The position numbers were made by a program, and so were the translations under genes. Below, in pieces: positions 1 to 64,000 of a stretch of DNA of 64,000 bases. The stretch is taken from NCBI GenBank assembly GCA_964247055.1, contig OZ176051.1, forward strand, positions 4,340,001-4,404,000, read 5' to 3'. Source of the stretch: Paragordius varius (taxonomy: Eukaryota; Animalia; Nematomorpha). Under the pieces are notes generated by a model. The model made no database searches, was not told the origin of the DNA, and saw only the letters and a program-made list of their open reading frames with translations. The number at the start of each line of letters is the position of its first letter. Within the stretch, counting starts at the first letter, position 1.

Positions 1-546
1 TTTAGTCCTTCGATTCAAATTGGGGTAGTTGGATACCCCAGGCCTGTTAATACTTTAAAAAGTATGGAAGGAATCGAAACCATGGCAAAATTTTGCACTT
101 ATATTACATCAATAAACCTAAATATATAAAAAAATTTATTCAAAAATATTTGATATTAAATATTTTAAGCTAACGTAAAGGTAAAAATTTCGTCAACGTG
201 ACATGTTTTAAATGGTAAAATCAAAAAATAAAAAATAAATCGCTTTACCTTTTTCTATCAATGTTAGATGTAATTTATATTAAATTTAGCTTTAGTTTTA
301 TCCTTGAAATTAAATGAAAACGATATTTTGCAAAAATTTTGTAAAATAAAAATGGCGTCGAATTATTTTAAGGTAAAACTTTTTTTTCAAAACAAAATTT
401 TATCAAGATATTTTGGCATATTTATATAATTTTTATCAGGATAGAAGCATAAATTTAAATTGGGACCGTTTTCTTCAGTAGTTTTTTAAAAATGATAATT
501 TAAATTTAGTCTGAGGTATTTAGATACCCCAATTTGAATCGAAGTG
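1..546 (+). mobile_element. piggyBac-like TTAA MITE (left end cut by window)
   Basis: Ends GAATCGAAGTG|TTAA at 546-550. Colinear with the 10241 copy. Confidence 0.85.
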
Positions 547-678
547 TTAAATGAACACGATATTTTGCAAAATTTTGTAAAATAAAAATGGAATCGAAGT
601 CGCTTTACAATTTTGTTTTAGAGGTGCGTTTGCTTTGACTCTTCGATAATTTTTTTAAAAAACACAATTTATATTTGA

Positions 679-1668
679 CACTTCGATTCAATCTGGGGTA
701 TCTAAATACCCCAGACAAAATTAAAGTTAAAATTTTAAAAAAACTGAGGGAAACGGTTCTAATTTAAATTTTTGCTTCTATCCTAATAAAAATTATATAA
801 ATAAGCTAAAATCTATATATTTATAAAAATGGAAAATGCTGGCTTTGTGATCTGCTACAGGAAAACCGGTAGACCCAATCAAATCCAAATATCGAAAAAA
901 TATAATGATTAATAAATGTCCGGACAATAGCTTCGCCCTTTTTTTGAAATAGGCCCCAAGTTCGGGCGCACCCCGTATGAAAAACGGTTTTTTTTGAAAA
1001 CAGAAGTCCACAAAAATGGTGTCTTTGAGACAATTTTCTGGAGAATTGCGCTGAACATAGTCGTCTCGCCTTTTAAATTTAGGCCCTCTTTTTACCCGCT
1101 ACCCCCGTAAAATGCCATTTTTTTCAAAAAAACAAGTCCACAAAAATAATATTTTGATTGTATTTTTTTCTCAAGGTATGAAGCTGTAAAAATTCAATAA
1201 GGATTCCACGTATTCCCTGTTAAAAGGCAAAATTTTAGATAGCTGCTGAGTAAGGAGTATCTATCATATGCATAGGATGTTAAAAATTATATGGATAATA
1301 AAACATTATTTATGGTAATCTATTTATTTATAAAAATGGAAAAGGCTGGCTTTGTGATCTGGTCCAGGAAAACCGGTAGACCCAATCAAATCCAAATATC
1401 GAAAAAATACAATAATCAATAAATGCCTTGACAATAGCGCCCTTTTTGAATTAGGCCCCAAGTTCGGGCCCAACCCGTGTGAAAACGGGTTTTTTTTGAA
1501 AACAGAAGTACACAAAAATCGTGTCTTTGAGACAATTTTCTGGAGAACGTGTTGGATCATTCAATTTCAAATATGATTTTTGTTAACTTATTTTCGATTG
1601 CACCGATGATAGTCGTCTCGCTTTTTTAATTTAGTCCCACTTTTTACCCGCTCCCCCCGTAAAACGCC

Positions 1669-1700
<32 letters not shown>

Positions 1701-2152
1701 GTCCGAAGTTCCTCGGGCTGCGTAGCAGCACGAGATTTACGCTAGTATCTTAATACAAGTTCGTTTTGAAAAAAAAATTATTTTGCAAAATCTTTGCAAA
1801 ATATGGTTTTCATTTATTTTTCAAGGTATAATTAAAGCTAATTTTTTTAATTACATCTAATATTGATATAAATAGAAAAAGTGGTTTATTTGGTATTATT
1901 TTACAATTTAGCTGAACACACACGTTGACTAAATTTTTACCTTTGGGTTTTACCTTAAAATAAGTAATATCAAGTATTTTTTAAAAAATTTTTTTTATAT
2001 ATTTCGGTTAATTAATGTTATATAACTACAAAATTTTGCCATGGTTTCTTTTCCTTCCATAATTTTTAAATTATTTATTTTAAACCGGCCTAAGGTATCC
2101 AACTACCCCAATTTGAATCGAAGGACTAAAATGAATGTGTTGTATCCAAGTG
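679..2152 (-). mobile_element. piggyBac-like TTAA MITE interrupted by the tandem-repeat family (about 805-1750)
   Basis: CACTTCGATTC at 679 and GTATCCAAGTG|TTAA at 2152. The two halves are consecutive parts of the consensus. Confidence 0.75.
805..1700 (+). repeat. Repeat family B: two head units at about 505-bp spacing, built of about 125-bp GC-richer subunits
   Basis: TATTTATAAAAATGGAAAA(T/G)GCTGGCTTTGTGATCTG starts near 818 and 1326. An inverted homolog lies at 52750-53120. Confidence 0.75.
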
Positions 2153-2829
2153 TTAACATACATTTGAATACGGGGTCATATTTAAATCGAAATTTTAGGT
2201 GATAGAAATGTTCAGTGATTGAATTATGTAGAGTAAGTGTTTTTTAAATCCTAAGATGTTATTATAACGTATCCATCATACCTCAAATAGAATGAAATAC
2301 GCTTCAACAATGCTAAAAATTAAATTTTTAAACAAATATACACATTTTAAAAATATTTTTAGTTAATATCAACATTTAGTATACAAAAAATATTTATCGC
2401 GCAATCTCGGGATGTTTTTATCAAAACTAGCTTATTACGTAAAATTTGAGACTTTTGGATCCCACACTAAAAATAAAATTAATTAAAAATATTATCGTGC
2501 GTATATGTATTTTGTAATATATTTTAGTGATATTTTTTGGAATGAAGTATTTAGCTTTCACGAATATAAAATTTATTTAAAAAAATATGCGCAGTGGCAT
2601 CTTGAGCAAGTCTTAACCCAGCAATTGTACATTTTAAGATGGAGGATAAAAAAAAGACTTAACTCAAATCTTTTGCTTATAAATGTAACATTTTTTTGCC
2701 ACCAAATTTGAATTTTACTGAAATTAGTTTGATCATTTTTAGTCAAAATTTATGAGGCACCAAAAAGATAAAAAATCAATATTAAAATTATATTATTATG
2801 TATTTTATATATCAGGGGCCTAAAATTTG

Positions 2830-3506
2830 CAAGTTGGTGAAATTATTTGCTTTTAAAACATACTCCTATTATTTTACCACAAGTTTAGCATAATTTTTCA
2901 GGTATAATACGTACAAATTATGGAGTATTTTCTAATTATATATTCTAAGCTACACCAGAATCATTAAGGAGTTGTTTTTTTTCGCGTTATTTCTTCAATC
3001 GAACAATTATCTCCAGTGTACACCAGCTCCTCACGTTTTGCTACTTATTTTGTTAGGAGCCTTTTTTGCAAATATAATGGCATGTTTATAGAATATACAC
3101 ATCATATTATTTTTAATTGATTATTAATATTTGATAGGATTTCAGATGCATCTTATTTAAATTTAACAGAGTTTTTTCGGAAATTTTATATTCGTTTGTA
3201 TTTACCTAATTTGAATAGGTTAATTAGGCAAAAATTTTCAAATGTTTAATATTAAAGTTCCAATAAATCCCAAATGATATATATAAATGGTTTTCACAAT
3301 AATATATCCCTATTTTTAAATATGTCAGAGCGCTCTACTTGCGAAATCTTCAAGTTTTTCTGATATAATTTTTTATCACCTCCTAATGAAGTTTTCTTGA
3401 TTGACTTAAGTCCTCTAATGTTGAAATTTTTTGATCACATGAAAGCAAGTTATAGCTTCGAAAACTTGAAGTCAAGTCAAAAAAATTTTTGTCACCCCAC
3501 CCTGTA
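2830..3506 (-). mobile_element. Possible decayed Tc1/mariner end
   Basis: Reverse complement begins TATACAGGGTGGGGTGACAAAAA...GCTATAACTT, a mariner/Tc1-like terminus. No intact ORF and no matching second end seen. Confidence 0.3.
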
Positions 3507-3944
3507 TATCACTTGTCAAGGCCAAAACTAATAGTTTCATGATAACCCAGATACATTATTCAATCAGAGTATATATTTTTCATCAGGATATTTTGTTTGT
3601 AGACTGTTTTTTATAAAAATATATTTATTTTTGTAGCAATTGCTGTATACACTACCGAAATCTGGCGGTATTAAAATCTTGATGGAATTCTATATTTTGA
3701 TAGGAGAATGTTTCAGGATTATCATCGTGCTTTTGGTTGTGGCTTTTATGGTAACTGCTTCATATCAGAAAATGGAAAAAATTTCGCATATTTCGTTTAA
3801 TTTTTTTTAATATATGTTCCATCCCAAAAATCATTGCTAAATTGTATCATAAACAAATTATAAAAAGTAATATGATATTTTTATAAACTTTTAGAAATGG
3901 GCTCCAAAAGTCTCAAATTTACCCGTATGGGCAAATTCTCTTAA

Positions 3945-4456
3945 GACTTAGATACAACACATTCCTTTCAGTCCTCCGATTCAATTGTGTTTAAAGACCA
4001 TAGGCCTGTTTAAAATAAAATATTTCTGAAAATATGGAGCAACCATTGCAAAAGTTTGCACTTATAAAACATTGATGCACCGCAATACAATTCATTAAAA
4101 AAACTTTATAATACTTATTTTATGGCTAAGTCAGAGGTAAAAATTTAGTCAACATGTCATGCGTACATAAATATAAAAACAATGCAAAATAAACCATTGT
4201 TCTGGTTATATGAATAATAAAAAATAAGCTTTAGATTTAGCGTTAGAATCAAATAAACATAATATTTTGCAAATATCTTACAAGATAAAAATGGCGTTAA
4301 GGTAGTTTTTTTTGAAACTTTCTTTCCATATGGGTTTATTATATAATTATAAGGATAGAAGCATAAATTTAAATTAGCATTTGTTTTCAGTAGTTTGTAA
4401 AATATCAACTTAAATATAATCTGGGGCCCCTAGATACGTCTATTCGAATCGAAGTG
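3945..4456 (+). mobile_element. Diverged piggyBac-like TTAA MITE
   Basis: TTAA|GACTTAGATACAACAC ... GAATCGAAGTG|TTGA. Confidence 0.7.
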
Positions 4457-4639
4457 TTGAAATAAAGGCAAAATAGACGAGATTGGGCGATAAATATATT
4501 AAATTTACTCTAAATTTGACAGAATTGATATTTTGCTTAACACTCCATTTGGGGAGTTTTATATCCCAGAGTGATTCCTGAATATTCTTTCTTTTGCCTT
4601 TTTGGTGCATTTACAATAAATTTATATATTAATAAAAAT

Positions 4640-6600
4640 AAGAGGTGTGAGCTTTGAGCAAGGTTTGTCGAAAACGGATAAGCCTCTTACGATCAACTAA
4701 AATTTATTAAATCATGTTTAAATATGCCGACATTTACTAAGCCCTTTTTTTGAATGAGGCCCTGAGTTTTGCCCCATCCGTGTAAAAAATAGGTTTTTGA
4801 CAAAATGACCCCTAAAATCTTGTTCGAGGTGTTTCCAGATAACGTGGCCCATTAAGTTTGAATAGTGTACTCATTAACATGTTTTATAAATGCGCCGAGG
4901 GTAACTAAGCCCCTTTTTAAATTATCCACTCAATTTAGCCCTACACTTATGTAAAAATATGGTTTGTTTGACTTGGCACACGTTACCGAAAAATGTGTGG
5001 GCATAGTCAGTTACAATAGTGTACTTTTTTATTGTTCTACTATTGCGTCGAAAGTGACTAAGCCTTGTTTGAATCACGCCCTCAGTTTTGCCCCAGAGTT
5101 TTTTAAAAAATTGGAAGTGCGAAAAATTTTAAATTTGACCGACATATCCTACAAAGACGGTCCATTCAGTTTCAATATGGTACTTTAATAATCACAAATC
5201 TGCTGGGGGTGACTAAGGTTTTTTTATAAATTAGCCCCAGTTTAGCCCTACACTTATGAAAAAAATAAGGTTTGTTTGGCTTCGCACATGATACCGAATG
5301 TGTGGGCACAGTTAGTTTCAATAGTGTGCTTTTTTATAGTTATACTATTATGCCGAAATAGACTAACCCTTTTTTTGAATTAAGCCCTTGCCCCACATCG
5401 CGTAAAAAATAGATTTTTGGAAAAAATGGAAATCCTTAAAATTTTGAATTTAACAAACGTTTCCTGAAAACGTGTGGGTTCATTCAGTTTCAATAGCGTA
5501 CTTTTTATAATTTTTTCCATACGCGCCGAGGGTGACTTAGCCTTTTTTTGAATTTGCCCCTCAGTTAACCCCCTTATGAAAAAATGGGGTTTGGAAGAAT
5601 TATTTGGTTTGACACAAGATATCAAAAAACGTATGGGAACAGTCAGTTTCATTAAAGCTTTTTTCAATGACGATTGCGCCTCGGGTGACTAAGCTTTGAT
5701 TGCGATTTAGTCCCTAATAGCTCCCTTCAGTGTGAAAATAAGCGGTTTTAGATCATAACGTTGAAACAAATTTTTGGAAAGCGTGTAGACCCGTGCAAAT
5801 TCAACAGTGTACTTTTTACATTGTTTTGCAAAGGGGCCGAGGATAAATAAGCCCTTTTTTATATTAGCCCTTCAGTCCAGCCCCCTGTGTAAAAATGGGC
5901 TTTTTAAACAAATATTGGTTAGGAAGCACTTTAACGAAAAGCATGTCGGCGAAGTGAGTTTTAATTATGTACTTTTTATAATGTTTTACAAATCCGCCAA
6001 GGGCGACCAACCACTTTTTTCAAATTAACCCTTCTTTGTCACCTGATACTGAAAAAGGTGTGGGCACAGTCAGTTTCAATAAAGATTTTATTTTAATTGT
6101 AAAGTGATAAAGCCTCTCAATTTAGCCCCACTTTTTGCGAAAATAGGGACTTTAGCGTTAAATCACTTTTTGGAAAACGTGTAGTCTTATGCATAATCAG
6201 AAGTCGTGATTTTTTTGATTATTCATAAATTTCCGAGTATGAGTAAGCCTTTTTTGATTTGGTTCCAGCCCGGCCTGTGTAAAAATGGGTTTCAATATTG
6301 CTTCTTAAATACCTTGTAGAAAAACTTAAAGGCCTATTCAATTATAATAATTTTTAAAATTATTTATTAATTGTTACAGGAAATGAACCCTTATTGTTTA
6401 TTAGCCCCTCTGCTCCACCCCACCCATGTGAAAATATTTTTGTTTAACAATTGTTAGCTTTCACATAGAGTTCCAAAAAACATTTGGGTGCATTTTCAAA
6501 TTATTTTTTTTAATTGATTTTCCCTTTATTTGTCTTTAAAATTGCCCAAGTAAGATTTATCCAAAGCCAACTGACATCCCTCTGTTCAACCCCGCCGTTT
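4640..6600 (+). repeat. Degenerate tandem array, roughly 135-175 bp period (family B subunit)
   Basis: Recurrent GACTAAGCCCTTTTT...GCCC...GTAAAAAAT...CAGTTTCAATAGTGTACTTTT. Confidence 0.65.
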
Positions 6601-7746
6601 GAAAAGGCAGTTTGTAGAAATAGATTTTGATGCATTTTACTCAAATAACTTACCCATATAAATTCACAGTATAAATTTAATTTTATGAAGTGCTTTGTTT
6701 AAAATATAATCTTTCAACTTTATTTAAAGAAAATTGCCCATTATGAAAGGGTATTTTGAAACTTACGCCCGCATCTAAAAATTAAAATTTTAATTGTTTC
6801 TTTCTATAGGTTATTTATAATTTATTTTAATGAATTTTTTGGAATTAGGCATTTTTTACCAAAAATTTTTTACAAAGAAATGTGCGCAAATATTTGTATT
6901 TTATAACATGGAGTAACACAAAAGTTTGAATAACTTTTCTCACAGGCCAAAATCAAAAGCACCATGAAATTCCTTTTACATTTTCAGGATATTTTTTATA
7001 TACCCCGAAGGATGTGCTATTTAAATTTTGTTGTATTCGTTTTTATTATAGCGAAAGAATAAAATGGCGGGAATATTTTTTGGAACTATACCTTAATATC
7101 ATATGTTCAAATTAGGCCTAATACGTTCAATATTTGAGGAAATTTTTAATATCAATAGTGTATGCTTTCTATATATCGAGATAGATTGTTATATATAGGG
7201 ATGACTTTTAAAATGTGGCATTTACATTTCACTAAAAAAAGTTTGGTCATAAAAGCGATTTAGCAATTTTTCGATACAAAACAATTACCAAAAAAATGTA
7301 AAAACCTTTTCAGAAAAGTCCAAAAAACCATTTTGATCTTGATACATATATATATTAGAATATATATATCCATATTATTAGGATATCTTTTTATACATCT
7401 GTTTTATCCACTATGATAGTCTTGCTTATGTCTGAATATAACATTATAAATTTAATTTTAATAATTTTTAAAAATTTGGATTGTTCCATACCCAATATTA
7501 TATACATAGCTATACATATTATTATCTGGTATATTGTCCAATATATATCCTTTATCTTAAAACAAAATGTGCGTTAAATGTCGATTTATTTATCACTAAT
7601 AATAAAGTCATTTCTAAATTAGGCTTATTAACCAAACACGCTATCATTAACTTCTATTATATTTTAATATTAAATAATTTAAATTCATGCAGTATAATTC
7701 ACCAAAATTTTTAGGCATTTCGAAAATGGTTGTATAAATGTATGCA

Positions 7747-9081
7747 ATGAGTAATATCGCTTTTACATATGAAGGCCATATGAATCCAGAAACGATATTT
7801 TTATTTTTGAAGCCTAGTTTATATTATTGTTATTTTAGAAACATTTAATTATGATATTATAAAATTTTTATTAAATAAATATAACCAAAAAATAGACCAA
7901 TTTGATCAAGTATATTATTTTTAATTAAAGGACGGATTAACCATATTATGTCATGCTTGCTTTAAAGGCAACACTAAATTAATAAAATTGTTAATATCGT
8001 TGGGCGCAAATGTTAATTACGCAGTTATAAAAGACTATTACACACCTCTTATGTTCGCATCGATTTCAGGGAGGCTTTTAGTAATTTAATATTAAGGCAA
8101 TGCATTAGCTGTTAGCCTTTTATTGGAAAATGGTGCTGATCCATATATCATAAATAAAGTTAATAGGACGGCCTCACAACTTGCTTCATTTATTGGTAAA
8201 TATGCTATTATATTAAAGGTTATCATTACATTAGTAACGTAATCAACAATTTTTTTACCTATAAATATGTGGTTAGTCAGGCACAAGGTACCCTATTTGA
8301 TTGAATAGTTTAGATATTACAATAACTAATAACCATTATCTATACAAATTAACATATGATATCCTTAATCTTATAAATGTTTACCCCTTTAAAATTTTTC
8401 TTTACATCTTCTATCACCGATGTGGAATATTTAATTATCATTCGGATATTTTATTACTCCTTAAGCACATAGCAAAAATTGAACCGTCAGTAAAAATCAA
8501 CAGTGATGATCAAATAAATGATAATAAATTATTTAAGGTCTATTATTTGCATTATTGGATAAAGTATTTTGTTGAAATGATGAAACTAAACATTCCAAAC
8601 AATTGTCAAACTCAAAATCAAGAAATATATAAAATTTTGAAAAAGTTTACTTAGCTGTCACAATATATATTAGAATTTATACGGACGTAGTAAACCCAGA
8701 TTTGCATTTTATGGAGCGCATGATTAGAACGTGTATTAAAGATTATCCATTGAAAGATAACTCCATATTTAGAACTTTAGTTTTTGAGGTACATAAAGTA
8801 CCTTTGGTAAAATTTGCGTTCTAAAATAGGGTCAAAAGCCATGTAGCGAAGAAATCCTTTATTCACTTTTATATTTTGCCAAAGACCAAAATTCCAGCAA
8901 AGCAAAAGACACTCAAGAAATTGATTACAAAAATATTTGTTTTGTATGTCATGATAAACAGGAATTGAAAGAATGTTCACTTTGCAAAAAAGTATTTTTC
9001 TCCAATTTATATTAGGTTAAATATTGTTCCAAATTTTGCCAAAAATTAGATTGGCCTTCACATAAAAGCATATGCTTTTAA
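7747..9081 (+). CDS. ANKMY2: Ankyrin repeat and MYND domain-containing protein 2 (9 exons, 8 tiny introns)
   Basis: Hand-spliced introns: 7817-7838, 7910-7930, 8070-8096 (GG-AG), 8196-8218, 8288-8313, 8645-8673, 8807-8829, 8992-9015. Product has ankyrin repeats (DQDGLTILCHACFKGNTKLIKLLISLGANVN; TPLMFASISGNALAVSLLLENGAD), the ANKMY2-like VINNFF and FMERMIRTCIKDYP segments, and a C-terminal MYND finger CFVCHDKQELKECSLCKKVKYCSKFCQKLDWPSHKSICF*. In-frame ATGs at 7738, 7747 and 7780, so the start is uncertain. Confidence 0.85.
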
Positions 9082-9110
9082 AATGTAATATATATATTAT
9101 GTGCAATAGT

Positions 9111-9527
9111 TTATTTATTAAGATATTCTAACATTTGTATTTTATAATTTGCTAATTCAATAAATAAATGTACCGCATTGTAAAAATTATTTTGTATCAA
9201 TTTTAATTCCCTCGGTGGCATGGTTGATAAACCTTTTAGTTTTAAAATATTCTTGTGTATTTTATCGTCGATACTCTGAGACTCATTTAATTTTATTTCG
9301 CCGCTGTCATTTCCAACATCAATGCTAATCGAATTCTGATCAATTAAATACTGTGAAATATGATGAGAAAGTGTGGTTGATAACCCATTTGAAGCATTAA
9401 TATTGTTTTTTCTTGCCAAAGCCATATTTAAGTAACCATCACTCAATATATTTCCCAATTCTACTGATTTTACTAAAAATATATTTAGGGCGTTTAAAAA
9501 ATTTATACATTTTTCATCATCTGACAT
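9111..9527 (-). CDS. CCDC115: CCDC115 / Vma22-like V-ATPase assembly factor
   Basis: 138-aa ORF. N-terminal LGNILSDGYLNMALARK resembles the family motif (human LNARVEEGWLSLAKAR). C-terminal PPRELKLIQNNFYNAVHLFIELANYK resembles [23 protein letters not shown]. Recognised from memory of the family; no search was run. Confidence 0.72.
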   Translation of the reverse strand: MSDDEKCINFLNALNIFLVKSVELGNILSDGYLNMALARKNNINASNGLSTTLSHHISQYLIDQNSISIDVGNDSGEIKLNESQSIDDKIHKNILKLKGLSTMPPRELKLIQNNFYNAVHLFIELANYKIQMLEYLNK

Positions 9528-10240
9528 TTCATATAAAATATGAATGTTTGTTTTTTACATATGTTTTTTTTAGAATAGGTTTTAGATTTCCCACATCATA
9601 AATAAGGAATAAAAATCTAAATCTTCTTACATGTTTGTAAAATTATTTATTTTGAAAACGATTTTCCAAGGCTAAATTAATATATAAAATATTAACACTT
9701 TATGACTTTTGTGATTTCCTAAAGCGATTTGAGTATTGAATATTATCAGGCCGAATTTAAAAATAATAGCCTTTTAGGCGCATATCGAATTTTTTAAATA
9801 TATATTAACTTAACTTCTCATCTTAAACTTTTTCGCTAACTGGTAAGTAAATGTATATTATGGTTAGTAAATGCAAAATATTTACTTTCTAAACCTTAGT
9901 TGCATTTTAACAAAACTTGATATATTTTGTTTTTAATATAGGCCCTCTTTTGGATCCATTTTGGGGCGGTCCCTATTTTATACTTTAGTTCAAAACTGTA
10001 AAAAATAATCGTTTTTCTTTCTAATACAAGAGAACACTCTTTGATAATTAAAATTTGACTAAATCTACTTTTAAAACAGTAGATTTACAAAATGGGCTCT
10101 TGGATATAAAGCTACCCCAATATATCATCGCGGACAAAAAAATGAAATAGTCATGAATAGTTTGACTTATATAACTTATTAAAAAGGTCTAAAATTTCAT
10201 CAAGCAAATCTGCTTATTTGATAAATGTTAATCATTTTAA

Positions 10241-10809
10241 CACTTGGATACAACACCCTCATTTTAGTCCTTCGATTCAAATTGGAGTAGTTGGATACCC
10301 CAGGCCTGTTTAAAATCAAATACTTTAAAAAGTATGGGAAACCATGGCAATATTTGCACTTATATAACATTAATAAACCGAAATATATAAAAAATTTTAT
10401 TCAAAAATACTTGATATTACATATTTTGAGCTAAAACTAAAAGGTAAAAATTTAGTCAACGTGACATGTGTCAAAATGTAAAATTCAAAAATAATACAAA
10501 GTAAACCGCTTTTTCTATTTCTATCAATGTTAGATGTAATTTATATAAAAATAAGCTTTAGTTTTACCCTTAAAATTAAATGAAGACGATATTTTGCAAA
10601 ATTTTTGTAAGATAAAAATGGCGTCGAAGTAGTTGTGGAACTTTTTCTTCAAAACAAAATTTTCTCAAGATGTTTTGGCATATTTATATAATATTTATCA
10701 GGATAGAAGCATAAATTTAAATTGCGACCGTTTCCTTCGGTAGTTTTTGAAAAATTTTAAATTTAAATTTAGTCTGGGGTATTTAGATACCCCAATTTGA
10801 ATCGAAGTG
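10241..10809 (+). mobile_element. piggyBac-like TTAA MITE (569 bp, reference copy)
   Basis: TTAA|CACTTGGATAC...GAATCGAAGTG|TTAA. An internal copy of the right-end repeat CTTCGATTCAAATTGG lies about 30 bp inside the left end, giving asymmetric terminal plus internal IRs as in piggyBac. Confidence 0.88.
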
Positions 10810-11191
10810 TTAAAGTCAGTTTAAACAATAACAGATATTTAAACAAAAGATCTCAAAAAATTGGCGGCTAAAAGTGAAATAAAAATTTATATACCCAATT
10901 TTTAATTTTTTATGTGTGCAACCAAAAGGTAATTTTGGCATACGTGTAACCTACCAATTATCTTTTAACCTTATATATATCTTTTATCTTTATATAAATT
11001 GACCTTTGTTGTACTCAATTAACACATAATGGCACACCTTATATCCAATTAACCACGCAATATATATATATATATATATAATATATTGCGACACATAAAA
11101 TTTCTATCTTATATATAAGTTGTATCTAATATCATAAAATTTCCGTTTATTTTAATTTGGCTCAATATCTATATTTAAAAACGATCTAAAC

Positions 11192-12057
11192 CAGTGGTTC
11201 ACAACCTTTTTTGTTCATGCCCACCAAATTGAAAAAAACCATTGTTGCGCCACCCCCTCCCCCTTCCTCAAAAAGATAAAAATAAAAAATTTATTATGAT
11301 ATTAAAAATCATGATCAATGTTGTATCAGCGATTGTTGAAATATTTTTTCGATATCAGTGACATATCTTGATAATTTGCACCTGTAATCCTCAATTACCT
11401 TTAATTTGTTTCTTGTTTAACACTTCGATTCAATTTGGGATATCTAAATACCCCATACTAAATTTGACTTGGGATTTTTTAGAAAATACTGAAGGAAACG
11501 GTCCCAATTTAAAATTATTCTTCTATCCTAATAAAAATTATATAAATATGCCAAAATATCTAAATAGAATTTTGTTTTTAAAAAAAGTTCCATGTCAAAC
11601 TACTTCGACGCCATTTTTATTTTACAAAATTTTTGCAAAATATTGTCCTCATTTAATTTTAAGGGTAAATTAAAGCTATTTTTTATTTAAATTACATCTA
11701 ACATTGATATAAATAAAGCGCTTTATATCGTAGTATTTTACAATTTTACCATTCCACACATGTCACGTTCACGAAATTTCTACCTCTCGGTTTTAGCTAA
11801 AAATAAGTAATATCAAGTATTTTTAAATAAATTTTTTTATATATTTCGGTTTATTAATGTTATATAAGTGCACAATTTTGCCATGGTTTCGATTCCTTCC
11901 ATATTTTTTAAAGAATTTAATTTTAAACAGGCTTGGGGTATTTAACTACTCAATTTGAATCGAAGGACTAAAATGAATCTGTTGTATTCAAGTGTTAACA
12001 TTTAAATTAAATTCTCGAAACTTTTCGCGCCCCCCAGCCCCCCTTTGGGAACCACGG
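11192..12057. mobile_element. Small hAT MITE (CAGTGGTTC ends)
   Basis: Left end CAGTGGTTCACAACCTTTT, right end GGGAACCACGG. 8-bp TSD ATCTAAAC / CTCTAAAC (7/8), close to the NTCTAGAN preference of Charlie-type hATs. Confidence 0.7.
11421..11994 (-). mobile_element. piggyBac-like TTAA MITE inserted in a hAT MITE
   Basis: TTAA at 11417-20 and 11995-98. Reverse orientation of the 10241 copy. Confidence 0.88.
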
Positions 12058-15000
12058 CTCTAAACTATACCAATGGCTAAATCTAGATTAGAGAATGCGC
12101 CATGTCCATAGAATCCATAAATACATTAAAATTTTTATATTCTCCGTAGTGACATAACCTTTCCGAAGGTAGTTTGATTGGATAAAATTGCATACAAAAA
12201 TCTAAATCCCACGCCCTTTTCACCTATAAAATATTTTTATTTTTCAAATAAATTTTTAACACTTGATTACCCTTTGGGGTAATTTTCGTATTTTAAATAT
12301 AAATAACTTTGACCATGATATTGTGTTAAAATAATAATTCTATAACTATTTATAACAATTTACAGGAGTCCTCTATTTTTACATATAACCACCATCTAAA
12401 ATTACTGCTATAAGGTGAGCTTGTATCCTAATTTATGTTAGCCAATAATTCCAGATATTTATATTTATTCTCAAACCTTTAAACTATTAAACCGGGAAAT
12501 ATCATTAGCTGTAATCTTTGCGTGTATCTTATTCGACTTTCTGTCGTTCCTGGATATCGTTAAGCTTTTTGTCCTTTTTTAGAGAAAAGAAGCAACTAAA
12601 CCGCTATTCTTTTATAAAATGGATTGATTGACATGCGCGTGTTATAATTCAAAAAATATTTTTTCTCTATCAACACTGTAGGTGTAGATGTTTTTTTAGA
12701 AATAATTACCATAATTTATTGAATGTTACATATTACAAACAAAGGAGTTCTGCAGCATTTTTTTCGAAGTTCATTCCTTATAAATTTTTAGAATATCCAA
12801 ATGTTTATAGCTCTTATCTTATTGATTGTGTCAAAGATTTTACAAATTTAAAAGGAGCGATTACGGTTTCTTAAATCAATTAATTATATTGCTATTATAT
12901 ATAAAATTGATTCTTAAGCTAATTCAAAAAGCGCTGGCAGTACAGAAATTAAATAATTGTTGATAACACTGCTTTGCAAGGTTTTGCACCATCCATTTTT
13001 TTGCATTTTCTGTTACCCAATGACATGGAAAGGCCGAAAAAAAAAATGAGGCCGCCAAAAGGATTTTTTTAAATTTAATTTTAAATTTTGTATTTCATAT
13101 TAATAAACAATTATTCCTCGTGCACATATATTTAAATATTTAAAAGAGCAAGTCAATACAAGTGGTATGTACACCAAAGCCAGGTTTTTCATTATAATTT
13201 TAGAACGAAAATGCAAAAATGATTTAAATATACCAGCTCCAATATACGATACCACAGAAGATTTTTTTATTAAAGAAGACCTTGCAGAAAATGTTTTTGC
13301 TGATTCATATAATAAAACTTTATAAAATGCCCTCGATCATTATATTAAAATATGAACTACCCAAAATCGCTGAAGGTTTGTTATCTCTTTTAAAAATACG
13401 TCTTATCGAGCGGGCTTGTTATTCGACGATGAAATGGACAATTTATAATAAATAAATATCAATTTATTGGAATATTAATTGAAAATTCTATGTATAGAGG
13501 ATACAAAACTTTAAGAAAATAGAATTATAATATATTGTTAAGATCCAAAGAGTATTAAAAATCAAAAATAATAAAAATCGAAAGGGGCTAATGTATGGTG
13601 TAAGGTATGATATCCCGGCGGCTTGCACAAGCTCTGCGAAAATCCCCCAAGCAATCCTATAATCATGCCAGATATGGCAAAGGCATACAATAATGAGGTG
13701 ATTAAAGCCCGATAAGAGAGACTTTCAATATAAAGTAGTTAACTTCAGCAAAATCTAAATTTGACATGTCAAAATAACCAATTCACAGAATAGAGTTAGA
13801 CAGATTTGACCATGTAATGGGATAAGAACATTAGATAAGTTAAATATTATTGCATTTCATAATATTGTAGTATATTATCCATAATTCAGGTAATAAAAGT
13901 GGCTGCCCAACATCCATCTGAAATTTAAATAATAACGCAGCCAATCATTTTAAAAATAAAATTAGTATTCACTAGGTATAAGTAAGAGGATTTTTTTAAG
14001 AATCAACCGAAGGGAAAAACCCTAATAAGTACTAGAAATAACGAAAACTAACAAGATAAATATAGCTTATCTGAAAGCCGAAGGTTTAAACCATAAAATG
14101 CCTCTTTTAGTATCTTTTTAATATAAGTTTATACGCGTTTAAAATTTTAATAAAAGACTAAATTTTGACGTTTATGTCCGTACTATTTTTTTCTCCCTGA
14201 TTAAATGACATATATTTAGAAAGTTACAACGCTCTATTAAGTGATATTAATTTTATAATATAATAACTTTTATTATAAAGTTATATTTAATTTCTTTCGA
14301 CTTGTTTTTGAAAAATTAAAAAACTCATAATATCTCAAATTTTGAGTGGTGGTGCATAAAATTGTCCAAATTTGTCGACTAGTGTAATTTTCTTTGCGCT
14401 GATAGCATTTGTTTTAGCCCATTATATAAATTTATATAAGCCTTAAAGCAGTTTGGACCAGAGTAGATAATGGGCAACTCTTGTTTATAGATCAGAGATA
14501 AAATTGGCAAAATTGCTAATAAGTAACTTCAATAATGATCTAGCCTTTGGTGTTTTTCGCATTTTAATAGACGTAATTTAATGATGTCGGTTTAAGTCCA
14601 TATCTAGGGAAAGGGTTTAGAAGAATATAGCATTTTAAGAAATTTGTTAATAAAAATAAAGGGAATCGTCCATATTAGGCATCCAGCGTAAGATATTAAC
14701 TTAATTATAATCTGTTAAAGGTGTTTAATATGGTTTTTTAAATATTTTTTAAATATGCATTGCTTTAATTTCATTCCATGTTTCTCTTATGCACATTCTC
14801 ATCTATATTCACGTAAATTATGATCTATCGATTGACCTCTAGGTTCATTTCTATTAAACATTTGAAATAGCGGTAAATCCATTAATCCCATTCATTTAGG
14901 CCAATTAATTATCAAAAAAACTAATTCTGTTTAGAGCAGTTTGTAATTATCCATGTTATATAATAATTGAAAATTTAAATATGTTTATTCCCTCCATTAA

Positions 15001-15327
15001 ATCATAGTTTTCCATCCATCAGTCGCAGAGAATTGGAGAAGGGACATAGCTGATCAATTGATTTATTAAAATTATAACACATAAAAGAATAATTTTTTAT
15101 TCGTTCCTTCTCATTTAATTTTTTCTAGTTTATAAATATAAATTTTATGGTGTAGCGGTTTATCGAGTATTATAGAGAATGATCTAGCATATATAATATA
15201 AACATTTGATAAATCTCTATGTAGATACTCTTTTCACGAAAATGTAATTATGCGCGTTAAGCAAGACAAACATAACTAAGTGTCAACACATAACAATTCT
15301 TAAGGTCAACCATCGTATCGATGTATA

Positions 15328-15492
15328 CAGTAGTGTATGGCATAAAACAATATTAATCCATAAAAGAATAAAAAAATGTTTTTTTAAAAAAAACAAGGAG
15401 ATTATATGGATATGTGTAAATACAATTATGCTTGTTTTTTTTAAAAAATTATTCTTTTATGGACTAATAATGTTTTATGCTATACGTTACTG
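15328..15492. mobile_element. 165-bp palindromic Tc1/mariner-type MITE 255 bp upstream of the OPLAH ATG
   Basis: TA|CAGTAGTGTATGGCATAAAACA ... TGTTTTATGCTATACGTTACTG|TA. Arms pair almost to the centre. Confidence 0.7.
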
Positions 15493-15746
15493 TATATAAA
15501 GTTGAAAATTGTTAGTTGTTTATGTATTTGTAAAGTTATAAGTTTGTTTTCCAAGTAACAAGGGATTTGTACATATGTACTATATTTAAAACAAACGCGA
15601 TACAATATGCGACACCAAACCAACATTTGTTTTGTAAATATATATATATATATATTATAAATTTTATTCAATATGTATTTTATAAATCATGTGAAACTTT
15701 AATTCACATTTTATCACAATTTTACCCGTTTTAAGAGTTTCCAAAA

Positions 15747-16622
15747 ATGTCATTTAAATTTGCAATAGATCGCGGAGGGACATTCACAGATATATTCGCA
15801 GTTCTACCTAACAACACATTTAAAACTTATAAACTTTTATCAGAAAATCCGCTTCAATACAACGATGCACCAATTGAAGGCATCCGACGTATTATAAATG
15901 AAGTATTAATCTATTTTTACTAATCATTAATTTTATGTTCAATTAGTGATGGTTAAGTAAAATAGCTTTTAAACTAAAAATAAGAATAGTTATTCTCGGA
16001 ATCGAAAATGCTTTATTATTAACAATTATAAATCCGAAATAATAATTTTATAAACGAAAACTATGTAAACGGAAAATCAACTGAAAAAAGATACTGGAAA
16101 TTATACTGAAATTTAAATTTGAACTAAAAATATAAGTAATGTGTGAAATCGTGTCGTTTATCATTATTTCACGCATTATACAATTGTTAATAAAAAATCA
16201 AAATGGATTTATTATTACATAAAAATCAGAATAGTCCAGATCTTTAAAGAGAAATTCTTATAAAATGCTTCCCTTTATTTAATCTATCGATGCCAAATCT
16301 ACCCCCATTAATGGCAAATGAGTTATTAATTTCCATCTACTTAACTATTTTTGTAATACAATGTATTTTATATATATATCAATCACAGTATATAGAAAAG
16401 GCACCCGATAAAAACTTATATGGTGACAGTACAATAATTAATATTGAATGGATAAGGATTGGTACAACTTTGGCAACTAATGCATTGCTTGAACGCAAAG
16501 GGGCTAAAATGGCCCTTCTCATAACTGAAGGGTTTAAAGATATTATATATATTGGGAACCAAGCAAGACCTGATTTGTTTGATTTAGTAATCATTTTTAT
16601 GTTTATGAAATATTTTATTTTC

Positions 16623-16669
<47 letters not shown>

Positions 16670-19600
16670 CATGTGTGGCACATTCACATCATAAAGGAAT
16701 AAATAAATGTAGAAAACGTAAGTCATTTTACAAATTGATAAATCTTATTAAAAAATAAGAATGACCAACCTAATTTGTGCTATCTTTTGAGCATACACTT
16801 TTTAGCTATAACTTCTTTAACTTTATAATCAATAATAAAACAACCGATTTTTTAATAAACTTTTTTCATAAGAAATGTAACTGCTGGATAAATAGGTTTT
16901 TAAATAATAATTTTTTAATAGAATATACGAATGCCCGAAGTTTTATATGATGTCGTTTCTGAGGTTGAAGAACGTATTCTATTGGATCAAAATGATTCCA
17001 ACTATCCAACAACCTCAACTGTTAAATCAGTTCAAAATAAACACGGCGAAAAAGTAAGTTTTTATTATAATTAGGGTGGGCAAATAAAAACCCGTCTGTC
17101 AACTAATAAATGCTCATTAACGGCCATAACCAATCAAACCAATTATATTTAATAATTTTGACTTGCAATTATAATTTTAAAATATTTGTTAAAAACTAAT
17201 TTTTTGCATAAATTTATTTTTTTTATTTTACATTTAGCATGTCCTCTTTGAAAAACTTGTTATTCAATTTTGATAAAGCGGTCATATTCACGGACATTAA
17301 TATTTTTTATGACCATTCAAACACCACCCCATTAATAAATATATATCATGGTTTAATCTGTTTGTTTAAAATTTATATTATTGCAGTTCCTGATAATGAA
17401 ACCATTGAATGAAGCGAAACTAAAGTTAAGCTTAGATGAAATATCGGCTCAGAAAACGGAATCAATCGCTTTAGTGTTAATGCATTCTTACTGGTAAAAA
17501 CCAAAAATTTAATTACATAAGATAAAATAATTTTTTTTCATTCTATATAACCAATTATTTAACATATATTCAAGTTATCCAGAACATGAGAAGCAGGCAG
17601 TGGAGTTTGTAAAGAATTATTATAAAGATCGTAATTTGCAACCGCCTCACATATCCATGTCAAACCAAGTTATGCCTATGATCAATATAGTACCTCGGGG
17701 ACAAACGACTTGTGTTGACGCTTATTTAACACCCATAATCAAAAATTATGTCGCAAGTTTTGTCACAAACATTGAGACCTTGTGTTGTGAGAATCATAGA
17801 GGGAATAATTTGGAAAGCTGCCCTAAACCGCTGCCCAAAATTTATTTCATGCAAAGTGATGGTGGTTTAGTTGATAAACATGAGTGTGTGGTAGATTTTT
17901 ATTCATAAATTTATTTCTTTTTTTTGTTCGGATATAATTTTAGTTGATATGGTATATAAAAAACCACCATGTATGATTTGTAACTTAGATTTATTGGGTC
18001 CAAAGCAATTTTATCAGGTCCATCAGGGGGTGTCATTGGGTATTCCTTAACTACTTTTAACAACCGTGTAGAGCTAGGGGAAATGGATTCCAAAATGGCT
18101 GTCATAGGCTTCGATATGGGAGGTAAAGTGTTGTTGGGACAAAGAAATTATAATACTAAAAGATTTTTCTTTTTTGAATTAATTTTGGACTAAATATTTT
18201 TTTTCCTTTTTTTGCTAGGAACATCAACTGATGTAAGTCGTTTCGATGGAATGCATGAACATGTCTACAATGCCACTATAGCTGGAATCACTATGCAATG
18301 CCCCCAAGTTATCAATCATAATATTAATTAAAAAGTTAAAATTTATGAATGATTCTAAACGCGACGCTAGAGAGAAATTATGATAGATTTTTCAATGAAA
18401 TCAATATGTAATAAACGTTAAATTAATCCAATAAAGAAAAAAACTAGTTTTAATTGCATCGTTTTTACGAATGCAAATAAAAGCCTTGGAGTTCAATTCG
18501 GGCGGCTCTAGTTTAAAATACATTAAGTTGGAGAGTTAAAGAATTTGAATAAATTTTATTTAAATTTTAAAATATTAAATAAGAGTTGTGAGAGGTATAA
18601 ACGAATAATACGCTGTTTGAACATTTCGTTATAGCATTTATTTTGTTGACATACATTTGTTTTTAGTTCGTACGGAGTCTTAACATCAAACATTCTCTTT
18701 TTTTTCATTTTTTATATTAAAATTGCAAAGTTGAATATTTTTACGAAATGATATGTAAAAACCCCAATCTAAATAGCTGTGTTGTAGTAGTGAGTGCCAC
18801 CAAGCATCAAACTAGTCTGTGATTAGTATTGACAAAGCGTTTTTCACATCATAGTTTGATTTTCATCTAATTTCGTTATCATTTTAGTTTAATTTTCTTT
18901 TACAGCATTACTTCATGAATATATCAATTCCGTAATTTACCAATTTTCCATGCTATGACCTAAAAATTTTATAGAGTATTATAATATAATATTGCATTTT
19001 TATTAGCTTGATATTGAAACTGTTGCAGCCGGAGGCGGATCAATTTTACAATTTAGAAAGGGTTTATTTGTCGTAGGACCTGAAAGTTCCGGCTCGAATC
19101 CCGGCCCAACGTGCTATAGAAAAAGTAATTTCATCCATCCTCAATCTAATTTTCTATCCAATATTCTCATGCCTTTTTTTTGTAGATGGACCCCTCTCCA
19201 TAACCGATGCAAATTTATGCTTGGGTCGACTTTTACCCGAATATTTCCCAAGGGTGTTTGGTCCCAACTTTGATCAAAGCTTAGACGTAAATGCTACGAT
19301 GAATGGATTCAAAAAACTGGCTCAAAATGTAATACATTTATAGTTTATTTAAAAACATTTCGTTACTTTCTGGCAAAAAATCAACTATTATAAATCAATC
19401 GAGATGAATATTTATTTTTTAAGATAAATGATTACCATGTGGAGAATGGGGACGAAAATTGGATACCTATGTCAGTGGCAGAAATAGCGTATGGTTTCAT
19501 TAGCGTAGCCAATGAAACAATGGCGCGAGCAATAAATAATGTCACTCAGGTTGAAATTAAAATTTTTTTACAATCTGGATTGTGCAATCAAATCTAATTT

Positions 19601-22600
19601 TACCTATAAATGTATATTTGCACAATTGAACATTGATTATATTGCTTATTTAGTAGTATAACTTTTGTTAACTCTGATGTTACATATATAATTTTGTTTC
19701 AAACCTAAAAAAGGCAAGAGGATTTGAATCTTCAAAGCATATACTTTCTTGCTTTGGGTCTGCCAGTGGACAGCACGCATGCGCAATAGCTCGTCTTTTG
19801 GGTATCCGAAAAGTTTTTATCCACAAGTATATATTATTTCAATATTATGTAATTTGTAAAGATTTACGAATATTGGCTTAGTCGACATATAGGTTAGTTG
19901 TTATCAGGTGGGTCATTGATATCCTTGAAGTAAAGGCATTTTACACTATATAACTTTCCACAGGATAAATATTGGGTAAACACCTGATAAATACATATAA
20001 GGCGCCTTTAGGCATTAAAATTTTTTCGTAAATACGTCGAGAATAAGGTAAAAAATATAAATAAATTTTTAAATGTAAACAAAGGCATCGTCAGGAGTTT
20101 TGAAAAACTAAGTAAAACAAATTAGATATTTATTTTAAGTTTGTTTTTAAACAAGTCCTCGCGGTGCGAAAATATGAAATTATAAATTTATTTTTATTTT
20201 CTACCTATTTTGCGACGTGTTTACGGATCTTTTTTAACAAAGCTTCGTCGTTACCCAAATAAATTAATATTTTTTGTCGCTTTGTTTTTGATATAGGTAC
20301 TCTGGTATATTGTCAGCCTACGGAATGGCACTCGCTGATATATCTCATGAAGAACAAGAAAGTTTATTATTACCATTTGAAAGAAAAAACTATCCAATAA
20401 TTTGTTCAACGTTTGATGTGTTAGAAAAAGTGTGCAGAAAAAAATTGAATGTTCACTTAAATAATTCAGATATTAATGATAAAAATGATGAGTCATATAA
20501 CAATATAAATGTCTCTAATAAAGGGATTAAAGTTGTACGATTTTTACAAATGTCTTATGCGGGGACCCATTGTCCAATTATGTGTGAGGAGAAAACATCA
20601 CTCGATACAACTGTTAATTTAGATAAAAACGATTCTGTCTACTGGATAAATCAATTCAAGATGATATTTTTAGAGAAGTAATTTGTATTTTTTATGGGGT
20701 CTTGTACGTTTTTTAGAAAACTGAAATTAAATAGCCTCAGAGGGGGAATGCCATACACAAATAAATGCAAAAACAAATGTGCTAAACAGTTGGTTAGCAG
20801 TTGGGCAAAAAAAATTGTTTAAATCTTTTATGAATTTTTGGTAGATTTTTAAAAACCGCAAAATAGATCCGCCAACTTTTATATTTTGTCAAAGTGTTTT
20901 TGATATAATGCTTATATCGCAAACTATTTGATCACAATTTTTAATTTAATATACTATTAAACTTTTGAAAGGAATTAAATTTTAGCTAACATATCAATGT
21001 TACTTAGGTTTTACGGACTTGATGCTTAAATTAAAAATGAAGAAATGTTAAAAGCTATAATTGCATTTTCAAATTAATACTCTCTTTATCAATGATATAC
21101 CGATTCCCATTAAATTTAGCTATGAGTGATATGCACGCATTTTAATAAACATTGAAATTTGAAATAAATGAAAGTCTTAGCATAAGGCTTTAAATTATAG
21201 TATATGATTTACGACAATTTTAATATGCATGCAAAACTCCAAAAATGCTTGTTTTTTTTTTCAAAATTATGGGAGTTAATCTTTATTACCTATTATTTAT
21301 TATAAATACCTAATAAATTAATTATTTGGCTCTATGTTTAAAAAATTTATAGCCAATTTAGTTTTTTGCATTTACAGTATGCACATTAATGTTGCCCAAT
21401 TTACATTATTTTTGACCGATTGATAACATAGTAGTGGTAAAAAAATGTTGAATTTAATCAATATTTGCCTATCTTACAACATTAATTTGTTTATTAAATT
21501 ATAATCAAAAGTTATTTTTTTACACACGCTTGTGTATTATAAATTGGACAGCAATAATGTGAATAGGACAGCATAAATGTGTGTACTATATTTCCAGATT
21601 CTGTAAAACCATAATAAAAAATTAAATTATTATATTTCTCTCCATTTATAAATCATAATCAACTTTAGGTACAAAAGAGAATTCGGTTTTATTTTAGAGG
21701 ACAAACCAATAATCGTAGAAAATGTACGGGTTCGCGCAATTCTAAAATCCGATCATGATTATCTGGTGGAAAATGGAAAAATGTCCCTTAAAAGCCCCCC
21801 TGAATCTAAACCCATTAAAGTAATTGTTAAAATTTATATTATACCATTTACAGTTCAAATTCTCCCTTGAACAATTCAAATTCACCCTCGAAAAATTTGA
21901 TTTCACCCTCAATTAAATTATGTGTTTTTAAAGTTAAAAATTACCTATATTTTTTTATATGTTTAAAAAAATTTTTTTTAAAAAATTAAAATAATACTGG
22001 AAAATATTAAACTAAGTCATAAGAATATAAATCATATTAAATTAATGATGAGTTATATTTAAGGTGACCAGACGTCCCGCTTTTGGCGGGACAGTCCCGC
22101 TTTTTCACACTTTGTCCCGCCTCCCGCTAGTTTATAAGATGTCCCGCTTTTTCATGATTATATAAAAAAAAATTTTTTTTAATACAAATAATTTTTTTTA
22201 ATACAAATAAAATTTTTTTATTTTAAATTAAAATTTTTTATTTTTAAATTAAAAATATTTATTTTTTTCCAATTTATATCATATGATTATACACTTTCCT
22301 TCCTGCTACTACTGTCATTAATATCAAAAAGCCAAGTTATACTAGATCAAAAGACAAATTGATACCATAAATCGATACCTTACACGCTTTTTCCAGAAAA
22401 TTAAGGTAATATAACATTTATTATACTAATATTTAGTTTTAATAATTGCCAACATTATAAAAAATTTAAATTAATACTACAAATCGGTAGCTTAAAAGAC
22501 AAATTGATACTACAAATCGATACCTTACACGCTTTTTCCAGAAATTAAGGTAATATATTTATTATACTAATATTTAGTTTATATATATGAACACAAAAAG

Positions 22601-25600
22601 AGGCTGTAAATTCAATGATGAATTAATGAAAGATTTTCCTTTCATTAAAAAAACGAAGAATGAATCGTCTGTTAAATGTCTTATATGCGATGGGGAATTC
22701 ACCCTGGCACATGGCGGCAAACATGACATTACAAAGCATATTGATACACAGAAACATCAAAAATGTTTGATTATAACGGCATCATCTCACAAGATGAGCG
22801 ATTTTTTTCGAAAAACCGCTTTTGGAGAGGAAGAAAAGAATTTAGCACTTGCTGAGGGCCTGTTTTCCTTCCACGCCTTAAATCATTGCCATTCATTTCG
22901 TTCAATGGATTGTACCTCACAGGTTATTCGCACGTTATTCAATAAAAAATTTATATGTGCCCGTACAAAGGCTGAAGCCATTGTATGCAATGTTTTTTCG
23001 CCACATGCTTTTTCTGAAATACAAAAAGATTTGCTAAAAATTAATTTCTTTTCCCTATACTCTGATGCTTCAAATCACCATGAAACAAAATTATTTCCTA
23101 CTTTGATAAGATATTTTGATTCAGAAACCGGTATAAAAATTAAAATTTTAGATTTAATTTCCCTACCCGGTGAAAATTCTGAAATAATATTTACTTCAAT
23201 AATGCATATTCTAGAAAAAAATAATTTAAAAGACAAAATTATCGCATATTGCGCTGACAACACCAATACGAACTTTGGTGGAAAAGCAAGGAGAGGAGCA
23301 AAAAATATTTTTCATAAATTAACAGATAATCTTAATCAAAACATTATTGGCGTAGGGTGTGCAGCGCATATAATACACAACGCTATTCAAACAGCTGCAG
23401 ATTTGTTACCCTTAGATGTGGAAAATGTAGTTGTTAAAATATATTCCTATTTTTATATATACACGGTACGTGTTGAAACGCCGAAAGAATTCTGTGAAAA
23501 TGCAGAAGTTCAATATCAAAAAATGCTTGGATATAGTAAAACTCGTTGGTTAGCTTTTATGCCAGCTATCGAAAGAATTTTAAAGATGTATGATCCTTTA
23601 AAATCTTTTTTTTATCACAGGACAAATGTCCTACAACTTTAAAAAAATTTTTTGAAAGTGATTCTTCAAAAATATGGTTAGAATTCTTACATAATCAAGC
23701 TTCTCTCTTTCAAAATGTTATTAAATTTATTGAAGGTGACAAAATTTCGGCAGTCGAAGTAGACAATGAAGTTAGTAACCTGAAATTCCAATTCAAGAAC
23801 GGTTAGAAAATAATTTTATTCCATTAACCATCCGCAATACAATAAATAATTTAGAAAAACAAGGCTTAATAAATCGCCAAGATATCCTGTACCATATAAA
23901 AATGTTTTATACAAACTGTAAAGATTATTTGGAAGACTGGACGACGCAATTCAATGAAATTGATCATTTTCATTGGATAACATTAAAATCAGAATTTAAT
24001 TGGGCGATGTTCAAAAATCATTTGATTATATCTGCTCCCAAAAATTCTCAAAAATTGATCTTTCAGAAAATGATCTTTTTTCTGAAGTATCATTAGTTAA
24101 AAGATATATTAACACTTCGATTCAAATTGGGGTATCTAAATACCCCAGACTAAATTTAAATTAATATTTTTAAAAAAGTATTAAAGAAAACGGTCCCAAA
24201 TTAAATTTATGCTTCTATCCTGATAAAAATTATATAAATATGCTAAAATAGCTTGATAAAATTTTGTTTTGAAAAAAAAGTTCCATCTTAAACTACTTCG
24301 ACGCCATTTTTATTTTACAAAATTTTTAAAAAATATCGTCTTTATTCAATTTTAAGGGTAAAACTAAAGCCAATTTTTTATATAAATTACATTTTACATT
24401 GATAGAAATAGAAAAAGCGATTTATTTTGTATTATTTTTTCATTTTACAATTTGACATATGTCACGTTGACGAAATTTTTACCTTTCAGTTTTAGGTTTA
24501 AATAAGTATTTATCAAGTATATTTGAATTAAATTTTTTATATATTTCGGTTTATTAATGTTATATAAGTGCAAAATTTTGTCATGGTTTCGATTCCTTCC
24601 ATACTTCTTTAAGTATTTGATTTTAAACAGGCCTGGGGTATCCAACTACCCCAATTTGAATCGAAGGACTAAAATGAGTGTGTTGTATCCAAGTGTTAAT
24701 AATGAAAAACTTAAATTATGGACAAAAGAAAAATATACAGTAGAAAAGAAATGGTTGGAAATATTTCATCATTTTGAAGCCAACTATATTACAATAATAT
24801 TTTAAAAATTGTGGAATTCGCACTATCTTTACCTGGAACCAACGCTGCTACTGAGCGCGTTTTTTCCACAGTAAATCAGGTGTGGACATCGGAATCAAAT
24901 TTAAATGTTGAAACTTTGAAGGCCGTTTTATCTGTCAAATATAATTTGACAAATTCTTGTGAAGAGTTCTACAATATTTTAAAAAATGATGACAATCTGC
25001 TAAAACGCATTCACTCAAACCAAAAATATACCAAAGAATAAAATATTTTTTTTAAAGTTTTTGTGTTAAAAAACATAATTACCTAAAATATTGTATAAGT
25101 CTTCATAATTTGTCAAATTATATTTGAACACATAAAAGGTTTTTTATTCAACATTTAAATTTGATTCCGTGTCCATGCTTAATTTACTGTGGAAAAACGC
25201 GTTCAATAGCAGTGGTTCAGGTAAAGATAATGCAAATTCTACAATTAAAATATTATTGTATAGAACATAATTTTTTTAAAAATGATTATTTTAACCTATC
25301 CTACGTATTTTTTTCTGTTGTTTATAATATAAGCTTTCATTCAATATATTTATTTAATAATGAGACTTCATTAAAAAGTGTCATTGTGCACCGTTTGGTC
25401 TTCCAAATGATCGTTTCTGTTTAAAACATTTTTATATTCTGGCTATTCATTGAGCCTTGTTTTTCTGGATGTTTTATGATATTGCGATTAAGTAATGGTA
25501 TAAAATTATTTTTTAACCTTTTTTGACTTGGAATTTTGACCTTTGTCCTGTGATAAAAATTAGGATTCTAGGAGATCACATTTTTATAAATATTTCAATT

Positions 25601-28600
25601 GCTGGCAAAAGAGTTAACCAACAGTTCTGCAATATCCAAGCATTTTAACATCTATATTTTCCACATCCAGGGGTAACAAATCAGTAGCTGTTTGAATAGC
25701 GTTGTGTATCTGCCAATAATGTTTTGATTAAGATTATTCGCTAAATTGTTAAAAATATTTTTTGTGCCGCTTCTTGCATGACCCAGCGCACTTTGTGATG
25801 ATTTCGTCTTTATTATTTTTTTCTAGAATATTACAATCACTTCACCCTTTGTTCGTGCACATGTAAATTTATTGAATAAGGTACAAACAACCTGTGAGGT
25901 ACAAATTTTTTTATATTTATAATGTATTTGTGTTAAAAATAAATAAATATTACAATAAATTTTTTGTATAAAAATTGGTTGTGCCCCCCAATGACCCCCC
26001 CCCCCCCCCCTTCAGATTTGTCCCGCTTTTTCCTTCAAAAAATCTGGTCACCTTAGTTATATTACCCCGAAAAAACATAATTATTTTTTAATAATTGTTT
26101 AAGGGTGAATTTGAATTGTGAATGGTATATAACTGTTAATTTATTTTTTGTAAGCTGGCTGTGATTTTTGACTAAATAGTGCTCAAAAAATTGGAAAACG
26201 CAACTAAAAATACATATAAACTGTCATTTATAGAAAGTTATGTAATTCATTATTAATAAAACTCTATTTTATTGTTAATTCCTTAGGTTGTGAAAACATT
26301 TTTTAAACGTCACCCCAAAGACACTCACATTGCGGAAATGCTAACAAATGTGTATATTCAAGAAGAGGTACCGCCAAATACTCTTATCAAAGGACCGAGT
26401 ATCATTATATCACCAAATGGGTATTTATAAATTAATTACTAAAAAAACTCTAAAATAATACATGTATCATAAAATAATTAGAACTATAATCGTTGAACCG
26501 TACTGTACTTCCACTATAACGGTGCGTGGGAATGTTGTAATTGAAATTTGCGAACCCGAAGAAATTGAGCTCTGTATGACAAACGGACACTCTGCTTCCA
26601 TGGAAAACAAACGCATCGATAAAATTGATCCTATAAAATTATCTCTATACTGTCACAGGTTTTCTATATATTATATTTCGAACTAAACAGTATATATTTT
26701 TTAGATATAATAGACTTATATATCTGAGAATATAAGGCTTTTTAACCTAGCTAACTATATATTTAAAAGCTGCTTTGTAGGTTTTCTTTTGCAACAATGT
26801 TTTGTCTAAAGGTATATGAGTATAGCGGAACGTATGGGTAGAATGCTCAAACTTACAGCTTTGTCGACTAACATAAAAGAGCGATTAGATTTTTCGTGCG
26901 CTATTTTCTCTCCTGACGGGGGATTGGTAGCCAATGCTCCACATATTCCAGTTCATTTGGGTTCAATGCAACAGGCAGTCCAATACCAGGTAATTTCTAT
27001 TAATAAGCGGTGTCCTGAAGTTCTGAAAGGTCCTCGAATCGGTTTCGATTTGGAGATATTATTTTATATAAATAGATAAATTGGTAGTTTTGGGTCTCAA
27101 AAAAGCTCTCGTTCAGTTCTAATTCATTTGGGAAAAAGATATTTTTTAAATTTTATTATCAAGGACTTCTCAGACATTATTATTACATTTAAAATATTTT
27201 AAATAGAAACAATTTAATAATCTATAACCAGAACTTAAACTGTATATTAATAGAATGATTTAATAGTATAATGCATTGTTTTATCAAACTCAGATTGAAA
27301 CACTTGGCACTAATTTATTAGATGGGGATGTCATTTTATCCAATCACCCTTGTGCTGGCGGAAGCCACCTACCAGATTTAACGGTCATCAAACCGGTAAG
27401 TTTTGTAACTATTGGCTTTAAAATAATTACATATCATTTTAAGGAATAACATCGGTATTAGTATTATTTTGATGTTAAAAGCTAAAATAATAATTTTTGT
27501 AAGTATAATACAAATTGAAATTATACGGACAAAACGTAAAAATATAAAGACATATGTTTTTTTCTAAAAGACAAACATGCTATTTTAAACCTTAATATTT
27601 CCCTTATAAAAGTAGTTAATTACAATTGTAATTTTATATTTTGTAGTTTAAAAAAATCATTTATATTTAAAAAAATCCACATTAAAAAAGTATATAATTA
27701 CAATTGTAATTTTATATTTTGTAGTTTAAAAAAATCATTTATATTTAAAAAAAATCCACATTAAAAAAGTATGGGTATCGAAAAAAAATATTTTTATATT
27801 TTTACCTTTTGGTCGTGTAATTTTAATTTTTACTTTATACTTATCCTGTCTATTTGTTATCATTTAATAGTAATCAAATTAAGAAATATCAAATTTTCAG
27901 TGACGATCCTGTATTTTATGAATAAAATTATTTTTAATATTTCAATTTGATGGTCTCAACTAACTATTGATGCCGTAAACACAAAAAAACACAGTTAGTT
28001 TCAAAGTTTAAAATCATAAAATGTAATAACTGTTCAGTTTACCTTGGAATATTTCCATGTGCGGACTTATGTTTATGACTGTTTGGAGTGTTACAAAAGT
28101 CAAAATAAAATGTCATAAAATGTAAAAAAACAACTTTATATTATACAAAGGTTTTTCGAAACGGTAAACCACTGTTTTGGGTTGCAGCCCGAGGACATCA
28201 TGCTGATATTGGAGGATCTTTACCAGGTTCAATGCCAGCCAATTCGTCCAAACTTTCAGAAGAAGGCGCTACTTTCATGTCTTTCAAAATTGTGGAAAAT
28301 AACGTTTTTAAAGAGAAAGGTTTAAATTATTTAATTTATTTAACCACATGAAATCCATATAAACGCAGAAATTGAAACTGAGATTGGAGGCTTTAGCCTT
28401 TTCATAAATCTTTTTGCGACCAAAAAAACGTTCATTAAAAAACGGTTTCGTCTGGAAAATAATTTTTTTGAATAATTTTTTAAATAATTGATTACGAGAT
28501 AAACCTTATACATTTATTATTTCTATTCATTTTCTCGATTTGTCAGACTATATAATATAGTTAAAGAGCTTATAATTTTGTGACATTTTATCTTGCATCA

Positions 28601-31104
28601 AAATATTAGGCTATCATTAAATTTTAAAATTTAACCGAAATAAGAACCATCCTAATAACATTGGAACCGGAACTAAAATTATTTGGACAAAAAAATCTTC
28701 GAAACTGAAACAGATCAAGAACCGTTTTTTCATAAAGATTTCGGTTTTAATTTATATATATATAAACCTATTTGATATTTTTTCAGAAGTTTTTGAAGAA
28801 TTTATGAAGCCCCAGCTTATTCCAGGATGCTCGGGTGCGAGACGCATACGTGACAACATTGCTGATTTGAAAGCTCAAATTGCTGCCTGTCAAAAGGTTT
28901 AAGTAACTAAAATTATTATATATAAAGTTTAATATTTTAATAAACTACAGCAACAATCTTATTTAAAAACGATAACTACTTTATGGATTCATTAGAGGTA
29001 TTTGGCGTATAAATCGAGAAAATAGAGCAAATTTTACAAAAAAACAAATTTACGCTTTAAATAGTTTTGGAGATGTTGCATAAATGTGGAAAAAAAACGT
29101 TAAATTTATTTAAAAAAGGTGATTCATGCATGTCATAAAATCTTGATTGGTTTAGGGAATACAATTGGTAAACGATTTAATAGCAGAGTATGGGCTTGAT
29201 GAAGTCCTGCAATACATGAATTTTATTCGACAAAATGCACGGGATTCTGTTTCTCAACTCCTGAAAAGTTTCAAATCTCATGATGAGGTAAATCAAGATG
29301 GAGTATTGCCGCTACATACATGTGAATATATGGATGATGGAACCGCTATAAATTTAAATATTACGATAGATACGTTAAAAGTAATATTGATATTTTAGTC
29401 AATAATATAATTTATTTTTTATAAAAAAGTAATGATCAGATGTTTGTTATGTTAGCTAGTTATGAGTTTTTATAGGCGATTAAGTTAAAATATATTGGTT
29501 AAACCATGTAGAAATATTTAATAAATAACCCACTAATATAAAAATTAAAAACTTTTTTATCATAATTTAATTTACATATTTTTATTTAGGGCGAAGCCGT
29601 TTTTGATTTCACTGGTACAGGTTATCAGGTTATAGGCAATTGCAATACCCCCAAAGCTATAACATATTCTGCCATTTTATATTGTTTACGATGTATGATG
29701 GGCCATGATATCCCTTTAAATCAAGTTTGAAAATAATATTTCTCTTATGATCGATTAAAACGACATTTAGATATAGAAAAACCAAAAACTGCTGCATATT
29801 CGCAGAATTTATGATTAAAAATACTTTTAAGTTAATCTAAGCTAAATTATTATTCAAAATATCCCTTTAACTAAATGAAAAAATTTTTGCTAAACAAAAA
29901 CAAGTGCCTTTATATTTTTAATAATACGACCATATTTAAAGTCTCAATTTTTATTGATTCATCAACCTTTTCACAATTACAAATAAATTTAGGGTTGTTT
30001 GGATCCCATAAAAATTGTAATTCCACCTGGTAGCATATTGGATCCCTCACCAGATTCCGCTGTCGTGGGCGGAAACGTACAAACTTCTCAAAGAATTGTG
30101 GACACGATTTTCAAAGCTTTTAACGTTTGCGCTGCTTCTCAGGTTTGGTTAATGCGTATATTTAATGTTAATTTAACCTTCAAAACATGCGTTTAAAAAA
30201 TGGCAAAGTTATAGCTTGAAAAATTAAAACGCAAAAGAGATGAAAAGCAATTTATTGGAAAAGGGTTGTTGCCTTAACTTTTACTTCGAAACCATACCAA
30301 CGAATCCTTTGTTAAGATTAAAAATATGTTTTAGGGATGCATGAATAACATAACGTTTGGTGATGGGAAAGATTGTGTGTATTACGAAACTATTGCCGGT
30401 GGTTCTGGTGCTGGACCAGGTTTTAATGGACGAAGCGTGGTTCACACTCATATGACTAATACTCTTATAACGGATCCTGAAATCTTGGAGAGAAGGTATA
30501 ATTTATATTCCTTTTGCCATAAAATGGTTGGTTGGGACGGAAAAATATTTTATGTGGTACTCTGAATACTTTCATATGTATAACCAATTCTTTTAGCTTT
30601 TTATCTTGTTTAGTATTTACATTTAACTTAGAGCTTGTATTAAAGTGTTAGTTAATTTAACAAGGTGTTACCTATGCAATTTGTATTTATAGTTTTTTGT
30701 ATGTATGATACAAATTGTAGCGATGATAATATTTTCATAGCCTATATTTATATTTTTGTGTTATGATGCAAATGACATACAGTCATGTATCCTCGAAAAT
30801 TTTTTTTTTTTTCGTTATGAGTTGAAATATTTGGTAAAGAATGGAAAAAACAAGAGCTCTATGGTAATTCTTATACTTTTTTGATGAATATGATTATTTT
30901 AATACCATAGAGCTCTTGTTTTTTCCATTCTTTACCAAATATTTATAACCATATAACGAAAAAAAATAAATTATTGATAAAATAAAGGATACATGACAGT
31001 ATCTATTAGTTTACAAGTTCTTTGTATGTATCATGCAAATACCGGCATGGATCCTTAATTTTTATTTGTGTTATTTGATAAAATGTAAAATACCTTCATA
31101 GTAA

Positions 31105-31145
<41 letters not shown>

Positions 31146-34100
31146 CGATTTTACTAATAAATGCATTATCATTTTCTTACACTATCTCTATGATCTAACA
31201 TAACATAATACAAGGAAAAAAATATAAAATTGCAATTTCATTTACTAAATATTTACAACATTTTGCTATATATTTAACAAAGCAGTTTTTTGATTTGTTT
31301 TATGTTTAGATATCCTGTTATATTGGGAAAGTTTGGAATATGCCAAAACACAGGTGGTAAAGGTCAATATGTAGGTGGAAACGGTGCAATTCGTGAAATG
31401 CTTTTTAGGAAACCTCTTAATTTATCCATTTTAACCGAAAGGAGAGTTTTGCATCCATACGGGCTATTTGGTATTTGCTTTAATTATATATCATCATTTC
31501 TGATTTCGGTATTAAATAGTGTATGTCATATTTTTGTGACTTACGATTGGCAACATCTTTAGAAGCAATATTTATTTTTCTTCAGTTTATTGTTTCTTAG
31601 GTTAGCGGGCCTAAAATATCTTTAAATCTGTTTTTATTGCATTTTTAATATTTTGTATAAAATTTCTTTTCTTTTATATTACCTAACCAGTTAGATCTTA
31701 TTGCTCTATATCTAAGAGTTTGTTGTGAAAAATGGAAATTATTTTTTTTATTTGGCTGAGGAACACATAAAGGATGGATTTTATTTTCAGTGTTCTTTTA
31801 TATCCGTTTTATTCATGGCTAGTTTGGGCACATGTGCCAAAGTTAGCGGTATCGCTTTAGCTTAAACTTAATTTTTAATTAAGAATATGTTTTGCGGCAA
31901 TGCTTGGACTTAAATGTTAATATAAAAAATATGAAAATTTATTTAAGAACGTGTCATAGAATAAATAAAATTTGCGTACGGTTTCGGACACTATATATGT
32001 CCGTCAGCGTTAAAAAAAACATAAATGGATATGGATAAAATGGTTGTTCTTTATATACAATTTTTAATAATGTTTATTGTTGTTTTTTTCCAAAAATAAT
32101 AAGTGTCATTGAGAGTGGTTTAAACCATGTCGAACGAACAATTTTTTAAATTTACAAACATAAGTTACTAAAAATTATGAATAAAAAGACAAACAATGGG
32201 ATCAATCATCAAGAATGACTTTCCATATATACCATTTTCATGCAAAAACATCATTTTTTCAACCAAGCTCAACATTTTTTCATGCAAACGCAACATTTTT
32301 TTCAAGCAAACGCAACATTTTTTCAAGCAAAGACAACAATTTTTCAAGCAAACGCAACATTTTTTCAAGCAAACGCAACATTTTTTCAAGCAAACGCAAC
32401 ATTTTTTCAACCAACGACAACATTTTTCAAGCAAAAACAACATTTTTTTTTTATATAAAAAACCATTTTTTTTATTTTAAGACATATTAAATTTAAAGTT
32501 AATGTAAATTAATTTTAGCGTAGAATTATGATTATTGTTTTATCATTAATATTTGATGGTATGATTGATTTTTAAACATTTTAATTTAGCCCAAAAATTC
32601 CATTATTTATTTATATTAATTATTTTATTCTTTTACAACTTAAATTTCACCTAATCAATCTATACTGCGCTTCAAGATTGTTCTTTTAACTTAGTCCTAG
32701 AACACTTCAAGTTGATCCTTCAATATTTTAATTTTGATTCTAACGTTTATTAATGAGGCAATAAAATATTCATTATTCAATCATTTAAACCTATTTTTTT
32801 TATTTAACCTAAACCTTTAAGTGAATACATTTATTTCATAAGAACCGTATATCCTTATTATTTTCTATAAATTAATATTAATAAATATCTACGTTTTGTG
32901 GGTTATTGATGGTAATATTTAGTTTAAAACAATAATAAATTTATAATATTGATAAATTAAAGAAAATTTCAAAAGTTGTTTTGCTATGAAAATATTAATT
33001 TTGATTCAAAAACCAATAAATAGAGATATTAGTTTAAATTTAAATAGATAATTACGCACAAAAATAACGGTTGTATGGTGCAAAAAATGTAAGGAATTTT
33101 AAGCGAAGGATAACTTTAAATTTTTAAAGAGAGTCTTAAAGCGCAAATTGTATTGATTGATAAAAAAATATTTATAAATAAATAATGCAATTTATGGGCT
33201 AAATTAAAATGTTTGAAAATCAATTATACCATCTATTGATGATAAAACAATAAAAATCATAATTCTAGTCTAAAATTAATTTACATAAACTTTAAATTTA
33301 TGTCTTAAAATAAAAAAAATTGGTTTTTTATTTTAAAAAAATTGTTGTTTTTGCTTGAAAAAATGTTGTCATTGGTTGAAAAAATGTTGCGTTTGGATGA
33401 AAAAATATTGTCTTTTGTTGAAAAAATGTTGCGTTTGCTTGAAAAATTATTGTCTTTGCTTGAAAAAATGTTGCGTTTGCTCGAAAAAATGTTGTCTTTG
33501 CTTGAAAAAATGTTGCGTTTGCTCGAAAAAATGTTGTCTTTGCTTGAAAATGTTGAGTTTGGTTGAAAAAATGTTGCATTTGGTTGAAAAAATGATGTTT
33601 TTGCATGAAAAATGGTATATCATTCATCTTTTATCCTTCCTCTTGGTTAAAGTTGTTTCTTTTGAGAATCTCTAATGCACGTGTAAGCCTTTGATTATTT
33701 TTGAATCCAACAATTTTCCGCAAAACAACTTTCAAAATCCCGTTTTTTTATGTTATACTTGTCTTTATTCAGTCGTGTTTTAACTTTCCTTGCGATTTGG
33801 CCGATATAAACCTTACCAGGTTTAAGCCACTCTCAATGACAAATTGTTTTAACTTATTATTTTTAGAAAAAAATAACAATTAACATTTTAAAAAATTGTA
33901 TACAAATAAGAACCATTTTATCCATACCCATTTATATTTTTTTAACGCTGAGGACGGACATACGTTATAGTGTACGAAACCGTACGCATTTATTTATTCT
34001 ATGACACGTTTTTAGATAAATTTCCATATATTTTATACTATTTACGTGCCGAAAATGAATTATATTCTACAATTTAAAAATTGATTTTTAACATATTCTT

Positions 34101-37100
34101 GCAAATACTGGTGATATGAGCCATTTTTTACTATCCACACCCTTTTTAAAAACCGTTTTATCAATTAATAATTTTTTTAAAACTAGGTAGGTATCTGCTA
34201 ACAATGTAACTAGAAGTAATAAAGTTTTATAACCCCTTCCTTAATCTGCCACATGGTATATTAAAAAATGATTGATCGTTGTAAGCAGGTTCTACGTTTT
34301 TATTAGTTATTACTTTACAAAACTAACCAAGGACTTAAGCTGTTTGTACATTTTATATAAATTATCGGAAGCGACTATTCAATTTCAAATATATTCAAAA
34401 TAATTATATTTGCTTATTAATTTTTCCTCCTTCATAAATAAATTATAGGCGGAGAATTTGGTTCCCGAGGTGTAAACTTATTGAAAAAATGTGACGGAAA
34501 AATGGTATACTTAGGATCAAAATGCTCAACCAAAGTGGATGCTGGGGTACTATTACTAATTTTAGACAAAAGATTATTTTTATCACAATTAAATTTTAAA
34601 ATGCAAATTTTAAAACATATGTGTTAAATCATTAATGAAACTTATTTATTATTATTTTTTTCATTTCATTTTAATTTGGATGCAACGATAAATGACCGCA
34701 TTAAAACAGTACAAGATAAATAAGGACAAAACGGTGAGAAAAATCCTGAAGGGATATAAATATTAAAACCTGAAATGCCACAAATAACTGATGATTCGGT
34801 ATTTGGGCTATTTTTTAAAATAATTAAAACACTCACACGAAGTTTTCATTTTCAAATAACGTGATTCATATGGAATAAAAAATTTTGAAAACCCCAATTT
34901 TATCAATGATTTTATTGACTAACCTTAAATAATTATGCTTTTCTGAGCTAAAACTCTTAAATGATATTTGCCTATAACATATTTATCATTTTGTCGGATC
35001 AATACTTTAATTTAAATTATTTTAATTTTTTATGTTACTTTTCAAAATATTTGTATAAAATTTATAGATTTAAAATATCATAATCAGTTAATTGGCTTTC
35101 GTAAATACTAAACTTGTTTTTGATAAAAGTATACCATTTACAGTTCAAATTCACCCTTGAACAATTCAAATTCACCTTTGAACAATTCAAATTCACCCTA
35201 AAAATAAATTATGTGTTTTCGAACTAATATAATTCATTATTAATATGAAATATATGTTTATGGTATAGTTTATTTTTTTTTTCAGTATTATTTTAATTCA
35301 AAACAAAATTTTTATTTTTGAAAAATATATAAAATATAAATAATTTTTAATCTTTAAAAACATATTTTATTTGAGGGTGAATTTGAATTGTTCGAGGGTG
35401 AATTTGAATTGTTCAAGGGTGAAATTGAATTGTAAATGGTATAAAATGGTGGATTTCCTATTTAAAAATTGTTTAAATATGACATTTGAGCCATTGCTAG
35501 AGTTGCCGGCTGTCATCAAGCCTGGCGTGTGGTTCATTCACATGGCTCTTAGTAAAAAAAGAAAAAAATTAAGCAAACTAACTGTATCAATATACGTTTA
35601 ATCTTATTCTTTAAAAACGGAATCTACAAATAAATATATACCATTTACAGTTCAAATTCACCCTTAACCAATTCAAATTCACCCTCGAACAATTCAAATT
35701 CACCCTTGAACAATTCAAATTCACCCTCGAACAATTCAAATTCACCCTTGAACAATTCAAATTCACCCTTGAACAATTCAAATTCACCCTTGAACAATTC
35801 AAATTCACCCTTGAACAAAATGCTTATTTTTTGATTCATATTAAGGGAAAAAACTTTGGGAATTATTTTGCCATTTCTTAAAATTTTTTTAAATGGTTTA
35901 ATAATAAAATTCAAAGCGGAAATACCTATATTTAATAGAAAATTTCATAATTTTTCCGTTTTTTGATGTTCCAAGATTATAATACAAACATTAAAACAAT
36001 TATTAGCCATAAATCATTTATTAATATGTTTATAATAAAGTAAATAATAGCGTTAAAATTATAATTATTGGTGCACATAAACACGTCCCTCCGCAGCATT
36101 TGCAAGATTGTGGTTTACATAATCACAAAATCCTTTAACATCCGTTGCTGTTATTTGTAGGCATCCATAGTTAACTAAATCTTTCAATGATGCATTACTT
36201 TCATTACTAATTGCAGAGCAGACATTAGATTTTATTTTGGAGAATGCGTTTTCTATTGGATTGAGCATGTAGCTATATGGAGCCAAAAATGAAATTTTGT
36301 AGTGGTATCCATCAGCTATATTGTTTAAAACTTCCCTTTTGTGAATCTTTGCATTATCCAAAATAAAATGAATTCCTTCTAAATTCAAAGAGGTGAGAAA
36401 TTCACATAAATCTTTGAAAAAATTAGAAAATATGTCTCCATTTACATTTCTCTCACATTCTATTCTGTGAAATACAATTCCCTGTGACCCCATAGCTGCA
36501 ATAAGGGTTATGTTTCTTCCTTTTATGTTAGGAAGTTTAACAATGGCCCTTGTACCGCGTTTAGATCTTCCAAAATTTCGCCTAAGGTGGTTGTGGAAAC
36601 CACATTCATCAATGAAAACCACCTTTGTTGTATCAAAATTAAACGTTTCGAGAAACCAAATGGCATACTCTTTTCTTTTTCTAATTGTATCCGAATCATT
36701 TATTTTGTTAATCTCTGTATGAGTTTTTTTCATTGTTATCGCTAGTTTTTGGATTATATTTTGAATGGTACTGCAAGATATGCGAAAATCGCATTCATGT
36801 TCTAAAAATAATTTTAGCGATTTTAGAGTGATTAAGGGGTTTTCGCTAATTTTTTCTTCGACTATGTTGACAATGCGATCCGTAATCTTTTCATATCTCT
36901 TTCCACCTTGCGATTTACACTTAATATTTTTTTTGTACTTCATAACAAATGATTTGGCGGTATTATAATTAATATCCAACGATTCAGCCACCATTTTTAT
37001 CGAATCCCCATCCATAATTGTTGATTTTATTAGGCGCTTCTTATCATGTTCACTAAGTTTCGTATAATTCTTTTTGACATCTATCTTAGATTAAAAATAT

Positions 37101-38937
37101 ACCAATTAATATAATTTCACTGTCTTGATTTGTAGTGTTAGCCATTTATTTTACAAAAAATTATTGTCTGCTTGTTGGGTAGTTAAAAATATTCTTATAG
37201 TCAAAGCAGACGGTATATTTTATGCGACGTGTAATTTTTCCTTTATAACATATATTTAATTAATTTAAAATTTTTAACTACCCAACAAGCAGACAATAAT
37301 TTTTTGTAAAATAAATGGCTAACACTACAAATCAAGACAGTGAAATTATATTAATTGGTATATTTTTAATCTAAGATAGATGTCAAAAAGAATTATACGA
37401 AACTTAGTGAACATGATAAGAAGCGCCTAATAAAATCAACAATTATGGATGGGGATTCGATAAAAATGGTGGCTGAATCGTTGGATATTAATTATAATAC
37501 CGCCAAATCATTTGTTATGAAGTACAAAAAAAATATTAAGTGTAAATCGCAAGGTGGAAAGAGATATGAAAAGATTACGGATCGCATTGTCAACATAGTC
37601 GAAGAAAAAATTAGCGAAAACCCCTTAATCACTCTAAAATCGCTAAAATTATTTTTAGAACATGAATGCGATTTTCGCATATCTTGCAGTACCATTCAAA
37701 ATATAATCCAAAAACTAGCGATAACAATGAAAAAAACTCATACAGAGATTAACAAAATAAATGATTCGGATACAATTAGAAAAAGAAAAGAGTATGCCAT
37801 TTGGTTTCTCGAAACGTTTAATTTTGATACAACAAAGGTGGTTTTCATTGATGAATGTGGTTTCCACAACCACCTTAGGCGAAATTTTGGAAGATCTAAA
37901 CGCGGTACAAGGGCCATTGTTAAACTTCCTAACATAAAAGGAAGAAACATAACCCTTATTGCAGCTATGGGGTCACAGGGAATTGTATTTCACAGAATAG
38001 AATGTGAGAGAAATGTAAATGGAGACATATTTTCTAATTTTTTCAAAGATTTATGTGAATTTCTCACCTCTTTGAATTTAGAAGGAATTCATTTTATTTT
38101 GGATAATGCAAAGATTCACAAAAGGGAAGTTTTAAACAATATAGCTGATGGATACCACTACAAAATTTCATTTTTGGCTCCATATAGCTACATGCTCAAT
38201 CCAATAGAAAACGCATTCTCCAAAATAAAATCTAATGTCTGCTCTGCAATTAGTAATGAAAGTAATGCATCATTGAAAGATTTAGTTAACTATGGATGCC
38301 TACAAATAACAGCAACGGATGTTAAAGGATTTTGTGATTATGTAAACCACAATCTTGCAAATGCTGCGGAGGGACGTGTTTATGTGCACCAATAATTATA
38401 ATTTTAACGCTATTATTTACTTTATTATAAACATATTAATAAATGATTTATGGCTAATAATTGTTTTAATGTTTGTATTATAATCTTGGAACATCAAAAA
38501 ACGGAAAAATTATGAAATTTTCTATTAAATATAGGTATTTCCGCTTTGAATTTTATTATTAAACCATTTAAAAAAATTTTAAGAAATGGCAAAATAATTC
38601 CCAAAGTTTTTTCCCTTTTAATTTGATAATATGAATCAAAAAATAAGCATTTTGTTCAAGGGTGAATTTGAATTGTTCAAGGGTGAATTTGAATTGTTCA
38701 AGGGTGAATTTGAATTGTTCAAGGGTGAATTTGAATTGTTCGAGGGTGAATTTGAATTGTTCAAGGGTGAATTTGAATTGTTCGAGGGTGAATTTGAATT
38801 GGTTAAGGGTGAATTTGAACTGTAAATGGTATATTAATACATAGCAAAATTGACGTTACACTAACGAAAATCTATAATTTTAGGAAGTTCTTTCCATCCA
38901 AACCCCAGGAGGTGGCGGTTATGGTCCTTACAAATAA
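15747..38937 (+). CDS. OPLAH: 5-oxoprolinase (ATP-hydrolysing; hydantoinase A+B domains), 26 exons, about 1336 aa
   Basis: Phase-consistent GT-AG exons: 15747-15902, 16389-16586, 16922-17053, 17387-17493, 17575-17883, 17989-18122, 18219-18307, 19007-19124, 19186-19328, 19424-19549, 19714-19826, 20297-20677, 21669-21819, 26287-26420, 26482-26658, 26812-26989, 27294-27395, 28151-28319, 28787-28896, 29156-29380, 29590-29724, 29993-30142, 30335-30495, 31310-31470, 34449-34546, 38884-38937 (4011 nt). Motifs: [76 protein letters not shown]. Confidence 0.95.
16626..16666. repeat. (AT)n microsatellite
   Basis: Pure AT run. Similar runs at about 11061-11082, 31109-31142, 58211-58240 and 60393-60428. 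Confidence 0.9.
22587..25041 (+). pseudogene. hAT transposase pseudogene (BED-type zinc finger, DDE core, hATC dimerisation motif)
   Basis: [27 protein letters not shown]; LYSDAS; [11 protein letters not shown]; [11 protein letters not shown]; SKTRWL; [14 protein letters not shown]. Frameshift near 23610, further breaks, and a TTAA MITE inserted at 24113. Confidence 0.9.
24113..24695 (-). mobile_element. piggyBac-like TTAA MITE inserted in the hAT transposase
   Basis: TTAA at 24109-12 and 24696-99. Removal rejoins [10 protein letters not shown]|NEKLKLW of the transposase. Confidence 0.92.
27617..27772. repeat. 78-bp direct tandem duplication in an OPLAH intron
   Basis: TAATTACAATTGTAATTTTATATTTTGTAG...AAAAAAGTAT at 27617 and again at 27695. 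Confidence 0.85.
30780..30999. mobile_element. About 220-bp hairpin MITE in an OPLAH intron
   Basis: TA|CAGTCATGTATCCT ... AGGATACATGACAG|TA. Long perfect inner arms (AAATATTTGGTAAAGAATGGAAAAAACAAGAGCTCTATGGTA and its reverse complement). Confidence 0.72.
31974..32011 (-). ncRNA. Hammerhead-like motif in the Penelope 3' arm (core partly deleted)
   Basis: Reverse complement reads aacg-CTGAC-GGACA-tatatag-TGTCC-GAAA-cc-GTA-cgc. Perfect 5-bp stem II, and in sense orientation to the GIY-YIG ORF. Confidence 0.45.
32230..33617. mobile_element. Non-autonomous Tc1-type element, second subfamily (ends TACCATTTT(T)CATGC; different 21-bp array)
   Basis: Long imperfect TIRs (about 32230-32690 and 33120-33617) contain arrays of TTTTTTCAAGCAAACGCAACA. 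TA duplication at 32228-29 and 33618-19. Removing the element restores the Penelope reading ...KMNDI|WKVILDD*. Confidence 0.85.
33944..33988 (+). ncRNA. Hammerhead-ribozyme-like motif (type I, degenerate) in the Penelope inverted arm
   Basis: aacg-CTGAGGA-cggacatacgttatagtgtac-GAAA-cc-GTA-cgc: core CUGANGA / GAAA / GUA with a stem II. Stem III is very short and the pairing imperfect. Confidence 0.5.
35132..35441. mobile_element. 310-bp MITE of the TACCATTT Tc1 family
   Basis: Ends TACCATTTACA(G/A)TTC with 2-3 of the same 21-bp units at each end. TA duplication at 35130-31 and 35442-43. Confidence 0.9.
35641..35817. repeat. Subterminal 21-bp tandem array (8 units) of the palindromic Tc1 element, left arm
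   Basis: Unit TTCAAATTCACCCTTGAACAA repeated at 21-bp period from 35651. Confidence 0.95.
36065..37145 (-). CDS. Mirror-image identical Tc1/IS630-like DD34E transposase (exon 37145-37103, intron 37102-37081, exon 37080-36065)
   Basis: The supplied translation of 36065-37015 is identical to that of 37445-38395. Coordinates are symmetric (pairs sum to 74460). Confidence 0.92.
37315..38395 (+). CDS. Tc1/IS630-like DD34E transposase (about 352 aa with exon 37315-37357, 22-nt intron, exon 37380-38395)
   Basis: VFIDECGF ... FILDNAKIH ... [17 protein letters not shown], with 34 residues between the second D and the E. N-terminal HTH-like segment [13 protein letters not shown]...[19 protein letters not shown] 37445-38395 is intact. 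The upstream in-frame HTH part is reachable only by splicing GTATATTTTTAATCTAAGATAG. Confidence 0.92.
38653..38829. repeat. Subterminal 21-bp tandem array (8 units), right arm
   Basis: Reverse complement of the left array, with the same unit variants in mirrored order. Confidence 0.95.
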
Positions 38938-39640
38938 TTCTACATTAAACCAATTTTTAATTACTACTAATAATATATCCATTTTTATATATATTTTTAA
39001 CCATTTATAACTCCACTTTATGGTAAGCAATGCAATTCACATAGTTCACAATTAATGTAACAAATCATAATATTTGCAATAAATATGACCTGGGTATAAT
39101 AAAACAATTACTTGTAAGTTGATTTTACATATCTTAGCTTTTATGGTATGTTGTTATTTAAATATTTTTTAATTTCAGTGAGATTCGAGTTAGCATTTTT
39201 TATGAAATCATAATAATTTGAGAATAGAAAATATAAACAGCATTTTTCTGCGACAATTGTAAAAAAATGTGACAGGATAAAAATAAACTTGTTATATAAT
39301 GTAGAAAACAATCATTTTGATTTAATTGAGTGGGTCCTAAGGCGAAAATTTGAGAACCAAATCATTTTGATCACTATTTTAGAAACAGATTAGGAACAAA
39401 GTAAATATTGGCAAATTTTGCTTTTTAGAGTTTATGGTTTCCAAATCTTTTAAGAATTCATACTTTTTGGGGTATTTATATACCCCAGGGCCATTTGAAA
39501 TTTAAAAAAATATTTTTCGGGTCAAATTTGGAATTAGCTTTCTTTGACCCTTTAGTTCCATGATACAAATTTATGTTAAAAAAAAATCAAAGTGTAAAAA
39601 TATCCTTATGTCAAATTTTCGCCGCCATTTCCCACTTTAA

Positions 39641-40190
39641 CACTGGATACAACACATTCATTTCAGTCCTTCGATGCAATATTAGGATCGTTGGATACCT
39701 CAGGCTAGTTTAAATAAAATATTTAAAAAATATGGAATAAATTGAAACCAACTTATATAACATTAATAAACCGAAATATAAAGAAAATTCATTGAAAAAC
39801 TTGATATTACTTATAAGGTAAAACCCAAAGGTAAATCTAGCCAACATAACATGTGTGCATAAGCTAAATATGAAAATAATGCAAAATATACCACTTTTTT
39901 GTTTATATTAATGTTAAATATGCTTTTAATAAAAAGTAAACTTAATTGTAGCCTTAGAATCTAATTAACACGATATTTTGCATAAATTTTGTAAAATAAA
40001 AATGATGTTGAAGTAGTGTGATACGGAACTTTTTTTTTAAAGCTTAATTTCCATATATACTTTGGCTTATTTACATAATTTTTATTAGGAGAGAAGCATA
40101 GGTTAAACTGGAACCGTATCCTTCAGAGTTTTTTTAAAAATTTCAACTTAAATATTGTATGGGGTATTTAGTTACCCCAATTTAAATCGA
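39641..40190 (+). mobile_element. Diverged piggyBac-like TTAA MITE between the OPLAH and RBMS 3' ends
   Basis: TTAA|CACTGGATACAACAC start. Colinear to GGGGTATTTAGTTACCCCAATTTAAATCGA; right end decayed. Confidence 0.7.
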
Positions 40191-41053
40191 TCATGAATGG
40201 AACGGGCAAATAAATGTATGTTATGGTTAAACAATATCAATGATTAGAAATCTTTCAAATTACTATTTACGAGCAAATTTTTGATCTTTCTTCCAAAAAC
40301 ACTGTAAAAATTCTAGTTTCTATTCTTTATCTAACACAGGAGAAGAAGGTTTGATAATTAAATTTTAACCAAAACAATAGTTTGTATACTACTTTAAGCT
40401 CTCCAAAATGTCATAATCACAAAAAATGAAAATGTCTTTAAGTGGTAAATTGCGCTTCGTTAAGTAATAACCTGACATAAAATATTTATTTTAAATAAAA
40501 AATTTATTTTTCATGATTGGTTTGTTCTATATTAAAAACATATGTTTGATATATAAAATATGATGCATATAGGCCAATCACAAATCATTGTTTTCAGTTT
40601 TTTTACTGCAAAGACACAAAATTAATTTATATCCAAAAAGAAATATGTATTGATATAAAAATTTATGGGTTAACCTATAAAAACCATTAAATGATTTCTT
40701 TTTAAAAAATAAAATTCAGCCGATTATATATATAAAACCGGGTGTTCATGATTGCAAATGCTTACTTTTTGCCTTATTTTGATTATGGATAATCTAAATA
40801 GATAACAAAAAATAATGTACTTATTGCCCCCCTATTGATCTATATCCTTTTCAGCAGAGATAATATTAAATTAAAAACAATAATTAGGTATGAAAATCTG
40901 GGATTTAAGTGTAATTGCGTTTTTGCGTTACCATAGCCGGATTACTCAATGATATTAACCAATGGTATATTATTGCGAAATCAAACCCAAAATACACATA
41001 AATTAATTTTCTCAATTTCCATTCGTATTTGGCTGCGTTTTGTATTAATAATT

Positions 41054-44000
41054 TCATGGGCTGTTGGTTGTCGGTGTAGGATACAGTGTAACAACAATGG
41101 ATGTATCTAATATAATAAGTGAAAAAACATATATGAGTAAATGTTTTCTTGAACAAAAAACTACAGTGCAATATAATTTTATTCAAACTATATCATAACC
41201 GTACCAGATTGATCAGAATTTGAGATTAATGTATGATCCTGTGAAGGAGATGTGTAATTCGCAATAGTATTTACATTATTTGTGTTAATAATATTTACAT
41301 CAACATTTTGGGTGGGGAAGGATGTTGTAGGAGGAGGTGTCGTTTGAGTTAAATTAACCACGTATTGAGCAACATTAGGTGACGGAACCATAAATGGTAA
41401 AGGTGGAGGGGGAATATAAGGACTTTGAAATTGATTCAAATTATTGATGCTATTTATTATATTATTTGGCCGAAAATTATTCATCGATTGATTTGGTATG
41501 AGAGCAGTGGTATTTAGTTGATTAACAGGATGAAATGGAATCGAGGGATTCGCCATTATAGGGAGATTCATTGATGGAAGCAGTTGTGCTACTTGTGGTT
41601 GAGTTATCATGATAAACTTTGAGTTTGTCGTCAATGCGACATTATTCGAATTAATATTGTTTTGGGCAGTATCACACTCATTTGAAACAGATGAAGCCAA
41701 ATTCAAAACATTATTATTAGGTTTAACATTATTGCCATTTGTTCCACCATGATTGAGATTTGGGGGATAAAATGGTATTGGTATGTAACATCCCACCATA
41801 GGGTATGGGTACATCATATTAACGTTAGGTTGAGCATTCAAATTTACCGCAGATTGTTGTTTTCCAGTATTTAAGACTAATGCATTAGAGCCATTATTAT
41901 TGTTGTTAACAAAGGCGGTATTTATACCTCCTAACACACATGGGACATAGAATTGCCCACCCTTGTTTGGACCACCATTTTCTCCACCAAAATTTACTGG
42001 GATCATGTATGCCGTATTATTCAAATTAAGCATTTGTTGCGGTTGAAAAGTTTCGGAAAACATGATGGCATTTTTTGGCATATTTTTTGATGGATGATAA
42101 TAAGCGTTATTGGTATTATTATCTTTATTGTTACAATTGAAAAATTGCAATGTTTGAGATGCAGGTAAAACGTTGGTATTTGGCATGATTGTATCATTGG
42201 TAGTTAATGGAGTTGATGACTGAAATGGTTTAAGTGGTATTAGATTGCCATTGTTTTGATTAAAATTTGTTTGTTGAATGTTGGGGACAGGGAAGGGTAT
42301 TGGATTTACATGAGATTGAATGTTAGATAAACCTAGTTATTATGTAATAAAAAAAGTTACTTAAATGAGTAGCTATATGCTCAATTTGATCGCGCAGAAA
42401 ACTTGTTATTTACGCACCTATGTATAACAATAATATCTTTTTGCCTACATTTTAAATCCTTTAAAAATCGTCAGTTAAATTTGGTATCCTACAATTGAAA
42501 CAAAAACCTTTTCATTTTCTCTATAATATTTTTAGATTACTCATAAATTTAACTTTAAGGGACTAAATATATATTTTACCAAAGATCTTATAACTTTAAC
42601 ATTTTTTCAAAAAACTAGTTATATCCAGATATCTGGCAATCAATAAAGTTTGCAATTTATTAATGAATAAATTGTCAAATTTTAAAATTTGGTAATTTAA
42701 CCTTTAGCAGAAGATGTCTCACTATTGAGATTATAATAATTATCAAGGAGTGGAAATTGATATGGACTCCCACCGGGTAGTAAATGAGAAAAGGGTCCAT
42801 GATGAATATTTCCAGTTAGCGGAAATGATGAGTTATATCCTAACATGAATAATTGTAAAAATATAATATACCTATGTGCCGTCAAATCCAAAAAACATAA
42901 TTTTTAAAATGAAGTTTTAAATATTTTTATATATTGTACGCATAAAGTTTTTGTAAATCATTCAAAATTTTAAAATATTCTTTCTTATTTGTGTCATCTT
43001 TTACAGAATAATTTATTGCAATTTCGCCAACAAGCAATTATAGCTATTATTCATAATTTAAAAATATGTTGCGGATATTTTTATGGGATCATGTGCATTA
43101 TTACTTTAAAAAAATACAGTAACACCTATTACATCGTAATTTGGAAATTTTGAATTATTCATTTGAAAAAATTCCCAATGACTAATTATTTTAATAGAAT
43201 GCAGATGAAAAGCCAAAATAAACGGAAATTTTTTATGTGTGTTATCCTTTATAAGTCCAACAATATACACTTCTATATTCAAATTAATTTAGAAAATAAT
43301 AAGGTTATCATTATATTGAAGTAAATGGAATGAAAATAAGCGTCACAGTTTTGAAAAAAGTAGAACCACGGTTCCAATATTAAAAAATACTCTAAACTAA
43401 ACTTTTACCATTCGATATAACATTTTTTATTTATAATCCACATTTTTACTTCATTATTGTAGTCGATTTAAGAATTTAAGACACGATTAAATTTTTTACG
43501 CGCAATAAGGTTGATGAAAACACTTTTCGATAAAGACTTTAATTATCTAAACGCTAGCTATATTTCATTCAGTTAAAGTTTGATTGCATGCATATATCAA
43601 TAAATTACCAAACAAATAAGGCTGTTGTTGGAATGAATTAGAATTGTTGCACGTGGTATTAATCGTGGCTGACAACTTGTGTGATTGTTGCAATTGAAGT
43701 GACATGGAATTGGAATTCAGTGAATTATAGTTGGAAAGTGCGTTGGGCCCATATATATTATGATGGTTACCATGGAGATATGAGCTATGCAAACTTATTA
43801 TAGGGTTTAATGATAGCTTATTATAATTATTAAAACTATTTGGTTGAAACAAAAAGGGTAATCCACCACCCAAATTATTATTAGGTAAATAAGCCGCCGC
43901 TGGTGAGTTAAATAATAAAGATGATGATTTGAATGTAAAACCATTGCCATACTTATCATAATTATTATTATGATATAGGTTGTATTTTTTTAATGAATTG

Positions 44001-47000
44001 TTATTATGGGAGTAATTAGAGGCCGAGGTTGGACTTGAAGAATTATCAGCAAATTTGCACATGATAGGTTTGGAAGAACCTAAACAGGAATATTTAATAA
44101 ATTCACCTTTGAACAATTAAAATTAACCCTCAAATAAATTATGTGTTTTTCTTAAGATTAAAAATTACCTATACGTTTTTATGTATTTTTAAAAAATAAA
44201 ATTTTGTTTTAAATTAAAATAATACTGAAAAAATATAAAAACTATGCCAAAAAGATATATTTCTTATTAATAATGAGTTATAATAGTTCAAAAAACACAC
44301 AATTTATTTTTAGGTAAATTCGAATTGTTCAAGGGTGAATTTGAATTGTAAATGGTATATTAGTAAAAATATTCTATTAAAAAATAACTTACATCGAAAT
44401 TTGATAGAAACCGCAAAACATAAATACTAATCAAAGTTTTTAAATAAAACCATTTAACAGGCAGTTTTTAATAAAGTCATCAAATGGATCCTTAATTTTT
44501 ATTTAGTTTATAAGATATTGTGTTTAACCAAAGCTTACGGAGCCCTTAAATTTAAAAGCCCGTAACCCTGATCGATAATGCTATATAGAAAAAATTAAGG
44601 AGACAAAAATGGCAGACTATATAAAAATTGAGAGTCATTTTCTGGTTATTTGTTATAGACTGTGATTTACATATTTTTGGTCGTTAATGTTGTATTTAAC
44701 CCAAAAGATATTTTGAAAAAAATTAATCAAAAGGCAAAGAGGTTTAAAATAATGTAAAATTTAAAAATGTTAAAAACCTTCCAATACTAAACCGTGAAGA
44801 CTGGCTATCACATTTTCGCAAGCAGAACGAGATTCTAACCTAAAAAATAAATAATAAAATTATTTGGTGAATTAAGGATAATTTTCTTATAAATTTTGTC
44901 AACAATTAATTTTGATAAAATAATGTATAGAAACTTATAGTATTTTAATGAAAAAGATAATTTTAACAAAGTATATTAACCATTTAAATAAAAGTATATA
45001 TTTTTAATGTGAAATTTGGAGAATTACTGTATATACAAGTCGTTTTTTAACATAATTATTCATTAGAGCAAATATACAGAGTAATAAAAATTGAACACTT
45101 TTATAATGTAAGAGATTAATTTTTTATCAATCATCTAAATATCTTATATGTTACAGTTGTAAATTAAAATCAATGAGAAACATCCTCATTTCATAGTATA
45201 CTATTCACATTCTAATCTACCCTTGAACAATTCAAATCACCCTATTTAATTCGAACTAATATAACTCATTATTAATATGAAATAAATCTTTATGGTATAT
45301 ATTATTTTTTCAACAAAATATTAGTTTTTAAAATATATTGAAAAATAGGTTATTTTTAATTTAAGGGTGAATTCGAATTGTTTAAGGGTGAATTTGAATT
45401 GTAAATGGTATAAATAACCGTAATCATATATGTTATAAATAAAAAAATTAAATAAATAAGCCTATCTTTATAAAAAAATATTAATCTTTTAACTTTTTTA
45501 TGTTTACTCCATATAATTCTAAATATACTACACTATAGTTAGCCATTTAAAAACCACCTTAAAGCCACAATTTAAAATATAAACTTTTTTCAAAAATGTT
45601 AATAAAATAAAAGTTTTATCACCTAGCAAAACCTACACCACGGCTTTTTAAATTGCCATTTTTAGAGCCAATATTTGGTGGATGTTCTTTAAGTATACGG
45701 ATAGAAAGAACTGATCCATGCGGGCTAATTAAGCTTTCTAATTCGGGTTCTGTCATAGAGAGAGGCAAATTTGCAATATACAAATTGGTAGAATCCAAAG
45801 ACTGTTGCTATAAAATAATAGATATATACATGTATAAAATTGCATCTAAATACTCATCTTATATTTTGGAAATATTTTGTTAACACATATATGATTATAA
45901 AATGATTGTTATTTAATTCCTTTATTATTCAAAAAACAACTTGAATTTATAAAAAGGTATATGAAACTAAAATTGGAATCAAAACACTTTTATCGTTTTT
46001 TAAATAAACCCGTTTATTAGTCAAAAAATAACATTAAAACGATTTTTTGTCGAATAATTATATATATGATATTAACAATTAGCGTATGAAATCAATATTG
46101 TTTTAAAATTACAAAAAAATCTTTTTTCTAATCTATAAAAAATAGGACAAAATTTTCGCATTTTATTTTTATAGTTATCATTCAAACTGAATATTTTAGG
46201 ATTTTAAATTTGAAAAAAAAAAAAAAAATAAAATTTAACCATTGATAGAAAACGATGGTAACGCCAAAAAATTATACGAAAATTGTTCGAAAAAAATAGA
46301 AAGTATTTTATGATTTATGAATATTTTTTACTATATTTAGTATAAATAAAAAAATAATAAAAAAAACCTTAGCCATTTGTACTTGCATACCCAACGATTT
46401 CAAATCAGTCAAAGCAGTTTGTGCGGATTCTACAGTTTCGAAATCCACGAAACCAAAACCTATATTATAGGTATATTTTTACAAAATTTAACAATTTTAT
46501 CTTGTGAATTTTAATCAAATATAAACTATTTTTGTATTTGCAATGACTAACCCAAAATTTAGCACAAAATAATTTGATATTACATGTATTAAAATTTATT
46601 TTTAAATTTAAAAAAACGCAGGACTAGCGGTAAGAATATTGATGTTAACTTCTCTTTATAAAATAGAGCGGACAGCATATAGTTTTTGAAAAATTTATTA
46701 TATCGGGCTTTTATTTGAAAATAAACATATTTTGATTCCTGGCGTTTATAGAAAGTATAGTGATAAAATACAGACAAATTTTTTTGTTACCACAATAATT
46801 AATTAAAATGTTTTGAATAACTCCGTATAGTGTAAACTTTATAAAATTATTTAGGGCTTCGAATTCTATCACATATAATTGTACAAAATTTTGATTATAA
46901 AACAGTTAGGATATACGAAATTAATAGTGGATAAAAAATTTATCTATACCACAGTACAGTAAGATATAAATAACTAAAACAAGATTATATTTATTGATTA

Positions 47001-49132
47001 ATTTACCTTTGCAGGAATTTGTCTCCTTATCTATTATGGCTTTTGTAGATATGATTGTACCATATCTAACAAACATAATTGATAAAAATGTGATTAAAAA
47101 AAGAACATAAAAGATTACCGTAACTGCTATTTTGGAATTGAAAATTTTTAATAAACAGAAAAAAATAAGATGCTAATTTTTATATCTATTTTTTAAAGGC
47201 CAAAAATAATTAATAACCATTCAAAATTATACCAACACCATTATTAATGCAATGTAATTTAAAAAAACAGTATCGCATATGGATTTTCGGATGATTTTTC
47301 GTTTTTCTTTGAAGGTATAAAAAACGATGTCTGCATATAACTTTTTAAAATATTTTCTACTATACCCAAGTTCAAGTTCAATGTAATAGTTTAGTTTTAT
47401 GAGTTTAATCCGACAAGTATATTGCTAAAAATAGTTTTCGGTGTGAAAGAAATTTAAAAATATATTTGCAAGTATTTAAAGAGGATAGGTAGATAGGTAA
47501 TTAACATAAATAATATTCAAATTATCAATTTTTTTATGTCCTTTCATTTTACAAAATATACACATTGATATAATATAGTAACGAGAGCTATTATTGGTCA
47601 TTTCAGTCTCTTAATTGGCTTAATAAACATATTTGCTGATATGTTTAATTTTTATTTTAAGTAGTCGTCCTTAAAATTACTGTTACATTACAACAATGGA
47701 ATATTCAATCTTTCAATTAAAAAAAAACGAAAATAATTAAAATGAAAAATCTTAACAACTGACATGTAAATAACCCAAATAGCCATTCAAAATACCAAAA
47801 TAAATGACAAATATTAGCTCTCGTTACTACGGTATAAAGATAAATATCAATTTTGTTGTGTATACAAGCAACAATAATAAAAAAGTTACAAAAGTTTTGC
47901 CGTAAAATTTCATTACATAATAAAAATTAAATACAAAATACATTCATTCCATTCCATAAAAGCCACATTATAATATAAGCAATAAAAATAATAATTATAA
48001 TTATTATTATTATTATGTAATCGAAAAAATAAGATATAAAAGTTTTACTTAAAGGAAAAAAAGGAAAGAAAAGGTATTTATTTTGCATTTTTTCATTACT
48101 ACACTACTTGATTCATAAAACCTACCATTGTCGCTTTAATAATATTCCAGGAAACATTTATATGTGACAAAAATGAAAAAAAAAACATTTCATATTACTC
48201 ATTACCAATAACAGTACAAAAATTTTTTGTATAAAATTAAAGCCAAAAACTAGACGAAATTTGATATATAATAATTTTAGATTATCGAAACATTTTTATC
48301 CTTAGAATTCTAGTAATATTACTAAAAATTAAAACCGGAAACTATTTTTTTCGGAAAATATAGTTGTGGTGTCACTTTCTTATACCTTGTAACATAAAAA
48401 TGTAAAATTGTACAACTAGAGATAAGATGTCTTATCCCAACACAAATATGATAAGAATGTAATAATTAAATATTAGGTGCGGTTAATGCGTGTTTATAAA
48501 TAAATAATCTTGAATATTATTTAGTTTTTTGGATAAATATTTTAATTATATTACACTTTGAATATTTTATTTTGTAAAAAAAACTTGTTATATATTAAAG
48601 TTTTGAGAGAAAATTATTAAACTAAAACGATTCTATGTAACCATAATTTGTACTCTCGTAAAATTAATGTAATATTAATCAATATACAAGTTTTTTATAT
48701 GGCAAATAAAATTAAAGAAATGATGATAAAACTAAAAGAAAAACAATAAATATACTTTTTACACAGGTTATTTAAATACTGATCTGTAACTGTTTTATCC
48801 AACCCTTTTATATACAAATTTGTCTTTGAGAGAATATATTGACGGCCGCCAATCGTTGCGGTTTCACACTTAGTAGCTTTACAAGATGCATTTAAAGTAG
48901 AATTTTCTTGGGATGTATATAAGGTTGGAGAATCCAATGTTTCAGACATTGATGAAATTTTTAAATTGGTTAAAGATAAAGTTATTGCACCGGAATCATG
49001 GGCAGATGTTTTAATATCTTGAAAAGAGGACGAATAAGTGATTTTAACATTATCCTAAAAATATTATAAAAAAGCTTACTTTGAAAACGGGTTCAAGGGA
49101 AATTTTGGATTCTATTGTGGTGAGAGTTAACT
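41054..49132 (-). CDS. RBMS: RBMS1/2/3 (MSSP) / alan shepard family two-RRM RNA-binding protein with long Asn/Pro-rich C-terminus
   Basis: Minus-strand exons: 49054-48756 ([11 protein letters not shown]), 47065-47007 ([20 protein letters not shown]), 46459-46368 (FGFVDFE...QMAK), 45807-45623 ([15 protein letters not shown]...RGVGFAR), 44839-44778 ([16 protein letters not shown]), 44079-43609 ([11 protein letters not shown]...), 42839-42702, 42332-41205, and a probable last exon 41106-41054. A possible extra exon lies at 49132-49080. The RRM1/RRM2 signature is that of RBMS/shep. The termini are less certain. Confidence 0.88.
44099..44357. mobile_element. TACCATTT-family MITE, left end truncated, next to an RBMS 3' splice site
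   Basis: Right end GAATTGTAAATGGTA|TA intact. Internal sequence matches the other copies. Confidence 0.8.
45199..45410. mobile_element. TACCATTT-family MITE (degenerate left end)
   Basis: Right end GGGTGAATTTGAATTGTAAATGGTA|TA. Left end TACTATTCACATTCTAATCTACCC is a decayed terminus. Confidence 0.75.
47570..47835. mobile_element. MITE-like inverted repeat in an RBMS intron
   Basis: TAGTAACGAGAGCTATTATTGGTCATTT pairs with AAATGACAAATATTAGCTCTCGTTACTA. Boundaries approximate. Confidence 0.5.
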
Positions 49133-49342
49133 CTAAAACTATAATATATATTTATCAAACCTTTCTTCCCTTTGGTTAACTTTGATTTTAAACCAACACG
49201 TGGTTTATTATTAAAATTTGAAGACATTAAAACCAGCTAGTTAAGTCGATCCTTAAAAACATGTGGTATATTAAACGCTGTTGGACACATTTGTAGAATG
49301 AAAAATTAGGCTGTGGTCGGTAAAAATATTTATTTTTGGTTT

Positions 49343-50479
49343 CACTTTGATTCAAATTGGGGTATCTAAATACCTCAGATAAATTTAAGTTAAATTTTTT
49401 ATAAAACTACTGAAAGAAACCAATTTAAATTTATGCTTCTATCCTAATAAAAATTAAACTATGCCAAAATATCCAAATAATATTTTGTTTTAAAAAAAAG
49501 TTCCATGTCAAATTACTTCGACGCCATTTTTATTTTATAAAATTTTTGCAAAATATCGTCTTCATTTAATTTTAACACTTGTATACAATACATTCATCTT
49601 AGTCCTTCGATTCAAATTGGGATAGTTAAATACCCCAGGCCTGTTTAAAATTAAATTCTTTAAAATATATGGAAGGAATCGATACCATGGCATAATCTTG
49701 CACCTATATAACATTAATAAACCGAAATATATAAAAAATATATATTCAAAAATACTTGATATAACTTATTTTAAGCTAAAACCGAAAGGTAAAAATTTAT
49801 TCAACGTGACATGCTTATAGTAAAATTGAAAAATAATACCAAATAAACAGCTTTTTCTATTTCTATCAATGTTAGATGTCATTTAAATAAGAAATTAGTT
49901 TAAATATTACCCTTAAAATTAAATGAAGACGATATTTTGAAAAAATTTTGTAAAATCAAAATGGCGTCGAAGTAGTTTGACATGAAACTTTTTTAAAAAA
50001 CAAAATTTACTTTAGATATTTTGGCATATTTTTATAATTATTAGGATAAAAGCATAAATTTAAATTAGAACCGTGTCCTTGAGTAGTTTTTTAAAAATCC
50101 TAATTGAAATTTAGTCTGGGTTATTTAGATACTCCAATTTGGATCGAATGTTAAAGGGAAAATTAAAGCTAAATTTTTATTTAAATTACATCTAACATTG
50201 ATAGAAATAGAAGGTTTTTTTTTTCTTATTTTTACCATTGCACACATGTCACGTTGTCTAAAGTTTTACCTTTCGGGTTTAGCTTAAAATAAGTAATATC
50301 AAATATTTTTAAATAAAAATTTTATATATTCCGGTTTATTAATGTTATATCAATGCACATTTTGCCATGGTTTCGATTCCTTCCATATTTTTTAAAGTAT
50401 ATAATTTTAACCAGGCCTGGGGTATTCAATTATCTCAATTTGAATCGAAGGGCTGAAATGAATGATGTGTTGTATCCAA
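49343..50479 (-). mobile_element. piggyBac-like MITE containing a second copy of itself
   Basis: The outer copy (-) is split at its internal TTAA by the inner copy. Confidence 0.85.
49576..50150 (+). mobile_element. Inner piggyBac-like MITE copy
   Basis: TTAA at 49572-75 and 50151-54. The outer copy resumes AGGGAAAATTAAAGC, matching TTTTAAGGGTAAATTAAAGC in the intact 11421 copy. Confidence 0.87.
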
Positions 50480-51199
50480 TTAAGCCAGTTGTAGTCACAG
50501 AAAATTTTTAAAAAATATCATCTTGCCTCAAGGATCGCGCACCAATTTTATAATTCTTTGACAACAGATAATTTTATAATCAAAATGAGTATATCAAAAA
50601 ATATAATAAATATTCATAGCCATAAAATAGGACTTAGGGCCGCTTCCACTTTTTAAAACCAAATATTAACCAAGAACTTATGTAATGAAGTTATTGGGAT
50701 ATTTAGATTATATTTTGAGACTTTTTTAATTTAATATTTACTTACCAAGTGTTCTTTGTACTAGAGCTTTAAAATAAAAAAGCGATTAATTTGTTTTTGC
50801 TAGGATATGATTATCATATCTAGAGGGCCCTGTCACGCTTCGCTGTGACTTAGTCTCACGGATAATTATTCTTATTAATTTGCAATAAATAGAGGTAATG
50901 GAGAGGAAAATAATAAAAAACATATTTACTAAATATCTTTAATTATTCTTTTACAGGTTTTTGCATAAGCTCAAATATTGTTTACTCGAAATAAACCATA
51001 TTTAAACTGTCCCTTAATAAAGTTAATATTCAACTATCATTGGATTTATTTTGAGATTTTCGTTTTATGAAATCATGGTTAAAAGCTTATTTTATTTTGA
51101 ATTTGTGTTTACACATCCGGGATCAAGGGATATAAAAAGTAAATCATTTGTGGTCCCTTTTTAAAGAAAAAGAATGATATTATACAAATCCCCCAGAAA

Positions 51200-53120
51200 T
51201 GTGTTTAACTAAACTCATATGTTTCTTAAGTTTTTTGAAAATTAGCTCCAAAACCACGCCCTTTTTATATGGCGTCTTAGTTTTAAACCGACCCCTACCC
51301 ATAGACCTTTATAAGAAAAAGCGAGTAAAATTCTTTGCCTTTAGGGCAAATATTTGTTCATCTTTGATACCATCGTCTCATATGCAAAAATAATCGTTTT
51401 ATGATGACGTATTTTTGGAGCATAAAGGCCCCAAATTAATGGCTAATAAAAAAACGCCTGAACTTTTTACCTGGTTACGGGTAATATAGCTTTACATAAG
51501 CTCATATGGCTTCATAAACTTTCTGTAAATTAGCTCCAAAACAACGCAATTTTTGTATAATGGCGCAGTTTTTGGCGGGTAGCTCTTAACCCAGGGGCAA
51601 ATATAAAATAAGCGTTGGGCAAAATTTTTGCCTTTATGTGGGGAATATCTGGAATTATCATGGATTCCATATGTTCTTATTAGACATATAGGTCAGAAAT
51701 TTGGTTCCAAGGGCATGCTATATTGATAGATGACGCAGTTTTACGCGGGTACCCTCCTAACCAGGGGCGTAACAAAAAAGGCTCAATTAAAATTTTTGCC
51801 TTTATTTGGATAATACCTGGAATCATGATTGATTGCATATGCTCTCGTGAAATTATAAAAAAATTTCCTTAAAACCAAAGAGTTATTCTATGGTGGCACA
51901 TTTTTACGGGCAAGGGCCTGGGTAATATTTTAAGCCCTTATTGAACTCTATGACCTGAAAAGTTTTTTGCCTCCAAAGTCACGATGTATCGATATGGTGG
52001 CGCAGTTGTTGGTGGGTAACCTCCTGCCCATAGGACAATGTAAAAAAAAATTTCCTGTATAGGGAATACATGGAATCATCATTCATTCCATATGTTTTTA
52101 ATAGTTTTTGGAGAATGGCTTCATAACTAAATAATAGTTGAATGATATTTTATTAGGGCGTAAAGGCCCTAATTAACGGCTAATTCAAAAAAACCGCCCG
52201 ACTTAAATTTTTCCCTTTATACGGGGAATATTTCGGGCCCTTATTAATCTTATATGGCCTGATAGTTTTCTGAGAATTAACTCCTAAACAACGCAATTTG
52301 GATATGGTGGAGCCGTCGGTTAGGTCCCTACCCAGAGTCTGATACAAAAAAAGCGCTTGATTAAAATTTTTGTCTTTTTACGGAAAATACCTGGAATCAT
52401 GATTGATTCCATATGCTCTCATTAGTTTTTGGAAAAATTGCATCAAAATTAAAAAACATTCTATGGTGGCGCATTTGAGGTGTGAAGTGCCTAATTAACG
52501 GCTCATTTTAAAAAACCGTACGACCTAAATTTTTGCCTTGTTACGGGTAATATTTTAAGCACGTATTGAACTCATATGGCCTGGTAGGTGAAATTCAGCC
52601 CCAAAGGCACGCTATTTCGATATGACGGGGCAGTTTTTGCAGGTATGTCCTTGAGCAGCCAATATAATAATGCGCACGACTAAAATTTTTACCTTATCTG
52701 GAATCTTCATTAAATATTTACGGTCTCATACCCTGGGCAAAAATAGATTCGAAAAATTATTTTTGTGGACATAATTTTTTGAAAAAATGGCATTTTACGG
52801 GGGGAGCGGGTAAAAAGAGGGCCTAAATTAAAAAAGCAAGCCGACTATGTTCGGCGCAATCGAAAGTAAAAAATCATATTTGAAATCGAATGGTCCAACA
52901 CATTTTCTGGAATATTTCAAAGACACGATTTTTGTGGACCTCTTTCAAAAAAACCCGTTTTTTACACGGGGTGGGCCCGAACTGGTGGCCTAAGTCAAAA
53001 AAGGGCGAATCGCGGCATTCATTAATGATTATAGTTTTTCGACATTTGGATTTGAATAAGGCTACCGGTTTTCTGGAAAGAGAACACAAAGCCAGCATTT
53101 TCCATGTTTATAAATATATA
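51200..53120 (-). repeat. Family B head plus degenerate tandem array, inverted, in an intron
   Basis: 52750-53120 matches 805-1160 in reverse. 51200-52700 has recurring AAAATTTTTGCCTTT...GGAAT...CATATG units. Confidence 0.65.
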
Positions 53121-54369
53121 GATTATAATAACTTGAATACAAAGGAGTTAAATGTATACCCTAGGCCAACAATTAATATTTAAAAAACACTAAAAAGGAG
53201 GTCACAATTTAGATTTTATGAATCTATTTTAACACTTTTTGACTTTTTCTATTTTGTGCGAGATCTGTATTAGTTTTCTACCCGATAGATAAAAGTAGTA
53301 ATCAAACTACTGTGAATGTAAGTAGATATTAATATAACATTAGGTAAAAAAGCTTATATTTTTACAGTTTTCTAACTTCTAAATAATAAAATTGGGACAA
53401 CTCCAGAACATAATTGACAAACAGTTGATAATTATAATATATCAGTCGTTCGTAGCCTAAACGCTTTTTAAAAGTTAATTATTCACATTTTTCAAACATA
53501 ATATACATTTGTTGCCTGTTGCATTCGCAGTTTAAAAAAAAATAAAAAAATTGCTGCGAAAAAAATTGAAATGGGGATTTTTTTACAATTTATATTATAA
53601 AAAAGTTTGTATCATGCGCATAAAAGACTAAAGAAACCATATTATTAAATTTGGCCCAATTTTATAAATATTTTTAAGATTTTGAAATTATAATGGACAT
53701 GGGGAATGGTATTACTCCAAAAGGTCAAAGAAAAAAAGCCAAAATAAATAACCCAAATTACATTTAAAAAAACCATTTTTAGTTCACATCATTAAAAAAT
53801 AGTGTAATCACATTTGAAAAATGCTTTAATTCGCATTATATTTAACGTTAGCTAATGCACATATGTCATGTCTAAATTTTTGACTTCAGGTTTATTCAGA
53901 AAAAAGAAAATTCCACATCATTAATAAATATATTTTATATTTCAATGCATCAATGTTTTAAATAATGCTATTTTCAAATGATTCAATATACATTCCATAA
54001 TTTTGAATATAATTTATTTAACAAGATGGCCGCCAACTACCCAATTTGTATCGGAGGACTAAGGAGTTTTTAAAGATTCAGTTAATTTTTTTCCGTAGAC
54101 AATACTGCGTTCAAAATCGGGGGGTATAAAAATATGATGAAATATATAAATTCTTAGGAAAACGTACCAGGATTATCATGGTTTTTTTAGTTTTGGCACT
54201 TAAGAGCGAATTAGGAATTATTTACACTTTTGTGGTAAGGGCTCCATATCAAAAAATGGCAAAATTTGTATAATAAATAAATATTTTTTGGTAAAAGCTA
54301 AATGCTTTATTTTAAAATATCACTAAAATATATAAGCTGCATATAAAAAGCAAAAATAAAAATTTTTAT

Positions 54370-54706
54370 TCAAAAATAGTTGATATTACTTTTAAGCTAA
54401 ATCCGAACGGTAAAAATTTAGTCAACGTGACATGTGTGCAATGGTAAAGTTGAAAATATTACAAAATAAACCGCTTTGTATTTTTCTATCAATGTTAGTT
54501 TGTAAAATAAAAATGGCGTCGAAGTAGTTTGAGATGGAGCTTTTTTTAAAAACAAAATTTTATCAAGATGTTTTGGCATATTTATATAATATTTATCAGG
54601 ATAGAAGCATAAATTTAAATTGGGACCGTTTCCTTCAGTCGTTTTTTAAAAATATTAATTTAAATTCAGTCTGGGGTATTTAGATACCCCAACTTGAATC
54701 GAAGTG
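54370..54706 (+). mobile_element. Partial piggyBac-like MITE (right part only)
   Basis: Ends GAATCGAAGTG|TTAA at 54706-10. Left boundary approximate. Confidence 0.7.
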
Positions 54707-56807
54707 TTAAAGCGTTGCTATACCATTCACACTCAAAACACAGTGTCCACAAAAAAATCCTGATGAATTATAATGGTTTTGGCTCTTACGAGAGATTTGA
54801 GATTTCATGACCTTTTATTGTAGTCTTATATCCCAGAACGATTGGAAATTTGGATATCTTTAAAATAATTTAAGATAATAAACCGAATTTAAAAATATGA
54901 TTTCTTTAGCCTTTTAGGCGCACAATACAAATTTCTAAATTATGTAAAATTGTGAAAAAATCTTTATCTCAAACATTGGCCGCCATTTTTTGTTTAAATT
55001 TTTTAAATCGCTAAAACAATAGGGAAATAAAGTATATTATGGTTAGCAAATGTAGACACATAAACTTTAGTAAGATTTCAGGTTATTTTTTATCAGCGAA
55101 AATTGAATTTTATTTCAATCGTTTGGGAACTGTCTTAATTTTAGACGCTAGAAATTACAATATTTTAATATAAGCCTTTTTGTCTATTAAAGGCGAACAA
55201 TGTTTAATAATTAAATTTAAATAAAACCCTCAAAACAGCCCTCTTTTGTGGTAACCGCTCCATATCAGAAAATAGCAAATTTTGCGCACATTTTGTAGAA
55301 TAAAGTTTTTTGGTAAAACTAAATTCTCCATTCCTTAAAATATATTTATGTATAATAAGCTACGTATGAAAATTCCGAAAGTCCCAAATTTTTTTGCTCT
55401 TCTCTGAGCTACTTGTCATAAAATAATAAAAAATCCGAGATTGAGCGATAAATATTAAATACTTTTAAAAAAAGCATATCAAAAATCTAATTAGCGAATT
55501 TTGTCGAAGCCTTCATACTATTAGCATGATGAAACCGTATAAAAACGCTTAAAGATACTACTTTTAATTTAAAGGTGCGCTTTCTTAAAAATTTTGGTAA
55601 ATTATGTAAAAATATTTTAAATATAAAGACCAACAAATATTTAGGAAAATGAAATAAGATAATTTTTTCAGGTTACGCCTTCTCATAATTTTTAGTTCAA
55701 GAATAATCCCTAAATATCAACAGCACCATAAATTGTAGCGAGCATAATTATTTACCCACGGAAAATGAGTCATGCCATATATCATTGGTCAAACTGCAGC
55801 CCACGAACCGGATTCGATCCTTAAATCGATTTTTCTGGTCACCTGCAAAAATAAAATTTCATCATGCAAGTCTAAATCGACTCACATCACAATATTAGGA
55901 TTATATTTGGAATGTGATGAAAAAACAAAAATCTCGCCATTTTAAATAATGTGATACTTAATTAAACATATTTTTAATTTATGATTGAAAACATGTTTAT
56001 TAAATCAATACACTTACTCTTATTTTTGAATTAACGTCATTAAAAATTATGCGTGACCAATAGCGATTATTTATAAAATAAAGATCACAAACTGTATACA
56101 TTACACCAGAAAATGTGACTAAATTTTCATTTATTTCTTATCGGCACACCTTATAAAGCGCAAAAAACATGTATGATACTTAAAAAAGGATATGATGCCA
56201 GAGATTTTAAAATTGCCATAAGCAATCAACCTAAATATATTTTAAAACTAAATTGGTGTACAACTGTTTGACATATTATTTTTACGAAAGAATAATATAC
56301 GCAAAATATAGTATTTATTAATGCAACGAATTAAAAGTTAAATATGGTTGGTATTATATATATATAATGGTAAAACATCCATAATATATGGCAAAACAAA
56401 ATCCAAATGTATATGTATTCGTTACTATCCAAAAAATAAAAAGAATGTTGTTCGATTAAGGTAGAAATTCTTAGAGAAAAACAAAATAGTTGTGTTATGA
56501 CTAAATTATTGTTGGTGTGTTAATATTCAATAATAATAATCCAATTTGTTGTGTAAACAATTATTTATAAAAATATTAAAAATTGATCCAATATCAATAG
56601 CATACAAATCTCCAAATTTAGCCAAAAAATAATGTAAAGAAAATATAGTTGGGTAAATCTACACAAATTTTGTCTTTAATAAACGGCGCATTGAAATTTC
56701 CAAAATATAAGATATCACATAATGGACATATGTTACGTTCAAAATCAGCATAGCCCCACGTAAAATATCTTTTGACTGACGAAAAAAATCCAAAATAACT
56801 AAAATTT

Positions 56808-58207
56808 TCAATTCCCTTGATTCCAATACAATGGTTGCCCAGAATTCAAAGAAGATCCAGTTATAGACGGTCTGTTATTGGGTGTAACTGTAAAATATAG
56901 ATACATAAACTTTATTAAAAATGGTAGTCAAAAATTAAATTAAAATGAAGTACTAATAATTTATTGTAAAATCTATATAACAAATAAACACATTATAAAA
57001 AGGTGTGGCTCTTGCTCTTTTTTAAAGATGAGTTATGATATAACAAAATAATTTTTTTATTTAATTAACAGTGTGCATGCAAGACAGCATGCAAAATTAA
57101 TTCAGATGTTAAACCAAGCTTAATATAATAATTGTGTAACACCTTATGAAAAACAAATTATTTTATATATAAGCAATGGTATAATTTAATTTGTTTGCAG
57201 AAAAATATAAAAGTCATATGCATGATAACTTAAATATCATTGTTGATCAACACATAAAATAGGTAGTGGACACATCAAACCTTGCAAAAAAATTTAAAAT
57301 AGGAATAAAAACGATATTCATTTAATATGAGTATCTTGGAGCACTATTCCCTAGATTAATTCTATAAATTTAATTAATTTTATTAATATAAGTAATGTGT
57401 ATAATATTGTGTACAATTCAAATACAACAATAAAAAAGCAGTTAAAAATATTTTCAAAAAAATCATTTATTTAATAACAATTACAAATTACTTAAATCCA
57501 AATTAAACGTAACATTAATAGGAGATCACAATATTACAAGTTCATTAACTCGTTTAAACTTATGGTGTTCTGTATTTATAAAATATAATTTTACCCTGTA
57601 ATAAATATAATATATATCCGAGATTTTTTAATGTGTAAATTAATATAACGTCCAAAAAATGATGAAATAAAAAGGTAAATTTAAATATTTTTAAAATACA
57701 ATAACCCTATATAAGATTAATGTAAGAAGGTAATATACTAAAAAAATGACATAAAAATCACTAAGGTTTAATTGAGGCAAATCCATTGAATTGGGGTTTA
57801 TCAATCTTTCATTCATATAAAGCCAAACTTTTCAAATATTTTTAACTTATCAATATACAATTTTTCATTATAAATAATGGAAATAATTTCAATTTTCTAA
57901 ATACTCAAAAAAATAAAAGTAAGAGTAAAATAAATGGCCAATTAAATATTTTTTCTCTGTCTCGGATAAAGTTAATTAATTTAGTTGTATAAATTACCTT
58001 TCTGGCTGTTATCATTATGAGTCAATGTAGAAGGAGGCAAACTTAAACCATTACCTGCGCTGGATGATGAAACTCCACTACTCCCAGTTCCTAAATAAAG
58101 GAAATAATAAATATATATATAAACTAAAAGAAAGAAAATAAATGTCTAAATATTTCGTACATAAACTATATTATTTAAATTTTTATATAAGTGTTTCATA
58201 TATATTA

Positions 58208-58242
<35 letters not shown>

Positions 58243-60391
58243 CCTCAATCTTTTGAAAATTTATGCATTTTCAAGGGCGGAAAGTTAAGCTTATAAAATA
58301 AACTGTATCATTTGAATAAAAAGTTATTCATAAGTTTTCGTGACCATCAAAACCAAGTAACAATTAATTACCTAAGATACTATTTTTTGGGGGTGGTAAA
58401 CCATTATTGTTGCTATTAGTATTGTTTCCGACGCTCCCATTGTGATTTAAAATTATATTATTACGAGTTGGTGGTATATTCAATAACTGATGATGAGCAT
58501 TCATAAAAGGCAAATGTAATGGCGGTTGTTGTGCGAACGAAATTAGATTGGATCCTTTCAAAGCATTGGCTGAACTTTAATAAATATATATATATATGAT
58601 GTAAAAAAATAAATTTGTTAAAATGTTTTATTGTGTTATAATAATTCAAAGTGTAGTGAAACCAAAAAGCGTATGTACTGATGGGAATAAAAACACTCGT
58701 TTTTTCTAAACCCTTTTTGGTTATGATACAACTTTTTCTCAGATATTTTATTATCTTGTATAAATTACTTTTTAACCTTTTTTTAAACTTCTAAAAAATA
58801 TATATGTATACTCGTTAGTACCACTCAAAGACAAATTGTCACCCAGTGTCATATTATTATTATTATTCTGTATACCGCCAGCAAATGTTGAAACGGAGTT
58901 GTTGTTAACACCATTATTGTGATTTAGGAGGTAGAAATCATTCAAATTTTCTTTCATCACATTATTATTATTTGTTAATGATTTCAAAAAGTGAGGTGGT
59001 GGCGGTACATTGCTACTTAAGTTATTATTAAACGACATTGTAGATTGGTAGGGCAATCCGGCTCCTCCAGTAAAAAAATCCATTGAATTAAGCGATAAAA
59101 AGTGTGGGGGAGGGGGCATTGGGGGTAGATTCAATAGAGTCGTCGTAACATTAGTAGTAATTGTAGACAAATTCCCATTCGACATGTCATCTAAAGTATT
59201 GTTGACCATATCGGGCATGTGGACAGTACTATATAATATTAAACACCTTTTTGTGAAATATGTAAAAAAATCTTTCACAGGACATATCATTTTTTCAATT
59301 AGGAAAAAAAACTCTCGTGTTGTATTTTTTTTAAATTTAATTGAAAAAAACGCATTTAAATAATATATATGCAAGTTTCGTTATAAATCAGAATCTGATT
59401 ATATTTCATTTTATTAAGGTAGTTTATCCTTTTTGTCAATTTTTATACAAACACAACTATTTAAAAAGTATATATATTTTTATGTTAGGTAATTACCCCT
59501 TAATCAAATTCATGTTTTGTAGATATGCATTTTTCATATTCTGTCCATTCCCTCCAATATTATTCATATTATTGATTGGTGTGGTCTTATCATTATCTCG
59601 TTTGTTATTGACTCCTACTTTTATATTACTGCTATTGCTATGGCTATTATTTAACATAAATTGGTCCATGGTATTTAAAAAAGAAGCCCCATGCTGTGAA
59701 TTATTTCCAGGAATATTTCCTTGTAAAGGTGATAAATTTACAACATTACCCAAATTTTCAGTTTTCGTTAAATCCTTTAGTAGCATTGGATTTTTTGGCT
59801 CATGAGGAGCATATTTATTAGGCACGTTATTACGGTTGTTAGGGGCATGTAAAGCATTAAAATTATTATTATTGATATTATTTAGCGAATTATTATGGTG
59901 TTGATGATTTGATAAACCAGCGGTTCGAAGGGGAAATGGACTCACCTAAAAAATGGTTTAATCATATAATTTTTATGGAGTTTGTTTATATTTTAGTAGA
60001 TTAATTTTGGGGCATTAAATTTTTGATAATAGTTAAAAAATAATACATATATATACCATTAACTTTATTTAGATCATTACTACTTAAATTATTAAAACAT
60101 AAAAATGCCTGTGCATCTACCATAATATTATATTTTTAATATGTAATTTAAAATAAAAATACAATCTAATTTAAATTATTTTTTATATCATGTTAGTTTT
60201 AAAGAATATTTCCTTTTTTATAAATATCAAAAAATATAAGCAAATTATTTTAGTATTATGGAAAAAGCAAAAGAATAAATAAATAATCCATCAATATCCA
60301 AAAAATCGAGTGAATTTTTTTATCAAGTTTAATTGGATATTTAATAAAACGAGGTTAAAAAGAGTCTACACAAATTTGTAAACTTATAATG

Positions 60392-60428
<37 letters not shown>

Positions 60429-62340
60429 TACCTTGTTACCATCGGATCCAGTTTTATTCGTAACATCTATAAAAAAATAAATTTTTAAATACTAACCAAT
60501 TTAATAAAGCATCACGATTTTTAAATAAATAAATATTTACCAGATTTAAGTCCCCCCAAAGAAGAATTCGAATTAAAGTTATGGTTGACATGCTATATAA
60601 GATATTTATAAATTAATTATTGTGGAATTATTTTATAATAAATATTTATCGCTAGAAATGTTGAAAAAAAAATAATTTACCATAGGTGGTAAAGTTCCTA
60701 ATCCATTTGCTGCATTCAATGTTGCTAAAATATATTGTGTATAAAATCGTAAAAAAATATGATAAAAATGGGTGATGGGTATAGATTTTTTTAACATTTA
60801 AAATTCAATATCATTCATAAAATAAGGCAAAAAAGGTAAACCAATAACTATATCATAGATAAACCATGTTTCATGCAAATAAATTAAATTTTTTAATTAA
60901 AGACAACCATTCTTTATATAAGGCAACAATTTCTGTTTTGAACTAACTTTTTCATTCAAGTTTTTACTTAAACTAAAGCGTAAAAAAACCTATTTTGCCC
61001 TTTTCCAACATCGTGTTACTGATGTTATTATTGTTAGGATCCATTAAAACTGAATTCATCATGCCAGGTAAAAGTTGATTCATAAAATACGCATTATTTG
61101 GAATATTTGAGGTACTGTTTGCCCCTATAAAATTTGTCGAAACCATATTATTAGATGGTATCAAGTTTTGATAATTACCCAAATTTAAATTTGCCATAAT
61201 GGGTTGTTTGTTCGCTAAACCGGTAGATGATACTAAAAATACAGTAAAAATGGAAAATATTTAAACATTTCATAAAAAAACAAAAACAACCATATAGTTT
61301 AAAGGTGTTGTTAATTAAGGAATCGATTGGAATTGGTAAATCACTCAGTTTATACCATTTTGTAATTATGTTGAAAATACAATGTTTAAAAGAGCTTCAG
61401 TTTTGTCTTTTAAATATTAATTATCTAACCATAACAATCAAGCAAGTTAAAACACTGAAAATTTAACATGCGAACATTTTTTCAAAATCAGAAAATGATG
61501 ACAAAATAATGATTTAAATAAAAAGGAAGAATGAATTCCTTCTTTTGTAAAATTAAATTGGTGTGGTTTATACCATTCGTATAATTAACGTCATTTTGCT
61601 GGTGTGTAGCCAAGATTTGGGAATTATTTTGTTGATGTTGTTGTTGATTTAAGATATGTAAGGAGTTTGTAAATTGGAAAAAGTCAAGGGGGAGACATTT
61701 AAATATTTGGCAATGTTCTTCAAACGTGTATGAAGTGGGCGGTAAAGATGGACCCGATCCTGCCTCCTAATAAAACGTAATAAAATAAAATTTATGAGTA
61801 TAAGGATTATTTTCTGCATAGTAAGCGATATTTATAGAATTAGAGTTATTAAACTTGTAACAACGTAGATTTTAAAATGTTATATTTCTGTTTAATACAT
61901 TTCTGAAAGAAATTGATTTAAAACGATAATGCAAAAAGTTTTTTACGTTTAATAACTTATTTAATTTTCCATTCAACTTAATATTTATCCAAAAAAATAA
62001 TGTATGAAAAATTATCTTACATAAAACGATATTTGAGGTGGTATGGGTTGGCCCATCATATTATATGTTGTTTGATGTGAAGGTTGATTTTCAAGTGTCG
62101 GTATTGATTGTTGCACGGGTACAGTCATTTGTGATTTATTGTTGTAATTTAGCTGGTTAGTTGTCGTAATCGAATTTAACGTATTTATATGGCGGCCATT
62201 ATTAATATAATCATTATTTGTTGGTAATGAATTTCTTTTATCATTATTGGTATTAAACTTTGTTGGGTGGTTGTCGGTTTCCATTGTTTTTAGTACATTT
62301 TGGGGTATTTTATTGGGCTGTAGGTTCAAAGTTGTGTTGA
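56808..62340 (-). CDS. Multi-exon Asn/Gln/Pro-rich low-complexity coding region (5' part of the RBMS gene, or a separate gene; start lies beyond 62340)
   Basis: Ten phase-consistent GT-AG exons: 62340-62021, 61766-61574, 61232-60990, 60724-60681, 60592-60541, 60466-60432, 59945-59497, 59228-58812, 58574-58372, 58090-57998. They can splice to 56887-56808 (ends in TGA) or to 55842-55756 and on to the RBMS exons. No recognisable folded domain. Confidence 0.65.
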
Positions 62341-62678
62341 CTATAGAAAATAATGTAAATATAATAAACAGTTAAAAAATAAATCGTGTTTTTATATGTA
62401 TTTAAAAGATTAATTTAATTTAAAACCACCTGAAAACCAGCTCATGGGTGTTTTAAAATGCCAAAATTTATTGAATGTATACAAAATGTTAACAAAGTAT
62501 GTAAGCTTACTATCAAAAGGACCAATGCCTAAAAATGATTGAAAATCAAAAAATGAATTTTAGATTGGTAATAAATAAAAAATTGGTTAAATGGATATTT
62601 AAAGCGAAAATCACAGTTTACAAAAAAGTTTTTTTTATAAAACTTCTCGTTACTAATATGCGATATTTAAATCCGATT

Positions 62679-62878
62679 NNNNNNNNNNNNNNNNNNNNNN
62701 NNNNNNNNNNNNNNNNNNNNNNNNNNNNNNNNNNNNNNNNNNNNNNNNNNNNNNNNNNNNNNNNNNNNNNNNNNNNNNNNNNNNNNNNNNNNNNNNNNNN
62801 NNNNNNNNNNNNNNNNNNNNNNNNNNNNNNNNNNNNNNNNNNNNNNNNNNNNNNNNNNNNNNNNNNNNNNNNNNNNNN
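62679..62878. other. Assembly gap (200 N)
   Basis: Run of N. Confidence 1.
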
Positions 62879-64000
62879 AATATTCAAATTATCAATTTTT
62901 TTATGTCCTTTCATTTTACAAAATATACACATTGATATAATATAGTAACGAGAGCTATTATTGGTCATTTCAGTCTCTTAATTGGCTTAATAAACATATT
63001 TGCTGATATGTTTAATTTTTATTTTAAGTAGTCGTCCTTAAAATTACTGTTACATTACAACAATGGAATATTCAATCTTTCAATTAAAAAAAAACGAAAA
63101 TAATTAAAATGAAAAATCTTAACAACTGACATGTAAATAACCCAAATAGCCATTCAAAATACCAAAATAAATGACAAATATTAGCTCTCGTTACTACGGT
63201 ATAAAGATAAATATCAATTTTGTTGTGTATACAAGCAACAATAATAAAAAAGTTACAAAAGTTTTGCCGTAAAATTTCATTACATAATAAAAATTAAATA
63301 CAAAATACATTCATTCCATTCCATAAAAGCCACATTATAATATAAGCAATAAAAATAATAATTATAATTATTATTATTATTATGTAATCGAAAAAATAAG
63401 ATATAAAAGTTTTACTTAAAGGAAAAAAAGGAAAGAAAAGGTATTTATTTTGCATTTTTTCATTACTACACTACTTGATTCATAAAACCTACCATTGTCG
63501 CTTTAATAATATTCCAGGAAACATTTATATGTGACAAAAATGAAAAAAAAAACATTTCATATTACTCATTACCAATAACAGTACAAAAATTTTTTGTATA
63601 AAATTAAAGCCAAAAACTAGACGAAATTTGATATATAATAATTTTAGATTATCGAAACATTTTTATCCTTAGAATTCTAGTAATATTACTAAAAATTAAA
63701 ACCGGAAACTATTTTTTTCGGAAAATATAGTTGTGGTGTCACTTTCTTATACCTTGTAACATAAAAATGTAAAATTGTACAACTAGAGATAAGATGTCTT
63801 ATCCCAACACAAATATGATAAGAATGTAATAATTAAATATTAGGTGCGGTTAATGCGTGTTTATAAATAAATAATCTTGAATATTATTTAGTTTTTTGGA
63901 TAAATATTTTAATTATATTACACTTTGAATATTTTATTTTGTAAAAAAAACTTGTTATATATTAAAGTTTTGAGAGAAAATTATTAAACTAAAACGATTC
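62879..64000 (+). repeat. Direct duplicate of 47512-48633 (RBMS intron) right after the gap
   Basis: Same sequence at offset 15367, from AATATTCAAATTATC to AAAACGATTC. No differences noticed by eye. Confidence 0.9.

What the first reader, a model, noticed from the sequence alone, without database searches (positions are those of the whole stretch)
35639..38831. Twin-transposase palindromic Tc1 element: the whole transposase gene lies inside a 1.55-kb TIR
Seen: two reverse-complementary arms of about 1.55 kb, a 79-bp spacer, two identical intact DD34E ORFs pointing outward, identical TACCATTTACAGTTC ends and a TA duplication. Established: Tc1/mariner elements normally have one ORF between short (tens to about 250 bp) TIRs. 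Inference: this is a mobile foldback dimer that moved as one unit. It probably arose by template switching that replaced one end with an inverted copy of the gene-bearing end. Near-identical arms imply a very recent origin or ongoing arm-to-arm gene conversion. OPLAH exons continue in the correct order and strand on both sides, and the arms differ by a 10-nt indel; both argue against a foldback-read artefact. I do not recall a described Tc1 family with this layout, but I cannot search to confirm novelty.
Basis: partly seen in the sequence, partly recalled or inferred. Interest (0 to 1): 0.9.

Follow-up and report, generated by a model that had tools for sequence, protein, structure and literature searches.

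The report
Mirror-image transposon with twin transposase genes
A 3.2-kb jumping gene in an intron of the animal's OPLAH gene consists of two mirror-image halves, each with a complete transposase gene; it is real, occurs in several copies and is missing from this site in another individual, but it is an extreme form of a known process (inverted-repeat extension).

Summary
The element spans 35639-38831 and is flanked by TA on both sides. It has two inverted arms of 1552 and 1562 nt around a 79-nt spacer. The arms differ only by one 10-nt indel.

Each arm carries a complete gene for a 352-aa DD34E (Pfam DDE_3) transposase with a 22-nt intron. Each arm ends in a 208-nt array of 21-bp repeats.

It is not an assembly artefact. 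A second individual's contigs cross the whole spacer and both junctions. The spacer is there at about 2.4 times single-haplotype depth and the arms at about 6 times. That individual probably has an empty site here, which I infer rather than see directly. So the dimer very probably exists at other loci and moves as a unit.

One substitution (37727) is carried by both arms of this copy but by no other copy, which argues for arm-to-arm gene conversion.

Two relatives (a microsporidian genome and a metagenome contig) share the terminal motif but have the ordinary layout: 1.5-1.7 kb, 130-nt inverted ends, one gene.

The closest precedent is inverted-repeat extension in Galileo (P superfamily). The scan's earlier, mostly unchecked notes report the same kind of element on other DNA of this genome.

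Verdict: a real new variant of a known kind, of moderate to high interest.

The parts
35639..38831 (.). Whole palindromic element (3193 bp), TACCATTTACAG...CTGTAAATGGTA
35637..35638 (.). Left copy of the TA target-site duplication
   Evidence: MITEs of the same family also have TA|TACCATTT...AAATGGTA|TA.
38832..38833 (.). Right copy of the TA target-site duplication
35639..35843 (+). Left outer end: terminal motif followed by about 8 direct 21-bp repeats (unit ACAATTCAAATTCACCCTTGA). Probable transposase binding sites (inferred).
   Evidence: families D1/D2, pair I2. Depth 10^5-10^6 shows the repeat is shared with very abundant MITEs.
38627..38831 (-). Right outer end, 100% complementary to the left one
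   Evidence: I2
38617..38627 (.). 10 nt present only in the right arm (opposite 35843/35844). This is the only internal difference between the arms.
36065..37145 (-). Left transposase gene: exon 1 37145-37103, 22-nt intron 37102-37081, exon 2 37080-36065 (352 aa)
   Evidence: Mirror image of the right gene
37191..37269 (.). 79-nt asymmetric spacer at the centre, unlike the arms and the interiors of the MITEs
   Evidence: Spanned by an independent individual's contig (record 21).
37315..38395 (+). Right transposase gene: exon 1 37315-37357, 22-nt intron 37358-37379, exon 2 37380-38395 (352 aa, DD34E, DDE_3)
34547..38883 (+). Last intron of the host OPLAH gene (4337 nt), which holds the element and a MITE
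   Evidence: Exons 34449-34546 and 38884-38937. Hydantoinase_B at 31290-31559 and Hydant_A_N at 16290-16664.
35132..35441 (.). Non-autonomous MITE of the same family: same ends, three 21-bp repeats per end, TA flanks
   Evidence: (I9). Depth up to 2.5 million.

Best explanation
This is a real cut-and-paste transposon of the IS630/Tc1 (DD34E) kind whose inverted ends have grown to take in the whole transposase gene. An ordinary ancestor had one gene between ends of roughly 130-400 bp built from 21-bp repeats. That ancestor lost its 5' end and gained an inverted copy of everything from 45 nt upstream of the start codon to the 3' end. The most likely route is a template switch between the two inverted ends during repair of a break or of the gap left by excision; this step is inferred. 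The product keeps two perfect outer ends, so the transposase, which can come from either gene copy, would cut it out and insert it at TA as one 3.2-kb unit. That it exists at more than one locus, and is polymorphic here, is supported by read data. The two arms are kept identical by gene conversion between them; this rests on a substitution that both arms share and other copies lack. The family's transposase is also the likely driver of thousands of MITEs with the same ends (inferred). Because the element lies in an OPLAH intron, the host pre-mRNA would contain a hairpin with a stem of about 1.55 kb. That hairpin could feed small-RNA silencing of the family, but this was not tested.
For: Anatomy. 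Each arm holds a complete 352-aa gene that aligns end to end with homologues. There are no inner ends: the terminal motif and the 21-bp unit occur only at the outer 208 nt. The two relatives whose DNA I read have the ordinary layout with the same terminal TATACCATTT motif. Enteropsectra breve L001 is about 1.66 kb with one ORF; its outermost inverted pair is 37 nt at 95% and its longer repeat-built pairs reach 118 nt. ENA contig L002 is about 1.5 kb with 133-nt ends and one ORF. An independent individual has the spacer junction at about 2.4 times haplotype depth and the arms at about 6 times. In the likely source sample the arms stand at about 8-9 times haplotype depth. The left flank-to-end contig has depth 210, that of a single haplotype. 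The private substitution at 37727 has the depth of two arms. The central 379 nt fold at -235.8 kcal/mol, z = -35.9. The mechanism has a precedent in Galileo.
Against: The data were Logan contigs, not reads, so depths are rough and rare variants are dropped. The empty site in the second individual is inferred from two contig pieces of equal depth that end at the element's borders, not from a listed joint. I could not read any other copy with its flanks, so movement as a unit rests on depth ratios and on unchecked scan notes. The ratio of arms to spacer in X4 is about 2.5, not 2, so some copies may lack the twin layout. There is no RNA evidence that either gene is expressed: the RNA runs listed hold none of the sampled words. 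Only 45 nt plus the spacer lie upstream of each start codon, so the promoter may have been lost.
Confidence: 0.72

Rival explanations
1. One-off rearrangement in place. An ordinary element inserted here at TA, and one end was later replaced by an inverted copy at this locus. The dimer itself has never moved.
For: TA flanks prove only the first insertion, not movement of the dimer. I could not read a second twin copy with different flanks.
Against: The spacer junction is present at about 2.4 haplotype equivalents in an individual whose haplotype appears empty at this site. Arm depth is about 8-9 equivalents in the source sample, against 2 expected for one heterozygous copy. Unchecked scan notes report palindromic DD34E elements of 3199 and 3245 nt on other pieces.
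Confidence: 0.1
2. Assembly artefact: a foldback or chimeric long read turned a single-gene element into a palindrome.
For: Perfect palindromes are a known artefact of long-read libraries (general knowledge). The likely source run cannot count as independent support.
Against: A different individual, whose flanks differ from the window by 4-5%, has one contig across the spacer and both junctions (record 21). The spacer is 79 nt of AT-rich sequence in keeping with the local base composition. The arms differ by a 10-nt indel. The host exons are in order on both sides.
Confidence: 0.03
3. Each twin is made anew. A fixed short inverted repeat near the 5' end makes ordinary copies fold back repeatedly at the same point, so shared spacers and identical arms reflect repeated formation rather than inheritance plus gene conversion.
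For: Scan notes report palindromic forms in several transposon families of this genome, and the same window holds a hAT-like gene with a decayed inverted partial copy. This suggests a host-wide tendency.
Against: Microhomology at the junction is only 2-3 nt, too little to direct the same junction repeatedly. The spacer has no match in the arms.
Confidence: 0.07
4. Its main effect is as a silencer. The element is chiefly a hairpin-RNA source, like Mu killer of maize, that shuts down its own family rather than being an active autonomous element.
For: It lies inside an OPLAH intron on the transcribed strand, so the pre-mRNA would carry a stem of about 1.55 kb. The native 5' end, which usually holds the promoter, is missing.
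Against: Both genes are intact, with splice sites kept, and the element is multi-copy and polymorphic, which speaks for recent activity. No small-RNA or RNA data were available.
Confidence: 0.08

Closest known systems
Ordinary IS630/Tc1-like DD34E elements with repeat-built ends (the relatives in Enteropsectra breve L001 and ENA contig L002; in design also the IR/DR ends of Sleeping Beauty-type Tc1 elements)
   Same: DDE_3 transposase of about 350 aa with an N-terminal paired-like region. TA target. Terminal TATACCATTT motif. Ends built from 21-bp direct repeats. Identity 38-43%.
   Different: The relatives are 1.5-1.7 kb with one gene between inverted ends of roughly 130 nt. Here the ends are 1.55 kb, each containing the gene, and there is no separate 5' end.
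Galileo (P superfamily, Drosophila): extension of the inverted ends by recruitment of internal sequence
   Same: Internal sequence, including part of the transposase ORF (69 bp to over 500 bp), becomes part of both inverted ends. Repair or template switching between the two ends is the proposed cause (PMC4168063, PMC3573991).
   Different: It is another superfamily with a 7-bp duplication. Only part of the ORF is recruited, and in defective copies. The authors called the trait unique to Galileo. Here the whole intact gene is doubled in a Tc1-type element.
Foldback (FB) elements of Drosophila
   Same: Long inverted ends with internal tandem repeats, and a nearly palindromic overall form.
   Different: FB arms are non-coding repeat arrays and FB elements make a 9-bp duplication (general knowledge). 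Here the arms are mostly unique coding sequence and the target is TA.
Mu killer (maize): an inverted duplication of part of MuDR
   Same: An inverted duplicate of a transposase gene that can give a long hairpin RNA when transcribed from outside.
   Different: Mu killer is a partial, immobile derivative that silences MuDR (general knowledge). Here both copies are complete, the outer ends are intact and the element is multi-copy. Silencing was not tested.
Bacterial composite transposons (Tn5, Tn10)
   Same: Two inverted copies of a transposase-bearing unit move together using the outermost ends.
   Different: Each IS in Tn5/Tn10 keeps its own inner end and there is cargo between them (general knowledge). 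Here there are no inner ends and only a 79-nt spacer.

Membership tests
IS630/Tc1/mariner superfamily (DD34E Tc1-like) | DDE catalytic triad with 34 residues between the second D and the E | tested here: met
   D136, D220 and E255 are invariant in alignment A1. DDE_3 scores 9e-23.
IS630/Tc1/mariner superfamily (DD34E Tc1-like) | TA target-site duplication | tested here: met
   TA lies at 35637-38 and 38832-33. The MITE at 35132-35441 has the same TA flanks. TA is common in DNA of 27% GC, so this is consistent rather than proof.
IS630/Tc1/mariner superfamily (DD34E Tc1-like) | N-terminal paired-like helix-turn-helix DNA-binding domain | tested here: inconclusive
   There are only weak Pfam hits, below the curated cut-offs: HTH_Tnp_Tc3_2 at 0.0051 and HTH_32 at 0.0085. 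Homologues carry PAX/HTH_28 hits, and the spliced N-terminus aligns with them.
IS630/Tc1/mariner superfamily (DD34E Tc1-like) | One transposase gene between short inverted ends (usual layout, not strictly defining) | tested here: not met
   There are two genes, each inside a 1.55-kb inverted arm.
Foldback (FB) elements | Arms made of non-coding tandem repeats; 9-bp duplication | tested here: not met
   Only the outer 208 nt are repeats and the rest is a gene. The flanks are TA.
Galileo-type extension of the inverted ends | Coding sequence present in inverted orientation in both ends | tested here: met
   The whole gene is in both arms. This is a shared process, not shared ancestry: Galileo encodes a P-type transposase.
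Mu killer-like silencer | Hairpin transcript and small RNAs that silence the family | not testable with these tools
   Only the hairpin potential is shown. The listed RNA runs hold none of the sampled words.
Composite transposon (Tn5/Tn10 type) | Each unit has both an outer and an inner end | tested here: not met
   No terminal motif or 21-bp unit lies inside 35844-38626.

The most novel reading that the evidence does not exclude
In this AT-rich animal with tiny introns, the mirror-image twin-gene form is a heritable, mobile architecture and not a dead-end accident. It would be a main autonomous source for a MITE family with thousands of copies. Its two gene copies would repair each other by gene conversion, giving a self-backed-up transposon. 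The same palindrome-making process would act on several transposon superfamilies (Tc1 and hAT) across the genome, pointing to a host-specific bias in break repair.
Probability: 0.3. Interest if true: 0.75.

Novelty: new variant of a known kind. Interest (0 to 1): 0.6.

Why it matters
Tc1/mariner elements are the textbook simple transposon: one gene between short inverted ends. A multi-copy, polymorphic member whose ends each contain the complete gene shows that extension of the inverted ends can go to completion without ending mobility. It also offers a natural case for three questions. How does transposition cope with a perfect 1.5-kb palindrome? Does gene conversion between the arms protect a transposase from decay? 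Does a host gene's read-through transcript of such an element trigger small-RNA silencing? For genome annotators it is a warning that such elements are real and should not be discarded as foldback artefacts.

Tried and rejected
- An exact-protein look-up of the 316-aa ORF found nothing on record. The nearest proteins in the 5.8-billion set are only 43% identical, so no other copy could be fetched with its flanks.
- A look-up of the Strongyloides relative P0001 found no contig.
- A search of the scan's notes by sequence was blank.
- The spacer has no significant match to the arms, to the three MITEs or to the two solo ends in the window: scores 19-32 against a shuffled maximum of 32. Its origin stays open.
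- The 351-aa ORF at 22587-23642, which lies between two ends of this family, is not a relative of this transposase. The protein atlas puts it with hAT-like DUF4371/ZBED5 proteins.
- A full-text search for 'palindromic transposon', 'twin transposase', 'two transposase copies' and similar phrases found no relevant paper. A mariner paper on aphids only mentions palindromic motifs within the ends.
- The organism's name is coded in the run tables, and I ran no further search on it.
- Read-level spanning of the palindrome, and the presence of the spacer in the other species labels (X3, X6), could not be settled.

Full report
**1. The observation**

The repeat finder gives two pairs of inverted arms. 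The first is 35843-37193 / 37267-38617 (1351 nt). The second is 35636-35843 / 38627-38834 (208 nt, 100%).

A script shows that these are one arm pair interrupted by a single 10-nt indel. The extra bases are in the right arm, at about 38617-38627.

The ends TACCATTTACAGTTCAAATTCACCC lie at 35639 (+) and 38831 (-) with no mismatch. TA lies just outside each end. The outer 208 nt of each arm consist of the terminal motif and about eight 21-bp direct repeats. The only run of N in the window is at 62679-62878.

**2. The genes**

Two identical 316-aa ORFs run outward from the centre.
- They match Pfam DDE_3 at 9e-23.
- In an alignment with seven homologues, D136, D220 and E255 are invariant, which gives a DD34E spacing.
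- The homologues are 345-365 aa long and have about 40 more N-terminal residues (Y.KIS..KR..LI...).
- That stretch is present upstream in the same frame and is reached from an ATG at 37315 by removing a 22-nt GT..AG intron (37358-37379).
- The spliced product is 352 aa and aligns from end to end.

This agrees with a separate first-reader note on this window (s1-305441). Each arm therefore holds a complete gene. Only 45 nt of arm plus the spacer lie upstream of each start codon.

**3. The host context**

Hydant_A_N lies at 16290-16664 and Hydantoinase_B at 31290-31559 on the + strand. The exon 34449-34546 reads ..[16 protein letters not shown]. The exon 38884-38937 reads [17 protein letters not shown].

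The element therefore sits in the last OPLAH intron (34547-38883), together with a 310-bp MITE of the same family at 35132-35441. An OPLAH pre-mRNA would contain the whole palindrome. The central 379 nt alone fold at -235.8 kcal/mol, z = -35.9.

**4. Is it real, and is it a family?**

Two run searches found DNA runs of the same species label from two samples, S1 (runs X1, X2) and S3 (runs X4, X5), and of other labels. All are held as Logan contigs. I laid X1, X4, X3 and X6 on 34400-40300.

Source sample (X1):
- Haplotype-specific flank contigs have depth about 170-210. At 39180 the two alleles have depths 208 and 170.
- A contig of depth 210 runs from the left flank into the end of the element (35417-35658).
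- Contigs inside the arms have depth 1518-1767, or about 8-9 arm equivalents.

Second individual (X4):
- It is a different individual: its flank contigs differ from the window by 4-5%, at depth about 60.
- One 133-nt contig (record 21, depth 145, one mismatch) covers 37164-37296, that is the whole spacer and both junctions.
- Its arm contigs have depth 360-382.
- Its flank pieces end at about 35634 and begin exactly at 38832. They carry no end sequence of the element and have the same depth (57.8). I read this as one contig across an empty site. This is an inference, because the joint was not among the 15 rows shown.

Together these results rule out an assembly artefact. They make it likely that the dimer, with this spacer, sits at other loci and is polymorphic here.

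First-reader notes, not followed up, report palindromic DD34E elements of 3199 and 3245 nt on other pieces of this genome (s1-316064, s1-257533). Other notes report single-gene elements of about 2.47 kb with 21-bp arrays (s1-261378, s1-299089). These fit my reading, but I could not read those loci.

**5. Gene conversion between the arms**

At 37727 the window has A, and by the arms' identity it has T at the mirror position 36733. In X1 the A form has depth 382 of 1749, which equals two arm equivalents and hence one heterozygous twin copy. All other copies carry C. In X4 every copy carries C, although X4 has the same spacer.

A substitution private to this copy yet present in both arms is what gene conversion between arms predicts. 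The variant at 38245/36215 behaves in the same way, but the window's form is not seen in X1's contigs, which drop rare variants.

S3's arm contigs differ from this copy at 4 of 386 positions. The two arms of this copy differ at 0 of about 1550 positions, apart from the indel.

**6. The ordinary layout of the clade**

The best protein matches are only 38-43% identical. They come from Strongyloides papillosus, several microsporidia and Hermetia. I read the DNA around two of them.
- The Enteropsectra breve copy (L001) is about 1.66 kb (about 3768-5431). Its ends are built from 21-bp units, with an outermost inverted pair of 37 nt at 95% and longer repeat-register pairs up to 118 nt. It has one 357-aa ORF.
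- An ENA contig (L002) has an element of about 1.5 kb with 133-nt ends and one ORF.

Both begin with TATACCATTT, as here. The twin layout is therefore derived.

**7. How it probably arose and works**

No terminal motif or 21-bp unit lies inside the element, so there are no inner ends. The junction shows only 2-3 nt of possible microhomology, and the spacer matches nothing nearby.

The simplest origin is the one proposed for Galileo. While a break in one end, or the gap left by excision, is being repaired, the new strand switches to the other inverted end. It then copies on into the interior, so that internal sequence comes to lie in both ends (PMC3573991, PMC4168063). Template switching in gap repair at DNA transposons is also documented in PMC8277862.

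Here the copied tract ran through the whole gene. The outer ends stay perfect, so the transposase can treat the dimer as an ordinary substrate.

What is shown and what is inferred:
- Shown: the anatomy, the intact genes, several copies, and the junction in another individual.
- Inferred: the origin by template switch, present-day activity, expression from the short central region, mobilisation of the MITEs, and any hairpin-RNA silencing.

**8. Comparison with what is known**

By its catalytic domain, target and ends it is a member of the IS630/Tc1 DD34E group. It departs from the group's usual one-gene layout.

In process it resembles Galileo's extension of the inverted ends. In Galileo up to a little over 500 bp of ORF is recruited, and the authors call the trait unique to Galileo.

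It is not a Foldback element, because its arms are coding and its target is TA. It is not a Tn5/Tn10-type composite, because it has no inner ends. It resembles Mu killer only in its potential to give a hairpin RNA.

Full-text searches for 'palindromic transposon', 'twin transposase' and related phrases found no description of such a Tc1-type element. That is weak evidence for novelty, because the library is incomplete.

Two followed-up reports of this scan (s1-334294, s1-298867) and one first-reader note (s1-324180) describe 8.3-8.4-kb palindromic Tc1-type elements elsewhere in this genome. The kind has therefore been met before on other DNA of this genome.

**9. Verdict**

This is a new variant of a known kind, of moderate to high interest.

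The main open points are these:
- a direct view of other copies with their flanks;
- read-level spanning of the palindrome;
- expression of the two genes;
- whether the twin form or a single-gene relative drives the very abundant MITEs.

Noticed in passing
window 21842-26127: A 4.3-kb stretch is bounded by ends of this same Tc1 family (21842 +, 26127 -). It holds a 351-aa ORF (22587-23642) with no Pfam hit, which the protein atlas places with hAT-like DUF4371/ZBED5 proteins. A decayed, shortened inverted copy of part of that ORF region lies at about 25387-25904 (75-91% complementary in pieces). This is a second, older palindromic transposase duplication in the same window.
   Followed up: partly
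window 35132-35441, about 44099-44360, about 45197-45412: These are MITEs with the same terminal motif and 21-bp repeats as the twin element. Summed contig depth over the first reaches 10^5-10^6, against a few hundred for single-copy flanks, which suggests thousands of copies.
   Followed up: partly
window 39644-40205: Another very high-copy repeat (depth 10^5) has ends reading ..TTAACACT and an internal ATTGGGGTAGTTGGATACCCCAGGCC hairpin-like core. A copy also lies at 24106-24675. It is probably a different MITE family.
   Followed up: no
runs X3, X6, X7, X8, X15 (other species labels): Runs labelled as other organisms, with contig totals of about 166-815 Mb, hold pieces of the arms at 99-100% identity. 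Some also hold flank pieces (97.5-100% identity) at depths of only about 2-25. This suggests either very close relatives or traces of this organism's DNA in other samples, for example a parasite, symbiont or prey.
   Followed up: no
window 37410-37704 and 36785-36997 (reads only): Contigs about 91-92% identical to the transposase gene, at depth of about one haplotype equivalent in both individuals, indicate an older diverged paralogue. In X1 the contig's first 91 letters do not match the twin element upstream of 37410 (records 4, 20, 23).
   Followed up: no
window 32181-32487 and 33309-33672: Long tandem arrays of short units give false ORFs in several frames in OPLAH introns.
   Followed up: no
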